A stretch of DNA of 64,000 bases from Candidatus Ornithomonoglobus intestinigallinarum (GTDB taxonomy: Bacteria > Bacillota > Clostridia > UBA1381), in NCBI GenBank assembly GCA_018715365.1, contig DVLU01000040.1:17028-81027 (forward strand). Reading direction: 5' to 3'. This document shows positions 1-64,000 of this stretch, piece by piece. The position numbers and the translations under genes were made by a program. Every line of letters starts with the position of its first letter. Within the stretch, counting starts at the first letter, position 1. Below the pieces are notes generated by a model, which saw nothing but the letters and a program-made list of their open reading frames with translations, was not told the origin of the DNA and did no database searches.

Positions 1-119
1 ATCTTTTTGCCGACGCGCTCGTTTGCTTCAAATATGACAACGTCGGCGCCGTGCTCCTTTGACGATATTGCAGCCAAAAGCCCCGATGCGCCGCCGCCTA
101 TTACTGCCGTTCGTTTCAT
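1..119 (-). CDS. NAD(P)/FAD-dependent oxidoreductase (HI0933/BaiN-like flavoprotein), N-terminal 39 codons only; continues off the left edge
   Basis: Own translation of the minus strand from the ATG at 119: MKRTAVIGGGASGLLAAISSKEHGADVVIFEANERVGKK, a Rossmann GxGxxG dinucleotide-binding N-terminus. It is in a different frame from the track ORF 28..225. Confidence 0.65.
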   Translation of the reverse strand, partial: MKRTAVIGGGASGLLAAISSKEHGADVVIFEANERVGKK

Positions 120-170
120 AATATCGATTATACCTTATATTGATTATATACTGATTATACTTTGCTGAAA

Positions 171-364
171 GGGCTGCGATTTCAGCGCAGACCGCTAAAC
201 AGCTTTGCTGTTTACCTACGAACAAAACGCACCACTCGGAGTGAACTTTTCAGCACTTTCGGCAAAGCCGAAAGCCGACCTTCGGTCGTCCGTGCCATCT
301 TGCACGGTGCCAACACGCCGTCTGGTGCGTTTTGTCCGTTCTGCATCTAAAATCGAGCAGTCCT
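171..364 (-). repeat. Structured ~195-nt repeat element, copy A (inverted partner at 63769..63963)
   Basis: The reverse complement of 171..364 aligns by hand to 63769..63963 with about 5 substitutions and 2 one-nt indels. It has a terminal helix gggctgc/gcag(t/c)cc, a 17-bp long-range helix and four internal hairpins. The strand given is the inferred RNA-sense strand. Confidence 0.85.
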
Positions 365-415
365 ATGCGATTCTTAAAGCGACAGCCCTTTCGCATATAA
401 TTTTAATATTTAATA

Positions 416-2236
416 TTATTCTTCTTCGATAATTATAAGCTTTGCCGAATATGCGCCGTTTGAGATCGTGCAGCGTGTATCGACAACGTCGCCCACCTTA
501 ATGTTCGAAACCGTGCGCGAAACGCCCTTTGACGTAACAACCGTAGTTGCGCTGTTTGAGCAGAATATTGTTTCCGCAACGTCCGAGCCCTCTGTAAGGA
601 CCTTTATGAATCCGAACGACGTATTAACGCTCGTTACCGTTCCGGCTATTCTGCCCTCCGAAGCAGCCGCGCCGCTTGAAACTATCTTTGTGATAGCTCC
701 CGATTCCGTCGTTATCGAAACGGAGTCGCCTACTCTGAAGTCGTAAAGCGAGCCTTCCTCGCCGTTTATCGTTATGGAAACGTCGTTGGGTATAACAAAT
801 TCCATATCCTCGCCGTTTACTCTCACAACCATTGACGGCTCCTGCGAAATGCTCAGGGACTGTATTACGCCCTGGTACGAGCGTGTTGACGATGTTGCCG
901 AAATGCTTACTATTTCGCCGTATTCAAGCTCTATTTCGTTTATCGAATCGCCGGGGTAGAGCGCCGACATGCTTGACGACTTACCGTTCTTTCTTACCGT
1001 GACGTCATCGGATACCGGATAGGTCATGCCGTCGTATTCCTTGTTTGTATGCGATATTGTAAGCGTAAGCGTGTCGTCGATATTTACCGACACAACCTTG
1101 CCGCCCTCAATCACCTGTGTCTTTTCCTGACCGATTACGTTTACAACAAGCCCGTTTTCAAGCTCGAGAGTTATAACGTCGCCCGTTGAGAAGCTGCGGA
1201 GCGTTGCCGGCGAGCCCTCGTAGGTCACGCTGAGATCTTCGGCGCAGGTGTAGCGTTTGGTGCTTGTTGAGCCGTTCGGTATCATGCGTATCTCGGTGCC
1301 CGAGCCCGAGAGCTGATAGCCCTGATAGCGGCCCGTTACCGTTTCGTCGGGCTCTGACGACGTAGCGTCAACGAGCACAACAACGCCGTTTGAAAGCGTA
1401 ACGTTTACGTTTACGTTCGTTATCATGTCGTCAAGCTGCGTGGCAATTCCCTGCACCTTAAACTGAGTGCTGTCGGTATATTCGTAATCCGTTACGGTGC
1501 CGTCCGTATCCCTTACCGAGATCAGCTTGCTGTCGGTGTCTATTTCCGTAAGCTTACCCTCTATGTATTCGTATTCCGTTGCGTCAACGACTCTTGCGAG
1601 CATCGTTGCCATCTGGCTCCTGAGAACGGGTGAGAGCGGCTCAAACTTGTTGCCGTCCATACCTGTCATAATGCCCTCTTTTGTTACGTAGTTTACGTAC
1701 TGCATGGCATTTCTCGGTATGTCGTTTACGTCAACGTATTCAAGGTCTATCGCAACCTCATCCATTGCTTCCTCTTCGCCGCCCATTGCCTTTGTTATGA
1801 TTATTGCCGCTTCATAACGCTGCATCGGCTGGTCTTTAACGTCTTTTATGTATGTGTCAAGATCGCTCTTTGAAAGCGCGCCCTTGTAGAGCATATAAAC
1901 AAGCTCGTCCTGACCCCATGTAAGACGGTAATCCTTAAGGAGATCGTCGTATGTATCGTGCGCCTGGCGGAGGATTTCCGCGTTTGCTTCGTCAGACGAG
2001 CCCATAGCCCTTGCAAAAAGCGCAATACACTCAAGCTTTGTTATGTTCTGGTCGGGCTTGAACGTGCCGTCCTCATAGCCCGTTATGTAGCCCATATCTG
2101 CCATTTTTTCGATATTGTCTCTTGCCCAGTCGTATTTTGTGTCGTCAAGATCGCTGAACATTCCGGCCGCGAATGATGAAACCGACATCGATGCTGCTGC
2201 GGCGGAGGCTGCAATAATGCTTATAATTTTTTTCAT
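416..2236 (-). CDS. SLH-domain cell-surface protein (N-terminal S-layer homology anchor)
   Basis: Signal peptide MKKIISIIAASAAAASMSVSSFAAG. SLH-type repeats follow (DWARDNIEKMADMGYITGYEDGTFKPDQNITKLECIALFARAMG and onward). 606 aa with an RBS-like AAAGGA upstream. Confidence 0.8.
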   Translation of the reverse strand: MKKIISIIAASAAAASMSVSSFAAGMFSDLDDTKYDWARDNIEKMADMGYITGYEDGTFKPDQNITKLECIALFARAMGSSDEANAEILRQAHDTYDDLLKDYRLTWGQDELVYMLYKGALSKSDLDTYIKDVKDQPMQRYEAAIIITKAMGGEEEAMDEVAIDLEYVDVNDIPRNAMQYVNYVTKEGIMTGMDGNKFEPLSPVLRSQMATMLARVVDATEYEYIEGKLTEIDTDSKLISVRDTDGTVTDYEYTDSTQFKVQGIATQLDDMITNVNVNVTLSNGVVVLVDATSSEPDETVTGRYQGYQLSGSGTEIRMIPNGSTSTKRYTCAEDLSVTYEGSPATLRSFSTGDVITLELENGLVVNVIGQEKTQVIEGGKVVSVNIDDTLTLTISHTNKEYDGMTYPVSDDVTVRKNGKSSSMSALYPGDSINEIELEYGEIVSISATSSTRSYQGVIQSLSISQEPSMVVRVNGEDMEFVIPNDVSITINGEEGSLYDFRVGDSVSITTESGAITKIVSSGAAASEGRIAGTVTSVNTSFGFIKVLTEGSDVAETIFCSNSATTVVTSKGVSRTVSNIKVGDVVDTRCTISNGAYSAKLIIIEEE

Positions 2237-2484
2237 TTTATCCTATTCCTTTCATGCGTTTTATCCGGTTTGTGACATGATGCGGCTGGCGGCGTAAAAG
2301 CCCCGGACACAGCCGCCGCAAAAGTGTCCTACAGATAGTATATATAATATCACATTTTTCTGATTTAATCAAGTGGATATTGAGATTTTCATAAATTTAT
2401 AAAAAAGTTCACATTTTATTTATACACTATTTATATTAAACGCGTATTTTAAACGATTAAAAACGCGGCAAAAGCATATTTTTG

Positions 2485-2513
2485 TTGCGTTTTCGAAAAA
2501 AGCATGGTATAAT
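2485..2513 (+). promoter_or_regulatory. Sigma-A type promoter for the GH13 gene
   Basis: TTGCGT (2485..2490), 17-nt spacer ending in TGg, TATAAT (2508..2513). Confidence 0.55.
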
Positions 2514-2581
2514 TAAAGCCGCGGACCGGTGTGATGACGGTTCCGGTCATTCGGATTATATGATGGAGGTAACAAATTACA

Positions 2582-3892
2582 ATGTGGGCATACGAAAGCG
2601 TATTTTATCAGATATACCCTCTGGGCTTCTGCGGAGCGCCGTTTGAGAACGACGGGGTGCAAAAGAGCAGGATATTAAAGGTTCTTGACTGGAGCGGGCA
2701 TATAAAAAAGCTCGGCGCAAACGCCGTATATTTTTCGCCGGTGTTCGAGTCGGACACTCACGGCTACAACACGCGCGATTACAAAAAGATAGATGTGCGC
2801 CTCGGCACAAACGAGGATTTTAAAAAGGTTTGCGCGGATCTTCACAAAAAGGGGATAAAGGTCGTGCTTGACGGCGTGTTCAATCATGTGGGGCGCGGCT
2901 TTTGGGCGTTTCTGGACGTTTTGCAAAACAGGGAAAATTCGCGTTACCGCGATTGGTTCCATATAGATTTCGGCGGAAATTCAAATTATAACGACGGCCT
3001 TTGGTATGAGGGCTGGGAGGGCAATTACGACCTTGTAAAGCTCAATTTAAGAAACAATGAGGTTGTTGAGCATATCCTTGACGCGGTAAAATTCTGGGTT
3101 GACGAATTTGACATAGACGGTCTGCGCCTTGACGTGGCGTATTGCCTTGACCTTGATTTCCTGAAAAGGCTGAGAAGCTTCACGAACGGGTTAAAGCCGG
3201 ACTTTGTGCTGATAGGCGAGCTGCTTCACGGCGACTACAATCGTTTTGTCAATGACGAGATGTGCCACAGCTGCACAAATTATGAGTGCTACAAGGGAAT
3301 ATATTCAAGCTTTAACTCGATGAACATGTTTGAAATAGTCCATTCGCTTATGCGCCAGTTCGGCCCGGAGCCGTGGACGCTTTATAAGGGCAGGCATCTG
3401 CTTGCGTTTGCCGATAACCACGACGTATCGCGCATTGCAAGCATACTGACAAACAAAAAGCATCTGCCGCTTGTTTACGGCATTGTGTTCGGAATGCCGG
3501 GCATACCGTGCGTCTATTACGGCAGCGAATGGGGCGCGGAGGCGCTTAAGAGCCAGGGCGACCCGGCTTTAAGGGCGTGCTTTGAGGAGCCGGAGGAAAA
3601 CGGGCTTACGGAATTTATTTCAAGGCTTGCGGCGGCGCATAAAGGCAGTGACGCGCTTATAAACGGCAGCTTCAGGTCTGTTGTGCTTCAGAACACGCAC
3701 TGCATATTCGAGCGTAAAACGGATAAGGAACGCGTGCTTGTTGCAATAAACGCCGCCGATACGCCGGCGGTGTGCCATTTTGACGCGGGCTGCGGCACGG
3801 CGGTTGATTTGATTACGGGCAAAACACACGATTTCGGCGGCGGCAGCGAGCTTGCGCCCTACAGCGTACAATACTGGAAAACGGAAAGATAA
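2582..3892 (+). CDS. Glycoside hydrolase family 13 (alpha-amylase family) enzyme, cytoplasmic
   Basis: All four GH13 conserved regions are visible: VLDGVFNHVG, DGLRLDVAY, IGELLHGD, FADNHDVSR. No signal peptide. RBS GGAGG lies 10 nt upstream. Confidence 0.85.
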   Translation: MWAYESVFYQIYPLGFCGAPFENDGVQKSRILKVLDWSGHIKKLGANAVYFSPVFESDTHGYNTRDYKKIDVRLGTNEDFKKVCADLHKKGIKVVLDGVFNHVGRGFWAFLDVLQNRENSRYRDWFHIDFGGNSNYNDGLWYEGWEGNYDLVKLNLRNNEVVEHILDAVKFWVDEFDIDGLRLDVAYCLDLDFLKRLRSFTNGLKPDFVLIGELLHGDYNRFVNDEMCHSCTNYECYKGIYSSFNSMNMFEIVHSLMRQFGPEPWTLYKGRHLLAFADNHDVSRIASILTNKKHLPLVYGIVFGMPGIPCVYYGSEWGAEALKSQGDPALRACFEEPEENGLTEFISRLAAAHKGSDALINGSFRSVVLQNTHCIFERKTDKERVLVAINAADTPAVCHFDAGCGTAVDLITGKTHDFGGGSELAPYSVQYWKTER

Positions 3893-3939
3893 GCAGATAA
3901 AAACAGCATAAATGTTTTGATATTGTAATCGTGCAGATA

Positions 3940-3968
3940 TTGACTTGAAACACGTATAGGTATATAAT
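3940..3968 (+). promoter_or_regulatory. Sigma-A type promoter
   Basis: TTGACT (3940..3945), 17-nt spacer, TATAAT (3963..3968). Confidence 0.6.
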
Positions 3969-4047
3969 ATATGCTATAATAATGTGTGTTCTCGGAAAAC
4001 GGGGGCTGGGCCGACGGGAACGGGATAAGAGTGGAGGAAGTAAAATT

Positions 4048-5457
4048 ATGCTTTGTAAAAAATGCGGAGCGCAGATACCGAACGATTCGGTGAAGTGCAA
4101 ATTCTGCGGCGAGGTATTTGTTGAAGAGCCTGCACCCGAGGAAAACGCGGGCGGCGGCGAAGAAAATATCGAAGCGGGCGATACGCGCGTTATAGACCTT
4201 GGCTCCAAACCGAAGGACGGGGAAACGCCCGGTGAGGTGAAGGCCGAAGGTGAGGAAACGGAGGCCGAGCGCTCAACGCACGATATATTTGAAGAAAACG
4301 AAAAGAAAAGAAAGAGCCAGGCGGAAAAAATCATAGATGAAAAACAGCAGCAGCTTGAAGAAATAACAATGCGCCGCGACAAGAAAAAGCGCAGGCAAAA
4401 GCGCAATAAAATAATCCTTGTCGCCTGCGTGTGCGCGCTTGTTGCGGGAGCTGCGGGCTTCGGCACATATTTTGTAAGAAACGGCGGAATAGGCACAACT
4501 GTCATCGCAACGCCGGCGCCGTCGGGTTCGCCGATACCGTCGCTTGCGCCGGTTCAGACGCCGGCTGCGGGAACGCCGATGCCTTCATCGTCGGCAGCGC
4601 CGGAAAACAGCGGTGAAAATAACGATGACGGCGAAAACGGAACGTCGGGCGGCGAGGGCAGCTGGACAAGAGTGGACGGCGATGGGAATTCGTCAGGCAC
4701 GGGTTCGTCAAACGGCGGAAGCACGTCGGGAGGGAGCACCTCGGGCGGCGGCACATCATCGGGTAACGGCGGCTCGTCGAACGGCGGGACGTCGGGCTCC
4801 GGAACGGGAACCTCATCATCTAACGGCGGAAGCGCTTCTGGCGGAGGCAGCTCTGCGGGAACAGGCTCGTCCGGCGGCAGCGGCAGTTCGTCCGGCGGCG
4901 GTGCGCAGGGCACTACGGAGCCCGTGAACACCGGACGGTATTCGGGAGTTGTAAGCGCGCCGATACAGGCAAAGCTTGCGGTCGGCAACGAGGTAATATA
5001 CGACGAAGCGTCGGGCAGATATTTCATGACGTTTAACCTTGACGGTGTTATGTATTACGCATACGTTTCCGAAGGCAGCACAACGGAGCAGGTGCGCGGA
5101 AAATATATTACCGTTACGGCAAACCCGACAAACGGGCGCTATAACGGAAATACCGTTTACGACATAACAAGCCTTACGTATTATGAGGGCGATTATATAA
5201 TTCCCGATTCGGGTACGCGCCTTATAAGCGAATCGGAAATACAGAATCTTTCAAAGGAACAGCTCGGCCTTGCGAGAAACGAGATATATGCGCGCCACGG
5301 ACGCAAGTTCCAGATGGAGGAATATCAGACGTATTTTGAGGGCAAATCGTGGTATAAGGTAAACCCGAATTATGATTACACAAACGACAACAACAACTTA
5401 AACGATATTGAGCTTATGAATGTCGATACGATATTAAAGGTGGAAAATTCAAAATAA
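4048..5457 (+). CDS. Zinc-ribbon / single-TM / Gly-Ser-rich / YARHG-domain protein
   Basis: Start moved to the ATG at 4048, preceded by GGAGGA. The protein has an N-terminal CxxC...CxxC ribbon (MLCKKCGAQIPNDSVKCKFCG) and a TM segment (IILVACVCALVAGAAGFG). A roughly 100-aa G/S/T low-complexity region follows, then a C-terminal ARNEIYARHGRKF motif typical of YARHG domains. Confidence 0.8.
   Translation: MLCKKCGAQIPNDSVKCKFCGEVFVEEPAPEENAGGGEENIEAGDTRVIDLGSKPKDGETPGEVKAEGEETEAERSTHDIFEENEKKRKSQAEKIIDEKQQQLEEITMRRDKKKRRQKRNKIILVACVCALVAGAAGFGTYFVRNGGIGTTVIATPAPSGSPIPSLAPVQTPAAGTPMPSSSAAPENSGENNDDGENGTSGGEGSWTRVDGDGNSSGTGSSNGGSTSGGSTSGGGTSSGNGGSSNGGTSGSGTGTSSSNGGSASGGGSSAGTGSSGGSGSSSGGGAQGTTEPVNTGRYSGVVSAPIQAKLAVGNEVIYDEASGRYFMTFNLDGVMYYAYVSEGSTTEQVRGKYITVTANPTNGRYNGNTVYDITSLTYYEGDYIIPDSGTRLISESEIQNLSKEQLGLARNEIYARHGRKFQMEEYQTYFEGKSWYKVNPNYDYTNDNNNLNDIELMNVDTILKVENSK
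4684..4905 (+). repeat. Coding low-complexity tract (degenerate GGx/TCx Gly-Ser repeats)
   Basis: Reiterated GGSTSGG / GGTSSGNGG / GSGSSSGGG coding units. This tract produces long spurious ORFs in other frames and on the opposite strand. Confidence 0.7.
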
Positions 5458-5494
5458 GAACCAAAAAAGGAGCGGAAAGCTCCTTTTTTGGTTC
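5457..5494. terminator. Bidirectional intrinsic terminator between convergent genes
   Basis: agaaccaaaaaaggagc-ggaa-gctccttttttggttct: a perfect 17-bp stem with A/T runs on both sides. Confidence 0.8.
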
Positions 5495-5511
5495 TTATTT
5501 GCCCCGCATAA

Positions 5512-6879
5512 TTATTTTCTATATATGGCTTCAAGCTTTTTAAACAATATAAAGAAGCATATGAAATGACATGCAAACGTTACCGCCCAGGTGAACGGGT
5601 ACGAAAAGTACAGCGTCGGCAGTGTCTGATTCCAGCGGAATACGGTAAATATCCATACGATACGAAGTCCGCACGCGCCGGCAAGCGACACAACCATCGG
5701 CATAAACGAATAGCCCAAGCCTCTCAGGCAGCCGACCATTACGTCCATGAGCCCGCACAGGAAGTACGGTGCGCATACGAGCGACAGGCGCATTATGCCG
5801 TATTCTATAACCTCCGCATCGGACGAATATATGCCGAGCAGCTGATGGCCGAATAAATACGCCGAAATGCCGAGCACAACGCCCGTTACCGTTACGCACG
5901 CAACGCAGAGCCACATTATGCGCTTTACCCTGTCAAGCTTTCCGGCGCCGTAGTTCTGGCCGGTAAACGATATTGCCGTCTGATGAAATGAGTTCATCGC
6001 TGTGTAAACGAAGCCCTCAATATTTGACGCCGCGGTGTTTCCCGCCATTGCAACGGAACCGAACAGGTTTATCGACGATTGTATCAATACGTTTGAAACG
6101 GAGAATATTGCGCCCTGCATGCCCGCCGGAAGCCCTATCTTCATTATCTGAACTATCTTGCGGCGGTTTATGCCGAGCTTTTTAAGGTGCAGCTTATACG
6201 GCCCTTCGGCTTTTACAAGCGCCCTCACAACAAGCCCCGACGAGAGTATCTGCGAAAGCACCGTTGCAAGCGCAACGCCCTCAACGCCCATTCCGAATTG
6301 AGTTACAAATATTACGTTCATTATAATATTGAGCGCGCCGGCGGCGGCAAGATAATAAAGCGGGCGGCGCGTGTCGCCTATTGCGCGGAATATCGCCGTA
6401 CCGAAGTTGTAGAGCATTATTATCGGCATTCCGGAGAAATAAACCTTCATATATAATGCGGCCTGGTCGAGCACATCGTCCGGCGTGCCCATAAGCTCAA
6501 GCAGCGGCTTTGAAAGGAAAAAGCCGAGGAAGATGAGAACAACGCCGCATACGACGCTGAACGTTATCGATGTATGTACAACCTCGCTTATGTCTTTTGT
6601 ATGTCCCGAGCCTATGTAGCGCGCGGTCATAACGTTTGTGCCGACGGAAAAGCCTATAAATACATTTATAAGAAGGTTTATAAGCGAGCTTGTAGAGCCG
6701 ACGGCGGCAAGCGCCTGATGCCCCACAAACCTGCCGACAACAATTATATCCGCCGCATTGAACAAAAGCTGCAGTATGCTTGAAAGCATGAGCGGTATTG
6801 CAAAAACGAGTATTTTTCCGAGCAGCGGTCCGCTGCACATATCCATTTCGTGTGAACGCTTCGCGGTTCGTTCCTTCAT
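5512..6879 (-). CDS. MATE family efflux transporter
   Basis: Multi-TM protein with the typical MATE N-terminus (GPLLGKILVFAIPLMLSSILQLLFNAADIIVVGRFVG). Start set at the ATG at 6879, which has AAGGAG upstream. Confidence 0.85.
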   Translation of the reverse strand: MKERTAKRSHEMDMCSGPLLGKILVFAIPLMLSSILQLLFNAADIIVVGRFVGHQALAAVGSTSSLINLLINVFIGFSVGTNVMTARYIGSGHTKDISEVVHTSITFSVVCGVVLIFLGFFLSKPLLELMGTPDDVLDQAALYMKVYFSGMPIIMLYNFGTAIFRAIGDTRRPLYYLAAAGALNIIMNVIFVTQFGMGVEGVALATVLSQILSSGLVVRALVKAEGPYKLHLKKLGINRRKIVQIMKIGLPAGMQGAIFSVSNVLIQSSINLFGSVAMAGNTAASNIEGFVYTAMNSFHQTAISFTGQNYGAGKLDRVKRIMWLCVACVTVTGVVLGISAYLFGHQLLGIYSSDAEVIEYGIMRLSLVCAPYFLCGLMDVMVGCLRGLGYSFMPMVVSLAGACGLRIVWIFTVFRWNQTLPTLYFSYPFTWAVTFACHFICFFILFKKLEAIYRK

Positions 6880-7058
6880 TATAATAATCTCCTTCACCGC
6901 CCGTCGCTTCGGGCACATAATTTTGCCCGCTTCGGGGCACGGCTACTATTTTATCACTGTTGACAGCAAAATGCAACAGGCGGCGGAGCTTATTTTAGTA
7001 CGATTATTTTGCGCCGTGAATATATTTTTTGTGCAACTTTACAATTCACACGTCCCGC

Positions 7059-8081
7059 TTATGAGGAAACGCAGAATTTTATTTCATCGCCGGACGTTCT
7101 GCCGAGAGCGGCTTCGGCGGCGCTTATTATATAATCGGTGCGCTCCTCGTAGACCGCCGCTATAACGCCGCTGCTCCACAGCCGCGCGGCGCGCACGCCC
7201 TCGAGCTCGAGCACCGACCGAAGCATTACGGCTCTTTTCGTATCCGGCTCCCAAAGGCGGAGCAGATCCTTTGACGACTGATTCATCATATTAAAAAGCT
7301 CGGAGGTGCGGCACCGCCTTAACGGCTCCGAAACGGCGCGTATCCGCTCATTATCGCGGAGTATCATGCACATTCGCCTGTATACGGTTTTGCTTTTCAG
7401 CCTGTGGCGCGCGGCGTCGAGCTCCTGCTGCGTAAGCTCCGAAAGCGACGTGAGGTGCGGATAAAAGCTTCTCAGGCGCTCAAATTCATGCTCTATTTCC
7501 GCAAAATCCTTTTCGCCGGCGGAACGCTTTGCCGGTTGTATCGAAACAAGCCTGAACCCCGAAAGCGGCAGCGGCAGAAGCTCCGTTTTCAGACGCTCAG
7601 AGCGTATGCAGTAACCGGGCCTTGCGTTCAGAAGCGCAAGATACGGCTTTATGTTATCCCTTCCGCAGCAGGACGCGGCGGCTGCGGTTTTGTCGTATTC
7701 GGGAAAGTTGTTCATGCTCATAACGCATTTTACCGTACAGCACGACGTTTCGGCGGAGGAGTTGAAATATTCGGGGATGTCGTTGTTTAAAAGTATCTGC
7801 CCGCCGGTGAGGTGTGCGCCTTCGGGAAGTATGCCGCCGTTTTTTACGCGCCGCGTAAGCGACACGTCGGAGCCCGTGCTCTCAAGATTAAGGCTGTCGG
7901 AGCCCGTCGGGCGGCAAAGCCCGGTCACGCCGACGGACAGCGGATACGTCAGGCTGAGCGCCCCCTTTATGCGCGGGAAACCGAGAAGGGTACACAAAAG
8001 CCCGCACTTTTCGGCTCGCAGATACCCCTCTCCGCCGCTGAACCGTTTGTAAAAATCCTGTTTCATTAAAGCTATATCCAT
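7059..8081 (-). CDS. Galactokinase-like (GHMP superfamily) protein with degenerate catalytic motifs
   Basis: The C-terminal half follows the GalK pattern (RRMCMILRDNERIRAV ... ELFNMMNQSSKDLLRLWE ... GVRAARLWSSGV). However, the GalK signature GRVNLIGEH reads AEKCGLLCTLL, and the GHMP P-loop PxGSGLSSSAA reads IPEYFNSSAETSCC. Confidence 0.45.
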   Translation of the reverse strand: MDIALMKQDFYKRFSGGEGYLRAEKCGLLCTLLGFPRIKGALSLTYPLSVGVTGLCRPTGSDSLNLESTGSDVSLTRRVKNGGILPEGAHLTGGQILLNNDIPEYFNSSAETSCCTVKCVMSMNNFPEYDKTAAAASCCGRDNIKPYLALLNARPGYCIRSERLKTELLPLPLSGFRLVSIQPAKRSAGEKDFAEIEHEFERLRSFYPHLTSLSELTQQELDAARHRLKSKTVYRRMCMILRDNERIRAVSEPLRRCRTSELFNMMNQSSKDLLRLWEPDTKRAVMLRSVLELEGVRAARLWSSGVIAAVYEERTDYIISAAEAALGRTSGDEIKFCVSS

Positions 8082-8286
8082 AACATTCCACCGCTTTCGT
8101 TTTTATTTTATGTACATATAATATCCTTTGCCGCTTTTATGTAAAATATACGGGCGCGCATATATGCAAAAAAGCCATGTTGCTGATTTTTGAACAGATT
8201 TATCGGTTTTTTGTATATAAAAATTATTGAATATGTTGTATAATTATTGTACAGTAAGTTATCTATAAGGAGAAGGAGAGAGGACA

Positions 8287-9066
8287 ATGAAAAAGACTAA
8301 ATTTATTTCACTGCTGGCCGTACTGGCTATCGGCGCGCAGTCTGCTATGATGCCTATCCTTGCAAATGCTGAAGCAAGTGCCATGTATATCGAAAATTCC
8401 GATTTTTCGGATTGCGCCATAGGCGGTGCGGTCGGAAAAGCATATTACGGACTTAATATTCTGCTTGACGGCGGTCCCTGGCTTTCAAAGGGAAGCGCAA
8501 CGCAGCATTACGAAACGTATATGCACGATGACGAGCGCAATGTGAATTACTGCAACTTCTATTCAAATTCGGAAGCTACAGGCTCGGGCTCGGGCTCGAT
8601 GTACGTTTATCAGAGAGATACCACGTCAAACTTTGCTCAGACGTTCGGTCACTGCAAATTCGATATAAGAATGAACGAGGGACAGATGCAGCTCCAGATC
8701 GGTTCGTTCTCCGACCCGACGTCAAATACCGACTACATAGCAAACACGATTTCGTTTAACACTCAGTCAGTATCCGCAACAAACGGCGGGCAGACAAAGA
8801 CGATAGCGTCAATAAAGCCCGGAGAGTGGTATACGGTGGAAATAGCAATAAACAACCCCCTTCAGGAGGTTGATATAACCGTTGCCGACAGCTCGGGCAA
8901 GATAATAGGCCAGGCCGAGGGTCTTGCTTACCAGCAGCAGCAGTGCGAGGCTGTAAAGATTTGGTGCTTCGGCTATGTAAGAGGTATTCCGTATGACTAC
9001 GATCTTACAAACGTGACTATCGAAAAATCGACAGACACCACAAATCCGTATGAAATAATCAAATAA
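8287..9066 (+). CDS. Secreted protein of unknown function
   Basis: Signal peptide MKKTKFISLLAVLAIGAQSAMMPILANAEA. Strong RBS AAGGAGAAGGAGAGAGG. No motif recognised. Confidence 0.7.
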   Translation: MKKTKFISLLAVLAIGAQSAMMPILANAEASAMYIENSDFSDCAIGGAVGKAYYGLNILLDGGPWLSKGSATQHYETYMHDDERNVNYCNFYSNSEATGSGSGSMYVYQRDTTSNFAQTFGHCKFDIRMNEGQMQLQIGSFSDPTSNTDYIANTISFNTQSVSATNGGQTKTIASIKPGEWYTVEIAINNPLQEVDITVADSSGKIIGQAEGLAYQQQQCEAVKIWCFGYVRGIPYDYDLTNVTIEKSTDTTNPYEIIK

Positions 9067-9096
9067 GTCCGGAAAAATTTTTAAATCGGATTTAAC

Positions 9097-9131
9097 GGGT
9101 CATATCACTCAAATGCGATATGACCCTCTTT
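9097..9131 (+). terminator. Intrinsic terminator
   Basis: gggtcatatc-N10-gatatgaccc followed by tctttgatt. Confidence 0.65.
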
Positions 9132-9242
9132 GATTAAAGGGACAATATAGCAGCATAAGCCAGAAAATAAATAATATGCTTTATTCTCCAACAATTTTTA
9201 TCGAAAAATTAAAAAAATATTAAAAAATATTTTAATTAAGGC

Positions 9243-9271
9243 TTGAAATTCTTGTAAAAGTCGTATATAAT
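9243..9271 (+). promoter_or_regulatory. Sigma-A type promoter for the AraC-family gene
   Basis: TTGAAA (9243..9248), 17-nt spacer, TATAAT (9266..9271). Confidence 0.6.
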
Positions 9272-9339
9272 GTATAATACGCAGAGTAATATCAAAATGC
9301 CTTAGCATTGTTAAGGCGCGAGAGCGCAAGGGGGTGACT

Positions 9340-10563
9340 ATGTTTAAAGCAGATAATACCGTACACAGCTCAAAGAACATCTCCGAAAGCTTTGAAAGAA
9401 TGGTTATAGAGGAATCGGAACGCGTCAAGCCCATAATCAGGGAACAGTTTCTCAAAGAGTACATATTCGGAACAGGGGATACGGACGAAATATTCGAGCT
9501 CTATTGCCGCACGTTTGACACCGACAAAATGACGCCGGTGCGCATGATAATCTTAAAGCCGTCGGACGGCTGTTCGGATGAGGACCTGTATTTTGTAAAA
9601 AATGCGGCGGAGCGGTGCCTTGGGGAGGACGCCGTTTTGCTGTCGGTGAACATCAGGAACAGTATACTGCTTTTAACGAGCAGAACCGACCGTGCACAGG
9701 TTAAAAAGCTTACAGAAAAGGTGAGAGCGATTGCCGAAAGGTGTTACGGCTTAAACATCAGTGCAATATACAGCAAAACAGCGCCGATTGTTGACGCGCC
9801 GTATATGTTTGAACGCCTGGAGCGCGGTATGCAGCACTTTTTCTACGGAGACGGTACAGACCTTTTGTACGAAGGCGACTTTTCGCTCGCAAAAAACGAC
9901 TGTATGATAGAACCGAAATACGGAGCAATAGAGCGCGCCGTCAAAAGCGGCGACGGCGAAAAAACAAAAGACCTGCTCTCGGACTTTTTCGGCTCTCTTG
10001 AAGAAGCGGCGCCAACGCCGGCGCTCGCAAAAACGTATTGCCTTGAGCTTTACGTGTGTATGATACGGTGCTGTGACGTTGAAAAAATAGACAAGTACAT
10101 GAAGGGCATCGTTGAAATACAAAACCGCAAAACGCTCCGCGGCATAAAGGATTTCATAACCGAAAAGGCTGCGGAAATAGTAAAAGCGAACGAACCCAAA
10201 ACAATAAGGATTTACAGCTCGCTTATAAAAGATACAATTCGTGTAATAGACGAAAATATCGGCAACGAGAATTTGTCTCTGCGGTGGCTTGCCGGAACGA
10301 TACTTTACACAAACGTCGATTATCTCGGCAAGCTGTTTAAAAAAGAAACGGGCAAGAATTTTTCGCACTACGTTATGGAAAAACGTATGGAGCTTGCAAA
10401 GGAGCTTATCATAGGCGGCAAAAAGGACCGCATCTATGAGGTTGCGGAAAAGGTCGGCTACGGTTCAAATTCGCAGTATTTCAGCCAGGTATTCAAAAAA
10501 TATACGGGCGTTTCGCCGCTCGAATACAAGGAATACGCAAAAATGGCACGCAGCGCCATGTGA
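9340..10563 (+). CDS. AraC family transcriptional regulator
   Basis: C-terminal double HTH (LSLRWLAGTILYTNVDYLGKLFKKETGKNFSHYVMEKRMELAKELI ... VAEKVGYGSNSQYFSQVFKKYTGVSPLEYK). The ATG at 9340 has better spacing to GGGGG than the GTG at 9334. Confidence 0.85.
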   Translation: MFKADNTVHSSKNISESFERMVIEESERVKPIIREQFLKEYIFGTGDTDEIFELYCRTFDTDKMTPVRMIILKPSDGCSDEDLYFVKNAAERCLGEDAVLLSVNIRNSILLLTSRTDRAQVKKLTEKVRAIAERCYGLNISAIYSKTAPIVDAPYMFERLERGMQHFFYGDGTDLLYEGDFSLAKNDCMIEPKYGAIERAVKSGDGEKTKDLLSDFFGSLEEAAPTPALAKTYCLELYVCMIRCCDVEKIDKYMKGIVEIQNRKTLRGIKDFITEKAAEIVKANEPKTIRIYSSLIKDTIRVIDENIGNENLSLRWLAGTILYTNVDYLGKLFKKETGKNFSHYVMEKRMELAKELIIGGKKDRIYEVAEKVGYGSNSQYFSQVFKKYTGVSPLEYKEYAKMARSAM

Positions 10564-10645
10564 GACGGCGCAAAAACACGTTAATAAAAAATCATTTCTG
10601 ATTTTTTTATTATAAACAAAGAAGAGAATTTATGGAGGGATTTTC

Positions 10646-13600
10646 ATGAGTAACAAGTTTAAGAAGCTGCTCTGCGGCGTTCTTTCCGCTGCAATGCTCG
10701 TAACCTCGTCAAGCCTCATCGCTTTTGCCGATGACGACTTGGGCGGCGCGGCAGACGCGGACAGAAACGAAGAAGAGGCGCAGGAAGAGGTGCTTGCAAC
10801 ACCGGCTCCCACCGCCGAAGCAACAGCGGCTCCCGCAGGCTATGACTATGAGAACGACGCTTATTATCAGAGAGCGCTCGGTCTTTGCCAGGCGCTCGGT
10901 ATAATCACGGGCTATGAGGACGGCAGCGTTCAGCCGAACTCCGTGGTAAGCAGAGCCGAAATGGCAACAATCGTTCTGAGAGCTTTAAACGCTCAGGCAA
11001 CGGCTGCATACAACAATGCTTTCAGCGATGTTGATTCATCACACTGGGCCGCAGCAACTATCCAGACGGCGGCAAACCAGAACATAATAAACGGCTTTGA
11101 AGACGGCACATTCCAGCCGGACGGCGACGTAACAACAATCCAGGTTTGGAAGATGCTTGTTTGCGCAGCAAACTTCGGCTACGAAGCAGAGATCAACGGC
11201 GGCTGGCCCTCGGGCTATGCAAGCGTTGCAAACACAAGAATGGAGCTTAACAACGGCGTTGCCTCGGGCGACATGAACGACGGCGCAGAGCGCGGAAACG
11301 TTATAAAAATGGTATATAACGCTCTTATGGCTCCGTTCAACCAGCCTTCCGGCACACAGGGCGGCATGATACTCTACGATTCACAGTATACATGGGCAAA
11401 GGTTAAGTTTAACGTTTTTGAGGGCAGGGGTATCCTCACGGCAACGTCAACAACATCGATGTCATCAGAGTATAAGCCGCAGGACGGCAATCTGTACATA
11501 GACGACCAGCTGTATGCCACAGACCTTACCGGCATAGACGCTTACGTAGGTTCAACGGTTACGTATTACTACAGCGAGGATTCTATGGGTTCGCGCAAAG
11601 TTCTTTCCGTTTCTCCCGATAACGTAAAGAGCGAAAGCGTTGAGATAGACGTCAGCGATATAGAGAGCTTTACGGGCTTTGCCGACGGACGCGGCAAGAT
11701 AAGCCTTCTTTCAAGCTCAAAGACATATGACGTAAGCGATGCTACAATAATCTACAACGGTTCGGAAATAACAAACGCGGCGTTCCAGACGGCAAAAGCG
11801 GCTGACAGAAACAACACACGCTTCCCGGCTGACATGACGTATGACGATTTCCTCGTTCCGAGAGAAGGTTCGCTTAAGCTTATAAATAACGATAACGACA
11901 GCGCCTATGATATAGTATATATCGAAAGCTACCAGACAATGGTTATCGTTTCGGCAAACGACAGGCGCGTAACGGCCGAAACAAACGAATACACATTATC
12001 CGGTTCGGTCGGCGAAAACATCACAACAACAATAGACGTTGACGCGGATGCAAATCCCGATAAGACTGTTAAAATAACAAGAGACGGTATCGAAGCCAAT
12101 CCGAGAAACCTCAGAGCGGACGACGTTGTTGCCGTAAAGAGAAGCATAGACGATATGTCCGTTGAGTTTATCTGCGAAACAAATTCGATAACCGGCTCGA
12201 TAAGCTCGGTATCGACAGATTCAATGGGCAATGCCGTTGCAACAATAAACGGCAGCGATTACGTTGTTGCCGCAGTTGCTTATGACGACTGCGCGGCAGG
12301 TGTTGAAGGCACATTCTATCTTGACGTGTTTGACCGCGTCGGCAGAATAGAAGCCGGAAACAACGGCGGACTTTCGGGTTCGGAAAAATACGGCTGGATA
12401 ATGAACGCTTATCTTGACGATTCCGGCTCGGAAATGTTTGTAAAGCTTTACACAAGCGATAACACGGAAGAAACATATAAGCTTGCAAACACAGTAAGCT
12501 TCTGGGGCACGGACGATTCATCGGCTAAATCGATGTCCGGCGCGGAAGCGTTTGAAGAAATAACAAATAACGGCACACTCGATAACGATGCATTCCTTAC
12601 AACAACGGGAAGCAATCTGAAGGGTACACCGGTAAGACTTGTAAAATACAGAACAAATTCAAACGACGAAATAAACCTCCTGTATACGGCTGTGGCAGGC
12701 TCAACAAGCTCGGACAACACAAATATGCTTGTTATGTCGGATACTGTTGAATACAACTACACATGCCGCGGCTCGATAGCAGCCGGCAAGTATTCGCTTA
12801 CAAGCCCGATGACGCTTATCCAGGTTCCGGCCAACGTAAGCGATATGAAAGATGCCGCAAACTATAATATAACAACAACGGAAGCCGGCAGCTTCCTGAA
12901 TTCATCAAAGGGCGTAAACAGATATGCTCTGTTCGGTCAGTTTACGGACGGTACCGTTCCGCAGGTCGTTGTTGAATTCCTTACAAGCACGGCTTCATCG
13001 GCTCCTACGTTTGCCGCTTACGATAATGCGGACGAGAGCGGACACCCGCTTGTTATAGTTGACAGCATAGGCACCGGCATAGATGAAGACCAGAACACCG
13101 TATATATCATAAAGGGCTTCACGTCGGGCGGCGAAGTTTCGTATACGACAAGAAGCAACACAAGCCTTTATCAGCTTAACGGCGGCTCGTATATGTCAAA
13201 TTCAACGCATATATGGGATGCTATAAGCAACAGCGACAGCATAGGCAATTACCTGAAGAAGGGCGACGTGCTTGCTGTTCACAATAACGGTGAAATGTTC
13301 GTAAGAATTGCTTCTATCGACGAGATAATCAAATATGCAAAGACGGGCGAAGTTAATTCTTATCAGATAATAGGCGCTATGGCAGGCTCAAACACAAGAG
13401 AAATGTTCCTTATCGGCCATATCCTTGACGCACAGTCGGGTACGAATTCATCGCTTACAGTAGGCGATGGCAGCGGCAGCGGAACTGTTCTCCTCAGCGC
13501 CGGTCAGTATATGGACCTTATCATGATAGACGAAGACGGCAATGTAACGTATGAGGGCGAAGGCACGAACGTTGCAGAGCTTATAGACTACGAAGGAAAG

Positions 13601-13696
13601 AACGACGGTACGATAGGCGAAGGCGACCTTGCGCTCGTATACGAGGCTCCCAAGGGCAGATCAAACGCCGTTATCGTATTCAGATTTGGTGAATAA
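10646..13696 (+). CDS. S-layer protein candidate: N-terminal triple SLH anchor plus a ~800-aa unique region
   Basis: Signal peptide followed by SLH repeats (YYQRALGLCQALGIITGYEDGSVQPNSVVSRAEMATIVLRAL; FSDVDSSHWAAATIQTAANQNIINGFEDGTFQPDGDVT). RBS GGAGGG. 1016 aa. Confidence 0.8.
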   Translation: MSNKFKKLLCGVLSAAMLVTSSSLIAFADDDLGGAADADRNEEEAQEEVLATPAPTAEATAAPAGYDYENDAYYQRALGLCQALGIITGYEDGSVQPNSVVSRAEMATIVLRALNAQATAAYNNAFSDVDSSHWAAATIQTAANQNIINGFEDGTFQPDGDVTTIQVWKMLVCAANFGYEAEINGGWPSGYASVANTRMELNNGVASGDMNDGAERGNVIKMVYNALMAPFNQPSGTQGGMILYDSQYTWAKVKFNVFEGRGILTATSTTSMSSEYKPQDGNLYIDDQLYATDLTGIDAYVGSTVTYYYSEDSMGSRKVLSVSPDNVKSESVEIDVSDIESFTGFADGRGKISLLSSSKTYDVSDATIIYNGSEITNAAFQTAKAADRNNTRFPADMTYDDFLVPREGSLKLINNDNDSAYDIVYIESYQTMVIVSANDRRVTAETNEYTLSGSVGENITTTIDVDADANPDKTVKITRDGIEANPRNLRADDVVAVKRSIDDMSVEFICETNSITGSISSVSTDSMGNAVATINGSDYVVAAVAYDDCAAGVEGTFYLDVFDRVGRIEAGNNGGLSGSEKYGWIMNAYLDDSGSEMFVKLYTSDNTEETYKLANTVSFWGTDDSSAKSMSGAEAFEEITNNGTLDNDAFLTTTGSNLKGTPVRLVKYRTNSNDEINLLYTAVAGSTSSDNTNMLVMSDTVEYNYTCRGSIAAGKYSLTSPMTLIQVPANVSDMKDAANYNITTTEAGSFLNSSKGVNRYALFGQFTDGTVPQVVVEFLTSTASSAPTFAAYDNADESGHPLVIVDSIGTGIDEDQNTVYIIKGFTSGGEVSYTTRSNTSLYQLNGGSYMSNSTHIWDAISNSDSIGNYLKKGDVLAVHNNGEMFVRIASIDEIIKYAKTGEVNSYQIIGAMAGSNTREMFLIGHILDAQSGTNSSLTVGDGSGSGTVLLSAGQYMDLIMIDEDGNVTYEGEGTNVAELIDYEGKNDGTIGEGDLALVYEAPKGRSNAVIVFRFGE

Positions 13697-13716
13697 TTTA
13701 TATGTATGGGGAAATA

Positions 13717-13745
13717 CCGCAGAGGGGCGTCCCGCCCCTTTGCGG
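13717..13745 (+). terminator. 13-bp stem-loop between the two large SLH genes (no U-tract)
   Basis: ccgcagaggggcg-tcc-cgcccctttgcgg, with one G-U pair. It is followed by aaaatt and then the next gene's RBS. Confidence 0.45.
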
Positions 13746-13768
13746 AAAATTAAGAGGGAGGAAACATT

Positions 13769-16700
13769 ATGATAAGAAATAAATTTAAAAAGCTTATCGC
13801 GCTGGCAAGTGCTGCGGCAATGGTTGCTTCGGTATATGTGCCGATTGCAACTGCGGCTGAAAATCCGGTTGAAGTAACGCCGAGTGAAACAGCGTATATT
13901 GATGGTATATCGGAAACCGGAACAGCGCACCCCGGTAAACTATTGACAAATTACAGCAAGCCCGAGGGCGACGTTTTTGTACACGGTAATAAGGATAATG
14001 TAGGGCAGGCGGCGCTGGTTAAATTTGATTTATCGGAATATGTCGGAAAAGTAAGAAGCGCTGAAATATCGCTTCATTCGCAGTGTACGGTATCAGGGAA
14101 AAATTCGGAGGTGAATTTCTCATCAATAGGAACGGATTGGAGCCAGGATACTGTAACATGGAGTAATCAAACAGGTATTGCGCCTATAAGTGAAAGAATT
14201 GCCGCGCTCGGCTTTGCGAGCAGCAGCGGTGCGGATTTCTCTTATGACCTTACCGATATGGTAAGAGCCGATGAGGACGGAATATTAGCTTTTGCGTTTT
14301 ATACAAGCACAGGCAGACAGCAGGAACTGACAAACGTTAAGCTTAATCTTGTAGTTGCGGATGAAGTAATTCCGCGGGCAACGATTACGGTAAATAATGT
14401 TCTTGAAGACGGTACTGTAATAGAAAGCTATACTGTTGAAGGTCTTTATGAAGGGGACAGCTATAGGGCAGATCCCGATATGACAAATGACAAAACAAAG
14501 GAAGAGCATTATTATACAATGTCAGACGGGGCTGTAACAACAATAGACAGCGTTTATGACGGGGCAGTGCTCGATATTAGATTTGAAGAAGTATTCCAGG
14601 AAGTGTTCATAAGCCAGAACTTTAATGATTCGGAAGTTGGAACATGGGGCTTTACAACAAATTCGGGCGTTTCGCTGACGGCGGACGGCGCGCTTGACCT
14701 TTGTACCGTAACTGCAGAAAGTACAGCGGGTGCTTTCGACACCAGAACATTTGACACTGATTTCCCCAATATGCTGGAGCAGACCTTTTTGGAGGTATCC
14801 TTCAGATGGAAGACAAATGTTGATCTTAACGCATCGGGAGGACGCTATTCGTGGTTCTCATTAAGAGACACAGAGGAAAATCCGATTTTTGTTATCATAG
14901 GTACCAGCAGCAGAGGTGCTTATGAGGACAACAGCGAAAGATTAAGACAAATATCTTACGGATATGATGAAACAGAGACGTTTGACGGTTTTAAGCAAAT
15001 AGAAAATCCCACAAATGATTTTTATAAGGTTCAGCTGAACCTTAATTTTGCAGTCGGTACAATGACCGGAAAAATAACCGATTCGAACGGCAATGTTGTT
15101 GCAAATATCAATCAGCCGCTTACCGCTAAAAACCTTGGCGGGTTGAAAGCATATCACGGTGAAGGCAGCGCATCTATGACGATTGATGACTTTAAAGTAT
15201 TCGGACCTAAAATGCAGAAGATTTCATTCACTGTTACAGATGAGGAAGGCAAGCCTGTAGGCAATGCAACTGTCAAGGTAGGCGATCAGACGGTTTTAAC
15301 AGACGCGGAAGGTAAAGCTGCGCTTGATCTTATAGCGAATACAACATATAATGTTGAAATAACAAAGGCTCAGTATCAGACATATACTCAGGAACTTGTT
15401 CTGGGCGAAGAAGATGTGGAAATCCCTGTTTCGATTATGCACCTTTCGGATGAGAACTTTGTAAAAGACGTTATAGCAAATATGGACATAGCAAACGGCA
15501 CAACTGTTGTTAAGTCAGATGGTGATTACATTGTAAGCGGAGATTTTACTCTGCCAAGTCCGAGCAATGTTACTGTCACGTGGTCAACAAATGCCGAAAA
15601 CGGCGAAGTTGTTATAGACGGTTCAAAAGCAGAGGTTTATCCCAAGGCGGACGGCGCAGATACAATAACGCTAAAGGCAAATGTTGCCTATGGCACATAT
15701 GACGAAGATGTAAGCTATACGCTTGATATTACAGATTATAAAGCGGCTGTAAAAGCTCCCGTTGACGATGCTGTTGCGGATAAGACGGTAAATCCGAATG
15801 ACGACCGCACAGGCTCATACGGTACGCCGGACGCTGCCGAAGGCAAGTTTGCGCTTGACACCTTCACGGCTGAAAACCCGCTTTCGTTTGACCTTTATCT
15901 GCCGTCATCGGTAAGCGGAAATTCAAATCTCAAACAGACATGGTCAGTAACGGGCGACGGTCTTGACGTTGACGGCGAGGTTGCCGCTTTGGCTGTTGAC
16001 AATACGGAGGCAAACAGCGCAAAAATAACAAAGACGGTTGCTTTTGTAAAGAACGGAACAACGCTTTATTCGGCATCGGCCGATTACGATGTAACGGTAC
16101 AGTTTGACCCCGCAGCCGTTGACGAAATGACTGATAAGTGGGCTGAAACCTCGGGAGAGGAAGACGTAAAGTCAACCTTCTTCTATGCGTACCAGCTTAA
16201 GCTTGACGCTGCAAGCGAGAAGAACTTTGCCGATATGCCCGATGAGGGTACAGACATCAGCACAAGCGGAATATCGAACCTCAACTACGGCGGCGAAGAC
16301 AGCGTATTCGGTTCGCTTATCGAGTGGACTTCATCGCAGTCGACGTATGCGTCTGTATCAAAGTCGAACAAGAAAGTTACCGTAAACAGATCGTCGTTCA
16401 GCGGAACGAAAGACATAACGCTTACGGCAACGATTTATATTGAAGGCTACAGCAAGAACGAAACAAGAGCCTTCAAATATGAAATCACAGGAACAAAGAG
16501 CTCAAGCAGCTCCGGCGGCGGCAGCGGCCGTCCTTCAACCGGCGGCGGCGGTACTATCCCCGTTCCCGTTGTAACACCCACACCCGCTCCCGTTGTAACG
16601 CCTACTCCGGCTGACGAAGCATTCGACGATATAGAAGGCGTTGAATCATGGGCGGGCGACGCAATAAGAGCGCTCTATTCGGAGGGCGTTATCGCAGGCA

Positions 16701-17155
16701 AGGGCGACAAGAAGTTTGCTCCTTACGATAACGTAACAAGAGGCGAATTCGCGAAGATGATAGTCGGCGCGTTCAACCTTAGCGAAATGCCCGACGAATA
16801 CCGCGGCTTTACGGACGTTCCTTCCGGTCACTGGTGCTTCTCGTACGTTGAAGTGGCTGCAAATGCAGGCGTTGTAAACGGCTACGAGGACGGTTCGTTC
16901 GGAATCGATGATTACATCACAAGACAGGATATGGCTGTTATGGTTGTAAGAGCTGCGGAAGCGGCAGGCATTGAAATAGCCGATGCCGGCAGCAGCGCGG
17001 ATTTCGGTGACAGCGCGTCGATTGCAGATTACGCATCAGCGGCTGTTGAAAGCCTTGTTAAAGCAGGAATCATAAACGGTATCGACGGCAACTTTGAGCC
17101 CGCGTCAAACGCAAACAGAGCTCAGGCCGCAAAGATACTTGCAAACTTTATTTAA
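13769..17155 (+). CDS. Large surface protein: N-terminal DNRLRE/CBM96-like module, carboxypeptidase-regulatory-like domain, C-terminal triple SLH anchor
   Basis: Signal peptide. The sequence GNKDNVGQAALVKFDLSEYVGKVRSAEISLHS...WSQDTVTWSNQ resembles DNRLRE-type modules. KISFTVTDEEGKPVGNATVKVGDQTVLTDAEGKAALDL resembles a CarboxypepD_reg fold. C-terminal SLH repeats are present (FDDIEGVESWAGDAIRALYSEGVIAGKG...; FTDVPSGHWCFSYVEVAANAGVVNGYEDGSF...). Confidence 0.8.
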   Translation: MIRNKFKKLIALASAAAMVASVYVPIATAAENPVEVTPSETAYIDGISETGTAHPGKLLTNYSKPEGDVFVHGNKDNVGQAALVKFDLSEYVGKVRSAEISLHSQCTVSGKNSEVNFSSIGTDWSQDTVTWSNQTGIAPISERIAALGFASSSGADFSYDLTDMVRADEDGILAFAFYTSTGRQQELTNVKLNLVVADEVIPRATITVNNVLEDGTVIESYTVEGLYEGDSYRADPDMTNDKTKEEHYYTMSDGAVTTIDSVYDGAVLDIRFEEVFQEVFISQNFNDSEVGTWGFTTNSGVSLTADGALDLCTVTAESTAGAFDTRTFDTDFPNMLEQTFLEVSFRWKTNVDLNASGGRYSWFSLRDTEENPIFVIIGTSSRGAYEDNSERLRQISYGYDETETFDGFKQIENPTNDFYKVQLNLNFAVGTMTGKITDSNGNVVANINQPLTAKNLGGLKAYHGEGSASMTIDDFKVFGPKMQKISFTVTDEEGKPVGNATVKVGDQTVLTDAEGKAALDLIANTTYNVEITKAQYQTYTQELVLGEEDVEIPVSIMHLSDENFVKDVIANMDIANGTTVVKSDGDYIVSGDFTLPSPSNVTVTWSTNAENGEVVIDGSKAEVYPKADGADTITLKANVAYGTYDEDVSYTLDITDYKAAVKAPVDDAVADKTVNPNDDRTGSYGTPDAAEGKFALDTFTAENPLSFDLYLPSSVSGNSNLKQTWSVTGDGLDVDGEVAALAVDNTEANSAKITKTVAFVKNGTTLYSASADYDVTVQFDPAAVDEMTDKWAETSGEEDVKSTFFYAYQLKLDAASEKNFADMPDEGTDISTSGISNLNYGGEDSVFGSLIEWTSSQSTYASVSKSNKKVTVNRSSFSGTKDITLTATIYIEGYSKNETRAFKYEITGTKSSSSSGGGSGRPSTGGGGTIPVPVVTPTPAPVVTPTPADEAFDDIEGVESWAGDAIRALYSEGVIAGKGDKKFAPYDNVTRGEFAKMIVGAFNLSEMPDEYRGFTDVPSGHWCFSYVEVAANAGVVNGYEDGSFGIDDYITRQDMAVMVVRAAEAAGIEIADAGSSADFGDSASIADYASAAVESLVKAGIINGIDGNFEPASNANRAQAAKILANFI
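16565..16612 (+). repeat. 24-bp tandem duplication in a Pro/Thr linker
   Basis: cccgttgtaacacccacacccgct / cccgttgtaacgcctactccggct, encoding PVVTPTPA twice just before the SLH anchor. Confidence 0.8.
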
Positions 17156-17177
17156 TCAAACAATAAAGATAAGAAAC

Positions 17178-17212
17178 AAAAAAATCCCGCGGATTTCCCG
17201 CGGGATTTTTTT
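17178..17212 (+). terminator. Intrinsic terminator of the 13769..17155 gene
   Basis: aaaaaaatcccgcg-gatttcc-cgcgggattttttt. Confidence 0.8.
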
Positions 17213-17230
17213 ATGCTGAATTTCATTCAA

Positions 17231-17274
17231 AAAAATCCCCCCGCAAAAGCGGGGGGTTCGGGGACGAAGCCCCG
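17231..17274 (-). terminator. Intrinsic terminator of ppdK (two tandem hairpins, then a U-run on the minus strand)
   Basis: ccccg-N6-cgggg and ccccccgc-aaaa-gcgggggg, followed on the minus strand by attttttt. Confidence 0.75.
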
Positions 17275-17285
17275 GAAAAATCAAA

Positions 17286-19916
17286 TTATTTGCCTTCACG
17301 AATCTTAGCCTGTGCCGCTGCAAGTCTTGCAATCGGAACTCTGAACGGCGAGCATGAAACGTAATCAAGACCGAGCTTGTGGCAGAACTCTACCGAAGAC
17401 GGATCTCCGCCGTGCTCTCCGCATATGCCGATGTGCAGGTGGTCGTTTGTTGACTTACCGAGCTTAACAGCCATTTCCATAAGTCTGCCAACGCCGTCCT
17501 GGTCAAGCTTTGCGAACGGGTCGTTCTCGAATATCTTCTTATCATAGTAAGCGTCGAGGAACTTGCCGGCGTCGTCACGCGAGAAGCCGTATGTCATCTG
17601 CGTAAGGTCGTTTGTACCGAAGCAGAAGAAGTCCGCATTCTCGGCAATCTTGTCCGCGCGCAGCGCAGCTCTCGGGATTTCGATCATCGTTCCGACCTCA
17701 TACTTAAGGTCCGAACCTGCATTCTTTATTTCCTCATCGGCCGTTTCAACAACTATGTTCTTAACGAACTTAAGCTCTTTTTCATCGCCGATAAGCGGTA
17801 TCATGATTTCGGGAACTATGTTCCAGTCGGGGTGAGCCTTCTTCACGTTTATGGCAGCGCGGATAACGGCTCTTGTCTGCATCTTTGCAATCTCGGGGTA
17901 TGTTACCGCAAGACGGCAGCCTCTGTGACCCATCATCGGGTTGAACTCGTGCAGCGATGCTATTATTGTCTTTATATCATCAACCGACTTGCCCTGTGTT
18001 TTTGCAAGAGCTTCGATGTCGGCCTCATCTGTGGGAACGAACTCGTGCAGAGGAGGATCGAGGAATCTTATTGTTACGGGGTTGCCCTCGAGAGCTTCGT
18101 AAAGCGCCTCAAAGTCACCCTGCTGCATCGGAAGGATTTTTGCAAGTGCAGCTTCTCTTTCCTCAACCGTATCCGAGCAGATCATTTCCCTGAACGCATC
18201 TATTCTGTTGCCCTCAAAGAACATATGCTCCGTACGGCAAAGGCCTATACCCTCTGCGCCGAGCGATTTTGCTCTCTTTGCGTCGTCGGGAGTATCGGCG
18301 TTTGTTCTTACCTTAAGAGTTCTGAACTCGTCCGCCCAGCTCATTATTCTGTCAAAGTCGCCGGCAATTGAAGCGTCAACCGTGGGAACAAGTCCGTCGT
18401 AGATGTTACCTGTTGAGCCGTCAAGCGAAAGCGTGTCGCCCTCGTGATATTCCTTGCCGTTTAATGTGAACTTCTTGTTTTCCTCGTCCATTGCGATGTC
18501 GCCGCAGCCCGATACGCAGCAGATACCCATTCCGCGCGCAACAACGGCAGCGTGTGACGTCATACCGCCTCTTACTGTAAGAATACCCTGTGCGGCCTTC
18601 ATGCCTTCGATGTCCTCGGGCGATGTTTCAAGACGAACAAGCACAACCTTTTCGCCTCTGTCGGCCCAAGCCTTTGCGTCCTCGGCCGTGAATACTATCT
18701 TACCCGAAGCGGCGCCCGGCGAAGCTCCAAGAGCCTTACCCATAAGCTCGGCTTTCTTTACTGCCTCGGCGTCAAACTGCGGGTGGAGGAGAGTGTCAAG
18801 GTTACGCGGGTCGATCATGTCAACCGCTTCCTCTTTGCTTCTCATGCCCTCGTCAACAAGGTCGCAGGCTATCTTAAGAGCGGCCTGAGCCGTTCTCTTG
18901 CCGTTTCTTGTCTGAAGCATATAAAGCTTGCCGTGCTCAACGGTAAACTCCATATCCTGCATATCTCTGTAGTGGTTTTCAAGGTTGCTGCAAACCTGCT
19001 CAAACTGCGCAAAAGCCTCGGGGAACTTTTCAGCCATCTCCGCAATGGGCATCGGTGTACGAACACCGGCAACAACGTCCTCGCCCTGTGCGTTTGTCAG
19101 GAACTCACCGAAAAGCTTCTTTTCGCCGGTAGCGGGGTTACGTGTGAACGCAACGCCGGTACCGCAGTCGTCACCCATATTACCGAACGCCATCATCTGA
19201 ACGTTTACGGCAGTACCCCATGAATAGGGTATATCGTTATCACGTCTGTATACGTTGGCTCTGGGGTTGTCCCATGAACGGAACACTGCCTGAACGGCGC
19301 CCATGAGCTGCTCGTTGGGGTCGTCGGGGAAGTCCGCGCCGATCTTGTCCTTGTATTCGGCCTTAAACTGTCCGGCAAGCGTCTTAAGGTCGTCAGCCGT
19401 AAGCTCAACGTCGAGCTTAACGCCCTTATCTTCCTTCATTTTGTCGATAAGAGCCTCAAAGTACTTCTTGCCGACTTCCATAACTACGTCGGAGTACATC
19501 TGGATAAATCTTCTGTAGCAGTCCCAAGCCCATCTGGGGTTGTTGGACATTTTCGCCATTACCTCAACAACTTCCTCGTTAAGACCGAGATTGAGGATAG
19601 TATCCATCATACCGGGCATCGATGCTCTTGCGCCTGAACGAACCGATACAAGCAGCGGATTTTCCTTATCACCGAACTTTTTGCCGGTTATATCTTCCAT
19701 CTTTGTGATGTACTCAAGAATCTCCGCCTTGATCTCGTCATTTATCTTTCTTCCGTCCTCATAGTACTGAGTGCAGGCTTCCGTTGTGATGGTAAAGCCC
19801 TGCGGAACGGGAAGTCCGAGATTGGTCATCTCAGCGAGGTTGGCGCCTTTACCGCCGAGAAGTTCTCTCATGTTGGCGTTTCCCTCAGAGAAAAGGTAAA
19901 CATATTTTTTTGCCAT
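17286..19916 (-). CDS. ppdK: Pyruvate, phosphate dikinase
   Basis: 876 aa. N-terminus MAKKYVYLFSEGNANMRELLGGKGANLAEMTNLGLPVPQGFTITTEAC. Phospho-His loop GGMTSHAAVVARGMG. C-terminal PEP-utilising domain. RBS AGGAGGA. Confidence 0.97.
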   Translation of the reverse strand: MAKKYVYLFSEGNANMRELLGGKGANLAEMTNLGLPVPQGFTITTEACTQYYEDGRKINDEIKAEILEYITKMEDITGKKFGDKENPLLVSVRSGARASMPGMMDTILNLGLNEEVVEVMAKMSNNPRWAWDCYRRFIQMYSDVVMEVGKKYFEALIDKMKEDKGVKLDVELTADDLKTLAGQFKAEYKDKIGADFPDDPNEQLMGAVQAVFRSWDNPRANVYRRDNDIPYSWGTAVNVQMMAFGNMGDDCGTGVAFTRNPATGEKKLFGEFLTNAQGEDVVAGVRTPMPIAEMAEKFPEAFAQFEQVCSNLENHYRDMQDMEFTVEHGKLYMLQTRNGKRTAQAALKIACDLVDEGMRSKEEAVDMIDPRNLDTLLHPQFDAEAVKKAELMGKALGASPGAASGKIVFTAEDAKAWADRGEKVVLVRLETSPEDIEGMKAAQGILTVRGGMTSHAAVVARGMGICCVSGCGDIAMDEENKKFTLNGKEYHEGDTLSLDGSTGNIYDGLVPTVDASIAGDFDRIMSWADEFRTLKVRTNADTPDDAKRAKSLGAEGIGLCRTEHMFFEGNRIDAFREMICSDTVEEREAALAKILPMQQGDFEALYEALEGNPVTIRFLDPPLHEFVPTDEADIEALAKTQGKSVDDIKTIIASLHEFNPMMGHRGCRLAVTYPEIAKMQTRAVIRAAINVKKAHPDWNIVPEIMIPLIGDEKELKFVKNIVVETADEEIKNAGSDLKYEVGTMIEIPRAALRADKIAENADFFCFGTNDLTQMTYGFSRDDAGKFLDAYYDKKIFENDPFAKLDQDGVGRLMEMAVKLGKSTNDHLHIGICGEHGGDPSSVEFCHKLGLDYVSCSPFRVPIARLAAAQAKIREGK

Positions 19917-20221
19917 TTAAAATTCCTCCTGTATTTTTTTGATAATGGGGCGCGGCAATACACCATGCCCGATTTACCCTATCTTTTATTATATCATAAA
20001 TTTCAAAAAAGTCCACATAATATTGTTAAATTTTTCACTCAGTTTTTAAAATTGTTACATTCAACAAATTTAAAAAAAATTTTTATCTATTTCGCAACGA
20101 AATCGACCGATTATCTTGTGTTTTTCCTCAATATATGATAGAATTTATACATAAATATTGTATTACGGCCGTCCGCGGCGTATCTTTTGACGGCGCACGG
20201 TATATTTTAACGGAGAATAAA

Positions 20222-20950
20222 ATGGAAAAACGGTTTTTAAGAAGCGAAATGCTTTTGGGAGAGGCGTGTTTTAACAAGCTTCGTTCATCGCGTGCCGCCG
20301 TTTTCGGCATAGGCGGAGTAGGCGGCTATGCCGCCGAGGCTCTTGTGAGGACGGGCATCGGTGCGATAGATATTATAGACAAGGATGTGATAGATGAAAC
20401 AAATATAAACCGGCAGATAATTGCCGATACAAAAACAGTCGGGCTCGATAAAGTCGCCGTTATGAGGGAGCGGCTTTTGACGATAAACCCCGGGCTTAAA
20501 ATAAACGCCGTAAAAATGTTTTATCTGCCCGAAACGGCGGATGAACTTGATTTGTCGGCGTATGACGTTATAATAGACGCGGTTGACAACGTAACGGCAA
20601 AGCTTGAGCTTATAACGCGCGCGTCGGAAATGAACGTCCCTGTAATTTCATCGATGGGCACGGGGAACAAGCTGCACCCGGAGCTTTTGGAGGTGTCGGA
20701 CATTTATTCAACGTCCGTATGCCCGCTTGCGCGCGTAATGCGGCGCGAGCTGAAAAAACGCGGCGTAAAAAGCCTGCGCGTTGTTTATTCAAAAGAAGAA
20801 CCGCAAAAGGGCGTTATTGACGAAAACGGCCGCCATGCTCCGGCAAGCGCCGTATTTGTTCCGGCAAGCGCCGGGCTGCTGCTTGCCGCGGAATCCGTAC
20901 AAATTATATGCGGCCTTAAGCAGCATGAATTTAAAGAAATACGGATATAA
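20222..20950 (+). CDS. tcdA: tRNA threonylcarbamoyladenosine dehydratase (ThiF/E1-like)
   Basis: AVFGIGGVGGYAAEALVRTGIGAIDIIDKDVIDETNINRQI. Start set at the ATG at 20222 (MEKRFLRSEMLLG), with GGAGA upstream. Confidence 0.8.
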   Translation: MEKRFLRSEMLLGEACFNKLRSSRAAVFGIGGVGGYAAEALVRTGIGAIDIIDKDVIDETNINRQIIADTKTVGLDKVAVMRERLLTINPGLKINAVKMFYLPETADELDLSAYDVIIDAVDNVTAKLELITRASEMNVPVISSMGTGNKLHPELLEVSDIYSTSVCPLARVMRRELKKRGVKSLRVVYSKEEPQKGVIDENGRHAPASAVFVPASAGLLLAAESVQIICGLKQHEFKEIRI

Positions 20951-20998
20951 TTTTTTAAAAGTACTGATACTAAGATAAAAATCGGAAAGGAACTTATT

Positions 20999-22423
20999 AT
21001 GAATAAAAAAATAAAATGGTATATGCTCGCATTCATGGCGTTTTCGACCGTGTGGGGCTTTGGAAATGTAATAAACGGCTATTATTATTTTAACGGGCTG
21101 CATGCCGTTATACCCTGGATATTTATTCTGGGGCTGTATTTTGTACCGTATGCGCTGATGGTCGGCGAACTCGGAAGCGCGTTTAAAAATCTGGGCGGCG
21201 GAGTCGGCTCATGGGTGGAGGAAACCATGGGCAGGCGCATGGCGTTTTATGCGGGCTGGACGTATTGGGTTGTCCATATGCCGTATCTTTCGCAGAAGCC
21301 GACGGCGGCGCTGATAGGCGTGGGCTGGGCTGTGTTCCGCGACGGGCGCATCGGTGAGTGGTCTGCGCTGTCGCTTCAGCTTTTGGCGCTCGGAGTGTTT
21401 ATCGCTGCCGTTTTGCTGTCGCTCATGGGGCTTAAATTTTTAAAGAAGATAAGCTCGGCCGCGGGAACGGCGATATTTATAATGTCAATACTGTTCATAC
21501 TGATGATGGCGGCGGCGCCCGCAATAAACGGCGGCGTTTCGTTTTCGGATATAGACTGGAGCTGGGAAAGCTTTAAGCCGGAGTTCGGCGCAAATACGTT
21601 TATGAATATAGCGATACTGATTTTTGCCGTGGGCGGCTGCGAAAAGCTTTCGCCCTATGTAAACAAAATGAACGACCCGGCAAAGGATTTCCCGAAAAGC
21701 ATGATAGGACTTGCCGTGATGGTTGCGGTATGCGCCGTTTTGGGGACGATAGCAATGGGCATAATGTTTGCCGGACACAATATAGACGGCAGCTTTGTTG
21801 CCGACGGGGCATACGAATCGTTCAGGCGCGTAGGGGAGTATTACGGCGTAGGCGATACGCTTATGGTGATATACGCAGTATGCAACGCCGTTGCGCAGCT
21901 TTCCGTTATAATTTTGTCCATAGACGCGCCTCTCAGAATGCTGCTTGATTCGTCGGACGAAAACTATATTCCCCGCTGGCTTACGGAACGCAACAAAAAC
22001 GGCGTGTATAAAAACGGCGTGCTTGTTACGGCAATAGTTGCGGGACTGCTTATAATAATACCGGCGTTCGGCATAGGCGACGTGCACGGTATAGTAAAAT
22101 ATATAATAGACCTTAACGCCGTCTGCATGCCGCTTCGGTATTTATGGGTGTTTGCGGCATATTTCATGCTCAAAAAATACAGCGGAAAATATACGTCGGA
22201 ATATAAATTTGTGCGCGGAAAGCGTCTCGGTATGTTTTTCGGCGGCTGGTGCTTCGCGCTTACGCTGTACGCCTGCCTTATAAAAATATTCGACACCGAC
22301 GGCGATATATTTAAGCTTGTTTTAAATATCCTCACGCCGTTTATACTTGTCGGAATGGGGCTTATACTGCCGTATATCGCAAAAAAGACAAAAACAAAGC
22401 ACGGGAGTGATTCGTATGTATAA
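20999..22423 (+). CDS. APC-superfamily amino acid permease (YjeM-like)
   Basis: 474 aa, about 12 TM segments. N-terminus MNKKIKWYMLAFMAFSTVWGFGNVINGYYYF resembles the YjeM/glutamate-GABA antiporter family. Confidence 0.7.
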   Translation: MNKKIKWYMLAFMAFSTVWGFGNVINGYYYFNGLHAVIPWIFILGLYFVPYALMVGELGSAFKNLGGGVGSWVEETMGRRMAFYAGWTYWVVHMPYLSQKPTAALIGVGWAVFRDGRIGEWSALSLQLLALGVFIAAVLLSLMGLKFLKKISSAAGTAIFIMSILFILMMAAAPAINGGVSFSDIDWSWESFKPEFGANTFMNIAILIFAVGGCEKLSPYVNKMNDPAKDFPKSMIGLAVMVAVCAVLGTIAMGIMFAGHNIDGSFVADGAYESFRRVGEYYGVGDTLMVIYAVCNAVAQLSVIILSIDAPLRMLLDSSDENYIPRWLTERNKNGVYKNGVLVTAIVAGLLIIIPAFGIGDVHGIVKYIIDLNAVCMPLRYLWVFAAYFMLKKYSGKYTSEYKFVRGKRLGMFFGGWCFALTLYACLIKIFDTDGDIFKLVLNILTPFILVGMGLILPYIAKKTKTKHGSDSYV

Positions 22424-23729
22424 AGAAACAACGGAAAAGGAAACAACAAAAAAGCTTTTGGAATTTATACGGCTGTCGCCGGACTGCTTTCATGCCGTAA
22501 AAACAATAACCGATACGTTAAAAAACGAAGGCTTTGAGGAGCTTTTCGAGCATGAGAGCCAAAGCCTTAAGAACGGCGGGAAATATTTTGTTACGAGGAA
22601 CGCATCGTCTGTGATCGCCTTTTGCGTGCCGGAGGGCGAGTATACCGGGCTTATGATAACGTCAAGCCACAGCGATTCGCCGACGTATAAAATAAAACCT
22701 GAGCCGGTTGTTTCCGACGGCATGTACGCGCGCCTTAACGTGGAGGGCTACGGCGGCATGAACGCAGCCTCGTGGCTTGACAGGCCTCTCGGCGTTTCGG
22801 GACGCGTTGCAGTAAAAACAAAAAACGGCGCGGAGCTGCGCCTTGTGAATATAGATGAGGATATGCTTGTTATACCGAGCCTTGCCATACACATGAACAG
22901 AAAGCTCAACGACGGTTACGCGTATAACGCGGCAAAGGATATGCTGCCGCTTTCGGGCACGGATCCCGATGCGTTTATGAAACGCGTTGCCGATGCGGCG
23001 GGAGCAAGGGCGGAGGATATTATATCGCATGATCTCTTTTTGTATAACAGAACGCGCGGAAGCATATGGGGCGCGGAAAACGAGTATTTCTCCTCGCCGA
23101 GGATAGACGACCTCCAATGCGCCTATGCGTCGCTTGAAGCGTTTATATCGTCAAAGCCGACGAATGCGCTTAAGCTGCTGTGCGTATTTGATAACGAGGA
23201 GGTCGGCAGCGGCACAAAGCAGGGCGCAAAGTCAACGTTTCTGCCGGATACGCTTCTGCGAATAAATTCCGCGCTCGGATACGGCGCCGAAAAGCTTTGC
23301 AGGGCGTCGTCGTCGGGTTTTATGGTGTCGGCGGACAACGGCCATGCGGTACACCCCAACCACCCCGAATTTGCCGATAAAACAAGCCGCCCCGTTGTAA
23401 ACGGTGGCGTGCTTATAAAGCATAACGCAAACCAGCGGTACACCACCGATGCGGTTTCCGATGCGATATTTAAAACAATATGCTCCCGCGCCGGTGTGCC
23501 GTATCAGTATTACACAAACAGGAGCGATATTCCGGGCGGCTCAACGCTTGGGAATCTCGCAAACGAAAAGCTGTCGCTCAATACGGTTGACATAGGCGCG
23601 GCGCAGCTTGCCATGCACTCCGCGTATGAAACGGGCGGCGTTAAGGACACGCTGTATCTTGTGCGGGCAATGACGGAATTTTACTCGTCGGAAATAGATA
23701 TATCGGCCGGCGGATTTAATATATTATAA
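22416..23729 (+). CDS. M18 family aminopeptidase
   Basis: Motifs SSHSDSPTYKIKP, FDNEEVGS and AMHSAYETGG. The ATG at 22416 overlaps the permease stop. Confidence 0.85.
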   Translation: MYKETTEKETTKKLLEFIRLSPDCFHAVKTITDTLKNEGFEELFEHESQSLKNGGKYFVTRNASSVIAFCVPEGEYTGLMITSSHSDSPTYKIKPEPVVSDGMYARLNVEGYGGMNAASWLDRPLGVSGRVAVKTKNGAELRLVNIDEDMLVIPSLAIHMNRKLNDGYAYNAAKDMLPLSGTDPDAFMKRVADAAGARAEDIISHDLFLYNRTRGSIWGAENEYFSSPRIDDLQCAYASLEAFISSKPTNALKLLCVFDNEEVGSGTKQGAKSTFLPDTLLRINSALGYGAEKLCRASSSGFMVSADNGHAVHPNHPEFADKTSRPVVNGGVLIKHNANQRYTTDAVSDAIFKTICSRAGVPYQYYTNRSDIPGGSTLGNLANEKLSLNTVDIGAAQLAMHSAYETGGVKDTLYLVRAMTEFYSSEIDISAGGFNIL

Positions 23730-24848
23730 TATTTTTTTAAATTCGCTCAAAACGTGCATATCGCCGTTTTCCCTGCTGCCGCGTATAACCTCAGCCGTTC
23801 TGCCGCGTCCCCATGTAAGCTTTTTGAGGATACGGTGGAAGTAGCAGACCGGCAGCAGAAACGGCGCCTTTTTGAGAAACGGATACATATATGCCATTGT
23901 GGAATACGGCCTGAACGTCATCTTAAAATAATGCGCCAGCTTGCCGCCTTTTGAATGAATATCGGCAAACTGCAGCTTTACGCCCGTTTCGGAATTGCCG
24001 TATACGCCGTTTTTTATAATGTATTCGCTCACAAAGCGCACCGAATCGTCTGCCGTCTGACGCATATTGAACCAGAAATCGACAAGGCGGCGGACGATGC
24101 CGTCAAGCGTGTCGAGCTTCAGCTCGCGCAGATATGAATTTAATACAAGCATATCGAGCGGCTTGTCAAATACATAAAAATCTGTAATAAGCTTAATTCC
24201 AGCCCCGCCGTGCGATAAATGCGACGCAAGATGGGTAAGCTGAAAGGCATAGAGCATTTCGGGCTGCATCTCGTACATATAACCGTCAGCCTGACTTGCT
24301 GTTTCCCACACATGTGAAAAAAATTCCTGACGTCCATGAGCGTTATCAACAAGGTAATAGTGCAGCTCAATGTGGATTTTTCCCTTTTCATAAACAGAAT
24401 GCTTGCTGTTTGTGCTGTAATGCTTATAGCCGAGCATTGTCATGATTTTCATTATCTCATCTTCATCAAATCTGTCAATAAGAATATCCGTATCGCCGCT
24501 TTGGCGTAAATCGGGCGACGCGTACATATACTTGACAACGCTGCCCTTAAGCGGGATATGTTTGATCCCGGCCTCCGAGAGCGCGGCGCATATATTTTCA
24601 AGCTCAAGCGCCTGCTTTGCTTCGCGGACGATCGCTTTTTCGTAGCACTGACGGAATTTTCTCGAAAGCTCCTCGGGAATGTCCGCGTTTATGCTTTTAA
24701 GAGCGGCATAAACGAGATTTTCAACCTGCTGCTCCTTTGATATTTTAAACATAAGCTCATAATCGAGCTTTTCGGACGGGATATCGGGAGTAACGCCCTT
24801 TGCCGCGCACCCTATTATATAGAGCATATATTTTATCGTATAATTCAT
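23724..24848 (-). CDS. Uncharacterised nucleotidyltransferase family protein (NTP_transf_5 / PF14907-like)
   Basis: IKHIPLKGSVVKYMYASPDLRQSGDTDILIDR followed by a helical C-terminal region. Start at the ATG at 24848 with AGGAGAAAAAC upstream. The 3-prime end overlaps the convergent M18 gene by 6 nt. Confidence 0.65.
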   Translation of the reverse strand: MNYTIKYMLYIIGCAAKGVTPDIPSEKLDYELMFKISKEQQVENLVYAALKSINADIPEELSRKFRQCYEKAIVREAKQALELENICAALSEAGIKHIPLKGSVVKYMYASPDLRQSGDTDILIDRFDEDEIMKIMTMLGYKHYSTNSKHSVYEKGKIHIELHYYLVDNAHGRQEFFSHVWETASQADGYMYEMQPEMLYAFQLTHLASHLSHGGAGIKLITDFYVFDKPLDMLVLNSYLRELKLDTLDGIVRRLVDFWFNMRQTADDSVRFVSEYIIKNGVYGNSETGVKLQFADIHSKGGKLAHYFKMTFRPYSTMAYMYPFLKKAPFLLPVCYFHRILKKLTWGRGRTAEVIRGSRENGDMHVLSEFKKIL

Positions 24849-24952
24849 TTGTTTTTCTCCTATGGGGAACAATTGATTTTTTATATGAGGTACGGGGGCC
24901 CGCGGTTGCTTCTGCAAACCGCGCCGGCCCCCGGATCGTATATATGATTCTG

Positions 24953-26677
24953 TTATTTTGTATATCTTGAATTATCGCTGCGGACATCGTCGCTCAGCCT
25001 TTGCGCGCGCGCCGCGCTTCCCTTGTCGGGCTGCTGCTGTTTTTTCTTTTTCAGCTGCTGTATGCGTCTTTGCCTGTCGCGCTTTTTCTTTTTTGAGCTT
25101 GCAAAAAGCAAAACAAGTATTATCACAATTACCGGTATGAAGAAGAACGGGCTTGTGATTATCCTCAAAATAAGATTAAGAAAATGAAGTATTTCGTTTC
25201 TTTCAACGTCGTTTGTCGCAACAAGATTGGATACGCCTATCTGCGTGCCCTTGTAGGTGTATGTCACCGTGCCTATAACGTCGCCCTTTGTTATGGGAGC
25301 GTACAGCTCCTCGGGTATATTAACGTTCGTTATTATATCGGCGGCCCTGTCAACGTTTGCGGGAACAAGCGCGCTTACGTCCGTTTCAACGGTCAGTGCA
25401 ACACGCGTATCGTTTTTGGCCTCCTTCACCTTTGAGTCGGCAACAATATCTCCCGGCGCCGCTATCGGCTGGCTCACATAATTGTCAAAGCCGAAATCAA
25501 ACAGCTCGCGCGAATCGATATATGAATAAGCGCCCTCGTTGTCGTTTGTGTTTGGGCAGTTCATAACAACGGAAAGCAGATTTGTGCCGTTGTATTCCGC
25601 CGCCGCCGCAAGGCAGTAGCCCGACTGCGACGTATGCCCCGTTTTTATTCCCGTGCACGGCGGGTAATAATGCTGGAGCGAACGTATAGTGCTTAAAAAT
25701 AAATTTGTGTTTACAAGTATTCTCTGCGATGTATACTTGTTTGTCGGCTCTATTGTGTAGGTGACGGTTTTTACGATATTCCTGAACGTTTCGTTCTGCA
25801 TCGCATACTGCGCAAGCACGGCAATGTCGCGTGCCGTTGTGTAGTGGTTGTCGTCATGCGTGCCGCACGGATTGACAAAATGCGTATTCGTCATTCCGAG
25901 CTCCGCCGCCTTTGCGTTCATGATGTCAACAAAGCCCTGGAGCGAACCGCCGAGATGAACGGCGATAACGTTTGCCGCGTCGTTTGCGCTGTGTATCAGC
26001 ATACCGTTTACGAGCTGCTCAAACGTAAGCTCCTCGCCCGTAAGAATACCCATCTGCGAATCCTCGAGCGTTATCGGGGCAATAGCCTCGTAGCTTGCCG
26101 AAACAACGTCAGCCATGTTTCCGTTTTCTATTGCGATTATGCCGGTCATCATCTTTGTAAGGCTGGCGGGATAAAGGCGGGCGTCGATGTTTTTGCCGTA
26201 TAAAAGACGACCCGACTGCATATCCATAAGCAGCGCCGCCTGCGCGTACTGTATGTCGGGCGGCGTCAGAGAGTCGTCCTCGATATATATCGTGTCGGAG
26301 CCGGTCTGCGCCGTGCCGGAGCCTGTATCCGAGCCTTCGTCCGTACCGCTCTCGGTGTTTTCGCCCGAGGTGCTTTCCGCTTCGGAGCTGCCTGCTCCCT
26401 CCGTGTTCAGCGGCGTTTCGTCCGTTTGCGCCGGCGTGTCCGTATCGGAATCACCCGATGATGCGGCTGAACCCTCCGTATCCTGCGGTGCTTCGTCCGT
26501 TTGCGCGGAAGCATCCGACGGCTGCGCCGTGGAAGCATCCGACGGCTGCACAGTGGACGCTACGGCCTGCTGCGTTGTTCCCGCCGCGCTGCCCTTGGGC
26601 GACGGAGCGGCAAAGGCCGGCGTGAGCATTGAAAGACCGAGTATAAGCGCCAATGCGCCCAAAAGCCTTTTTTTCAT
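24953..26677 (-). CDS. D-alanyl-D-alanine carboxypeptidase (S11, PBP5/6 type) with a low-complexity N-terminal linker and a C-terminal TM plus basic tail
   Basis: SxxK (ASLTKMMTG), SxN (HSAND) and KTG (IKTGHT) motifs. Signal peptide MKKRLLGALALILGLSMLTPAFA. Start at 26677 with AGGAGG upstream. Confidence 0.9.
   Translation of the reverse strand: MKKRLLGALALILGLSMLTPAFAAPSPKGSAAGTTQQAVASTVQPSDASTAQPSDASAQTDEAPQDTEGSAASSGDSDTDTPAQTDETPLNTEGAGSSEAESTSGENTESGTDEGSDTGSGTAQTGSDTIYIEDDSLTPPDIQYAQAALLMDMQSGRLLYGKNIDARLYPASLTKMMTGIIAIENGNMADVVSASYEAIAPITLEDSQMGILTGEELTFEQLVNGMLIHSANDAANVIAVHLGGSLQGFVDIMNAKAAELGMTNTHFVNPCGTHDDNHYTTARDIAVLAQYAMQNETFRNIVKTVTYTIEPTNKYTSQRILVNTNLFLSTIRSLQHYYPPCTGIKTGHTSQSGYCLAAAAEYNGTNLLSVVMNCPNTNDNEGAYSYIDSRELFDFGFDNYVSQPIAAPGDIVADSKVKEAKNDTRVALTVETDVSALVPANVDRAADIITNVNIPEELYAPITKGDVIGTVTYTYKGTQIGVSNLVATNDVERNEILHFLNLILRIITSPFFFIPVIVIILVLLFASSKKKKRDRQRRIQQLKKKKQQQPDKGSAARAQRLSDDVRSDNSRYTK
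26507..26554 (-). repeat. 24-bp tandem duplication in the carboxypeptidase linker
   Basis: ggaagcatccgacggctgcgccgt / ggaagcatccgacggctgcacagt, encoding ST(V/A)QPSDA twice. Confidence 0.75.
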
Positions 26678-26924
26678 CAAAATAAAACCTCCTGAGTTTA
26701 ACGTAAAGAGCCTTTCGGACATAAACATTAACCATGATGTGAAAATTCTGCGGCGGAAGGCTCCGAGCTTATTTGTGCCAATAATAATTTCATTATATAT
26801 TATACAGCAAAATTTAAATTTTGCAATAACAAAAATGAAATTTGTAAAAATATATCGAAAAAATATATGGAGTTATGTAAACAGTGATATATTATGTTAA
26901 AAAAAGATAAGCGGCTTCACGGGA

Positions 26925-26953
26925 TTGACAACGCAGTCTTGACGGTGTATAAT
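26925..26953 (+). promoter_or_regulatory. Consensus sigma-A promoter
   Basis: TTGACA (26925..26930), 17-nt spacer, TATAAT (26948..26953). Confidence 0.7.
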
Positions 26954-27003
26954 CATATTGCAGGTATAAAGCATTAAAAACAAAAACAACGGAGGGCACG
27001 GAA

Positions 27004-27390
27004 ATGACAAGAGAGGAGCTTGCCGAATATATTGAAAATCAATACGGGGTACAGGCTGAGCATCCGTGGGCGGACGCGCCCGGATATGCCGTATTCAGGC
27101 ACGGCGGGAACAGAAAATGGTTCGCCGTTATTATGAACGTCCCCGCGGACAGGCTGGGGCTTAAGGCAGACGGGGAAATCGATATTGTGAATTTAAAGTG
27201 CGATCCGCTGCTTGTTGACTTATTAAAACGCGGGGACGGCTTTTTTGCGGCGTACCATATGAACAAAGAGCATTGGATAAGCGCCGCACTCGGCGGCAAT
27301 GACGGCGGCGAAAAAATAAAGCCGCTGCTTGACGCCAGCTTTTTGCTTACAGCGCCGAAAACAAAAAATAAAAAAAGCCGCCTCAAGTGA
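27004..27390 (+). CDS. MmcQ/YjbR family DNA-binding protein
   Basis: EHPWADAPGYAVFRHGGNRKWFAVIMNVPADRLGL...IDIVNLKCDP, typical of the YjbR family. Confidence 0.75.
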   Translation: MTREELAEYIENQYGVQAEHPWADAPGYAVFRHGGNRKWFAVIMNVPADRLGLKADGEIDIVNLKCDPLLVDLLKRGDGFFAAYHMNKEHWISAALGGNDGGEKIKPLLDASFLLTAPKTKNKKSRLK

Positions 27391-27435
27391 ATCCCCGGCT
27401 GTATACGTATCCGGCAACTGTTAAAGGCAGCTTTA

Positions 27436-27582
27436 TAAAAAGCGGCAGAGCGGCAGACGGTAGATGTACAAGCCCCTACCTCGAACGTCCTAAACGCTTC
27501 TGCAGATGCCGCTTTTTACTTTTGGCGGTGCACTCATTCGGGCTACAATTGCCGTCCGCGGCACCGCATGCTGTGCTTAAGC
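27436..27582 (-). ncRNA. Candidate small RNA (two hairpins, ends in a terminator)
   Basis: It lies downstream of the consensus promoter at 27589..27617 (minus). Hairpin gcggtgc/gcaccgc spans 27525..27567. A long irregular hairpin closed by agcggca/tgccgct (27441..27513) is followed by a U-run on the minus strand. The only ORFs are 8 and 15 codons with no RBS. Confidence 0.4.
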
Positions 27583-27588
27583 AAATAT

Positions 27589-27617
27589 ATTATACCATAA
27601 AAATATGAAAATGTCAA
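27589..27617 (-). promoter_or_regulatory. Perfect extended -10 sigma-A promoter on the minus strand, divergent from hxlR
   Basis: On the minus strand: TTGACA (27617..27612), 17-nt spacer ending in TGG, TATAAT (27594..27589). Confidence 0.6.
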
Positions 27618-27643
27618 TCAAATTTAAACGGAGCTGATAAAAA

Positions 27644-28006
27644 ATGAACCGCAAATATATATGTCCCGTCGAAACGGCGCTCGAGCTTATCGGCGGAAAA
27701 TACAAAACGCTTATATTATGGCATCTTGCCGAGGGCACGCTGCGCTTCGGCGAGCTTCAAAAAATAATAAATTCGGCAACGCCGAAAATGCTCACACGGC
27801 AGCTGAGGGAGCTTGAGCGCGACGGCCTTATATCTCGGAAGGTTTATCCCGTTGTGCCGCCGAAGGTTGAATATTCGCTGACGGAATTGGGAAGCAGCTT
27901 TATCCCCGTTATGCAGGGCATACGGAAATGGGGAGAGGAATATTTAAAAATAAAGCATATGGAGCCGAACTGCTCAATGACAAGCCGCGGCGATCGCTCT
28001 ATCTGA
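27644..28006 (+). CDS. HxlR family transcriptional regulator
   Basis: CPVETALELIGGKYKTLILWHLAEGTLRFGELQKIINSATPKMLTRQLRELERDGLISRKVYPVVPPKVEYSLTELG. Confidence 0.9.
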   Translation: MNRKYICPVETALELIGGKYKTLILWHLAEGTLRFGELQKIINSATPKMLTRQLRELERDGLISRKVYPVVPPKVEYSLTELGSSFIPVMQGIRKWGEEYLKIKHMEPNCSMTSRGDRSI

Positions 28007-30290
28007 AGGTTTTTACTTTCTTTATTTTTTCCTTATCGGCAATAACGGTAATATCGCCGTTAATATCCGTCCTGTAAACGTCTGTGCCGCTTAAATTTTC
28101 AAGCACGCGCTCGTTCGGGAAACCGTATGAATTGTCCGCACCGAGGCTTATAACGCTTATGTCGGGATCGACTGCCGACACAAACCCTGCCGACGTTGAG
28201 CTTGATGAGCCGTGGTGCGCAACCTTTAATATCTCCGCCTGCGGCACCTTGCGCTTTAATAAAAGGCTTTTTTCGGCAAAGTCCGTCATATCGCCTGTAA
28301 ACAGGCAGCCCGTTTCGCCGAACGTTACGTTTATAAGCAGCGACGTATCGTTTTCGTCATCGCTCATGCGCGTGCGCTCGTCCGGTACCGTTATGTCGGC
28401 AATCAGCCCGCCGTCAAATTTAACGCGTGTATCCTCCGTAATATAATAAATATCGGTCCCCGCCTTTTCGGCCGCTTCCTCAAGCTCAATGCGGTATTGG
28501 CTGCCGTCAAGCGAATCGGGAACGAAAAGCGCGTGAATGTCAAGCTCTTGCACGGCGGCGATTATGCCCTGTACGTGATCCTGGTGAAAATGGCTTACAA
28601 ACGCGGCGTCGATATTTGTATGGCCGTGCTTTATAAGATACGGCACAAATATTTCATGACCGGGGTCGTAATCGGAATACGACGCTCCGCCTCCGCCGTC
28701 TATGAGTATTGTATTTTTGTACGGCACGCTTACAACGGCGCCGTCGCCCTGGCCCACGTTTACAAACGTTATTTCGGCAGTATTTATGCGCGGGATTTGG
28801 GTAATCGCAAATACGGCGGCAAGCGCCGATGCGCAAATTAACGAATACCGGTATTTTTTGCCGCGCAGCTTTAAGTATACGGTAAGCGCCGCGGCGGCAA
28901 ATATCAAAACGATTAAAATATTGGGCGAGGGCAGATACACATACGAAAACGGCAGCTTTAAAATGAGCTTCGGCAAAAGCGTATACGATGAAAGCGCAAG
29001 GCTCAAAAGCTGCGAAAGCACGGGCGCTGCGCCGAAAAGCTTTATCATAAACGCGGCGGGGAAGAAGCAAATCCATATTATAATGTTTGCCGCCATATAT
29101 AAAAATACGGTCAGCATCGAATACGGCGAAAATATGTTAAAATAATATGCGGCAAGCGGCATGAGCCCGACTGAGCATATAAGCGATACGGCGGCGGTGC
29201 TTCGGATATAGCCGTTCTTTATGAATTTAAGACGTTCCTTTACGGCGTCGCCGAATATGAGCAGCATCGCGCCCGACGTTACCGACATGACAAATCCGCT
29301 GTTGTAAATAAGCAGCGGGTTTGATATAAGCATTGCTCCTATAACGGAGCAAAGTATATCGGGCCTGTACACAAATCCCGTGCGGCTGCGTATAAACACA
29401 GCGGCGGCCGCGTACAGGCAAGACTTTACAAACACGGGCTTGTCGCTGTTAAATACGCCAACGAGCAGCACGGCAGCGATAAAAATATACGTCCTGGCTT
29501 TGCGCGGCAGCTTTTCCGAAAGCAGCTCGAGAAGCAGCGAAATTACAAATATAAACAGAAACGCATAATACAAAAACCTGTAGCCGCCGCTTTTTAAAAG
29601 CTCGTCCTCAAGCTCATCGGAAATACCGCCGCGCTCTCCCGTAAGAACCGCGGCGAATACGGCGGCGTTGTCGCCCTCCGAAATATCGTAAACAAGCTTT
29701 AATATTTCATTTTTAACAGACAGCGCAAACGTACTCGGAAGATAAGAGCGGATAGGCTCGGGAGCCTCCGAAACGGTTTCGGAATAAAGCTTGTACGAGA
29801 TGCCGAGGGACTTGTAATAACGCTGCGCGTCGAAGCCGAATTCATTCATTGCCGGATTCATTGCTTTTATAAAGCCCTCCGCAGTTACGGTATCGTTAAA
29901 TTCAAATTCGGCGGGAGCTGTGATTATTATATTTTCTTTTATTTCTTCGGTGTTATCGCCGTATTTTACAGACCGTGCGTCGATTACGTATCTGAAATTA
30001 TCGCCGGAACGCTCCGGAAGCTCCGCTATCCTGCCGGTAACGGTGCAGTATCTGTCAATATAGCCGTCAAGCTCTCCGCCGGCAACTGCCGCGCCGTAGG
30101 AAATAACGCCTATGCAGAACGAAACGGCTGCAAACAGCAGCGTTAAATTTATGCGCTTTTTAAAAACGAGCTTCATAACGGCGCAAAACGATACAAGCGC
30201 AAAAAGGGCGCATACGGCAAAAAAGCTGCCGGTATGCTCCCATGCAAAAAATCCGATAATAAGTCCCGCAAGTGAAACGATAAACGTCAT
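27999..30290 (-). CDS. comEC: DNA internalisation competence protein ComEC/Rec2
   Basis: Polytopic N-terminal and central region plus a C-terminal metallo-beta-lactamase domain (FVNVGQGDGAVV, SHFHQDHVQG, KVAHHGSSSS). Confidence 0.9.
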   Translation of the reverse strand: MTFIVSLAGLIIGFFAWEHTGSFFAVCALFALVSFCAVMKLVFKKRINLTLLFAAVSFCIGVISYGAAVAGGELDGYIDRYCTVTGRIAELPERSGDNFRYVIDARSVKYGDNTEEIKENIIITAPAEFEFNDTVTAEGFIKAMNPAMNEFGFDAQRYYKSLGISYKLYSETVSEAPEPIRSYLPSTFALSVKNEILKLVYDISEGDNAAVFAAVLTGERGGISDELEDELLKSGGYRFLYYAFLFIFVISLLLELLSEKLPRKARTYIFIAAVLLVGVFNSDKPVFVKSCLYAAAAVFIRSRTGFVYRPDILCSVIGAMLISNPLLIYNSGFVMSVTSGAMLLIFGDAVKERLKFIKNGYIRSTAAVSLICSVGLMPLAAYYFNIFSPYSMLTVFLYMAANIIIWICFFPAAFMIKLFGAAPVLSQLLSLALSSYTLLPKLILKLPFSYVYLPSPNILIVLIFAAAALTVYLKLRGKKYRYSLICASALAAVFAITQIPRINTAEITFVNVGQGDGAVVSVPYKNTILIDGGGGASYSDYDPGHEIFVPYLIKHGHTNIDAAFVSHFHQDHVQGIIAAVQELDIHALFVPDSLDGSQYRIELEEAAEKAGTDIYYITEDTRVKFDGGLIADITVPDERTRMSDDENDTSLLINVTFGETGCLFTGDMTDFAEKSLLLKRKVPQAEILKVAHHGSSSSTSAGFVSAVDPDISVISLGADNSYGFPNERVLENLSGTDVYRTDINGDITVIADKEKIKKVKTFR

Positions 30291-30321
30291 AGCCGTCCTC
30301 TTTCAGCCCCGATTTGTAAAA

Positions 30322-31320
30322 CTACCTGTAGGCCCTGTAGCCGATAAGCTCAATATCGCTTGAAATATAACATTCACGCGGCTCAAATTCCGACGCGTAA
30401 TCGGTCGAAAGGTATTTTTTGTTGTCATCGGCAAACACCGTTACTATATTTGCTTTTTCGCCGAGCATTTCCTGAGCCTTAACTGCGCCGAGGAAGTTTG
30501 CGCCCGATGATATTCCGACGCCTATGCCGAGCCTGCGCGACAGCATCTGCGCCATGATTATCGAATCTATATCGTCAACCGAAACAACGTCGTCAAGCTC
30601 GTCGAGCCTGCAAATGCTCGGCACAAATTCGTCGCTTATGCCGGCTATCCTGTGGCTGCCCGTTTTATAGCCCGTCGAAAGCGTGGGGGAATTCAGCGGC
30701 TCGAGCGGATATGCGCGGCAATTCGGATTTACGGACTTAAACGACTTTGAAAGCCCCATTATTGTACCGCCCGTGCCCACTCCGGCAACAACGCCGTCGG
30801 GGACAACGCCTATATCGGAGAGCTGGCGGAGTATTTCCCTGCCCGTGTCTTCTATATGCGCAAGGACGTTGTCGTAATTTGAAAACTGTCCCGGCAAAAA
30901 CGCTCCGCGCTCCCTTGCAAGCTCCTCCGACATCGCTATGGAACCGAGGAAGCCGCCCTCCTCGCGGGAAACAAGACAGACCTCAGCCCCGAAGCTTTTC
31001 ATAAGGTTTATGCGCTCAACGCTCATCCAGTCGGGCATAAACACAACCATGGGATGACCGAGATACGCCGCCATTGCCGAAAATGCAATGCCAGTATTGC
31101 CGCTTGTCGCTTCGGCTATCGTATCGCCGGGCTTTATTGCGCCCGTTTCGTAAGCGCGCTTCATTATGTAATAAGCCACGCGGTCCTTTACAGAGCCGCT
31201 CAGGTTATAATATTCGGCCTTTGCAAACAGGCGGCGGACGCTGCCTTTATATTTGAATTCTATCTCCAGCAGCGGAGTTTCGGAAATCATTTTTCTTATT
31301 TTTTCAAATTTATCTGTCAA
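30322..31320 (-). CDS. PLP-dependent cysteine synthase family protein
   Basis: PLP-lysine motif LSGSVKDRVA and TSGNTGIA loop. TTG start at 31320 with AAAGGGG upstream; an internal ATG 10 codons downstream is an alternative start. Confidence 0.8.
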   Translation of the reverse strand: MTDKFEKIRKMISETPLLEIEFKYKGSVRRLFAKAEYYNLSGSVKDRVAYYIMKRAYETGAIKPGDTIAEATSGNTGIAFSAMAAYLGHPMVVFMPDWMSVERINLMKSFGAEVCLVSREEGGFLGSIAMSEELARERGAFLPGQFSNYDNVLAHIEDTGREILRQLSDIGVVPDGVVAGVGTGGTIMGLSKSFKSVNPNCRAYPLEPLNSPTLSTGYKTGSHRIAGISDEFVPSICRLDELDDVVSVDDIDSIIMAQMLSRRLGIGVGISSGANFLGAVKAQEMLGEKANIVTVFADDNKKYLSTDYASEFEPRECYISSDIELIGYRAYR

Positions 31321-31385
31321 AACAAAAACCCCTTTGTTGCGGAATAAATTTATCCAACCAATATATTTTACTACCTTTTTGCCGT

Positions 31386-32681
31386 TTAGTCAATGATTTT
31401 TCCGATAATTACCCCGTTTTTTGCTTCAAGAAGCTTTACATTGCGGAATTTTCCAGATAAATTTTCGTCCGACGGCGCATGCACCGTAATATAATTTGCT
31501 GTTTTCCCCTCAAACAGCCCGCCGCGGACGCGCTGCTCAAAAAGCACCTCCATGGTGCGCCCTATGTGCGCGCCGAGAAACTTATCGCGTGATTTCTCCG
31601 TTTCGGCAATTATTATTTTTGAACGCCTTTCCTTTATTTCCGGCGGTATCTGACCGGGCATTTCGGCGGCCGGAGTGCCGCGGCGGCGCGAATACTGGAA
31701 AACGTGAGCGCCCGCAAATTCAACGGCCCTTACAAATTCAAGCGTTTTTTCGAATTCCTCGTCGGTTTCTCCCGGGAAGCCGACCATTATATCCGTTGTC
31801 AGCGCGCAGTCGGGGAACGCCTCCCTCAGGCCGCGGGCAATTTCCATGTATTGCTCCGCCGTGTATTTTCTGTTCATGCGCTTAAGCGTTTCCGTACAGC
31901 CCGACTGCAGCGAAATATGAAAATGAGGGCACAGCTTTTTTGAAGCCTTTATTTTTTCGATAAAGGACGAATTGAGCGTCATCGGCTCGATGGACGAAAG
32001 CCGCAGCCTGCGTATTCCGTCTGTCTTGTCGGCCTTAACGAGCAGCTGCTCAAGCGATGTGTTTTTTAGGTCAAGGCCGTATGACGCAACGTGTATGCCG
32101 GTAAGGATAATTTCGGCAAAGCCGTTTTCGGCAAGCTCCCGCATTTCCGCGAGCACCTCGTCCTCCGGACGGCTCCTTATAGGACCCCTTGCATACGGGA
32201 TTATGCAGTATGAGCAGAACTGGCTGCAGCCCTCCTGTATTTTGATAAACGCGCGCGTGCGGTCCTCGTACTTTGTTATGCGAAGCTCCTCAAAATCGTG
32301 GTTGTGCATTATATCGCCGACAAGATTAAGCTTTGACGAGCTGTCAAGCCCCTCTGCGAGCTTGACTATTTCTGTCCGCCCCTTTGTCCCGAGAACAAGA
32401 TTCACGCCGTCGATCGCCAGCACCTCCTCGGCAGCCGTCTGTGCGTAGCAGCCCGTTACGATAACAACGGCGCCGCTGTTATGCTTCCGCGCACGGCGTA
32501 TCATTTGGCGCGATTTTCTGTCGCCGATATTTGTGACGGAACAGGTGTTTATAACGTAAACGTCGGCTTTTTCGTCAAACGGCACCGTTTCATAGCCCGA
32601 CGAGGCAAAAAGCTCCGTTATGGCTTCTGTTTCGTATTGATTTACCTTGCAGCCCAAAGTGCAGAAGGCCGCCTTCTTCAT
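31386..32681 (-). CDS. mtaB: tRNA (t6A37) methylthiotransferase MtaB (radical SAM)
   Basis: MKKAAFCTLGCKVNQYETEAI, radical-SAM CSQFCSYC motif, C-terminal TRAM-like domain. The start could instead be the ATG at 32693. Confidence 0.85.
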   Translation of the reverse strand: MKKAAFCTLGCKVNQYETEAITELFASSGYETVPFDEKADVYVINTCSVTNIGDRKSRQMIRRARKHNSGAVVIVTGCYAQTAAEEVLAIDGVNLVLGTKGRTEIVKLAEGLDSSSKLNLVGDIMHNHDFEELRITKYEDRTRAFIKIQEGCSQFCSYCIIPYARGPIRSRPEDEVLAEMRELAENGFAEIILTGIHVASYGLDLKNTSLEQLLVKADKTDGIRRLRLSSIEPMTLNSSFIEKIKASKKLCPHFHISLQSGCTETLKRMNRKYTAEQYMEIARGLREAFPDCALTTDIMVGFPGETDEEFEKTLEFVRAVEFAGAHVFQYSRRRGTPAAEMPGQIPPEIKERRSKIIIAETEKSRDKFLGAHIGRTMEVLFEQRVRGGLFEGKTANYITVHAPSDENLSGKFRNVKLLEAKNGVIIGKIID

Positions 32682-32939
32682 TATATGCTCCATATAAAAA
32701 ATTGTTCCTTTCGCGCAAAGCTCCCGCGCACGCGCAAAAGGAAACGCACGTCCGCAAAAACTTAACTATATTTAACAATTTGCTTTTTTGTTTGTTAGCA
32801 CTATTATATAAAATTTTTTTCTAAATTGCAATAGGTCTTGACTAATTCAAAAAAAAGATGTATTATATATGTATAGTCATTTATGTGGGAATGGCTGAAA
32901 TCTAATAAGTGATAAAACCGCAAAAGGAGGATTTTATTT

Positions 32940-33170
32940 ATGAAGACATTTAACCTGCTGTTAAGCTCAATCAATGATGTAAAAGATTTTGTGAACATTG
33001 TAAGCAATTACGATTTTGACGTTGACCTCACATCGGGAAGATATGTTGTTGATGCAAAGTCGATAATGGGTATATTCAGCCTTGACCTTTCAAAGCCTAT
33101 AAAAGTTGAGGTTCACTCGGATGACTGCGATGACTTCATGAATGAGCTTTCAAAGTTTATCGTTCAGTAA
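32940..33170 (+). CDS. HPr-like small protein lacking the His15 region
   Basis: VDAKSIMGIFSLDLSKPIKVEVHSDD aligns with the HPr core ([24 protein letters not shown]). The N-terminus has no GxHARPA phosphorylation loop. RBS AAAAGGAGG. Confidence 0.6.
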   Translation: MKTFNLLLSSINDVKDFVNIVSNYDFDVDLTSGRYVVDAKSIMGIFSLDLSKPIKVEVHSDDCDDFMNELSKFIVQ

Positions 33171-33222
33171 ATTATAATATTGTACTTAATCAAAGAAAAA
33201 ACGCATAGGGTTGTTTGATTTT

Positions 33223-33265
33223 GGCACAGACCGATAAGCAGTAGATCTGTTTATCGGTCCGTGCC
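33223..33265. terminator. Bidirectional stem-loop between convergent genes
   Basis: ggcacagaccgataa-N12-ttatcggtccgtgcc. Confidence 0.6.
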
Positions 33266-33283
33266 GGAAGCGACAGCCCTTTT

Positions 33284-34024
33284 TTATTTCCCTTGCTGCC
33301 TTATCCGTGCAAGCGAAAGGCTTCTTAAGTGCTCAAAATCCCTACGCTCCTTTTCGCCCGGAATACGCACGGCGGCGGAAAAGCCTATAACGTCAGCGGC
33401 TCCGGCACGTTTAAGCGCCGCGGCGCACGTCCGCATTGTTATGCCGGTGGTGTATACGTCGTCGGCAATTATGATTTTCTTATCCGTCAAGTCGTTTACG
33501 GCCTCGAAGGCGTTTATTATATTTGTACGCCGCTCGAGTGCGGTAAGGTCGCTTTGGCGGCGTGTGTTGCGCGTTCTCACAAGCGTGCACGTGTCAACCG
33601 GAACGGAAACGGCGCGTGAAATTGCCCTTGCTATTATTTCGGCCTGGTTAAAGCCTCGGTCGTTCATGCGCTCCCTTGAGAGCGGGACGGGGATTATCGC
33701 GTCAAATTCTTTAAGATGCGGATATGCTGCGGCAAAATCTTCAATAAGCCGCGCCAAAATATCGCCGTTCTTGAAATCGGAGCGGAATTTGAAATTGCGG
33801 AGCACCGTTACGATTGCGCCGGAATATTCAAACGGCGAAAGCAAATACGAAACGGGAGAGAGCGCCTCAAAGCTCTGGCCGCGCCGCGTCCGCTTTAGAT
33901 TTTCGGAACATTCCGAGCAAAGGCCCGCCGCTCCGTCTGTTATGAAAAAATCTCCGCGCCGCTTCTTTCTGCCGCACCCGATACATACCGCATGCGACGC
34001 AAACAGTAAATCAAATATACGCAT
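33284..34024 (-). CDS. comFC: ComF family protein (ComFC, phosphoribosyltransferase-like)
   Basis: N-terminal Cys pairs (CIGCG ... CSEC) and PRTase motif KIIIADDVYTTGITM. Confidence 0.85.
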   Translation of the reverse strand: MRIFDLLFASHAVCIGCGRKKRRGDFFITDGAAGLCSECSENLKRTRRGQSFEALSPVSYLLSPFEYSGAIVTVLRNFKFRSDFKNGDILARLIEDFAAAYPHLKEFDAIIPVPLSRERMNDRGFNQAEIIARAISRAVSVPVDTCTLVRTRNTRRQSDLTALERRTNIINAFEAVNDLTDKKIIIADDVYTTGITMRTCAAALKRAGAADVIGFSAAVRIPGEKERRDFEHLRSLSLARIRQQGK

Positions 34025-34044
34025 TTCCCACGCTGTCCTTTATG

Positions 34045-34428
34045 TTATCTGCAAACTTTGTCTATAAGTGCGTTTTTAAGTGTTTCGGAAAAATTTATAT
34101 TTGAGCGCATTGCGCGTTCGTTCAGCCAATTCGGAATCGTAAGCGTTTTTTTGACAGCTTTCGTATCGTTCATATATTTATTCAAATCGCAGTATATGAC
34201 CATTACAAAACTGTTTTTGCCGGTTGCGGATATATTATTTGCTTTTGTGGCTTCAGGTAATTTAAGCCCGCGTTCGAGTACGGACTCTGCATATAAGCCG
34301 AGAGCTTCGCCCGCTTGGGCAACGCATTCCTCAAGATTTTCGCCGTATGTCTGGCAGCCGGGCAGATCCGGAAATTCCGCCCAAACTCCGTCGGTGTCTT
34401 CGTGAAAAACAGCGGGATAAAACAACAT
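34045..34428 (-). CDS. hicB: Type II antitoxin HicB
   Basis: FHEDTDGVWAEFPDLPGCQTYGENLEECVAQAGEALGLY plus a C-terminal RHH-like tail. RBS GAGGAG. Confidence 0.85.
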   Translation of the reverse strand: MLFYPAVFHEDTDGVWAEFPDLPGCQTYGENLEECVAQAGEALGLYAESVLERGLKLPEATKANNISATGKNSFVMVIYCDLNKYMNDTKAVKKTLTIPNWLNERAMRSNINFSETLKNALIDKVCR

Positions 34429-34452
34429 AACAATCTCCTCCTTAAAAAGCGG

Positions 34453-34629
34453 CTATTTAAGCCCTGTTCGTTTTAATATGGCATTAAGCAACCCTGCCGG
34501 AACGTCTTTGCCGTGTACGGGAATCACCTCGGTTTGATTGCCTTTTACCATAACATGGTAACTGCCGCGAATACGGTCTACAGTCCAGCCGTTGCTTTTT
34601 AAAAGCTTTATTAAATCTTTGTCCTTCAT
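34453..34629 (-). CDS. hicA: Type II toxin HicA (mRNA interferase), 58 aa, absent from the ORF track
   Basis: Own translation: MKDKDLIKLLKSNGWTVDRIRGSYHVMVKGNQTEVIPVHGKDVPAGLLNAILKRTGLK, which fits the HicA/YcfA pattern. RBS GAAGGGG. Located 24 nt upstream of hicB. Confidence 0.85.
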   Translation of the reverse strand: MKDKDLIKLLKSNGWTVDRIRGSYHVMVKGNQTEVIPVHGKDVPAGLLNAILKRTGLK

Positions 34630-34650
34630 CGGAAGCGCCCCTTCTCAATT

Positions 34651-34679
34651 ATTATAACACGTACAGCACGTATTGTCAA
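34651..34679 (-). promoter_or_regulatory. Consensus sigma-A promoter of hicAB
   Basis: On the minus strand: TTGACA (34679..34674), 17-nt spacer ending in TGT, TATAAT (34656..34651). The plus strand shows the direct repeat cacgta twice (34658..34663 and 34667..34672) inside the spacer. Confidence 0.65.
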
Positions 34680-34853
34680 CGTATTTTTTTGACCGCACGG
34701 CTCTTTGTTTGCCGTCCTTTTTTATTTTATATTAACATGTACAATATAATATTTCAATAAAAATATCAATATTTCATGAAATTTTATGTATAGCACTGTA
34801 AATATACCACATATGAGGCGAAGAAAACCGAAAAAAGAAAAAATAAAAAATAC

Positions 34854-34882
34854 TTGCATAAAACTACATCATATGGTATAAT
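34854..34882 (+). promoter_or_regulatory. Sigma-A promoter (extended -10)
   Basis: TTGCAT (34854..34859), 17-nt spacer ending in TGG, TATAAT (34877..34882). Confidence 0.6.
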
Positions 34883-34917
34883 TATTATACAATAAATTCA
34901 TACAGGAGGATACGCAT

Positions 34918-36348
34918 ATGAAAAGAACAATTTTGGCGGCAATCATGCTTGCAATGACCGTTGTCTGCGCCGGATTTTCGGCTGCTGCGGCGGAGCAGAT
35001 CGTGCTTGACGCAAGCGCGGAGTACACAAGCGGCGGTCTTGAAATTACGGCAACGGCAAATAACGGCACTGATGAAGCAAAAGACTGTACGATGTATTTC
35101 TGCGTCTTTGAGGACGATGTGCTCCGTGCCGTGCGCATGAGCGAGCAGACCGTTCCGGCAGGAACGTCGAGCGTTACGGAAACGATTTCAATGGCGCAGC
35201 CGTCCGAGGGACAGTCGTTCGACATCAAGGTGTTTATGTGGGATGATTATCAAGACAATTCATGTATTGACGGTAGATATGATTTAATCGATAGAATTAT
35301 CGCTTATTCGCTTAATTCCTCCGAAGAATTAACTGTAAAATCCTATGACTTCACGGTACGGCTGGAGGAAGGTACATACGATATAAACAATTCAACACTC
35401 GGCAGGGTAAAGATTGACGAAAATACACGATTGTTAGATATTTCGTCATGCTGGAATGAAGACGAACAAAAATTTAATTCGGGAAGTAATGCCGGTACAG
35501 TTTCCTTTGATATGCTGATACCCGGTCAAACGTATGGGCTGACAGTAATACAGCCCGGTATGCTCTCTGCGTCACCGTTTGTTTTAATTTCGTCCGGTTT
35601 CAGCGGAGTGGGACGCATGGCGATAATCAAGGATACGTATAGCGCGTATGACGCCGAATCGGGCTCTATCATAACATGCTTTGACGTAATTGAAAACTCA
35701 GAGGAAAAGACGCTGAAGTGCGTGGATACTTCGTATTACGCAAGTGTCGGCGATGCTGTTTTGTATACACTTGACAATGACGGATATGGAGACTTGATAT
35801 ATGAAATTTCGAATGTCGATATGAGAGGCAAAGACAGATTTGAATATTTGAGCGGTATATACAATAACGGAATAATCAGCAGCGATTTGTGGGAGCTCGG
35901 AATGTATGATGAATTTATATTTGCTCCCGTAATAGACTGCGATGAAAACGGCATAACCGTCGGCAGCGTCGCTTACGGCTCGGAAATCGGAGACAAGGAG
36001 CTTACAAGCGGTAAGGCGGCATATTATGTTGACAGTACGCAGACGTATGAATACGATGATAACATATGCGCATACGCTATGTATGACAACAATTTCAGAC
36101 CTATGTTTGCGATAAACGCCATAGAACCGCAGGAGGTTGCAAAATCCGTTATTGCTCCGCCCTCGGAAAACACGGCGTCATATCTTGATGCGGCGGGCAA
36201 ATATATAAACCTCGGCATGGAGGACATTGACGAGCAGCCGAACCGTATACATTTTGCGCTGCTCGGAATCCGCGGCGGCGCCGTAATTGACGTTTATTCC
36301 ATAAAAATGAGAGATGACGATATTTTCAGCTATTTTACAGGACAGTAA
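34918..36348 (+). CDS. Secreted protein of unknown function (compositionally mosaic)
   Basis: Signal peptide MKRTILAAIMLAMTVVCAGFSAAAAEQ. RBS AGGAGGA. No recognisable motif. Confidence 0.7.
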   Translation: MKRTILAAIMLAMTVVCAGFSAAAAEQIVLDASAEYTSGGLEITATANNGTDEAKDCTMYFCVFEDDVLRAVRMSEQTVPAGTSSVTETISMAQPSEGQSFDIKVFMWDDYQDNSCIDGRYDLIDRIIAYSLNSSEELTVKSYDFTVRLEEGTYDINNSTLGRVKIDENTRLLDISSCWNEDEQKFNSGSNAGTVSFDMLIPGQTYGLTVIQPGMLSASPFVLISSGFSGVGRMAIIKDTYSAYDAESGSIITCFDVIENSEEKTLKCVDTSYYASVGDAVLYTLDNDGYGDLIYEISNVDMRGKDRFEYLSGIYNNGIISSDLWELGMYDEFIFAPVIDCDENGITVGSVAYGSEIGDKELTSGKAAYYVDSTQTYEYDDNICAYAMYDNNFRPMFAINAIEPQEVAKSVIAPPSENTASYLDAAGKYINLGMEDIDEQPNRIHFALLGIRGGAVIDVYSIKMRDDDIFSYFTGQ

Positions 36349-36382
36349 AGCAAAGGCCCCGCTTCGGCGGGGCTTTTGCTTT
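36347..36382 (+). terminator. Intrinsic terminator
   Basis: aaagcaaaggccccgc-ttcg-gcggggcttttgcttt. Confidence 0.8.
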
Positions 36383-36502
36383 ATCCTCTGACGCACCCCC
36401 ATTATATTAAAAATGTTAATTTTCTGTAACAAAGCTTGATAAATTTCGCAAATGATATTATAATATAGTTTGCGGATAACGAGGAAAGGAAAAATATGCA
36501 AT

Positions 36503-38212
36503 ATGTCTGATTTAAAAAAGAACAACTCACATTCGTTTATGGGCAACGTTGCAATCGTGCTGATAGCCCAGCTCATGGTAAAAATACTCGGATTTGTATA
36601 CAGAATAGTAATAACAAACGTTGAGGGCTTCGGAGATCTCGGCAACGCATATTACACGGCGGGGTTTCAGATATACACCGTTTTGCTTGCAATATCGTCT
36701 GTCGGCATACCGAACGCAATGGCAAAAATGGTTTCGGAGCGCATAGCGCTGAAAGACTACCGCGGCGCGCACAGGATATTCAAAACGGCGTTCTTGCTGT
36801 TTGCCGGCATAGGCATTGTCTGCTCGGGGCTGCTGTATTTATGCGCCGGTTTTTACACAAACAGCGTAATCTCGATGCCCGGAGCAATATATTCGATAAA
36901 AGCGCTTTCGCCGTCTATTTTCTTTGTGTGCATATCGTCGGTTGTGCGCGGCTACTTCCAGGGCATGAACGACATGAACGCAACAAGCCGTTCGCAGATG
37001 CTCGAGCAGGTATTCAAATGCGCGCTGACAGTAATACTCGTAATGCTTGTCGCCGGGCAGAAGCCAGAGGTTATGGCGGCGTGGGCAAACGGAGCGTCGT
37101 CCATAGCAACGCTTTTATCGTTTGCGTATCTTGCGGCATTTTATATGCGCCGTCAAAAGGGCATAAAAGAGGAAATAAGAAAAACGGCTGTGGAGTCGCT
37201 CTCCTACGGCACGGGAAAGCTTATGAAATCGATACTCATGCTTTCCATTCCCATTTCGCTTGCGTCGATAATAACGTCGCTTAACAGAGTTATAGATACG
37301 GCAACAATAATACGCGGCATAGAGGCGGCGTTTGCAAACGGGATACCGGCGCACTTCGACGCGTCGGGAACATGGGTCGATACGATATTGTCGCCGACGG
37401 CCGAGCAGCTCAGCCTTGAAGCGGAGCGCCTTATGGGCATGCTGTCAAAGAGCGATACGCTGATAAATATGCCGCTGTCGCTGAATTTTGCGTTTGCTAC
37501 GGTGCTCGTTCCCACGATCGCCGGCGCGCTGATAGTCGGCAACAAAAAAGAAGCGTCAAGCAAAGCGGCATATTCGTTTTTAATATCGATAATCCTTATA
37601 CTGCCGTGTGCGATAGGCTATATCGTACTTGCAAAGCCGATTTACAATGTTGTATACTTTAACGCCTCGCAGGGCGCCGATCTGCTTGCGTGGACGGCCG
37701 TGTCGCTTGTTTTCAGCGCGCTGAGCCAGACAATGTCCGGAACGCTTCAGGGAATAGGCAAAATATACGTTCCCGCGATAGGCCTGCTTGTCGGCTGTGC
37801 CGTGAAGCTTGTGCTTAACCTTACGCTTATACGCATACCGGGTATAAATATCTACGGCGCGGTCATAAGCACGATAGCATGTCAGATAGTTGCGTTCCTT
37901 ATAAGCTTTACGGTAATGATAAAATATATATCGTTTAAAATAACGGTTGTGAAATATATAATCAAGCCGCTTATTGCCGGAGGCGTTATGGGCGCCGCGG
38001 CAGTCGGCGTGCACAGGCTTGTGACGCTTGCCGCGGGCACGGGCTTTATGGGAAACCTCGCGGCGACGCTTGTCGCGATTGCCGCCGCGGCCGTTGTATA
38101 TCTTGCGCTTGTTGCCGCGCTCAGGATCTTGAACCGCGATGAGATAGAAATGCTTCCCGGCGGTGCGGGCATATACAGGCTGCTTTGCAAAATAGGCCTG
38201 TACAAGGCTTGA
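36503..38212 (+). CDS. MOP-superfamily polysaccharide biosynthesis/flippase protein (SpoVB/MurJ-like)
   Basis: About 14 TM segments. The N-terminus FMGNVAIVLIAQLMVKILGFVYRIVITNVEGFGDLGNAYYTAGFQIY is typical of SpoVB-type flippases. Confidence 0.75.
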   Translation: MSDLKKNNSHSFMGNVAIVLIAQLMVKILGFVYRIVITNVEGFGDLGNAYYTAGFQIYTVLLAISSVGIPNAMAKMVSERIALKDYRGAHRIFKTAFLLFAGIGIVCSGLLYLCAGFYTNSVISMPGAIYSIKALSPSIFFVCISSVVRGYFQGMNDMNATSRSQMLEQVFKCALTVILVMLVAGQKPEVMAAWANGASSIATLLSFAYLAAFYMRRQKGIKEEIRKTAVESLSYGTGKLMKSILMLSIPISLASIITSLNRVIDTATIIRGIEAAFANGIPAHFDASGTWVDTILSPTAEQLSLEAERLMGMLSKSDTLINMPLSLNFAFATVLVPTIAGALIVGNKKEASSKAAYSFLISIILILPCAIGYIVLAKPIYNVVYFNASQGADLLAWTAVSLVFSALSQTMSGTLQGIGKIYVPAIGLLVGCAVKLVLNLTLIRIPGINIYGAVISTIACQIVAFLISFTVMIKYISFKITVVKYIIKPLIAGGVMGAAAVGVHRLVTLAAGTGFMGNLAATLVAIAAAAVVYLALVAALRILNRDEIEMLPGGAGIYRLLCKIGLYKA

Positions 38213-38318
38213 TAATGCTTAAAACGTATGGAAGTGTATTCTTTATAAGTATTTGCCGTTCGTTTGCGTTTGTGGTATAATACAGCGTAGAGATAAGAAT
38301 AAAAGGGAGATGAGTGCA

Positions 38319-39179
38319 ATGCTTTATAAGAATAAAAGCTATGATGAAGAACGCGCTCTTTACGGCGTTAAGGACGCGGATATAGAAAACTGCAAATTCG
38401 AAGGCCCGGCCGACGGCGAATCGGCATTAAAGGAAACGCGCGGCTTGAATATAAGAAACTGCGATTTCCTGCTCAGGTATCCGCTGTGGCATACAGCCGA
38501 TACCGTTATGGAAAACTGCACTATGACGGAAACGTGCCGCGCGGCGCTTTGGTATGACAGAAATACGGTTATAAGGGCTTCAAGCCTCGGCGGCATAAAA
38601 GCTGTCCGCGAATGCGACGGCACAAAAATAGAGGGCTGCAAAATAAACTCAACCGAATTCGGCTGGTTTTGCCGCGGCCTTGATATAAAAAACAGCGAGC
38701 TTGTTTCGGAATATCCGTTTTTGCATACGAGCGGTTTACATATAGACGGACTGAAAATGCAGGGCAAGTATTCGTTCCAGTATGTTGAGAATGCCGAAAT
38801 AAGAAATTCGGAGCTGAACACAAAGGACGCATTTTGGCACAGCAGGAATATAACGGTGTACGACAGCGTTGTCCGCGGCGAATATCTCGGCTGGTATTCG
38901 GAAAATTTAAAGCTTGTGCGCTGCCGTATAACAGGCACGCAGCCGCTTTGCTACGCAAAAGGCCTTGTGCTTGAGGACTGCACAATGACAGACTGCGACC
39001 TGTCGTTTGAGAACAGCGACGTTACGGCAAGGATAAAGGGAGCGGTGACGAGCGTTAAAAATCCCATGAGCGGCAGGATATGCGCCGATGAAATAGGCGA
39101 AATTATTATGGATGAATATGCAAAAGGAAGTACATGCAGGATATTCGCAAAATCGGATCGCCTAAAGCAATGCGGCTGA
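38319..39179 (+). CDS. DUF3737-like beta-helix repeat protein
   Basis: MLYKNKSYDEERALYGVKDADIENCKFEG followed by reiterated NC/NS(E/T)L turns, recalled as the DUF3737 pattern. Start at the ATG at 38319, 8 nt after GGGAG. Confidence 0.55.
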   Translation: MLYKNKSYDEERALYGVKDADIENCKFEGPADGESALKETRGLNIRNCDFLLRYPLWHTADTVMENCTMTETCRAALWYDRNTVIRASSLGGIKAVRECDGTKIEGCKINSTEFGWFCRGLDIKNSELVSEYPFLHTSGLHIDGLKMQGKYSFQYVENAEIRNSELNTKDAFWHSRNITVYDSVVRGEYLGWYSENLKLVRCRITGTQPLCYAKGLVLEDCTMTDCDLSFENSDVTARIKGAVTSVKNPMSGRICADEIGEIIMDEYAKGSTCRIFAKSDRLKQCG

Positions 39180-39220
39180 TTATGCGATGCGCGGAGGTGT
39201 ACGACGATTTTATACTTTGC

Positions 39221-39247
39221 GGGGGCTTAACGCCCCCATTTTTTTAT
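39221..39247 (+). terminator. Intrinsic terminator
   Basis: gggggc-ttaac-gccccc followed by attttttt. Confidence 0.7.
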
Positions 39248-39399
39248 ATTCCGATGATTTGTGCCCCAATGGCCGATTTTATTTTTCAGGCATTTACGAA
39301 TCAATAAAAACGTGGTATAATAAAAACACTTATTATTTTGCTGAAAAAATTATATTAAATATACGCACATATTTTGAGGAGAAAGGAATGACATAATAT

Positions 39400-39971
39400 A
39401 TGGACATGGTGAATATTGCCATATGTGATGATAATATAGAACACATCAGCGCCCTTGAAAAATACTTGTTTGAAATAAGCAATATTAAAATCGAATGCGA
39501 TGCATATTTAAGCGGAGAAAGCCTTGTCGATGCTTATAAAAACAACATTGAAAGATATGATGTTGTTTTTCTTGATATGGAAATGAGAGAATTGAACGGA
39601 ATAGAAACCGCTAATTTGATACGGGAATTTGATGAGCATATAATTATAGTTTTTGTTACAAGTCATTCAGAGTATATGAAAGAGAGCTTTCAATGCCAGC
39701 CGTTTCGCTTTATTGAAAAACCGCTTGATTATGATGAACTGAAAAAGGTTTTTTACGACATTAAAGATAAACTATCGAAAAAAGAAAGGTTTTATCGTTT
39801 ACGGAAAACAAAACGAAGGTCAGATTGTTTTGCGATGATATATTATATTGTGAGAGCCAAGCGCATTGGGTGTGGATAAACACCAAAGATAAATCTTATA
39901 AAATTTGTAAAACATTTTACGGATATTTCCGCCGATTTTTGGGGGCTGCCGTTTATAAGTGCCGTATATAA
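39400..39971 (+). pseudogene. LytR/AlgR-type response regulator, frameshifted and 3-prime truncated
   Basis: The receiver domain is intact (CDDN...VVFLDMEMRELNGIE...IIVFVTSH). The LytTR domain (ENKTKVRLFCDDILYCESQAHWVWINTKDKSYKICKTF) continues only in the -1 frame, opening at 39771, and breaks off after KTF near 39917. Confidence 0.75.
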
Positions 39972-40341
39972 CAGAGGAATCGTAAACGGATATGAGGATA
40001 TGACATTCAGACCGAATGATCATATAATATACAACGATGCGTTTAAAATGATTGTAGAAGCTATAAACTACTCTTTTTTTGCCGAAACGAACGGCGGGTA
40101 TCCGGCAGGCTATCAAACGGTTGCCAAGGATTTGGAATTGGTGGCGAGGGATTTTGTCAATTATACCCATAAAGTCAACAGATACGAGGCAGGCGTGCTT
40201 ATATATAATGTGCTGGATATTCCGATAGCAAGAAAGGCAGACAACGAGGACGGTTTTGTGCTAATGGATGGAGTATACGATACGACCTCCCCGAGAATGA
40301 CGTTAAGAATGCTGCACGATAAATCTCAAACACAGGAATAA
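39916..40341 (+). pseudogene. 5-prime-truncated fragment of an SLH-domain protein, paralogous to the N-terminal part of 10646..13696
   Basis: Reading FTDISADFWGLPFISAVYNRGIVNGYEDMTFRPNDHIIYNDAFKMIVEAI gives one SLH repeat. Then ETNGGYPAGYQTVAKDLELV parallels EINGGWPSGYASVANTRMEL of the S-layer gene. There is no signal peptide and no credible start. Confidence 0.7.
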
Positions 40342-40347
40342 ATCTTT

Positions 40348-40372
40348 GTCCCCGTAAAGGCGGGGACTTTTT
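40348..40372 (+). terminator. Intrinsic terminator retained by the SLH fragment
   Basis: gtccccg-taaagg-cggggac-ttttt. Confidence 0.8.
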
Positions 40373-40516
40373 CATTGAGCCTGAAACCAGGCTTGGTTCT
40401 TTTAGCAAAAATTGCATCAAGGCTATTGCAAATCGCAATAAACTATGTTATAATTATCCCCGTTGGAAAAACAGGCTTAAATTTATGCCGCGGCGGCGGC
40501 GGAGGGGAGCGCGGAA

Positions 40517-40969
40517 ATGAACAGACAGGATAAGGCCGAGGAACTTTTTAAAAGCGGCTATAACTGCGCGCAGTCAACAATAGGCGCGTACTGTGATTTG
40601 TTCGGTCTTGATTTTGAAACGGCTATGAAAATAACGGAGGGTCTCGGCGGCGGCATGGGGCGGCTTCGCCTTACGTGCGGCGCCGTTACAAGCATGTTTA
40701 TACTTGCCGGCATGAAAAAAAGCAAGGCACAAGCTGCGGACCTTGAAACGCGCGCCGAGGTGTACGGCATGGTTCAGGCTATGGCGAAGGATTTTAAAGA
40801 GCTTTACGGCACCGTTATGTGCGGCGAACTTCTCGGAGATATGCTGCCGTCGGACGGCGGCTCTGTCCCGACAAAACGCGACGACGAATTTTATTCAAAG
40901 CGTCCCTGCGTTAAGTGTATACGCGGCTGCGGCGCGATAATCGAAAAGTATTTGTGCCGCAAGGCGTGA
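40517..40969 (+). CDS. C_GCAxxG_C_C family protein
   Basis: FKSGYNCAQSTIGAYCDLFG ... LTCGAVTSMFILAG ... CGELL ... CVKCIRGC, matching the spacing of the Cys pattern of that family. Confidence 0.75.
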   Translation: MNRQDKAEELFKSGYNCAQSTIGAYCDLFGLDFETAMKITEGLGGGMGRLRLTCGAVTSMFILAGMKKSKAQAADLETRAEVYGMVQAMAKDFKELYGTVMCGELLGDMLPSDGGSVPTKRDDEFYSKRPCVKCIRGCGAIIEKYLCRKA

Positions 40970-41028
40970 GCCGTAGTCCGGCGGAATGCCTGATTATTAA
41001 AAACGACTTAAGGAGATATGTAATTATA

Positions 41029-41877
41029 ATGAAATCAGAAAACAAATACGGACTTTTTCTTATAAGGATACTCGAGGGCATATTGGTCGGCGTCGGAGCC
41101 GTGCTGCCCGGGATCTCGGGCGGCGTGCTCTGCGTAATATTCGGCATATATAAGCCGGTCATGCAGTTTTTGGCGCATCCGTTCAAGACGTTCAAAAAGA
41201 ATATGCTGCTTCTTGCACCCGTTGCGATAGGCGTTATAATAGGATTTTTGGGAATATCGAAAATACTTGCGTTTTTCCTCGAAACATATCCCAATCAGTC
41301 GGTATGCCTGTTTGTGGGGCTTATCGGCGGAATGATGCCGTCGCTGTTCCGCGAAGCGGGTGAGCAGGGAAGGACGAAGGGCTCTTTTATATCGCTTTTT
41401 GCCGCAATGGCAATAATTTTTGCACTGCTTATAACGCTCGGCGCCGCGCATATAGAGGTTGTGCCGAACGTCGGCTGGTATCTTTTCTGCGGCTTCTGCC
41501 TTGCGATGAGCCTTATAGCCCCCGGAATGAGCTTTTCCACGCTCCTTATGCCGCTCGGGCTTTACACTCCGTTTATCGCGGGCATAGGCTCGATAGATAT
41601 GAGCGTGCTCGTACCTGCCGGCATAGCCGCCCTTGCAACGATAATACTGCTTTCAAAAGGCGTAAACTATCTCTTTGAAAACCATTATTCGATAGCGTTC
41701 CACGCCATATGCGGAATAGTAATTGCCGCAACGGTTATGATAATCCCGTTCGGCAGCTTCACCGAAAGCGTTTCGGGCGCGGCGGTAAACCTCGGCCTTA
41801 TAATCGCCGGGATAATACTTGCGCTGCTGCTCGATAAGTTTAATCAAAAGATAGATGTGAAGAATGCCGAAGCGTGA
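41029..41877 (+). CDS. DUF368 family membrane protein (candidate undecaprenyl-phosphate translocase, PopT-like)
   Basis: VLPGISGGVLCVIFGIY near the N-terminus and a second PG(M/I)S repeat (IAPGMSFSTLLMPLG). About 8 TM segments. Start at the ATG at 41029. Confidence 0.75.
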   Translation: MKSENKYGLFLIRILEGILVGVGAVLPGISGGVLCVIFGIYKPVMQFLAHPFKTFKKNMLLLAPVAIGVIIGFLGISKILAFFLETYPNQSVCLFVGLIGGMMPSLFREAGEQGRTKGSFISLFAAMAIIFALLITLGAAHIEVVPNVGWYLFCGFCLAMSLIAPGMSFSTLLMPLGLYTPFIAGIGSIDMSVLVPAGIAALATIILLSKGVNYLFENHYSIAFHAICGIVIAATVMIIPFGSFTESVSGAAVNLGLIIAGIILALLLDKFNQKIDVKNAEA

Positions 41878-41946
41878 GCTTGAAAAAAGATAGGCGGCGC
41901 ATCTCTTTTCTCAAACACCTTTGTGAGTTAACGGTCATAAGAACGC

Positions 41947-41987
41947 AAAAAGCTGACGCCCCCCCCAGATGCGGCAGCTTTTTTTGT
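41947..41987 (+). terminator. Probable terminator
   Basis: aaaaagctg-N20-cagcttttttt. The stem is weak but the T-run is long. Confidence 0.45.
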
Positions 41988-41994
41988 ACGAAGC

Positions 41995-42023
41995 TTGCAA
42001 ACATCGGCACGTCATGATATAAT
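41995..42023 (+). promoter_or_regulatory. Sigma-A promoter P1 upstream of aroC
   Basis: TTGCAA (41995..42000), 17-nt spacer ending in TGA, TATAAT (42018..42023). Confidence 0.55.
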
Positions 42024-42107
42024 AACGGTAAAGGCGGTGTATAAAAAAGTCTGACGCCGCGCTTTTTGCGGATTTTGCCGTATGGGCGCATATTTATTAT
42101 TTGGGTC

Positions 42108-42136
42108 TTGAAAAATTGCGCCGAAAGTGATAGAAT
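42108..42136 (+). promoter_or_regulatory. Sigma-A promoter P2 upstream of aroC
   Basis: TTGAAA (42108..42113), 17-nt spacer ending in TGA, TAGAAT (42131..42136). Confidence 0.55.
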
Positions 42137-42188
42137 ATAAATATCTGTATTTTATTTATGTATTAAAACGAAAGGACAATAATAAAAT

Positions 42189-43334
42189 ATGCTCAGATAT
42201 TTGACTGCCGGCGAAACGCACGGCAAATGCCTGACGGCAATAATAGAAGGGATGCCGTCGGGAGTTAATATAGATATTGAAAAAATAAACGAGGCGCTGG
42301 CGGCGCGTCAGCGCGGCCACGGCCGCGGCGGGCGTATGCTTATAGAACGCGATACCGCCGAAATACTTTCGGGAGTAAGAGGCGGCGTTACGCTCGGCGG
42401 GCCGATAGCGCTGAGAATAGAAAATAAGGACTGGAAAAACTGGTCGGAAATAATGGGTACGGAGGAATCGAACGGCAAGCGCGCCGTTGAGTGCCCGCGT
42501 CCCGGTCATGCCGATTTGGCGGGCGGAATGAAATATAACCATAGGGATTTCAGAAACGTGCTTGAGCGCGCGAGCGCCCGGGAAACGGCGGCAAGGGTTG
42601 CGGTCGGAGCGGTTGTAAAGCAGCTGCTTGAAAGCTTCGGGATAACGTTCGGACGGCGTGTTGTGAATATCGGCGAGATATACGACGGCGGCGGCGAGCC
42701 GGACGCGGAATTTTACGAGCGCGTAAAAGCGTCGCCAGTGGGTTTCGGCAGCGCCGAACGTGAAAAGGAAGCGATGGAATATATAGACAAAATAAAGGCG
42801 GCGGGCGAAAGCATAGGCGGCGTTGTTGAAATACGCGCGTTTAACGTTCCGGCGGGGCTTGGCAGCTATGTCCATTACGACAGGAAACTTGACGCAAACA
42901 TTGCCTTCGGAGTCATGAGCGTGCAGGCAATAAAAGGCGTCGAGATCGGCATGGGCTTTAACGTATCGTCAAACTGCGGCTCAAAGGTGCACGACTGCAT
43001 AGTTTACGACGGCGCGTATCACAGAGCAACAAACAACGCCGGCGGCATAGAGGGCGGAATGTCAAACGGCGAGCCGATAATTGTCCGCGCCGCGATGAAG
43101 CCGATACCGACGCTTTATAATCCGCTCGATACGGTAAATATTTCGGACAAGTCGCCCGTCAAGGCGTCGGTGGAACGAAGCGACGCGTGCGCCGTGCCGG
43201 CGTGCTCCGTTGTTGTCGAAGCGGCAGTTGCGTTTGAAATCGCCAAAGCGTTTCTCGATAAATTCGGCGGCGACTGCATGGCTGATATAAAAGCATCATA
43301 TGAAGCATATAACGAAAGAATAAAAAAATTCTGA
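42189..43334 (+). CDS. aroC: Chorismate synthase
   Basis: MLRYLTAGETHGKCLTAIIEGMPSGV ... RQRGHGRGGRM ... PGHADLAGGMKY. Confidence 0.95.
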   Translation: MLRYLTAGETHGKCLTAIIEGMPSGVNIDIEKINEALAARQRGHGRGGRMLIERDTAEILSGVRGGVTLGGPIALRIENKDWKNWSEIMGTEESNGKRAVECPRPGHADLAGGMKYNHRDFRNVLERASARETAARVAVGAVVKQLLESFGITFGRRVVNIGEIYDGGGEPDAEFYERVKASPVGFGSAEREKEAMEYIDKIKAAGESIGGVVEIRAFNVPAGLGSYVHYDRKLDANIAFGVMSVQAIKGVEIGMGFNVSSNCGSKVHDCIVYDGAYHRATNNAGGIEGGMSNGEPIIVRAAMKPIPTLYNPLDTVNISDKSPVKASVERSDACAVPACSVVVEAAVAFEIAKAFLDKFGGDCMADIKASYEAYNERIKKF

Positions 43335-43372
43335 CAATTACTCAAACTGTACAGTAAAAGGGCGGTGAAAGC

Positions 43373-43942
43373 TTGTTAGAGGATAAAAAGTTGATAAAGC
43401 AGTGCAAGAAGGGCAGCCGCAGCGCCTTTAACGAGCTTGTGCTGCAATATCAGGACCAAGTGGTGAATTTTGCATACAGCATGCTCTCCGACCGCGAGGA
43501 CGCATATGACGCGGCCCAGGAGGTATTTATAAAGGTATATAAAAATATAGGCTCGTTTGAGGAAAAGTCATCGTTTAACACGTGGCTCTATAAAATATGC
43601 TCAAACGTCTGCAAGGATATTTTAAGGAAACGCCGCGTGCGCTCGAACGTTATAAGCATAGATACGGGCGATTACGACGACGAAGCTCTCGATATAGAGG
43701 ACGACCGCTACACGCCCGAGGGAGCGCTTGAGCAGTCCGAAGCGCAAAAGCGCGTAAGGGCGGCAATGAGCGTTATAAAGGACGAGTACCGGGAAATAAT
43801 AACGTACTGCGATATACAGCAAAAAAGCTACGAGGAGACGGCGGCGATACTTCAATGCCCCGTCGGCACGGTAAAGTCAAGGCTGAACCGCGCAAGAATG
43901 GCGCTTAAGCGCCGCCTTGAGGAGCAGGGCGAAAATATTTAA
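43373..43942 (+). CDS. ECF-type RNA polymerase sigma factor
   Basis: Region 2 (AQEVFIKVYKNIGSFEEKSSFNTWLYKICSNVCKDILRKR) and region 4 (SYEETAAILQCPVGTVKSRLNRAR). TTG start. Confidence 0.85.
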   Translation: MLEDKKLIKQCKKGSRSAFNELVLQYQDQVVNFAYSMLSDREDAYDAAQEVFIKVYKNIGSFEEKSSFNTWLYKICSNVCKDILRKRRVRSNVISIDTGDYDDEALDIEDDRYTPEGALEQSEAQKRVRAAMSVIKDEYREIITYCDIQQKSYEETAAILQCPVGTVKSRLNRARMALKRRLEEQGENI

Positions 43943-43960
43943 ATTATTTTTTCGAAAAGT

Positions 43961-43989
43961 GGAACAAAACAGCCTCGTAAAGCGTCTAA
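43961..43989 (+). promoter_or_regulatory. Candidate ECF-type promoter between the sigma and anti-sigma genes
   Basis: GGAAC (43961..43965), 17-nt spacer, CGTCTAA (43983..43989). This shows the AAC / CGT hallmark of Firmicutes ECF promoters. Confidence 0.4.
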
Positions 43990-44132
43990 TATCATGTAAC
44001 AGCCAAAATGCCGCGTACATATATGTTTTGTACCGATAAATAAAACGGCACAATATGTTGCGGTACGAGGGCAAAAGAAAAAACAGCGAAAAAACAGACG
44101 CAAAACATATAATTCGGAAAGGGGGGAAGCTC

Positions 44133-45200
44133 ATGGACTGCGAGAATTTTCACAAAAAGCTTGCAATGTTTGAAAATTTATCGGACGAGGAAAAAGCGGA
44201 GCTTAAGGCGCATGCCGGCAGCTGCGCGGAATGTTCAAAGGAATACGAAGCATACAATAATATGCTCGAAACGGTCAGGAGCCTTCCCAAGCTCAGCGCT
44301 CCCGATGATTTTCTTGCAAAGCTGAACGAGCGTATAGATGCGGAAAAGCCGGCGCGCGTAAAGCCGCCCGGAGTGTGGACGCATTTACGGCAGCACAGCT
44401 ACCGCTACGGCGCGGTTGCGGCGTGCCTGATGCTTGTGGCCGTCATAGGCATAAACAGCGGCGATCTTATAGGCAGGATGAACGGTACGGATTCGGAGCT
44501 GCCGGTGCTTCCGCCCGCTGTCGGCACGGAGAAGCTGACGGACGGGGAAGAAGCGTCGCCCAAGCCTACCGAGGAGGCAAAAAGCACTCAGCAGCCTGCG
44601 GCCTCAGCAGCGCCGAAGGTTTCGGCAACGCATAAGCCGCTTGCAACGGCAATACCGACGTCAAAGCCGAAAGCGACGTCAAGGCCGTCGTCGCCGACGT
44701 TAAGCCCCAAGGCTTCCGTCAGCACGCCGGTATACGAGCCGCAAAACGACACGGCACAGGACGATACTCGGGTATTTTCGGAAAATAACACAACGGCAGC
44801 GCCGAAGGATACGGAGCCGGCTGCTGAAACGCCGGATAACAGCGGCATAGCTGTTGCGGAAGCGCCCGAAAACACAGGCAATTCCGTGCCGGATGATCCG
44901 TCGGAATATTCGCTGCCGGATGACGAGCCGACCGTAATGTCGGTAAATCCCGCAGCTCCGGGTGATTACACAAGAGGAACAGAGGTATCGAATTCGATAC
45001 AGGTATCGGCAGCAAACGAAGCGCGCGCAAGAGAAATAATAAGCAGCTATTCCATAGCGAGCGACGGCGACTGCTACAGTGTAAGCTCCGACAGAATGGA
45101 AGAATTTCTTGAAGCGATGAGCAATGCGGAAATAGATTATTCGCAGAACTGCATAGACGACGGTTCGGGAACGGTAACATTCAGGCTGATAATATCATAA
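44133..45200 (+). CDS. Anti-sigma factor (zf-HC2 type), single TM, long Pro/Ser/Thr-rich extracytoplasmic region
   Basis: MDCENFHKKL...HAGSCAECSKEY (H-x3-C-x2-C). TM segment YGAVAACLMLVAVIGI. Start at the ATG at 44133 after GGGGGGAAG. Confidence 0.75.
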   Translation: MDCENFHKKLAMFENLSDEEKAELKAHAGSCAECSKEYEAYNNMLETVRSLPKLSAPDDFLAKLNERIDAEKPARVKPPGVWTHLRQHSYRYGAVAACLMLVAVIGINSGDLIGRMNGTDSELPVLPPAVGTEKLTDGEEASPKPTEEAKSTQQPAASAAPKVSATHKPLATAIPTSKPKATSRPSSPTLSPKASVSTPVYEPQNDTAQDDTRVFSENNTTAAPKDTEPAAETPDNSGIAVAEAPENTGNSVPDDPSEYSLPDDEPTVMSVNPAAPGDYTRGTEVSNSIQVSAANEARAREIISSYSIASDGDCYSVSSDRMEEFLEAMSNAEIDYSQNCIDDGSGTVTFRLIIS

Positions 45201-45357
45201 TTATATGTGAGGGAGCCGCGCTCCCGTATATGGCTGTGTAACAGGATAAAGGAAAAATATTTAGGATAAAAGGGTAGATTTTAAAGAAGCCGGCGCATTT
45301 TGAGCCGACTTCTTTGTTTGCATTTGTGAACAAAATAAAAATTCCGGCAAAAATAAC

Positions 45358-45386
45358 TTGAAATATCGGGCGAACGTATATATAAT
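45358..45386 (+). promoter_or_regulatory. Sigma-A promoter of lon
   Basis: TTGAAA (45358..45363), 17-nt spacer, TATAAT (45381..45386). Confidence 0.6.
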
Positions 45387-45437
45387 ATAGTATTGACAAT
45401 CGGAAGAACGTGAATTGGTTGAAAGGACATGGTATAG

Positions 45438-47744
45438 ATGAATAAAATGGAAGTGCTTCCCGTAGTGCCCATGCGCGGTATAGTAATATTCCCGGGCATG
45501 ACGCTTAATTTCGACGCGGGACGCGACGTTTCGGTAAAAGCGCTCGAAACGGCGGCTGACGAGCACACCGAGGTGTTCCTTACGGCGCAGAAGGATGCGA
45601 GCGTAAACGCTCCCAAAATGAACGATATGTATCCCATGGGAACCGTCGTAAAAATAAAACAGGTGATGAAGATACCGGGCGGCGGCGTGCGCGTTATAGT
45701 GGAGGGCCTGCGCCGCGGGATAATGCACGAGAGGATATCGTCGTCGCCGTATCTGCAGGCGGTTATAGAAAGCATCGGGGAAAACGACGCGCCTTACGAT
45801 GTGCGCGAAGCATATATAAGGCAGGTGAAGGCGGCGTATGAGGAATACGTTTCGCAGACGCCGCATATGATGACGGAGCAGTTTATGGCTGTAATGTCGT
45901 CCGACGAGCTGCCGCGCATATGCGACCTGATTGCCGCCGGCGTTGATTTCAAGCTTGAAACAAAGCAGCTCATGCTCGATACTGCCGACGCGTGCAGCAG
46001 GGCGGAGCTTGTTATCGCATCGCTGAAAAAACAGACGGGCATATTAAAGCTTGAGCAGCAGATAGCGCGGCGCGTTAAGGAAAGCATGGATAAAAATCAG
46101 CGCGAATATTATTTGAGGGAGCAGCTTAAGGTTATAACAAAGGAGCTCGGCGACGGCGCCGACCCCGTTGAGGAGGCGGACGAATACCGCGATAAAATAA
46201 ATAAGCTGAAAGCCTCAAAGGAGGTAAAGGAAAAGCTTTTGAAAGAGGCGGACAGGTTTGCGCGGATCGCGCCGTCGGCTGCCGAAAGCGGAGTTATAAG
46301 GACGTATCTCGATACGGTGCTCGATATGCCGTGGAATAAAATGACGCACGAAACGTTCGATATAAAAAATGCCGAAAAAATACTTAACGACGATCATTAC
46401 GGTCTTGAAAAGGTTAAGGACAGGATACTTGAGTATCTTGCCGTAAGGCAGTTTACGGGCGGTAAAAATACGGCGATACTCTGCCTTGCGGGACCTCCGG
46501 GAGTCGGGAAAACGTCGGTGGCAAAGTCGGTCGCAAGGGCGCTGGGCAGAAAGTACGTAAGAATATCTCTCGGCGGCATACATGACGAGGCCGATATACG
46601 CGGTCACAGAAAAACGTACATAGGCGCAATGGAGGGGCGCATAATGGCGGCAATGAAGGAAGCCGGCACAAAAAATCCGCTGATACTTCTCGATGAAATA
46701 GACAAGATGGCGGCGGATTATAAGGGCGATCCTTCGGCGGCGCTGCTTGAGGTGCTCGATTACGAGCAGAATTCGTCGTTCAGGGATCACTACCTTGAGG
46801 TGCCGTTTGATTTGTCAAAGGTGCTTTTTATAACAACGGCAAATACGCTCGATACAATATCGAGGCCGCTGCTTGATAGAATGGAGGTCATAGAGCTTTC
46901 GGGCTACACCTATGAGGAAAAATTCCATATAGGCAAGGACTATCTTATAAAAAAGGCGGCGGAAAAAAACGGGCTCACCGAAAAGCAGTTTGCCGTTGCC
47001 GACGATGCGTTAAAAGACATAATAGACTACTACACGCGCGAGGCCGGCGTGAGAAAGCTTGAACAGACGCTCGAAACGCTTGCGCGCAAAGCCGCGCGCA
47101 CAATGCTTGACGGCAATAAGAAATCGGTGCGCATAACGTCAAAATCGCTTGAAAAATATCTCGGCAAGCGCCGCTATCATTTTGATATGATGAATAAGAA
47201 AAGCGAGGTGGGCGTTGTACGCGGCCTTGCGTGGACGTCGGTGGGCGGCGAAACGCTGTCCGTTGAGGTGAACGTTATGGACGGCACGGGAAATGTGGAG
47301 CTTACCGGCCAGCTCGGCGACGTTATGAAGGAATCGGCAAAGGCGGCCATAAGCTATATCCGTTCCCGCGCGGATGAGCTAGGTATAGACAGCGAATTTT
47401 ACAAGAATAAGGATATACATATCCATGTTCCCGAGGGCGCCGTGCCAAAAGACGGCCCGTCCGCCGGCATAACAATGGCAACCGCGCTTGTGAGCGCGCT
47501 TTCGAACAAGCCCGTAAGAAACGATATTGCAATGACCGGCGAAATAACGCTGCGCGGTAAGGTTCTGCCGATAGGCGGCTTAAAGGAAAAATCGCTTGCG
47601 GCATACAGGGCCGGCATACGGACTGTTATTATTCCCGAGGAAAACAAGCCGGATATTGACGATATCCCGAAGGAAATAAGAAAAAACATAAAGTTTATAC
47701 CAACCGAAAGCATGGAGGGTGTATTAGAGCGCGCACTCGTATAG
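45438..47744 (+). CDS. lon: ATP-dependent protease Lon (endopeptidase La)
   Basis: LON N-domain, Walker [10 protein letters not shown], and the catalytic Ser in [15 protein letters not shown]. Confidence 0.97.
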
Positions 47745-47774
47745 ACGGGAGCGTTCGCGGTTAATGGCATAAGC

Positions 47775-47808
47775 ACGGAAAATCCGCCCGTATGAGCGGA
47801 TTTTCCGT
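47775..47808. terminator. Bidirectional terminator between lon and the convergent small ORF
   Basis: acggaaaatccgc-N8-gcggattttccgt. Confidence 0.75.
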
Positions 47809-47880
47809 ATTCGGCGTATTTTGTTTTGATATGCTTTTTATCGGTCAAACAAAGCCTTCACACTTATACCTGCCGGCTTT

Positions 47881-48009
47881 TCAGTCGCACATACATGTAA
47901 CGATAACGATTATGATAAGTACCCAAAGTATCATATCAAGGTCGAAATCGCAGCCGCCGCGGTGCTTATTTGTCATTGCGCAGCAGTTGTTTTCGCAGCA
48001 TTCACTCAT
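47881..48009 (-). CDS. 42-aa Cys-rich small membrane peptide (absent from the ORF track)
   Basis: Own translation: MSECCENNCCAMTNKHRGGCDFDLDMILWVLIIIVIVTCMCD. Strong RBS GGAGGAG 5 nt upstream of the ATG. 7 Cys and one C-terminal TM helix. Confidence 0.55.
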   Translation of the reverse strand: MSECCENNCCAMTNKHRGGCDFDLDMILWVLIIIVIVTCMCD

Positions 48010-48101
48010 TTTAAGGCTCCTCCTTTCCTTCGGATTGTAATGTATACTATGAAAAATGCGAAAAAAATGTTACCGAAAATAAAAAAACTGCCGCATACCC
48101 C

Positions 48102-48130
48102 TTGAAATTTCCGCATAAATGATGTACAAT
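48102..48130 (+). promoter_or_regulatory. Sigma-A promoter of the DUF896-asnA-asnS unit
   Basis: TTGAAA (48102..48107), 17-nt spacer, TACAAT (48125..48130). Confidence 0.6.
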
Positions 48131-48186
48131 ATATGACGGTGTCCGCGTATGCGGGAAATAACAGCAGATTTTAAAGGAGAATTGCT

Positions 48187-48354
48187 TTGGAACGAGAAAA
48201 AATCGCAAGAATAAACTACCTTGCGAAAAAATCAAAAAACGAAGGCTTAAACGCCGAGGAAAAAATCGAACAGGCGCTGCTCAGGAAAGAATATCTCGAA
48301 GCGGTAAGACGAAATTTCAAAGCCACTCTCGACAGTATCGAAATAAAGAAATAA
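48187..48354 (+). CDS. DUF896 (YnzC/UPF0291-like) small protein, 55 aa, absent from the ORF track
   Basis: TTG start 7 nt after GGAG. Translation (M)EREKIARINYLAKKSKNEGLNAEEKIEQALLRKEYLEAVRRNFKATLDSIEIKK. Confidence 0.7.
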   Translation: MEREKIARINYLAKKSKNEGLNAEEKIEQALLRKEYLEAVRRNFKATLDSIEIKK

Positions 48355-48369
48355 AGGAGTATTAAAGCT

Positions 48370-49374
48370 ATGTCTCTTATTTTGCCGGAAGGCTATAAGT
48401 CAAAGCTCGGCGGCAGACGCACCGAGGAAGCAATAAAATCCATAAAGGATACCTTCCAGAGGGAGCTTATAAACGCGCTTAACCTTCAGAGAATATCCGC
48501 GCCGCTTTTTGTAAGACCGGAAACGGGCTTGAACGATAATCTTAACGGCGTTGAAAGGCCTGTTGATTTTGATGCGCCCGGTATCGGCGGACGGCTTGAA
48601 ATAGTACATTCGCTTGCGAAATGGAAAAGACTAACTCTTGCAAAATATAAGTTTTCAAAGGGCGAAGGGCTCTACACCGACATGAACGCAATAAGGCGCG
48701 ATGAGGTGCTTGATAATCTTCACTCGATATACGTTGACCAGTGGGACTGGGAGGCCGTTATAGATAAGAGCGAAAGGAACCTCGATACGCTGAAAAATAC
48801 GGTCAAGAAAATTTATTCGGCAATTAAATCGACAAACGCAATAATACAGCAGAATTATCCGGAGCTTGACACATATCTTCCGGAGGAGATAACGTTTGTG
48901 ACAACCCAGGAGCTGGAGGACATGTATCCCGGTCTTGAGCCGAAGGAAAGGGAGGACAGGCTTTTGAGGGAAAAGAAAGCCGTGTTCCTTATGCAGATAG
49001 GCAAGGTCTTGAAATCCGGCAAAAAGCACGACGGCAGAGCGCCCGACTACGACGACTGGGAATTAAACGGTGATATACTCGTATATTATCCGCTGCTTGA
49101 CGCTTCGTTTGAGCTTTCGAGCATGGGTATAAGAGTTGACGAGGAAGCTCTTAAGAAGCAGGTTAAAGAATGTCACTGCGAGGACCGCCTTGAAATGGAC
49201 TTCCATAAGAAGCTCTTAAACGGCGAGCTGCCTTATACTATAGGCGGCGGCATAGGGCAGTCAAGGCTGTGTATGCTGATGCTCGGCAAAGCGCATATAG
49301 GCGAGGTTCAGGCGTCGGTATGGAGCGACGCGATGATAAAAACGTGCAGAGAGCACGGCATAGAGCTTTTGTAA
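48370..49374 (+). CDS. asnA: Aspartate--ammonia ligase (asparagine synthetase A)
   Basis: Collinear with E. coli AsnA as recalled: [55 protein letters not shown]. Confidence 0.93.
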
Positions 49375-49418
49375 AACAAACAAAAAGAACAAATAAGATA
49401 ATCAGGAAGGATAACGGT

Positions 49419-50810
49419 ATGGATACACTTGTAAAACGGCTGTTCCGCGAAAGCGGGGAATTTGCCGATAAGGAAATCACGGTATCGGGCTGGATACGCA
49501 CAATAAGAGTTTCAAAAAGCTTCGGCTTCATAGAGCTTAACGACGGCAGCTTTTTCAAGAATCTTCAGATAGTTATAGAGGAGGAAAAGCTTGATAATTT
49601 CAGGGAGCTGTCAAAGCTTAACGTCGGCGCGTCGATAACGGCGCGCGGTACGCTTGTGCTGACGCCCGAGGCAAAGCAGCCGTTTGAGCTAAAAGCCGGG
49701 GACGTTGTTATAGAAGGCACGTCAACTCCCGATTACCCGCTTCAGAAAAAGCGCCATTCATTTGAATATTTAAGGACAATAGCTCATCTGCGTCCGAGAA
49801 CGAACACCTTCTCGGCAGTGTTCCGCGTGCGTTCGCTCATAGCTCAGGCGATACACCAATTCTTTGCCGAGCGCGGTTTTGTGTATGTCCATACGCCGAT
49901 AATAACGGCGAGCGACTGCGAGGGCGCGGGCGAGATGTTTAAGGTAACGACGCTCGATATGGATAAGCTACCCAAAACGGACGAGGGCGCCGTTGATTAT
50001 TCAAAGGACTTTTTCGGCAAGCCGACAAACCTGACGGTAAGCGGACAGCTCAACGTTGAAACGTTCTGCATGGCGTTCAGAAACGTCTACACGTTCGGAC
50101 CCACGTTCAGAGCCGAAAATTCGAACACTACGCGCCATGCGGCGGAATTCTGGATGATAGAGCCGGAGATTGCTTTTGCCGACCTTAACGACGACATGGA
50201 TCTTGCGGAGGCAATGCTTAAGTATATAATAAACTATTGTCTTGAAAACGCCCCGGAGGAAATGGCGTTTTTCAACAGCTTTGTGGACAAGGGGCTGCTT
50301 GAGAGGCTTCATAACGTCGTATCAAATGAATTTGCGAGAATAACATATACAGAGGCTGTTGAAATATTAAAGAAAAACAACGATAAATTCGAATACCCCG
50401 TTGAATGGGGCAGCGATCTCCAAACGGAGCATGAGCGTTATCTCACGGAGCAGATATACAAAAAGCCAGTGTTTGTAACGGACTATCCCAAGGAGATAAA
50501 GGCATTTTACATGAAGCTTAACGGCGACAACAAAACAGTTGCCGCAATGGACCTGCTCGTTCCCGGCGTCGGCGAAATAATCGGCGGCAGCCAGAGGGAG
50601 GAAAATTACGATACGCTTGTGCGGAAAATGCACGAGTGCGGTCTTAACGAGGAGGACTACGGCTTCTATCTCGACCTCAGAAAATACGGCACGAACAAGC
50701 ACGCGGGCTTCGGCCTGGGCTTTGAAAGAGCCGTTATGTACATCACCGGTATGCAGAATATAAGAGACGTACTGCCGTTCCCCAGAACGGTCGGCACGGC
50801 CGAATATTAA
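49419..50810 (+). CDS. asnS: Asparagine--tRNA ligase
   Basis: OB-fold N-terminus ([25 protein letters not shown]) and class II core ([29 protein letters not shown]). Start at the ATG at 49419. Confidence 0.93.
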
Positions 50811-50813
50811 ATG

Positions 50814-50877
50814 GCTGCCGCTTTTGCGCGGATCGGAGCAGCGGTTTCCGTCCGCGCAGAAGACGGGCGGCTTTTTT
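50814..50877 (+). terminator. Probable asnS terminator (nested GC hairpins, then TTTTTT)
   Basis: gcgcgga/tccgcgc and ccgtc/gacgg pairings, ending gcggctttttt. Confidence 0.5.
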
Positions 50878-50956
50878 GTAAACAGGCATACGGCTCGGGC
50901 TTTATGGTGAGCTGTTTTATTTCATACCCAAAAGACGGGCGAAAGGCGGATAAATT

Positions 50957-51772
50957 ATGAACTTTTTTTATGCTTTGCTGGCGGCTGCGGCGATATTTTT
51001 CTCCTACAGGTTTAATCTTTATTTCGGTATAATCGTCACTGCCTTTATTGTATTTTATATTATTTACAGATATATCCCGACGTATTGGGCGGTTAAAGCC
51101 CAGAGGGCGTTTGCCGCGGGCGATTTTAAAGAAGCAAAGCGGCTTTACAAAAAATCGTACGACACAAACCGCGCAAAGGCGCAGATAAAAATAAATTACG
51201 CCTATACGCTCATGCGCACGGGCGATTTTGACGAGGCGGAACAGATATTAAATCCTATCGTCAGAGTAAAAACAACAAAAAAGGATAATTTAAAAAAGAG
51301 CGCAAAGCAGCAGCGCTGCATGGTTTATTATAAGCAGGGACGGCTCGATGAGGCGATGGAGGACGCAATGGAGCTGTTTAACGACGGCTACAGAAATACG
51401 CAGATGTACGGCATGATAGGCTATTTCAAGCTTATAAGCGGCGGCGATATAGACGAAACAACGCGCTTCTGCGAGGAAGCATACGACTATAACAGCGACG
51501 ACCGCGACATCATGGACAATCTGTCGATTTGCTATTACAGAAAGGGCGAATACGACAAGGCTGCGGAGCTTTCCGATAAAATAATCGCCGATGCGCCGAA
51601 GTTTGTGGAGGCATATTACCACGGCGCACAGATAGCCGTAAAGCGCGGCGAATACAAAAAAGCAGCCGAGCTTATGACGCATATAGATTCCTGCCGCTGG
51701 TCAAATATGACGACCGTTTCGCGTGAGGAAGTTGATGAATTGAATAAACAAATAAAGGAAAGACTGTCATGA
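50957..51772 (+). CDS. Membrane-anchored tetratricopeptide repeat protein
   Basis: Two N-terminal TM helices, then TPR-like repeats (FKEAKRLYKKSYD, YDKAAELSDKII, YKKAAELMTHI). Confidence 0.65.
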   Translation: MNFFYALLAAAAIFFSYRFNLYFGIIVTAFIVFYIIYRYIPTYWAVKAQRAFAAGDFKEAKRLYKKSYDTNRAKAQIKINYAYTLMRTGDFDEAEQILNPIVRVKTTKKDNLKKSAKQQRCMVYYKQGRLDEAMEDAMELFNDGYRNTQMYGMIGYFKLISGGDIDETTRFCEEAYDYNSDDRDIMDNLSICYYRKGEYDKAAELSDKIIADAPKFVEAYYHGAQIAVKRGEYKKAAELMTHIDSCRWSNMTTVSREEVDELNKQIKERLS

Positions 51773-53055
51773 ACAAAACGCCGCTTGCCGAAAGGCTGCG
51801 ACCGAAAACTCTCGATGATGTCTGCGGCCAGCAGCATCTGATAGGAGAGGGGAAGCTGTTAAGGAATATCATAGAAAGCGGCGATACGCCGAATATGATA
51901 TTTTACGGACCGTCGGGCTCGGGGAAAACGACGATAGCAAACATGATAGCGTCAAAAACGGGAAAGGCGCTGCGCCGCTTAAACGCAACAACGGCGTCCG
52001 TTGCCGATATAAAAGACATAACAGCCTCCCTTGATTCGTTTCTTGCTCCCGACGGCGTGCTTTTGTATCTTGACGAGATTCAGAATTTTAATAAAAAGCA
52101 GCAGCAGTCGCTGCTTGAGTTTATGGAAAACGGAAAGATAACGCTTATAGCAAGCACAACGGAAAACCCGTATTTTTATATTTATAACGCGGTGCTTTCA
52201 AGGAGCGTCGTTTTTGAATTTAAGGCGCTTAAGCCCGATGATGTCGAAAGGGCGCTTTCAAGAGCCGTTGACGTATTAAAAAACGAGGATTACCGCGGCT
52301 GCGAGGTAAATATCGAAGACGGCGTGCTTTCTCATATAGCCAACGCCTCAAACGGCGACGTGCGCAAGGCTCTGAATTCGCTTGAGATAATTTTTCTTGC
52401 GGCGCGCCCCGATAAAGACGGCAGGCTTAATATAACTCTCGATTCTGCGGAACAGGCCGTTCAGCAAAAAGCGTTCAGATACGACCGCGGCGGCGACAGC
52501 CATTACGATATTTTAAGCGCGTTTCAGAAATCTATACGCGGCTCCGATCCCGACGCCGCCGTTCATTACCTTGCGCGCCTTGTAAGCGCGGGCGATATGC
52601 AGAGCATATGCCGCAGGCTGCTCGTTATTGCGGCAGAGGATATAGGGCTTGCGTATCCCAATGCGATAAGCATCGTAAAAGCCTGCGTTGACGCCGCGCT
52701 GCAGGTCGGTTTCCCCGAAGCGCAGCTGCCGCTTGCCGAAGCCGTTATGCTGCTTGCAACGGCTCCGAAATCAAACAGCGCCGCGGAGGCGATAGGCGCG
52801 GCAATGGACGATTTGTCGAAAACTGACGCGGGGGACGTGCCGGAGCATCTGAAGGATTCGCATTACGGCGGCGCGGAAAAGCTCGGTCACGGCGACGGCT
52901 ATAAATATGCTCATAATTATAAAAACCATTACGTAAAGCAGCAGTATCTGCCCGATAACGTAAAGGACAGAAAATATTATACATACGGCGCAAACAAAAC
53001 GGAGCAGGCGGCAAAAGCCTACTGGGATAAAATCAAGGAGGAAAGCGGCAAATGA
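51769..53055 (+). CDS. rarA: Replication-associated recombination protein A (AAA ATPase)
   Basis: LAERLRPKTLDDVCGQQHLIG, Walker A GPSGSGKTT, and MgsA C-terminal region HYDILSAFQKSIRGSDPDAA. Confidence 0.92.
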   Translation: MNKTPLAERLRPKTLDDVCGQQHLIGEGKLLRNIIESGDTPNMIFYGPSGSGKTTIANMIASKTGKALRRLNATTASVADIKDITASLDSFLAPDGVLLYLDEIQNFNKKQQQSLLEFMENGKITLIASTTENPYFYIYNAVLSRSVVFEFKALKPDDVERALSRAVDVLKNEDYRGCEVNIEDGVLSHIANASNGDVRKALNSLEIIFLAARPDKDGRLNITLDSAEQAVQQKAFRYDRGGDSHYDILSAFQKSIRGSDPDAAVHYLARLVSAGDMQSICRRLLVIAAEDIGLAYPNAISIVKACVDAALQVGFPEAQLPLAEAVMLLATAPKSNSAAEAIGAAMDDLSKTDAGDVPEHLKDSHYGGAEKLGHGDGYKYAHNYKNHYVKQQYLPDNVKDRKYYTYGANKTEQAAKAYWDKIKEESGK

Positions 53056-54962
53056 AGGACGGATTTATAAAAACGGCGTGCGCCGCGGTTGATATAAAAG
53101 TCGCGGACACCGAATACAACACATCGCAGCTTATAAAAACCGCCAAAGAGGCGTGCGGGAACGGCGCAAAGCTTGTGGTGTTCCCCGAGCTTTCGATAAC
53201 GGCATACACCTGCTCGGATTTGTTTTTGCAGCAGCCGCTGCTTGACGGCGCAATGAAGGGGCTTATACGTCTTGCAAAGGAAACGGCGGAGCTTGACGCG
53301 GTAATAGTTGCCGGACTGCCCGTTGAGCTTTGCGGCAGCCTTTATAACTGCGCCGCCGTTATAAACCGCGGTAAAATAAAAGGGCTCGTTCCGAAAATGA
53401 ATGTGCCCAATTACGGCGAGTTTTACGAAGCAAGGCACTTCAGAGAGGGGTTTAACGATAAAAGGACTGTAATTATAGACGGATACGAAGTGCCTTTCGG
53501 CGGCAAGCTGCTGTTTGCGGCAAGGTCTATGCCCGAATTTGTTTTGGGGATTGAGATATGCGAGGATCTGTGGACTCCGAACCCGCCCTCGTGCGCTCAT
53601 GCGCTTGCCGGAGCGACGGTTATTGCAAACTTGAGCGCAAGCGATGAGCTTATAGCAAAGGCCGAATACAGAAGCTTGCTTGTGCGTTCGCAGTCGGCAA
53701 GGCTGTACTGCGGCTATATTTATTCGGACGCCGGTTACGGCGAGTCTACAACCGACCTTGTTTTTGCGGGAGACAATATAATAGCCGAAAACGGCGTTAT
53801 TTTATCAAGAAGCAAAAAATTTACGAATGAATGTGTATATGCCGAGCTTGACCTGGAAAGACTGTTGATTGAACGGAGAAAAGCGACGACATATAAAAGC
53901 ATGGGCGAATCGGATTATACGTTTATCGATGTTGAGCTTGAGCCGGAAAAAACGGAGCTGTCGCGCCGTATAGACGCTGCGCCGTTTGTTCCCGGTGACG
54001 AGAGCAAAAGGGCGGAGCGGAGCGAAGAAATACTTTCGATACAGGCAATGGGGCTAAGGAAGCGCCTTGACCATACAAACGCAAAGAATGCCGTAATAGG
54101 CGTAAGCGGCGGGCTTGATTCAACGCTTGCGCTGCTTGTTGCCGTGCGTGCGTTCGACAGCCTCGGGCTTGACAGAAAAGGCATAACGGCCGTTACAATG
54201 CCGTGCTTCGGCACAACGGACAGGACGTACAATAACGCCGTAAGCTTTGCGAAGTCGCTCGGCGTAACGCTCAGGGAAATAAATATCGAAGCTGCCGTAA
54301 GGCTCCATTTCAAGGACATCGGACACGACGGCGAAACGCTTGACGTCACCTACGAAAATTCGCAGGCAAGAGAACGCACGCAGATATTGATGGACATAGC
54401 CAATATGAACGGCGGGCTTGTTATAGGAACGGGCGATCTTTCGGAGCTGGCGCTGGGTTGGGCAACGTATAACGGCGACCATATGAGCATGTACGCCGTA
54501 AACGCGGGAGTGCCGAAAACGCTCATACGCTGGCTTGTTGACCATGAAGCGAAACGAAGCGGCAGCAAGCTCCTGAAGGCGACGCTTGAAGATATTCTCG
54601 CAACGCCGGTAAGCCCCGAGCTTTTGCCGCCGAAGGACGGCGAAATAGCTCAGAAAACGGAGCATATCGTAGGTCCCTATGAGCTTCACGACTTTTTCCT
54701 GTATTATCTTCTGCGCTTCGGCTTCCGCCCGTCAAAGATACTGCGCCTTGCCGAAAGGGCGTTTGAGGGTATGTATGACCGTGCTTTTATACTCGAATGG
54801 CTGAAGGTATTTTACAGGCGATTTTTTGCGCAGCAGTTTAAGCGCTCATGTCTGCCGGACGGACCGAAGGTCGGTTCTGCGGCGCTTTCTCCGAGAGGCG
54901 ACTGGCGTATGCCGTCCGACGCCTCGGTAAAAATCTGGACGGACGAGCTGAACGCGCTGTAA
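53052..54962 (+). CDS. nadE: Glutamine-dependent NAD(+) synthetase
   Basis: N-terminal CN-hydrolase domain (VVFPELSITAY, EICEDLW) plus an NAD synthase domain with SGGLDS. Confidence 0.92.
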   Translation: MKDGFIKTACAAVDIKVADTEYNTSQLIKTAKEACGNGAKLVVFPELSITAYTCSDLFLQQPLLDGAMKGLIRLAKETAELDAVIVAGLPVELCGSLYNCAAVINRGKIKGLVPKMNVPNYGEFYEARHFREGFNDKRTVIIDGYEVPFGGKLLFAARSMPEFVLGIEICEDLWTPNPPSCAHALAGATVIANLSASDELIAKAEYRSLLVRSQSARLYCGYIYSDAGYGESTTDLVFAGDNIIAENGVILSRSKKFTNECVYAELDLERLLIERRKATTYKSMGESDYTFIDVELEPEKTELSRRIDAAPFVPGDESKRAERSEEILSIQAMGLRKRLDHTNAKNAVIGVSGGLDSTLALLVAVRAFDSLGLDRKGITAVTMPCFGTTDRTYNNAVSFAKSLGVTLREINIEAAVRLHFKDIGHDGETLDVTYENSQARERTQILMDIANMNGGLVIGTGDLSELALGWATYNGDHMSMYAVNAGVPKTLIRWLVDHEAKRSGSKLLKATLEDILATPVSPELLPPKDGEIAQKTEHIVGPYELHDFFLYYLLRFGFRPSKILRLAERAFEGMYDRAFILEWLKVFYRRFFAQQFKRSCLPDGPKVGSAALSPRGDWRMPSDASVKIWTDELNAL

Positions 54963-54995
54963 GCGCGGGCCCGTTCATGAATACGGAGAAGGCTT

Positions 54996-55871
54996 ATGCG
55001 TGAACGGTTAATAAAAAATAAAGGGAAAATATATCTTTTGGTTTCGGCGTTTATCTACGGGCTTGCCCCGATACTTGCCAAAACCGCCTATACCGGCGGC
55101 ACAAGAGCCGTGACGCTTGCGTTTTTGCGCGCGTCAATGGCCGTGCCGCTTTTGTTTGTTTTGTTAAAGGCGGAGCATATGCCGCTCAGGCTCACAAGGA
55201 CGGAATTTAAAAAGGTTTCGCTTTTGGGGCTGTTCGGCGGCGCCGTGCCGATTATACTTCTGTATCTTTCATACCGCTATATTTCTGTCGGGCTTGCAAC
55301 AACGCTCCATTTTGTTTATCCGATAATAATTGTGTTTGCCACATCGTTTATATATCATGAAAAGCTTGATAAGCTCACGCTTATAGCCGCGCTTTCGGCA
55401 ACGGCGGGGATATTTATGTTTGTCGATATAGGCGGCACGGCAAACAAAACCGGTATAATTCTTGCGCTTTTGTCTGGTATATTCTACAGCTTCTATGTTT
55501 TGTATATGGATAGATCGGGGCTTGACAAAATGGACTGTATGAAGCTTACGTTTTATACGCTTGTTATAATAAGCGCCGGCACGCTTGTTTACGGCCTTGC
55601 CGCGCACGCGATATCGTTTTCGATGACTCCGAAGGCATGGCTCTATTCGTTTCTTATATCGCTTCTTGTGACGTTTGCCGCGGTGCCGCTTTTCCAGGCC
55701 GGAATAAAATACGAGGGCGCTTCGGCGGCGGGAATACTTTCCACGGCGGAACCGATAACGACGCTTATTTTGGGCGCCGTGTTTTTGGGCGAAGCCATAA
55801 GCGGCATGCAGTATATGGGCGGCTTGCTTATACTTGCCGGAGTTGCCGCCGTCCAAATAAAGCACCGGTGA
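54996..55871 (+). CDS. DMT superfamily (EamA) transporter
   Basis: 10 TM segments with a duplicated EamA-like architecture. Confidence 0.75.
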   Translation: MRERLIKNKGKIYLLVSAFIYGLAPILAKTAYTGGTRAVTLAFLRASMAVPLLFVLLKAEHMPLRLTRTEFKKVSLLGLFGGAVPIILLYLSYRYISVGLATTLHFVYPIIIVFATSFIYHEKLDKLTLIAALSATAGIFMFVDIGGTANKTGIILALLSGIFYSFYVLYMDRSGLDKMDCMKLTFYTLVIISAGTLVYGLAAHAISFSMTPKAWLYSFLISLLVTFAAVPLFQAGIKYEGASAAGILSTAEPITTLILGAVFLGEAISGMQYMGGLLILAGVAAVQIKHR

Positions 55872-55940
55872 AATGTTTTCATTAAAACGGCCGGAACGGC
55901 ATATGGATGATATAGGGCAAAAACCGGGGAGGGGTTCTGT

Positions 55941-56615
55941 ATGTTTATTCCGAAAAAACAGCTTCTGGCAGTAATCGCCGCCGCGGCCGTCTGCATAACT
56001 GCGGCGGTGGCTTTGAAAATCGGTGCGGTCGAAACGTTTTCCGAAACAAAAATAACCGTCGCGCTGGATCCCGGACACGGATTTCCCGATGGCGGGGCCG
56101 TTGGGGCGGCGGGAACGCTCGAAAAGGATGTAAATCTGGCAGTTGTGCAAAAGCTTGCCGAAATACTCGAGAGCCGCGGGAACAGGGTCGTGCTTACGCG
56201 CACCGGCGACAGCGGGCTTCACGACGGCACGGGAACGATACGTCAAAAAAAGATCGCCGATATGAAAAAACGCGTCGAAATAATAAATTCATCGGGCGCG
56301 GAGCTGCTTATATCGGTACATATGAACGCTTTGAACGACAGCTCCGTTACGGGACTCCATATTTTTTACAACAGGGCGCACGAGGAGATAAAGCCGCTTG
56401 CCGAAAAGATTCTCTCGTCCGTTTCGGACGCGACCGGCGCGGAGGCGCACGGCGCAAAGCCCGCCGCAGACTCGCTTTATCTTATGAAAAACACAAAAAT
56501 CCCCGCAGTATTGATCGAATGCGGCTTCCTTTCAAATCCCGATGAAGAAAAAAAGCTTAACAACGACGAATACCAATCCCGCATCGCATGGGCAATAGCA
56601 AATGCGCTCTCATAA
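55941..56615 (+). CDS. cwlD: N-acetylmuramoyl-L-alanine amidase, CwlD-like
   Basis: N-terminal TM, then LDPGHGFPDGGA, ISVHMNA and ECGFLSNPDEE. Its size and membrane anchor fit the germination-specific CwlD. Confidence 0.7.
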   Translation: MFIPKKQLLAVIAAAAVCITAAVALKIGAVETFSETKITVALDPGHGFPDGGAVGAAGTLEKDVNLAVVQKLAEILESRGNRVVLTRTGDSGLHDGTGTIRQKKIADMKKRVEIINSSGAELLISVHMNALNDSSVTGLHIFYNRAHEEIKPLAEKILSSVSDATGAEAHGAKPAADSLYLMKNTKIPAVLIECGFLSNPDEEKKLNNDEYQSRIAWAIANALS

Positions 56616-56745
56616 ATTGCCGATTCTAACACAATATACTGTGCTCAAACATCATTTCTTGCTCAATTATATACAATTCAATAAAAAAAGGCTTTCAAAA
56701 TCGACAAATTTCTAACATACTTTGTGCGAATATATTAAAATTGTA

Positions 56746-56774
56746 TTGACTAAACACCATATGTGGTGTATAAT
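56746..56774 (+). promoter_or_regulatory. Sigma-A promoter of serC
   Basis: TTGACT (56746..56751), 17-nt spacer, TATAAT (56769..56774). Confidence 0.65.
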
Positions 56775-56818
56775 ATTACTTGATGTTAATTTGACTGTAA
56801 TATCAGAAAGGAATGAAT

Positions 56819-57901
56819 ATGATGAGCAGAGTATACAATTTTTCGGCGGGGCCCTCGATGCTTCCGCTTGAGGTACTTGAAAAAGCACAGAGCGAGATGA
56901 CGGAGTACGGTACGGCCGGAATGTCCGTTATGGAGATGAGCCATCGTTCGGCTGACTACAAGGCTATAATAGACGAAGCGGAGGCGCTTGTAAGAGAGCT
57001 TATGAACGTTCCCGATAATTACAAGGTGCTTTTCCTTCAGGGCGGCGGTTCAACGCAGTTTGCCATGGTGCCGATGAACCTGGCGACAAAAAATAAGAAA
57101 GCCGATTACGTTATAACGGGCCAGTGGGCGAAGAAGGCGGCTGCCGAGGCCGAGAAGTTTATAACGGTAAACAGAGTGGCGTCGTCTGCGGACAAGACGT
57201 TCTCATACATACCCAAGCTTGACAAGAGCACGTTCTCAAAGGACGCCGATTATTTCTATATCTGCTACAACAACACGATATACGGAACAAGATACACAAA
57301 GCTCCCCGAAACGGACGCCGTGCTTGTTGCCGATATTTCATCGTGCGTTATGTCCGAGGTTATAGACGTATCAAAATTCGGACTGCTTTTTGCGGGCGCG
57401 CAGAAGAACCTCGGCCCCGCTGGCGTTACGCTTGTTATCGTAAGAGAGGACCTCATAGGCGAAACGCTTGAGGGCACGCCAACGATGCTCGATTACAAAA
57501 CACATGCGGACAACGGCTCTATGTACAATACGCCCCCGACATACGCAATATATGTATTAAAGCTTGTGCTTGAATGGATAAAATCAAAGGGCGGCGTTGC
57601 GGCGCTTCAGAAGGTGAACGAGGAGAAGGCAAAGATACTTTACGATTTCCTCGATTCATCGGAGCTCTTTAAGGGCACGGTAGTTCCCGAAGACCGTTCG
57701 CTTATGAACGTGCCGTTTGTAACGGGCAGCGACGAGCTTGACGCAAAATTCGTAAAGGAAGCCAAGGCTGCCGGTCTTGTAAACCTTAAGGGTCACAGAA
57801 CCGTGGGCGGAATGAGAGCAAGCATTTATAACGCGATGCCGGTTGAGGGTGTCCGCAAGCTCGTTGAATTTATGAAGAAGTTTGAAGCAGAAAATAAATA
57901 A
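56819..57901 (+). CDS. serC: Phosphoserine aminotransferase
   Basis: VYNFSAGPSMLPLEVLEKA ... GGGSTQF ... AQKNLGPAG. The ATG at 56819 has better RBS spacing than the one at 56813. Confidence 0.92.
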   Translation: MMSRVYNFSAGPSMLPLEVLEKAQSEMTEYGTAGMSVMEMSHRSADYKAIIDEAEALVRELMNVPDNYKVLFLQGGGSTQFAMVPMNLATKNKKADYVITGQWAKKAAAEAEKFITVNRVASSADKTFSYIPKLDKSTFSKDADYFYICYNNTIYGTRYTKLPETDAVLVADISSCVMSEVIDVSKFGLLFAGAQKNLGPAGVTLVIVREDLIGETLEGTPTMLDYKTHADNGSMYNTPPTYAIYVLKLVLEWIKSKGGVAALQKVNEEKAKILYDFLDSSELFKGTVVPEDRSLMNVPFVTGSDELDAKFVKEAKAAGLVNLKGHRTVGGMRASIYNAMPVEGVRKLVEFMKKFEAENK

Positions 57902-57913
57902 GGAGCAAAAACC

Positions 57914-59068
57914 ATGTATAATATACTTACGTTAAATAAGATAGCAAAATGCGGTCTTGACAAGCTTGGCGAAAACTACGCAATAACGGATAACGAAGCG
58001 TCAAATCCCGACGGCATAATACTCAGAAGCTACAATATGCACGATATGGAGCTCGGCAGCAACCTTAAGGCCGTTGCAAGAGCCGGCGCGGGAACAAACA
58101 ATATCCCCACAGACAAGTGCACGGAAAGAGGCATAGTTGTGTTCAACACGCCGGGAGCAAACGCAAACGCCGTTAAGGAGGCCGTTATAGCAGGTCTTAT
58201 CCTGTCGTCGAGAGATATAATAGGCGGCGTTGAGTGGGCAAAAACGCTCACGGGCGACGATGTTGCAAAGCAGGTCGAAAAGGGCAAGTCAAACTTTGCC
58301 GGAACCGAAATAAAGGGCAAGACGCTCGGCGTTATAGGTCTCGGGGCAATAGGCATACTCGTTGCAAACGCGGCGTATACGCTCGGCATGGACGTTATAG
58401 GCTACGACCCCTATCTTTCGGTTGACGCCGCACTCAAGCTTTCAAGGCACGTCAAAAAGGTGAACGACCCGAAGGAAATATACGACAACGCCGATTATAT
58501 AACAATACATATCCCGTATTCGGAGGCAACAAAGGATACGATAAACGCGGAAAATATAGCTGCCATGAAGGACGGCGTAAAGATACTGAACTTTGCGAGA
58601 AACGGCCTTGTGAACAACGACGCAATAAAGGCGGCGCTTGCTTCGGGCAAGGTGTCGAGCTACGTTGTGGACTTCCCGAACGAGGAGGTTATAGGCGTTA
58701 AGGGAGTTATAGCAATACCGCATCTTGGCGCGTCAACGGAGGAATCGGAGGAAAACTGCGCCGTTATGGCTTCGATGCAGATAGCCGATTATCTCGAAAA
58801 CGGAAATATAGTAAATTCGGTAAACTTCCCCGCATGCTCGCTTCCCGTAAGCGGCGTGGGCAGAGTTGCAATTGCACACAGGAACGTTAAGAAGGTAATC
58901 GGTCAGTTTACGGACGCTCTTTCGGAGGTCAATATTTGCGATATGGTAAGCAAGTCGAAGGGCGATATTGCATATACGATAATAAACACGGACCACGAGA
59001 TAGACGAAAATATGCTCAATAACCTGAAAGCGATAAGCGAGGTTGTTGACGTAAGACTTATAAAGTAA
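57914..59068 (+). CDS. serA: D-3-phosphoglycerate dehydrogenase
   Basis: 2-hydroxyacid dehydrogenase fold (GVIGLGAIG, PHLGAST) plus a C-terminal ACT-like domain. Adjacent to serC. Confidence 0.88.
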   Translation: MYNILTLNKIAKCGLDKLGENYAITDNEASNPDGIILRSYNMHDMELGSNLKAVARAGAGTNNIPTDKCTERGIVVFNTPGANANAVKEAVIAGLILSSRDIIGGVEWAKTLTGDDVAKQVEKGKSNFAGTEIKGKTLGVIGLGAIGILVANAAYTLGMDVIGYDPYLSVDAALKLSRHVKKVNDPKEIYDNADYITIHIPYSEATKDTINAENIAAMKDGVKILNFARNGLVNNDAIKAALASGKVSSYVVDFPNEEVIGVKGVIAIPHLGASTEESEENCAVMASMQIADYLENGNIVNSVNFPACSLPVSGVGRVAIAHRNVKKVIGQFTDALSEVNICDMVSKSKGDIAYTIINTDHEIDENMLNNLKAISEVVDVRLIK

Positions 59069-59091
59069 TCCGATAAAGCAATCTGATTTTG

Positions 59092-59150
59092 AGGCTGTCG
59101 CTTTTAGCAGGACGCGATCCGAAAATTTTTATGGCTAAAAACGACAGCCT
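59092..59150 (+). promoter_or_regulatory. 17-bp stem-loop in the serA-metA spacer (function unknown)
   Basis: aggctgtcgcttttagc-N25-gctaaaaacgacagcct with one mismatch. No adjacent U-tract. Confidence 0.4.
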
Positions 59151-59193
59151 TATTGGCTGATTTTTGAAACATACGTCGTTTGGAGGGATGATA

Positions 59194-60111
59194 ATGCCTA
59201 TTCGCATACCGGATAAGCTGCCGGCAACAAAGCAGCTGAGAAACGAAAATATTTTTGTCATGTCCGAAACGAAGGCGATGCACCAGGACATACGACCGCT
59301 CAGGATAGTAATAGCAAATCTGATGCCGACAAAAATAACAACGGAAACGCAGCTTTTGCGTTTGCTGTCAAATTCGCCGCTGCAGGTGGAAATAGAGTTT
59401 CTGCAGATGGAGTCGCACAGGTCAAAAAATACGCCGCTCGAGCATTTGAAAACGTTTTACAAATCGTTTGACGAAATAAAAAATTCGAAGTTCGACGGCA
59501 TGATAATAACGGGCGCGCCCGTGGAAAACCTTGAATTTGAGGAGGTTGATTACTGGGACGAGCTTGTAAGGCTCATGGAATGGTCGAAAACGCACGTGAC
59601 GTCAACGTTCCATATCTGCTGGGCGGCGCAGGCGGGGCTTTATTACCATTACGGCATACCGAAATATCCGCTTGCCGAAAAGTGCTCGGGTATATTCAGG
59701 CACAAGGTAAACCGCAGAACGGCAAAGCTTGTGCGCGGCTTTGACAATGAATTTTACGCACCGCATTCGAGAAATACCGAGGTGCGCGCCGAGGATATAC
59801 GAAAGGTCAGAGGGCTTGAAATACTTGCCGATTCAAAGGAAGCGGGCGTTTATATAGTGTTTACAAAGGGCGGCAGGCGCATATTTGTTATGGGTCATGC
59901 GGAATATGACGCAAACACATTAAGGGATGAGTATTTCCGCGACCTTGAAAAGGGGCTTAATCCGAAAATACCGAAGCATTATTTCCCGCATGACGACCCG
60001 ACAAGACGGCCTCAGGCGGTTTGGCGTTCCCATGCAAGCTTGCTGTTTTCAAACTGGCTTAATTATTTTGTGTATCAGATAACGCCGTACGATATAGATT
60101 CCATAAATTAA
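59194..60111 (+). CDS. metA: Homoserine O-acyltransferase (MetA family)
   Basis: [11 protein letters not shown]...[34 protein letters not shown], collinear with E. coli MetA as recalled. Start at the ATG at 59194. Confidence 0.93.
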
Positions 60112-60141
60112 ACAGGATACGGAGAAAGGGGATAATTTAAA

Positions 60142-61332
60142 ATGAGCAAAAGGCTTTTTACGTCGGAGTCCGTCACCGAGGGACATCCCGACAAGATATG
60201 CGACCAAATATCCGACGCAATACTTGATGAAATATTAAAGCATGACCCCAATGCAAGAGTTGCGTGCGAAACGACGTGCACAACGGGCATAATTTCGATA
60301 ATGGGCGAAATAACAACAAACTGCTACGTTGATTTCCCGAAGATCGCAAGGGGCGTTGTGCTCGATATTGGTTACAACAGGGCAAAATTCGGCTTTGACG
60401 GCACAACGTGCGCCGTTGTAACGGCAATAGACGAGCAGTCGCCCGATATTGCCCGCGGCGTTGATTCGGGCTATGAGAACCGCGAGCAGGGCGGCAGCGA
60501 CAGCGAAAACGAAACCGGCGCCGGCGACCAGGGCATGATGTTCGGATATGCGTGCGATGAAACGCCCGAGCTTATGCCGATGCCGATTTCCCTTGCGCAT
60601 AAAATGGCAATGAAGCTTACGGAGGTCCGCAAGGAGGGGATACTCGATTATCTCCGTCCCGACGGCAAAACGCAGGTTACGGTCGAATACGATGACGGCG
60701 TTCCCGTGCGCGTCGATACTGTTGTCGTATCGAGCCAGCATTCGCCCGACGTTGATATAAACAAGCTGCGCGAGGATATAAAGCGCGAGGTTATTTTAAC
60801 AAGCATACCAAAGCGGCTGCTTGACGAAAACACGAAGATATTCATAAATCCGACGGGACGCTTTGTTGTCGGCGGGCCGAACGGCGACAGCGGCTTAACG
60901 GGCAGGAAAATAATAGTTGACACATACGGCGGATACGCACGTCACGGCGGCGGCGCGTTTTCCGGCAAGGACCCCACAAAGGTTGACAGAAGCGCAAGCT
61001 ATGCGGCAAGATGGGTTGCGAAGAACGTTGTTGCCGCGGGGCTTGCAAAGCGCTGCGAGATTCAGATAGCGTATGCCATAGGCGTTGCGCATCCCATTTC
61101 GATAAGCGTCGATACATTCGGTACGGGCGCCGTGCCGGAGGAAAAAATCGAAGCGGCGATAGAAAAGGTATTCGATTTAAGACCTCATGCGATAATAAAC
61201 CGTCTTGATTTAAGAAGGCCCATTTACCGCCGCCTTGCGTCCTACGGGCATATGGGCAGGGAGGACCTTGACGTATCGTGGGAAAAGACCGATATGACGG
61301 ACGCTCTCAAAAAGGCGGTCGAGGAGCTGTGA
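60142..61332 (+). CDS. metK: S-adenosylmethionine synthetase
   Basis: [45 protein letters not shown]. Confidence 0.97.
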
Positions 61333-61505
61333 AAAGCCGCTGCGAATACTGTATGTTCTATGAGTACGACGATGAGCTCGAGGAATACGCGTGCACCGTC
61401 GGCTTTGACGAGGACGAGTATGCGCGGTTTATGAGCTCATACCGCAGTGAATGTCCGTATTTTCGCTTTGGCGACGAATACACCATAGTAAGAAAGCAAA
61501 ATTAG
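61329..61505 (+). CDS. Small 4-Cys protein (58 aa), translationally coupled to metK
   Basis: The GTG at 61329 overlaps the metK stop (GTGA). Translation (M)[57 protein letters not shown]. It resembles a small conserved clostridial family (possibly DUF6472, from memory). Confidence 0.55.
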
Positions 61506-61520
61506 CAGGAGGAACACCGT

Positions 61521-62858
61521 ATGCGTCTTGTGCTTCCCGAAACGGTAAAACGCATTTTAAGCCGGCTTCAGCAAGGCGGCTTTTTTGCGTATGTTTCGGG
61601 CGGCGCGGTGCGCGATATGATAATGGGCAGAACGCCGCACGATTACGATATTTCAACAAACGCAAAGCCGGAGGAAATAAAAAAGCTGTTTAAGCATACC
61701 GTTGATACGGGGATAAAGCACGGCACCGTTACCGTCATAATAAACAGGCGCGGCTATGAAATTACAACGTTTCGCCGCGACGGCAGGTATTCCGACGGCA
61801 GGCATCCCGAAAGCGTGCAGTTCGTAAACAGCGTGCGCGACGATTGTTTGCGCCGCGATTTTACGATAAACGCCATGTCCTATAACGATGAGGAAGGGCT
61901 GCTCGACTTTTTCTGCGGACGGCGCGATATAAACAGGGGCATTGTGCGATGCGTCGGAAATGCCGAGCAGCGGTTTAAAGAGGACGCGCTCAGGATGCTG
62001 CGGGCAGTGCGCTTTTGCGCCGTGTTCGGCTTTGAGCTTGAGGAGCAGACGCGCGCCGCAATACGAAAATGCGCCGTGCTTATAAAGCGCGTAAGCAGCG
62101 AGCGGATCGTTGAGGAGCTGAATAAAATACTGCTTTCCGACCGTCCCGACAGCTTCAGGCTCATGCACGAGCTGGGGCTGCTGGCGCATATAATACCGCA
62201 GCTTGACAATTGCTTCGGCGAAGCGCAGAATAACAGGTTTCATATATACGACGTCGGAGAGCATATAATGCACACCGTTGCAAACACGCCGCAGGACCTT
62301 GTTTTAAGATGGGCGGCGCTGCTGCATGACGTCGGAAAGCCGTGTGTGTCAAGCGTCGATTCCGACGGTATAATACATTTCTACGGACACCATCGGGAAA
62401 GCAAGCGCATAGCAAACGATGTGCTCCACAGGCTGCGCCTCGATAACGCAAGCCTTAAGGATATTCTTACGCTTATAGAAAATCATGACGTCCGCATAGA
62501 TCCGTCGCCACCGGCCGTAAAGCGCATGATGTCAAAAACGGGGCCTGCGCTTTTTGAAAAGCTGCTCAGGCTGCAAACGGCCGACAACGGGGCAAAAAAT
62601 CCAGTTTATTTTGAGGAGAAGAAAAGGCGGATAGACGCCGTGCGCGAAATATTTGAAACGGTGATCTCGGCAAACGAGCCGTACAGGGTATCGGACCTTG
62701 TCATAAACGGGCGCGATTTGCTGAAGGCGGGCTACCGTCCCGGCAGGGCGGTGGGGGATACGCTGAAGGCGCTTGCCGACGAGGTGATAATCGACCCGAC
62801 ATGCAACGAACGGCGCTATCTCTTAAAGCGCGCCGCGGAACTGAAACGCGGAAAATAA
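61521..62858 (+). CDS. cca: CCA-adding tRNA nucleotidyltransferase (PolyA_pol head plus HD domain)
   Basis: FAYVSGGAVRDMIMGRTPHDYDIST, RRDFTINAM, and the HD region LLHDVGKP. Confidence 0.88.
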   Translation: MRLVLPETVKRILSRLQQGGFFAYVSGGAVRDMIMGRTPHDYDISTNAKPEEIKKLFKHTVDTGIKHGTVTVIINRRGYEITTFRRDGRYSDGRHPESVQFVNSVRDDCLRRDFTINAMSYNDEEGLLDFFCGRRDINRGIVRCVGNAEQRFKEDALRMLRAVRFCAVFGFELEEQTRAAIRKCAVLIKRVSSERIVEELNKILLSDRPDSFRLMHELGLLAHIIPQLDNCFGEAQNNRFHIYDVGEHIMHTVANTPQDLVLRWAALLHDVGKPCVSSVDSDGIIHFYGHHRESKRIANDVLHRLRLDNASLKDILTLIENHDVRIDPSPPAVKRMMSKTGPALFEKLLRLQTADNGAKNPVYFEEKKRRIDAVREIFETVISANEPYRVSDLVINGRDLLKAGYRPGRAVGDTLKALADEVIIDPTCNERRYLLKRAAELKRGK

Positions 62859-62932
62859 CCCATACATGGGGGTTCCAAAGGGGGCGGAGCCCCCTTTGAG
62901 AAAAAAACAAAACAATTGGAGAATAATATAAA

Positions 62933-63187
62933 ATGGAAAAATACGAATACACCCCCTCCGGCGTATGCTCAAGAAAAATATATATGGAGCTTGACGGGGA
63001 TATAATAAAAGACATCAGCTTCACAGGCGGCTGCCAAGGCAACCTCCGGGGCATAAGCGCACTGACGCGCGGCATGAATATACATGATGCAATAAACCGC
63101 TTAAAAGGCATAAACTGCGGCGGCAAGGGCACGTCCTGCCCGGATCAGCTTTCAAAAGCGCTTGAAGCGGTAATAAATAACAGATAA
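62933..63187 (+). CDS. TIGR03905-like 4-Cys TSCPD-domain protein
   Basis: YTPSGVCSRKIYMELDGDIIKDISFTGGCQGNLRGISALTRGMNIHDAINRLKGINCGGKGTSCPDQL. Confidence 0.7.
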   Translation: MEKYEYTPSGVCSRKIYMELDGDIIKDISFTGGCQGNLRGISALTRGMNIHDAINRLKGINCGGKGTSCPDQLSKALEAVINNR

Positions 63188-63264
63188 CGGTAATAAAACG
63201 CAAAAAGCCCTCATATAATGTATGTGTAGAAATATACACTGCATAATATCGGAGGCTTTTTTCA

Positions 63265-63753
63265 GTGAAACGTATAATTTTTATTTTGATAATCCTTACC
63301 GCATTCGGCATAGCGGCGGTGTCTTTCGGGACAAGCGTCCCGCAAACGGAGGTACGGCTGTATTTTACCGATGCGCAGATATTAAAGCTCTTGCCCGTGC
63401 GCGTCATGATACCCGAGCTTACGCCCGAGGAACAGGCAAAGCTTGTTATAAAAGCGCTGATAGAGGGCGATGACGATAATTTAAAAATACGCCGCACAAT
63501 ACCGGATATACGCGGCTGTATGTCGGTAAAGGTGAAGGGCGAAATAGCGTATGTCGATATAAAACGCAAAATGATTGAAAATCACAGCGAGGGACGCGAT
63601 ATAGAACTGCTTACCGTGTATTCGATAGTAAATTCCCTTGCCAGCGTAAAAGGCATAACGAATGTGCGGTTCACAATAGAAGGCGAGGTCAGCGAGGATT
63701 TTATGGGGTATCTGGATATGAGGGAAACGTTTATTCCCGATTATACGGTTTAG
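63265..63753 (+). CDS. GerMN domain protein (sporulation/germination associated)
   Basis: GTG start after GGAGG. N-terminal TM/signal. The pattern LYFTD...LLPV...AKLVIKALIEG...AYVDI...ELLTVYSIVNSLASVKGITNVRFTIEGE fits GerMN. Confidence 0.65.
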   Translation: MKRIIFILIILTAFGIAAVSFGTSVPQTEVRLYFTDAQILKLLPVRVMIPELTPEEQAKLVIKALIEGDDDNLKIRRTIPDIRGCMSVKVKGEIAYVDIKRKMIENHSEGRDIELLTVYSIVNSLASVKGITNVRFTIEGEVSEDFMGYLDMRETFIPDYTV

Positions 63754-63768
63754 CGAAGCGGACACACA

Positions 63769-63963
63769 GGGCTGCTCGATTTTAGCTGCAGAACGGACGA
63801 AACGCACCCGACGGCGTGTTGGCACCGTGCAAGATGGCACGGACGACCGAAGGTCGGCTTTCGGCTTTGCCGAAAGTGCTGAAAAGTTCACTCCGAGTGG
63901 TGCGTTTTGTTCGTAGGTAAACAGCTAAAGCTGTTTAGCGGTCTGCGCTGAAAGCGGCAGCCC
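63769..63963 (+). repeat. Structured ~195-nt repeat element, copy B (inverted partner at 171..364)
   Basis: See copy A. The long-range helix pairs 63793..63809 with 63898..63914. Internal hairpins are cgtgc-aagatg-gcacg, gacc-gaa-ggtc, ctttcggc-ttt-gccgaaag and taaacagc-taaa-gctgttta. Confidence 0.85.
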
Positions 63964-64000
63964 CCGTTAGTTTATTTAACGAGGTGAAAAGCCTTTATAA

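Follow-up and report, generated by a model that had tools for sequence, protein, structure and literature searches.

The two long copies and their genomic setting

The 64,000-nucleotide stretch of Candidatus Ornithomonoglobus intestinigallinarum DNA that was analysed (the window) comes from a Clostridium-like genus named from chicken-gut metagenomes (PMC8035907). The 5' end of an HI0933-like flavoprotein gene occupies positions 1..120 on the minus strand, with its ATG at 120, and an SLH-domain gene occupies 416..2236 on the same strand. Between them lies a long element, copy A (171..364), whose minus strand is both the better-folding strand and the sense strand of the SLH gene ending at 416; the flavoprotein gene is located downstream of it. 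Downstream of the SLH stop codon, copy A follows after 50 nt and an extra arm that adjoins it after 24 nt. Copy B (63769..63963, plus strand) was found between a Germane-domain gene (63265..63753, plus strand), whose stop codon lies 15 nt before it, and a convergent class II aldolase gene on the minus strand (stop at approximately 63972); the element begins approximately 6-8 nt past the aldolase stop. Across A and B, the distance from a stop codon to the start of the element was 6-50 nt. A consensus scan of the spacers of A and B revealed no second terminator-like hairpin, and no promoter-like site was found before either copy when both spacers were scanned.

A repeat search returned one long inverted pair in the window (204-367 versus 63765-63928, 164 nt without gaps, 96% identity), and a gapped global alignment extended it to approximately 195 nt, with copy A being 96% identical to the reverse complement of copy B. 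The two copies differed by five substitutions (A179C, T323G, T333C, T346G and T361C in plus-strand coordinates of copy A) and by two one-nucleotide indels (after 176 and after 206), and these differences were clustered in the outer arms. All of them agree with the repeat described in an earlier note on this DNA, including the indel in the loop of its fourth hairpin, which is the indel after 206 in the hairpin at 196..214, TAAACAGC-TTT(A)-GCTGTTTA. An assembly artefact can be dismissed, since A and B were found again, with 99-100% identity, in 15 independent contigs from metagenomes. Three metagenome contigs terminated within or directly beside the element, as would be predicted for a repeat. 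The element had also been described as non-coding, and indeed its six-frame translation, used as a concatenated query and aimed at spurious reading frames called across other copies, matched nothing among 5.8 billion proteins.

Two long contigs covered both A and B in an identical arrangement. The reading frames scanned between the copies were housekeeping genes, including those for PPDK, ThiF, ComEC, MiaB, Lon, AsnA and an aminoacyl-tRNA synthetase, and no transposase, integrase, RAYT-like gene or recombinase was detected among the window reading frames scanned; no recombinase was present among the called genes of the 10-kb flanks either. Considering the housekeeping genes between the copies, the lack of a transposase or integrase among them and the two contigs with the same arrangement, it may be concluded that the A/B pair delimits no mobile island. 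Accordingly, A and B were not accepted as the ends of a composite transposon, prophage or island, the gene order around A also being the same as in relatives. A large inversion between the copies was rejected as well, since the SLH and HI0933 genes flank A as they do in relatives and two contigs span both copies. Contig ends located approximately 6 kb to the right of the window were considered as a sign of a further copy, but this was dismissed because the sequence there is of the rRNA-operon promoter type.

Anatomy and folding of the long element

Read from the outside to the inside, the long form consists of a basal stem, a long imperfect outer helix, a terminator-like helix and a 91-nt four-way junction. 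The basal stem is GC-rich (GGGCTGYCGC / GCGRCAGCCC) and also closes ordinary gene-end hairpins in these genomes; its motif GGCTGTCGCTTT occurred six times in the window versus 0.5 expected, two of the occurrences being in looser relatives of the element at 50811..50878 and 59092..59150. The outer helix is formed by the arms GGGCTGCGATTTCAGCGCAGACC (171..193) and TCTGCATCTAAAATCGAGCAGTCC (340..363), which make approximately 20 pairs with bulges and give the element its terminal inverted repeats. The inner part of the first arm was 100% conserved in the homologue from another species (L124, described below), and the block CGATTTTAGATGCAGAAC, which is the minus-strand reading of the second arm, was kept in all long and medium members of the family. 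The family also has the conserved block CGRTYTTAGMTRCRGAAY and the arm GCTTTCAGCGCAGACCGC.

Inside the outer arms, the apical hairpin TAAACAGC-TTT-GCTGTTTA (196..214) is shared with the short family member S, and a different hairpin takes its place in L124. It is followed by a 17-bp helix, the plus-strand halves of which are ACGAACAAAACGCACCA (218..234) and TGGTGCGTTTTGTCCGT (323..339). This helix encloses the four-way-junction core (235..322), made up of a closing helix and hairpins at 256..274, 276..288 and 290..307. For the covariance model and the core alignment, the core was taken as 235..325 (91 nt), so that its final 3 nt overlap the half-helix at 323..339. Copy A is additionally adjoined by the extra arm AAAGCGACAGCCCTTT (376..391; AAAGGGCTGTCGCTTT when read on the minus strand), which forms with 168..185 a 16-bp inverted repeat bracketing the whole unit.

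The 17-bp helix reads as a bidirectional intrinsic terminator, with an A-tract and a GC stem in its first half and a GC stem and a U-tract in its second; by reading, its ends are GGUGCG-UUUUGUUCGU on the minus strand and GGUGCG-UUUUGUCCGU on the plus strand. Plain bidirectional terminators of the same layout were found in the same window at 5452..5500, 17178..17212 and 36346..36383. Ordinary bidirectional terminators share with this helix the A-tract, GC stem and U-tract but have a loop of 3-8 nt, whereas the loop here consists of 88 nt of structured RNA that is conserved, and a further 23-bp helix surrounds the whole. A terminator stem around a 91-nt structured loop is unusual. Only weak U-tracts (CCCUUUCAGC and CCCCCGUUAGUUUAUUU) follow the outermost stem in the two long copies. 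A simple consensus terminator scan did not call either copy, because the loop is large and the stems are bulged.

Each of the helices named in the earlier note was present in the minimum-free-energy folds. The plus strand of copy A folded at -88.4 kcal/mol (z -7.4) and the minus strand at -102.9 kcal/mol (z -8.2); for each strand, none of 200 dinucleotide shuffles folded as well. The strand asymmetry in pairing that had been claimed was real and even larger than claimed: in the minimum-free-energy folds, A and B had six G-U pairs each on the A-minus/B-plus strand versus one each on the opposite strands. The details of the claim held only in part. Two substitutions in the 17-bp helix had been read as G/A changes opposite U, and this was true for T333C, which is A-U versus G-U on the A-minus/B-plus strand, but not for T323G, which is A/C on that strand and causes the loss of the terminal pair of the helix on both strands. 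The remaining G-U of this helix is common to A and B.

Short and medium members of the family

A short member of the family, S, was found in the same window at 33207..33283 (plus strand). It is a 77-nt hairpin followed by TTTTTTATTT, located between an HPr-like gene (32940..33170, plus strand) and a convergent ComF-like gene (33284..34024, minus strand), and its arms could be aligned with the outer shell of both long copies, over 48 nt at one end (77% identity) and over approximately 28 nt at the other, including the flanking CCTATGCG. The motif GCACAGACCGATAAACAG gave four matches versus 0.06 expected. Because S aligned at both ends, the long element can be described as an S-like hairpin with an inner module of approximately 125 nt (218..339) that is bounded by the 17-bp helix. 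S had five G-U pairs on its stronger-folding strand versus one on the other.

The positions of B and S bear on the possibility that the element is a 5' leader or a riboswitch-like regulator of a downstream gene. Copy A lies upstream of the co-oriented HI0933-like gene and has a complex fold, as such a leader would. However, the genes on the two sides of B and of S converge, so that neither strand leads into a downstream gene there. The downstream genes are also unrelated, and no Rfam family matched the element; a leader function is hardly credible.

A medium member of approximately 150 nt was found at the aldolase site of the relative L129, whose aldolase is 97% identical. It has the outer arms, the 5' spacer and the conserved block CGRTYTTAGATRCRGAAY of the long form, and the helix inside it has the textbook form of a bidirectional terminator, AACAAACAAAACGAAGGCC-TGCC-GGCCTTCGTTTTGTTTGT. 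The three-hairpin core was missing in both L129 and S. The orientation of the L129 element relative to the aldolase gene was opposite to that of copy B. In relatives whose aldolases were 92%, 91% and 87% identical, the aldolase site contained only simple hairpins and had other neighbouring genes. In O. merdipullorum, the same aldolase terminator carried a different hairpin-rich insertion, which was polymorphic within the species and part of which was repeated elsewhere.

Copies of the long form were few: two were found in approximately 90 kb of O. intestinigallinarum and one in 17 kb of another species, and no further copies beyond those of L124 and L129 were found in approximately 300 kb of relatives. 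An nhmmer search with the core profile in approximately 390 kb of genus sequence and a search with the core covariance model in 253 kb of genus sequence both returned no additional copies. The family is small, lineage-specific, modular and palindromic, and it was seen only in a few close relatives within Candidatus Ornithomonoglobus.

The SLH site in relatives

The synteny of the SLH site was conserved across relatives (MatE, YARHG, amylase, SLH, HI0933), and an AI-2E transporter gene, which is missing in the window species, lay in relatives between the SLH and HI0933 genes. In L120, L126 and L128, the SLH gene was followed by a plain hairpin built on the same basal stem (e.g. GGGGCTGTCGC-TTTTGA-CGCGGCAGCCC); in L127, it was followed by a plain hairpin with a different stem, and in L125 by an unrelated spacer of 278 nt. 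The extra arm of copy A, read as AAAGGGCTGTCGCTTT, is the 5' stem of the SLH gene-end hairpin in L120, L126 and L124. The gene-end hairpin of this type is the ancestral form.

The orthologous SLH site of L124 carried a full homologue of the long element, with 72% identity across 144-163 nt (E 1e-17 to 1e-20); the two are colinear arm to arm, the spacer and the extra arm included. Its interior was inverted relative to the SLH gene, the SLH-proximal arm being in place. The 17-bp helix was disrupted in L124: in place of its 3' half, there is a separate terminator hairpin of canonical form, AAGAAAGAAAAATGGCG...CGCCATTTTTCTTTCTT. With the helix broken and a separate terminator hairpin standing beside the core, the core may be a passenger and no part of the terminator.

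An inversion at a site behind a surface-protein (SLH) gene would fit an inverton, that is, a unit between inverted repeats of approximately 16 bp (AAAGGGCTGTCGCTTT at 391..376 on the minus strand, and 168..185) that flips and thereby alters read-through from the SLH gene into downstream genes. When L124 is compared with the window species, the entire interior is indeed reversed, and the arm next to the SLH gene stays in place. Nevertheless, a single orientation was observed in 5/5 assemblies of A and in 10/10 of B, and no recombinase gene was present among the scanned reading frames or the called flank genes. In both species, the sense strand has been optimised anew (see below), so the orientation has long been fixed, and a flip would change little because the embedded terminator is symmetric. 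An inverton is thus very improbable.

Conservation of pairing and the favoured strand

In the flanking genes (SLH and HI0933), identity between L124 and the window species was only 40-45% at fourfold-degenerate sites (approximately 55-60% of the sites differing). In the core alignment of the same two species, 8/50 paired columns (16%) and 21/43 unpaired columns (49%) differed. Standard pairing was kept in L124 at 24 of the 25 core pairs, two of them by double compensatory changes and two by G-U, and one pair was broken. These counts were taken from an alignment that was fitted to the structural model, and hence lean towards it, and they represent one independent cross-species comparison; counts from a MAFFT alignment of the whole element were unreliable because of register shifts. 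Read in this way, the comparison bears out the earlier statement that the hairpins are under selection. Because 49% of the unpaired positions differed versus 55-60% of the fourfold sites while the stems were held, the unpaired positions appear to drift approximately neutrally. This suggests a long residence at the SLH site, during which the element would have been selected for pairing as such and not for the sequence of loops or junctions.

The strand bias was also compared between the two species. The SLH-sense strand of the core folded better than the other strand in the window species (-38.3 versus -32.7 kcal/mol) and in L124 (-39.2 versus -30.5 kcal/mol), despite the flip. At copy A, the stronger-folding strand is the sole gene-sense strand; because B and S lie between convergent genes, their stronger-folding strand is the sense of one of the two flanking genes. 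In whole-element minimum-free-energy folds of L124, six G-U pairs were found on each strand. G-T pairs are also tolerated in hairpins of single-stranded DNA. That the favoured strand follows transcription at two SLH sites after a flip is most simply explained by a cause at the RNA level.

These results can be set against the reading proposed in the earlier note, namely that the element is a free-standing structured non-coding RNA gene, or an sRNA derived from a 3' UTR, with a functional four-way-junction core. The very stable fold, the core architecture kept across species with compensatory changes and the G-U asymmetry are in its favour, and such an RNA would be new, since no known family matched. 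However, no intrinsic sense strand was seen: the orientation relative to the neighbouring gene was flipped in L124 at the orthologous site and in L129 at the aldolase site, and the better-folding core strand at A and L124 followed the upstream gene and not the element. There was no promoter-like site before A or B, the core was missing in S and L129, and the family was seen in only a few close relatives of one genus. The proposed long-range helix has the anatomy of a bidirectional terminator and was broken in L124, and the loops and junctions were near neutral, unlike those of ribozymes, riboswitches and protein-binding RNAs. A discrete RNA gene is therefore improbable. What stands of the earlier interpretation is that the element is non-coding, unclassified and strand-biased and that its hairpins are selected; the discrete RNA with an intrinsic sense strand is not supported.

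A narrower possibility is that the 91-nt core itself is a functional RNA module, e.g. a protein-binding or processing signal giving a stable 3'-UTR-derived RNA. Purifying selection on the transcribed strand would have maintained this core from a time before the two Ornithomonoglobus species separated, and it would have been copied to a second gene end. This is regarded as doubtful; if it were true, the core module would be a previously undescribed RNA class inside a terminator loop.

Searches for known families

No Rfam 15 family matched the 64-kb window at gathering score, and when A, B and L124 were searched at thresholds of E<=10 or E<=5, all scores were less than half of the gathering score of the respective family. 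The element, which had been called unclassified from the letters alone, thus yielded only noise at permissive thresholds. No hammerhead or other small ribozyme, T-box or attC site appeared in the permissive Rfam search, and the contexts did not fit these classes; a scan for tRNA and tmRNA was also negative.

Searches for related copies in other sequence collections gave a similar result. Exact scans of the GTDB representative genomes and of JGI metagenomes were performed with 18-mers that had been chosen before the block conserved across species was known. In GTDB, AGCCGACCTTCGGTCGTC gave 24 matches, which is by estimate approximately the number expected by chance; they occurred in unrelated taxa, and the similarity covered only approximately 18-28 nt around the pattern. 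In the JGI metagenomes, GAACTTTTCAGCACTTTC gave 74 matches, none of which extended to the rest of the element. No match to any of three exact patterns was found in IMG/VR, and blastn of the element against plasmid and phage collections returned no match.

These searches bear on the possibility that the element is a purely selfish, non-autonomous repeat of the MITE or REPIN kind, which would be moved in trans by a transposase encoded elsewhere, prefer terminator hairpins as targets and have no function at the RNA level. Several observations would fit this explanation: terminal inverted repeats of approximately 23 bp, although imperfect; two copies that are 96% identical at unrelated loci, the B site being free of the element in relatives; a site occupied in opposite orientations in different species; the three contigs ending in or beside the element; and the separate insertion, polymorphic and partly repeated elsewhere, at the aldolase terminator of O. 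merdipullorum. Nevertheless, no direct repeat was visible in the flanks of A (..GCTGAAA | TATGCGA..) or B (..CTAACGG | TGTGTGT..), no transposase was present among the scanned window reading frames, and no further copy was found in approximately 390 kb of genus sequence. No 18-mer match above chance was obtained in GTDB or JGI, and there was none in IMG/VR and no blastn match in plasmids or phages. The many degenerate copies with target-site duplications by which the earlier note would have recognised a plain MITE were likewise not found in this material. Finally, the stems were conserved while the unpaired positions were approximately neutral, which argues for a long residence under selection and not for recent spread. 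Selfish spread is thus considered unlikely, although it has more weight than the other alternatives discussed above.

Proposed function and origin

Most likely, the element is neither a classic MITE nor a stand-alone non-coding RNA gene. The explanation preferred here, which is held with somewhat better than even confidence, is that it is a structured terminator or stabiliser of mRNA 3' ends, which is selected at gene ends and occasionally copied between them. The upstream mRNA would include the element as its untranslated 3' end or as an intercistronic end, where it would act as a very stable terminator, as a block to 3' exonucleases, or as both. The anatomy, the position, the relationships within the family, the conserved pairing and the duplication can be read from the sequences, whereas the activity as a terminator or stabiliser and the route of copying are inferred. 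Since it would be transcribed together with the upstream mRNA, pairing would be under selection in whichever strand is transcribed.

The structure may have grown by nesting, from a plain stem to a long hairpin and then to a terminator whose loop holds a four-way junction. Copy B is a recent duplicate of an A-type element at a second gene end, in the spacer between the aldolase and Germane-domain genes; A and B are 96% identical, and the aldolase site is free of the long element in the relatives whose aldolases are 92%, 91% and 87% identical, the 97% relative having a strongly different member of the family there. Recombination between the inverted arms, or an enzyme acting in trans, could have brought about spread, homogenisation and flips. 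Because the arms are mutual inverted repeats, recombination through them would explain both homogenisation and flips without a transposase.

If this reading of the element as a 3'-end terminator or stabiliser is right, the family is a clear case of gene-end hairpins growing by nesting, in which selection on the transcribed strand is visible even after the DNA has flipped. It would provide a natural example for the evolution of terminators and 3' UTRs and for copying between genes, and in this uncultured anaerobe of the gut, the element may stabilise mRNAs from surface-layer genes. Its wider importance is limited by its narrow distribution among a few close relatives in one genus and by its few copies. 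For those who search genomes for RNA motifs, it follows that a multi-hairpin structure can be very stable, conserved and covarying without being an RNA gene in its own right.

Relation to known repeat systems

The element appears to be a new family of a kind already known, similar to REP/BIME and SPRITE sequences, and it is not a member of either by any feature tested. The REP/BIME sequences of enterobacteria and pseudomonads are GC-rich imperfect palindromes of mosaic build that lie in 3' UTRs or between convergent genes (PMC3184786, PMC12306157); a bias towards convergent gene pairs and an effect on mRNA stability have been documented for them (PMC3184786). The element shares with them the GC-rich imperfect palindrome, the modular build and the position in 3' UTRs and between convergent genes, and the mechanism proposed here would be protection of the upstream mRNA from 3' exonucleases, as with REPs. 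In contrast, REPs are 20-40 nt long and occur in hundreds of copies, whereas the element is 195 nt long and, in the available sequence, low-copy. REPs are linked to RAYT transposases, and no RAYT-like gene was present among the scanned window reading frames.

SPRITE is a terminator-like repeat of pneumococci listed by Delihas in 2011 (PMC3184786). Like it, the element is a dispersed intergenic repeat with the predicted structure of an intrinsic terminator and is found at the ends of genes in a single lineage. The comparison was made with the description of SPRITE, and no sequence relationship was found; the element differs in being low-copy in the available sequence, 195 nt long and nested (outer helix, terminator helix, four-way junction), with short, medium and long forms.

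Correia/CREE, ERIC and RUP are MITEs of bacteria which form long hairpins when transcribed (PMC3184786). Unlike the element, for which no target-site duplication was visible and two long copies were found, they have target-site duplications (e.g. TA) and tens to hundreds of copies. In common with them, the element has a length of 100-200 nt and terminal inverted repeats, is presumably co-transcribed with neighbouring genes and differs in presence or absence between relatives.

Short form and looser relatives of the hairpin element

Between the convergent HPr-like (32940..33170, + strand) and ComF-like (33284..34024, - strand) genes, the window contained an imperfect hairpin of 77 nt (33207..33283), after which came TTTTTTATTT. 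Its fold energy was -47.9 kcal/mol on the + strand versus -36.3 kcal/mol on the - strand. Because its arms were homologous to the outer shell of the long element, this hairpin was assigned to the family as a short form.

Looser relatives were also found. Two long gene-end hairpins, one at 50811..50878 after the tRNA-synthetase gene 49269..50810 and the other at 59092..59150 between the 2-hydroxyacid dehydrogenase gene and metA, had stem bases (GGCTGCCGCTTT and GGCTGTCGCTTT, respectively) similar to the family's basal stem. The 12-mer motif of the basal stem occurred 6 times in the window, compared with 0.5 occurrences expected.

Comparison of the element's sites with relatives

The SLH 3' site, which harbors copy A (171..364) of the long element, was compared between the window (120..416) and two relatives' loci, L120 (6725..8004) and L124 (6485..8004). 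In these relatives, a gene for an AI-2E-family transporter (380-387 aa) was located between the SLH and HI0933-like genes and overlapped the start of the latter. The species of the window lacked this gene, and its SLH-HI0933 gap consisted only of copy A and approximately 50 nt with three TATAAT boxes. In another relative, the SLH 3' site contained an unrelated, hairpin-rich spacer of 278 nt that included a canonical terminator (L125 3803..4081). The SLH 3' site seems to be prone to gaining hairpin-rich sequences.

Copy A was immediately adjoined by AAAGCGACAGCCCTTT (376..391), which is the basal stem of the ancestral SLH gene-end hairpin. Copy A thereby has a third arm, for which alternative pairing with 168..185 would be possible.

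The 3' end of the aldolase gene, beside which copy B (63769..63963) lies, was also variable. Within the related species O. merdipullorum, the aldolase terminator was polymorphic between two loci with identical aldolase proteins (L116 11293..11413 versus L117 11293..11525). It occurred both as a simple hairpin (GGGGGCTGAGCAAAT..ATTTGCTCAGCCC) and as an unrelated version that was rich in hairpins and 112 nt longer. A 48-nt part of the longer version was repeated at L117 6164..6211 (98%) and 6057..6081, and these repeats adjoined a truncated PDDEXK_9 gene. The longer version appears to represent another small family of repeats in the genus, the second one situated at terminator hairpins. The gene downstream of the aldolase differed in each relative examined (L114, L116, L129 and L130); Germane-domain, PFL-activating enzyme, AraC-type regulator, glycoside-hydrolase-like (assigned by eye only) and Cu_amine_oxidN1/GDSL genes were found at this position. 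A breakpoint of rearrangement lies at the 3' end of the aldolase gene.

Other features of the window and contig ends

Neither tRNA genes nor Rfam families at gathering score were found in the window (1..64000). No riboswitch or T-box was detected in the 64 kb despite the presence of metK, metA, aminoacyl-tRNA synthetase and amino-acid biosynthesis genes.

A 51-nt direct repeat (26392..26442 and 26467..26517; 76% identity, 75-nt spacing) within the D-Ala-D-Ala carboxypeptidase-like gene 24953..26728 (- strand) is probably a repeated linker.

Two long same-species metagenome contigs ended approximately 6 kb to the right of the window (L030 at ~16100..16498 and L031 at ~16050..16470), and a third, L036, ended slightly beyond them. 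The region of these ends contained tandem strong promoters of the rRNA-operon type (TTGACA .. TATAGT). The contig ends represent an assembly break induced by a repeat and bear no relation to the hairpin element.
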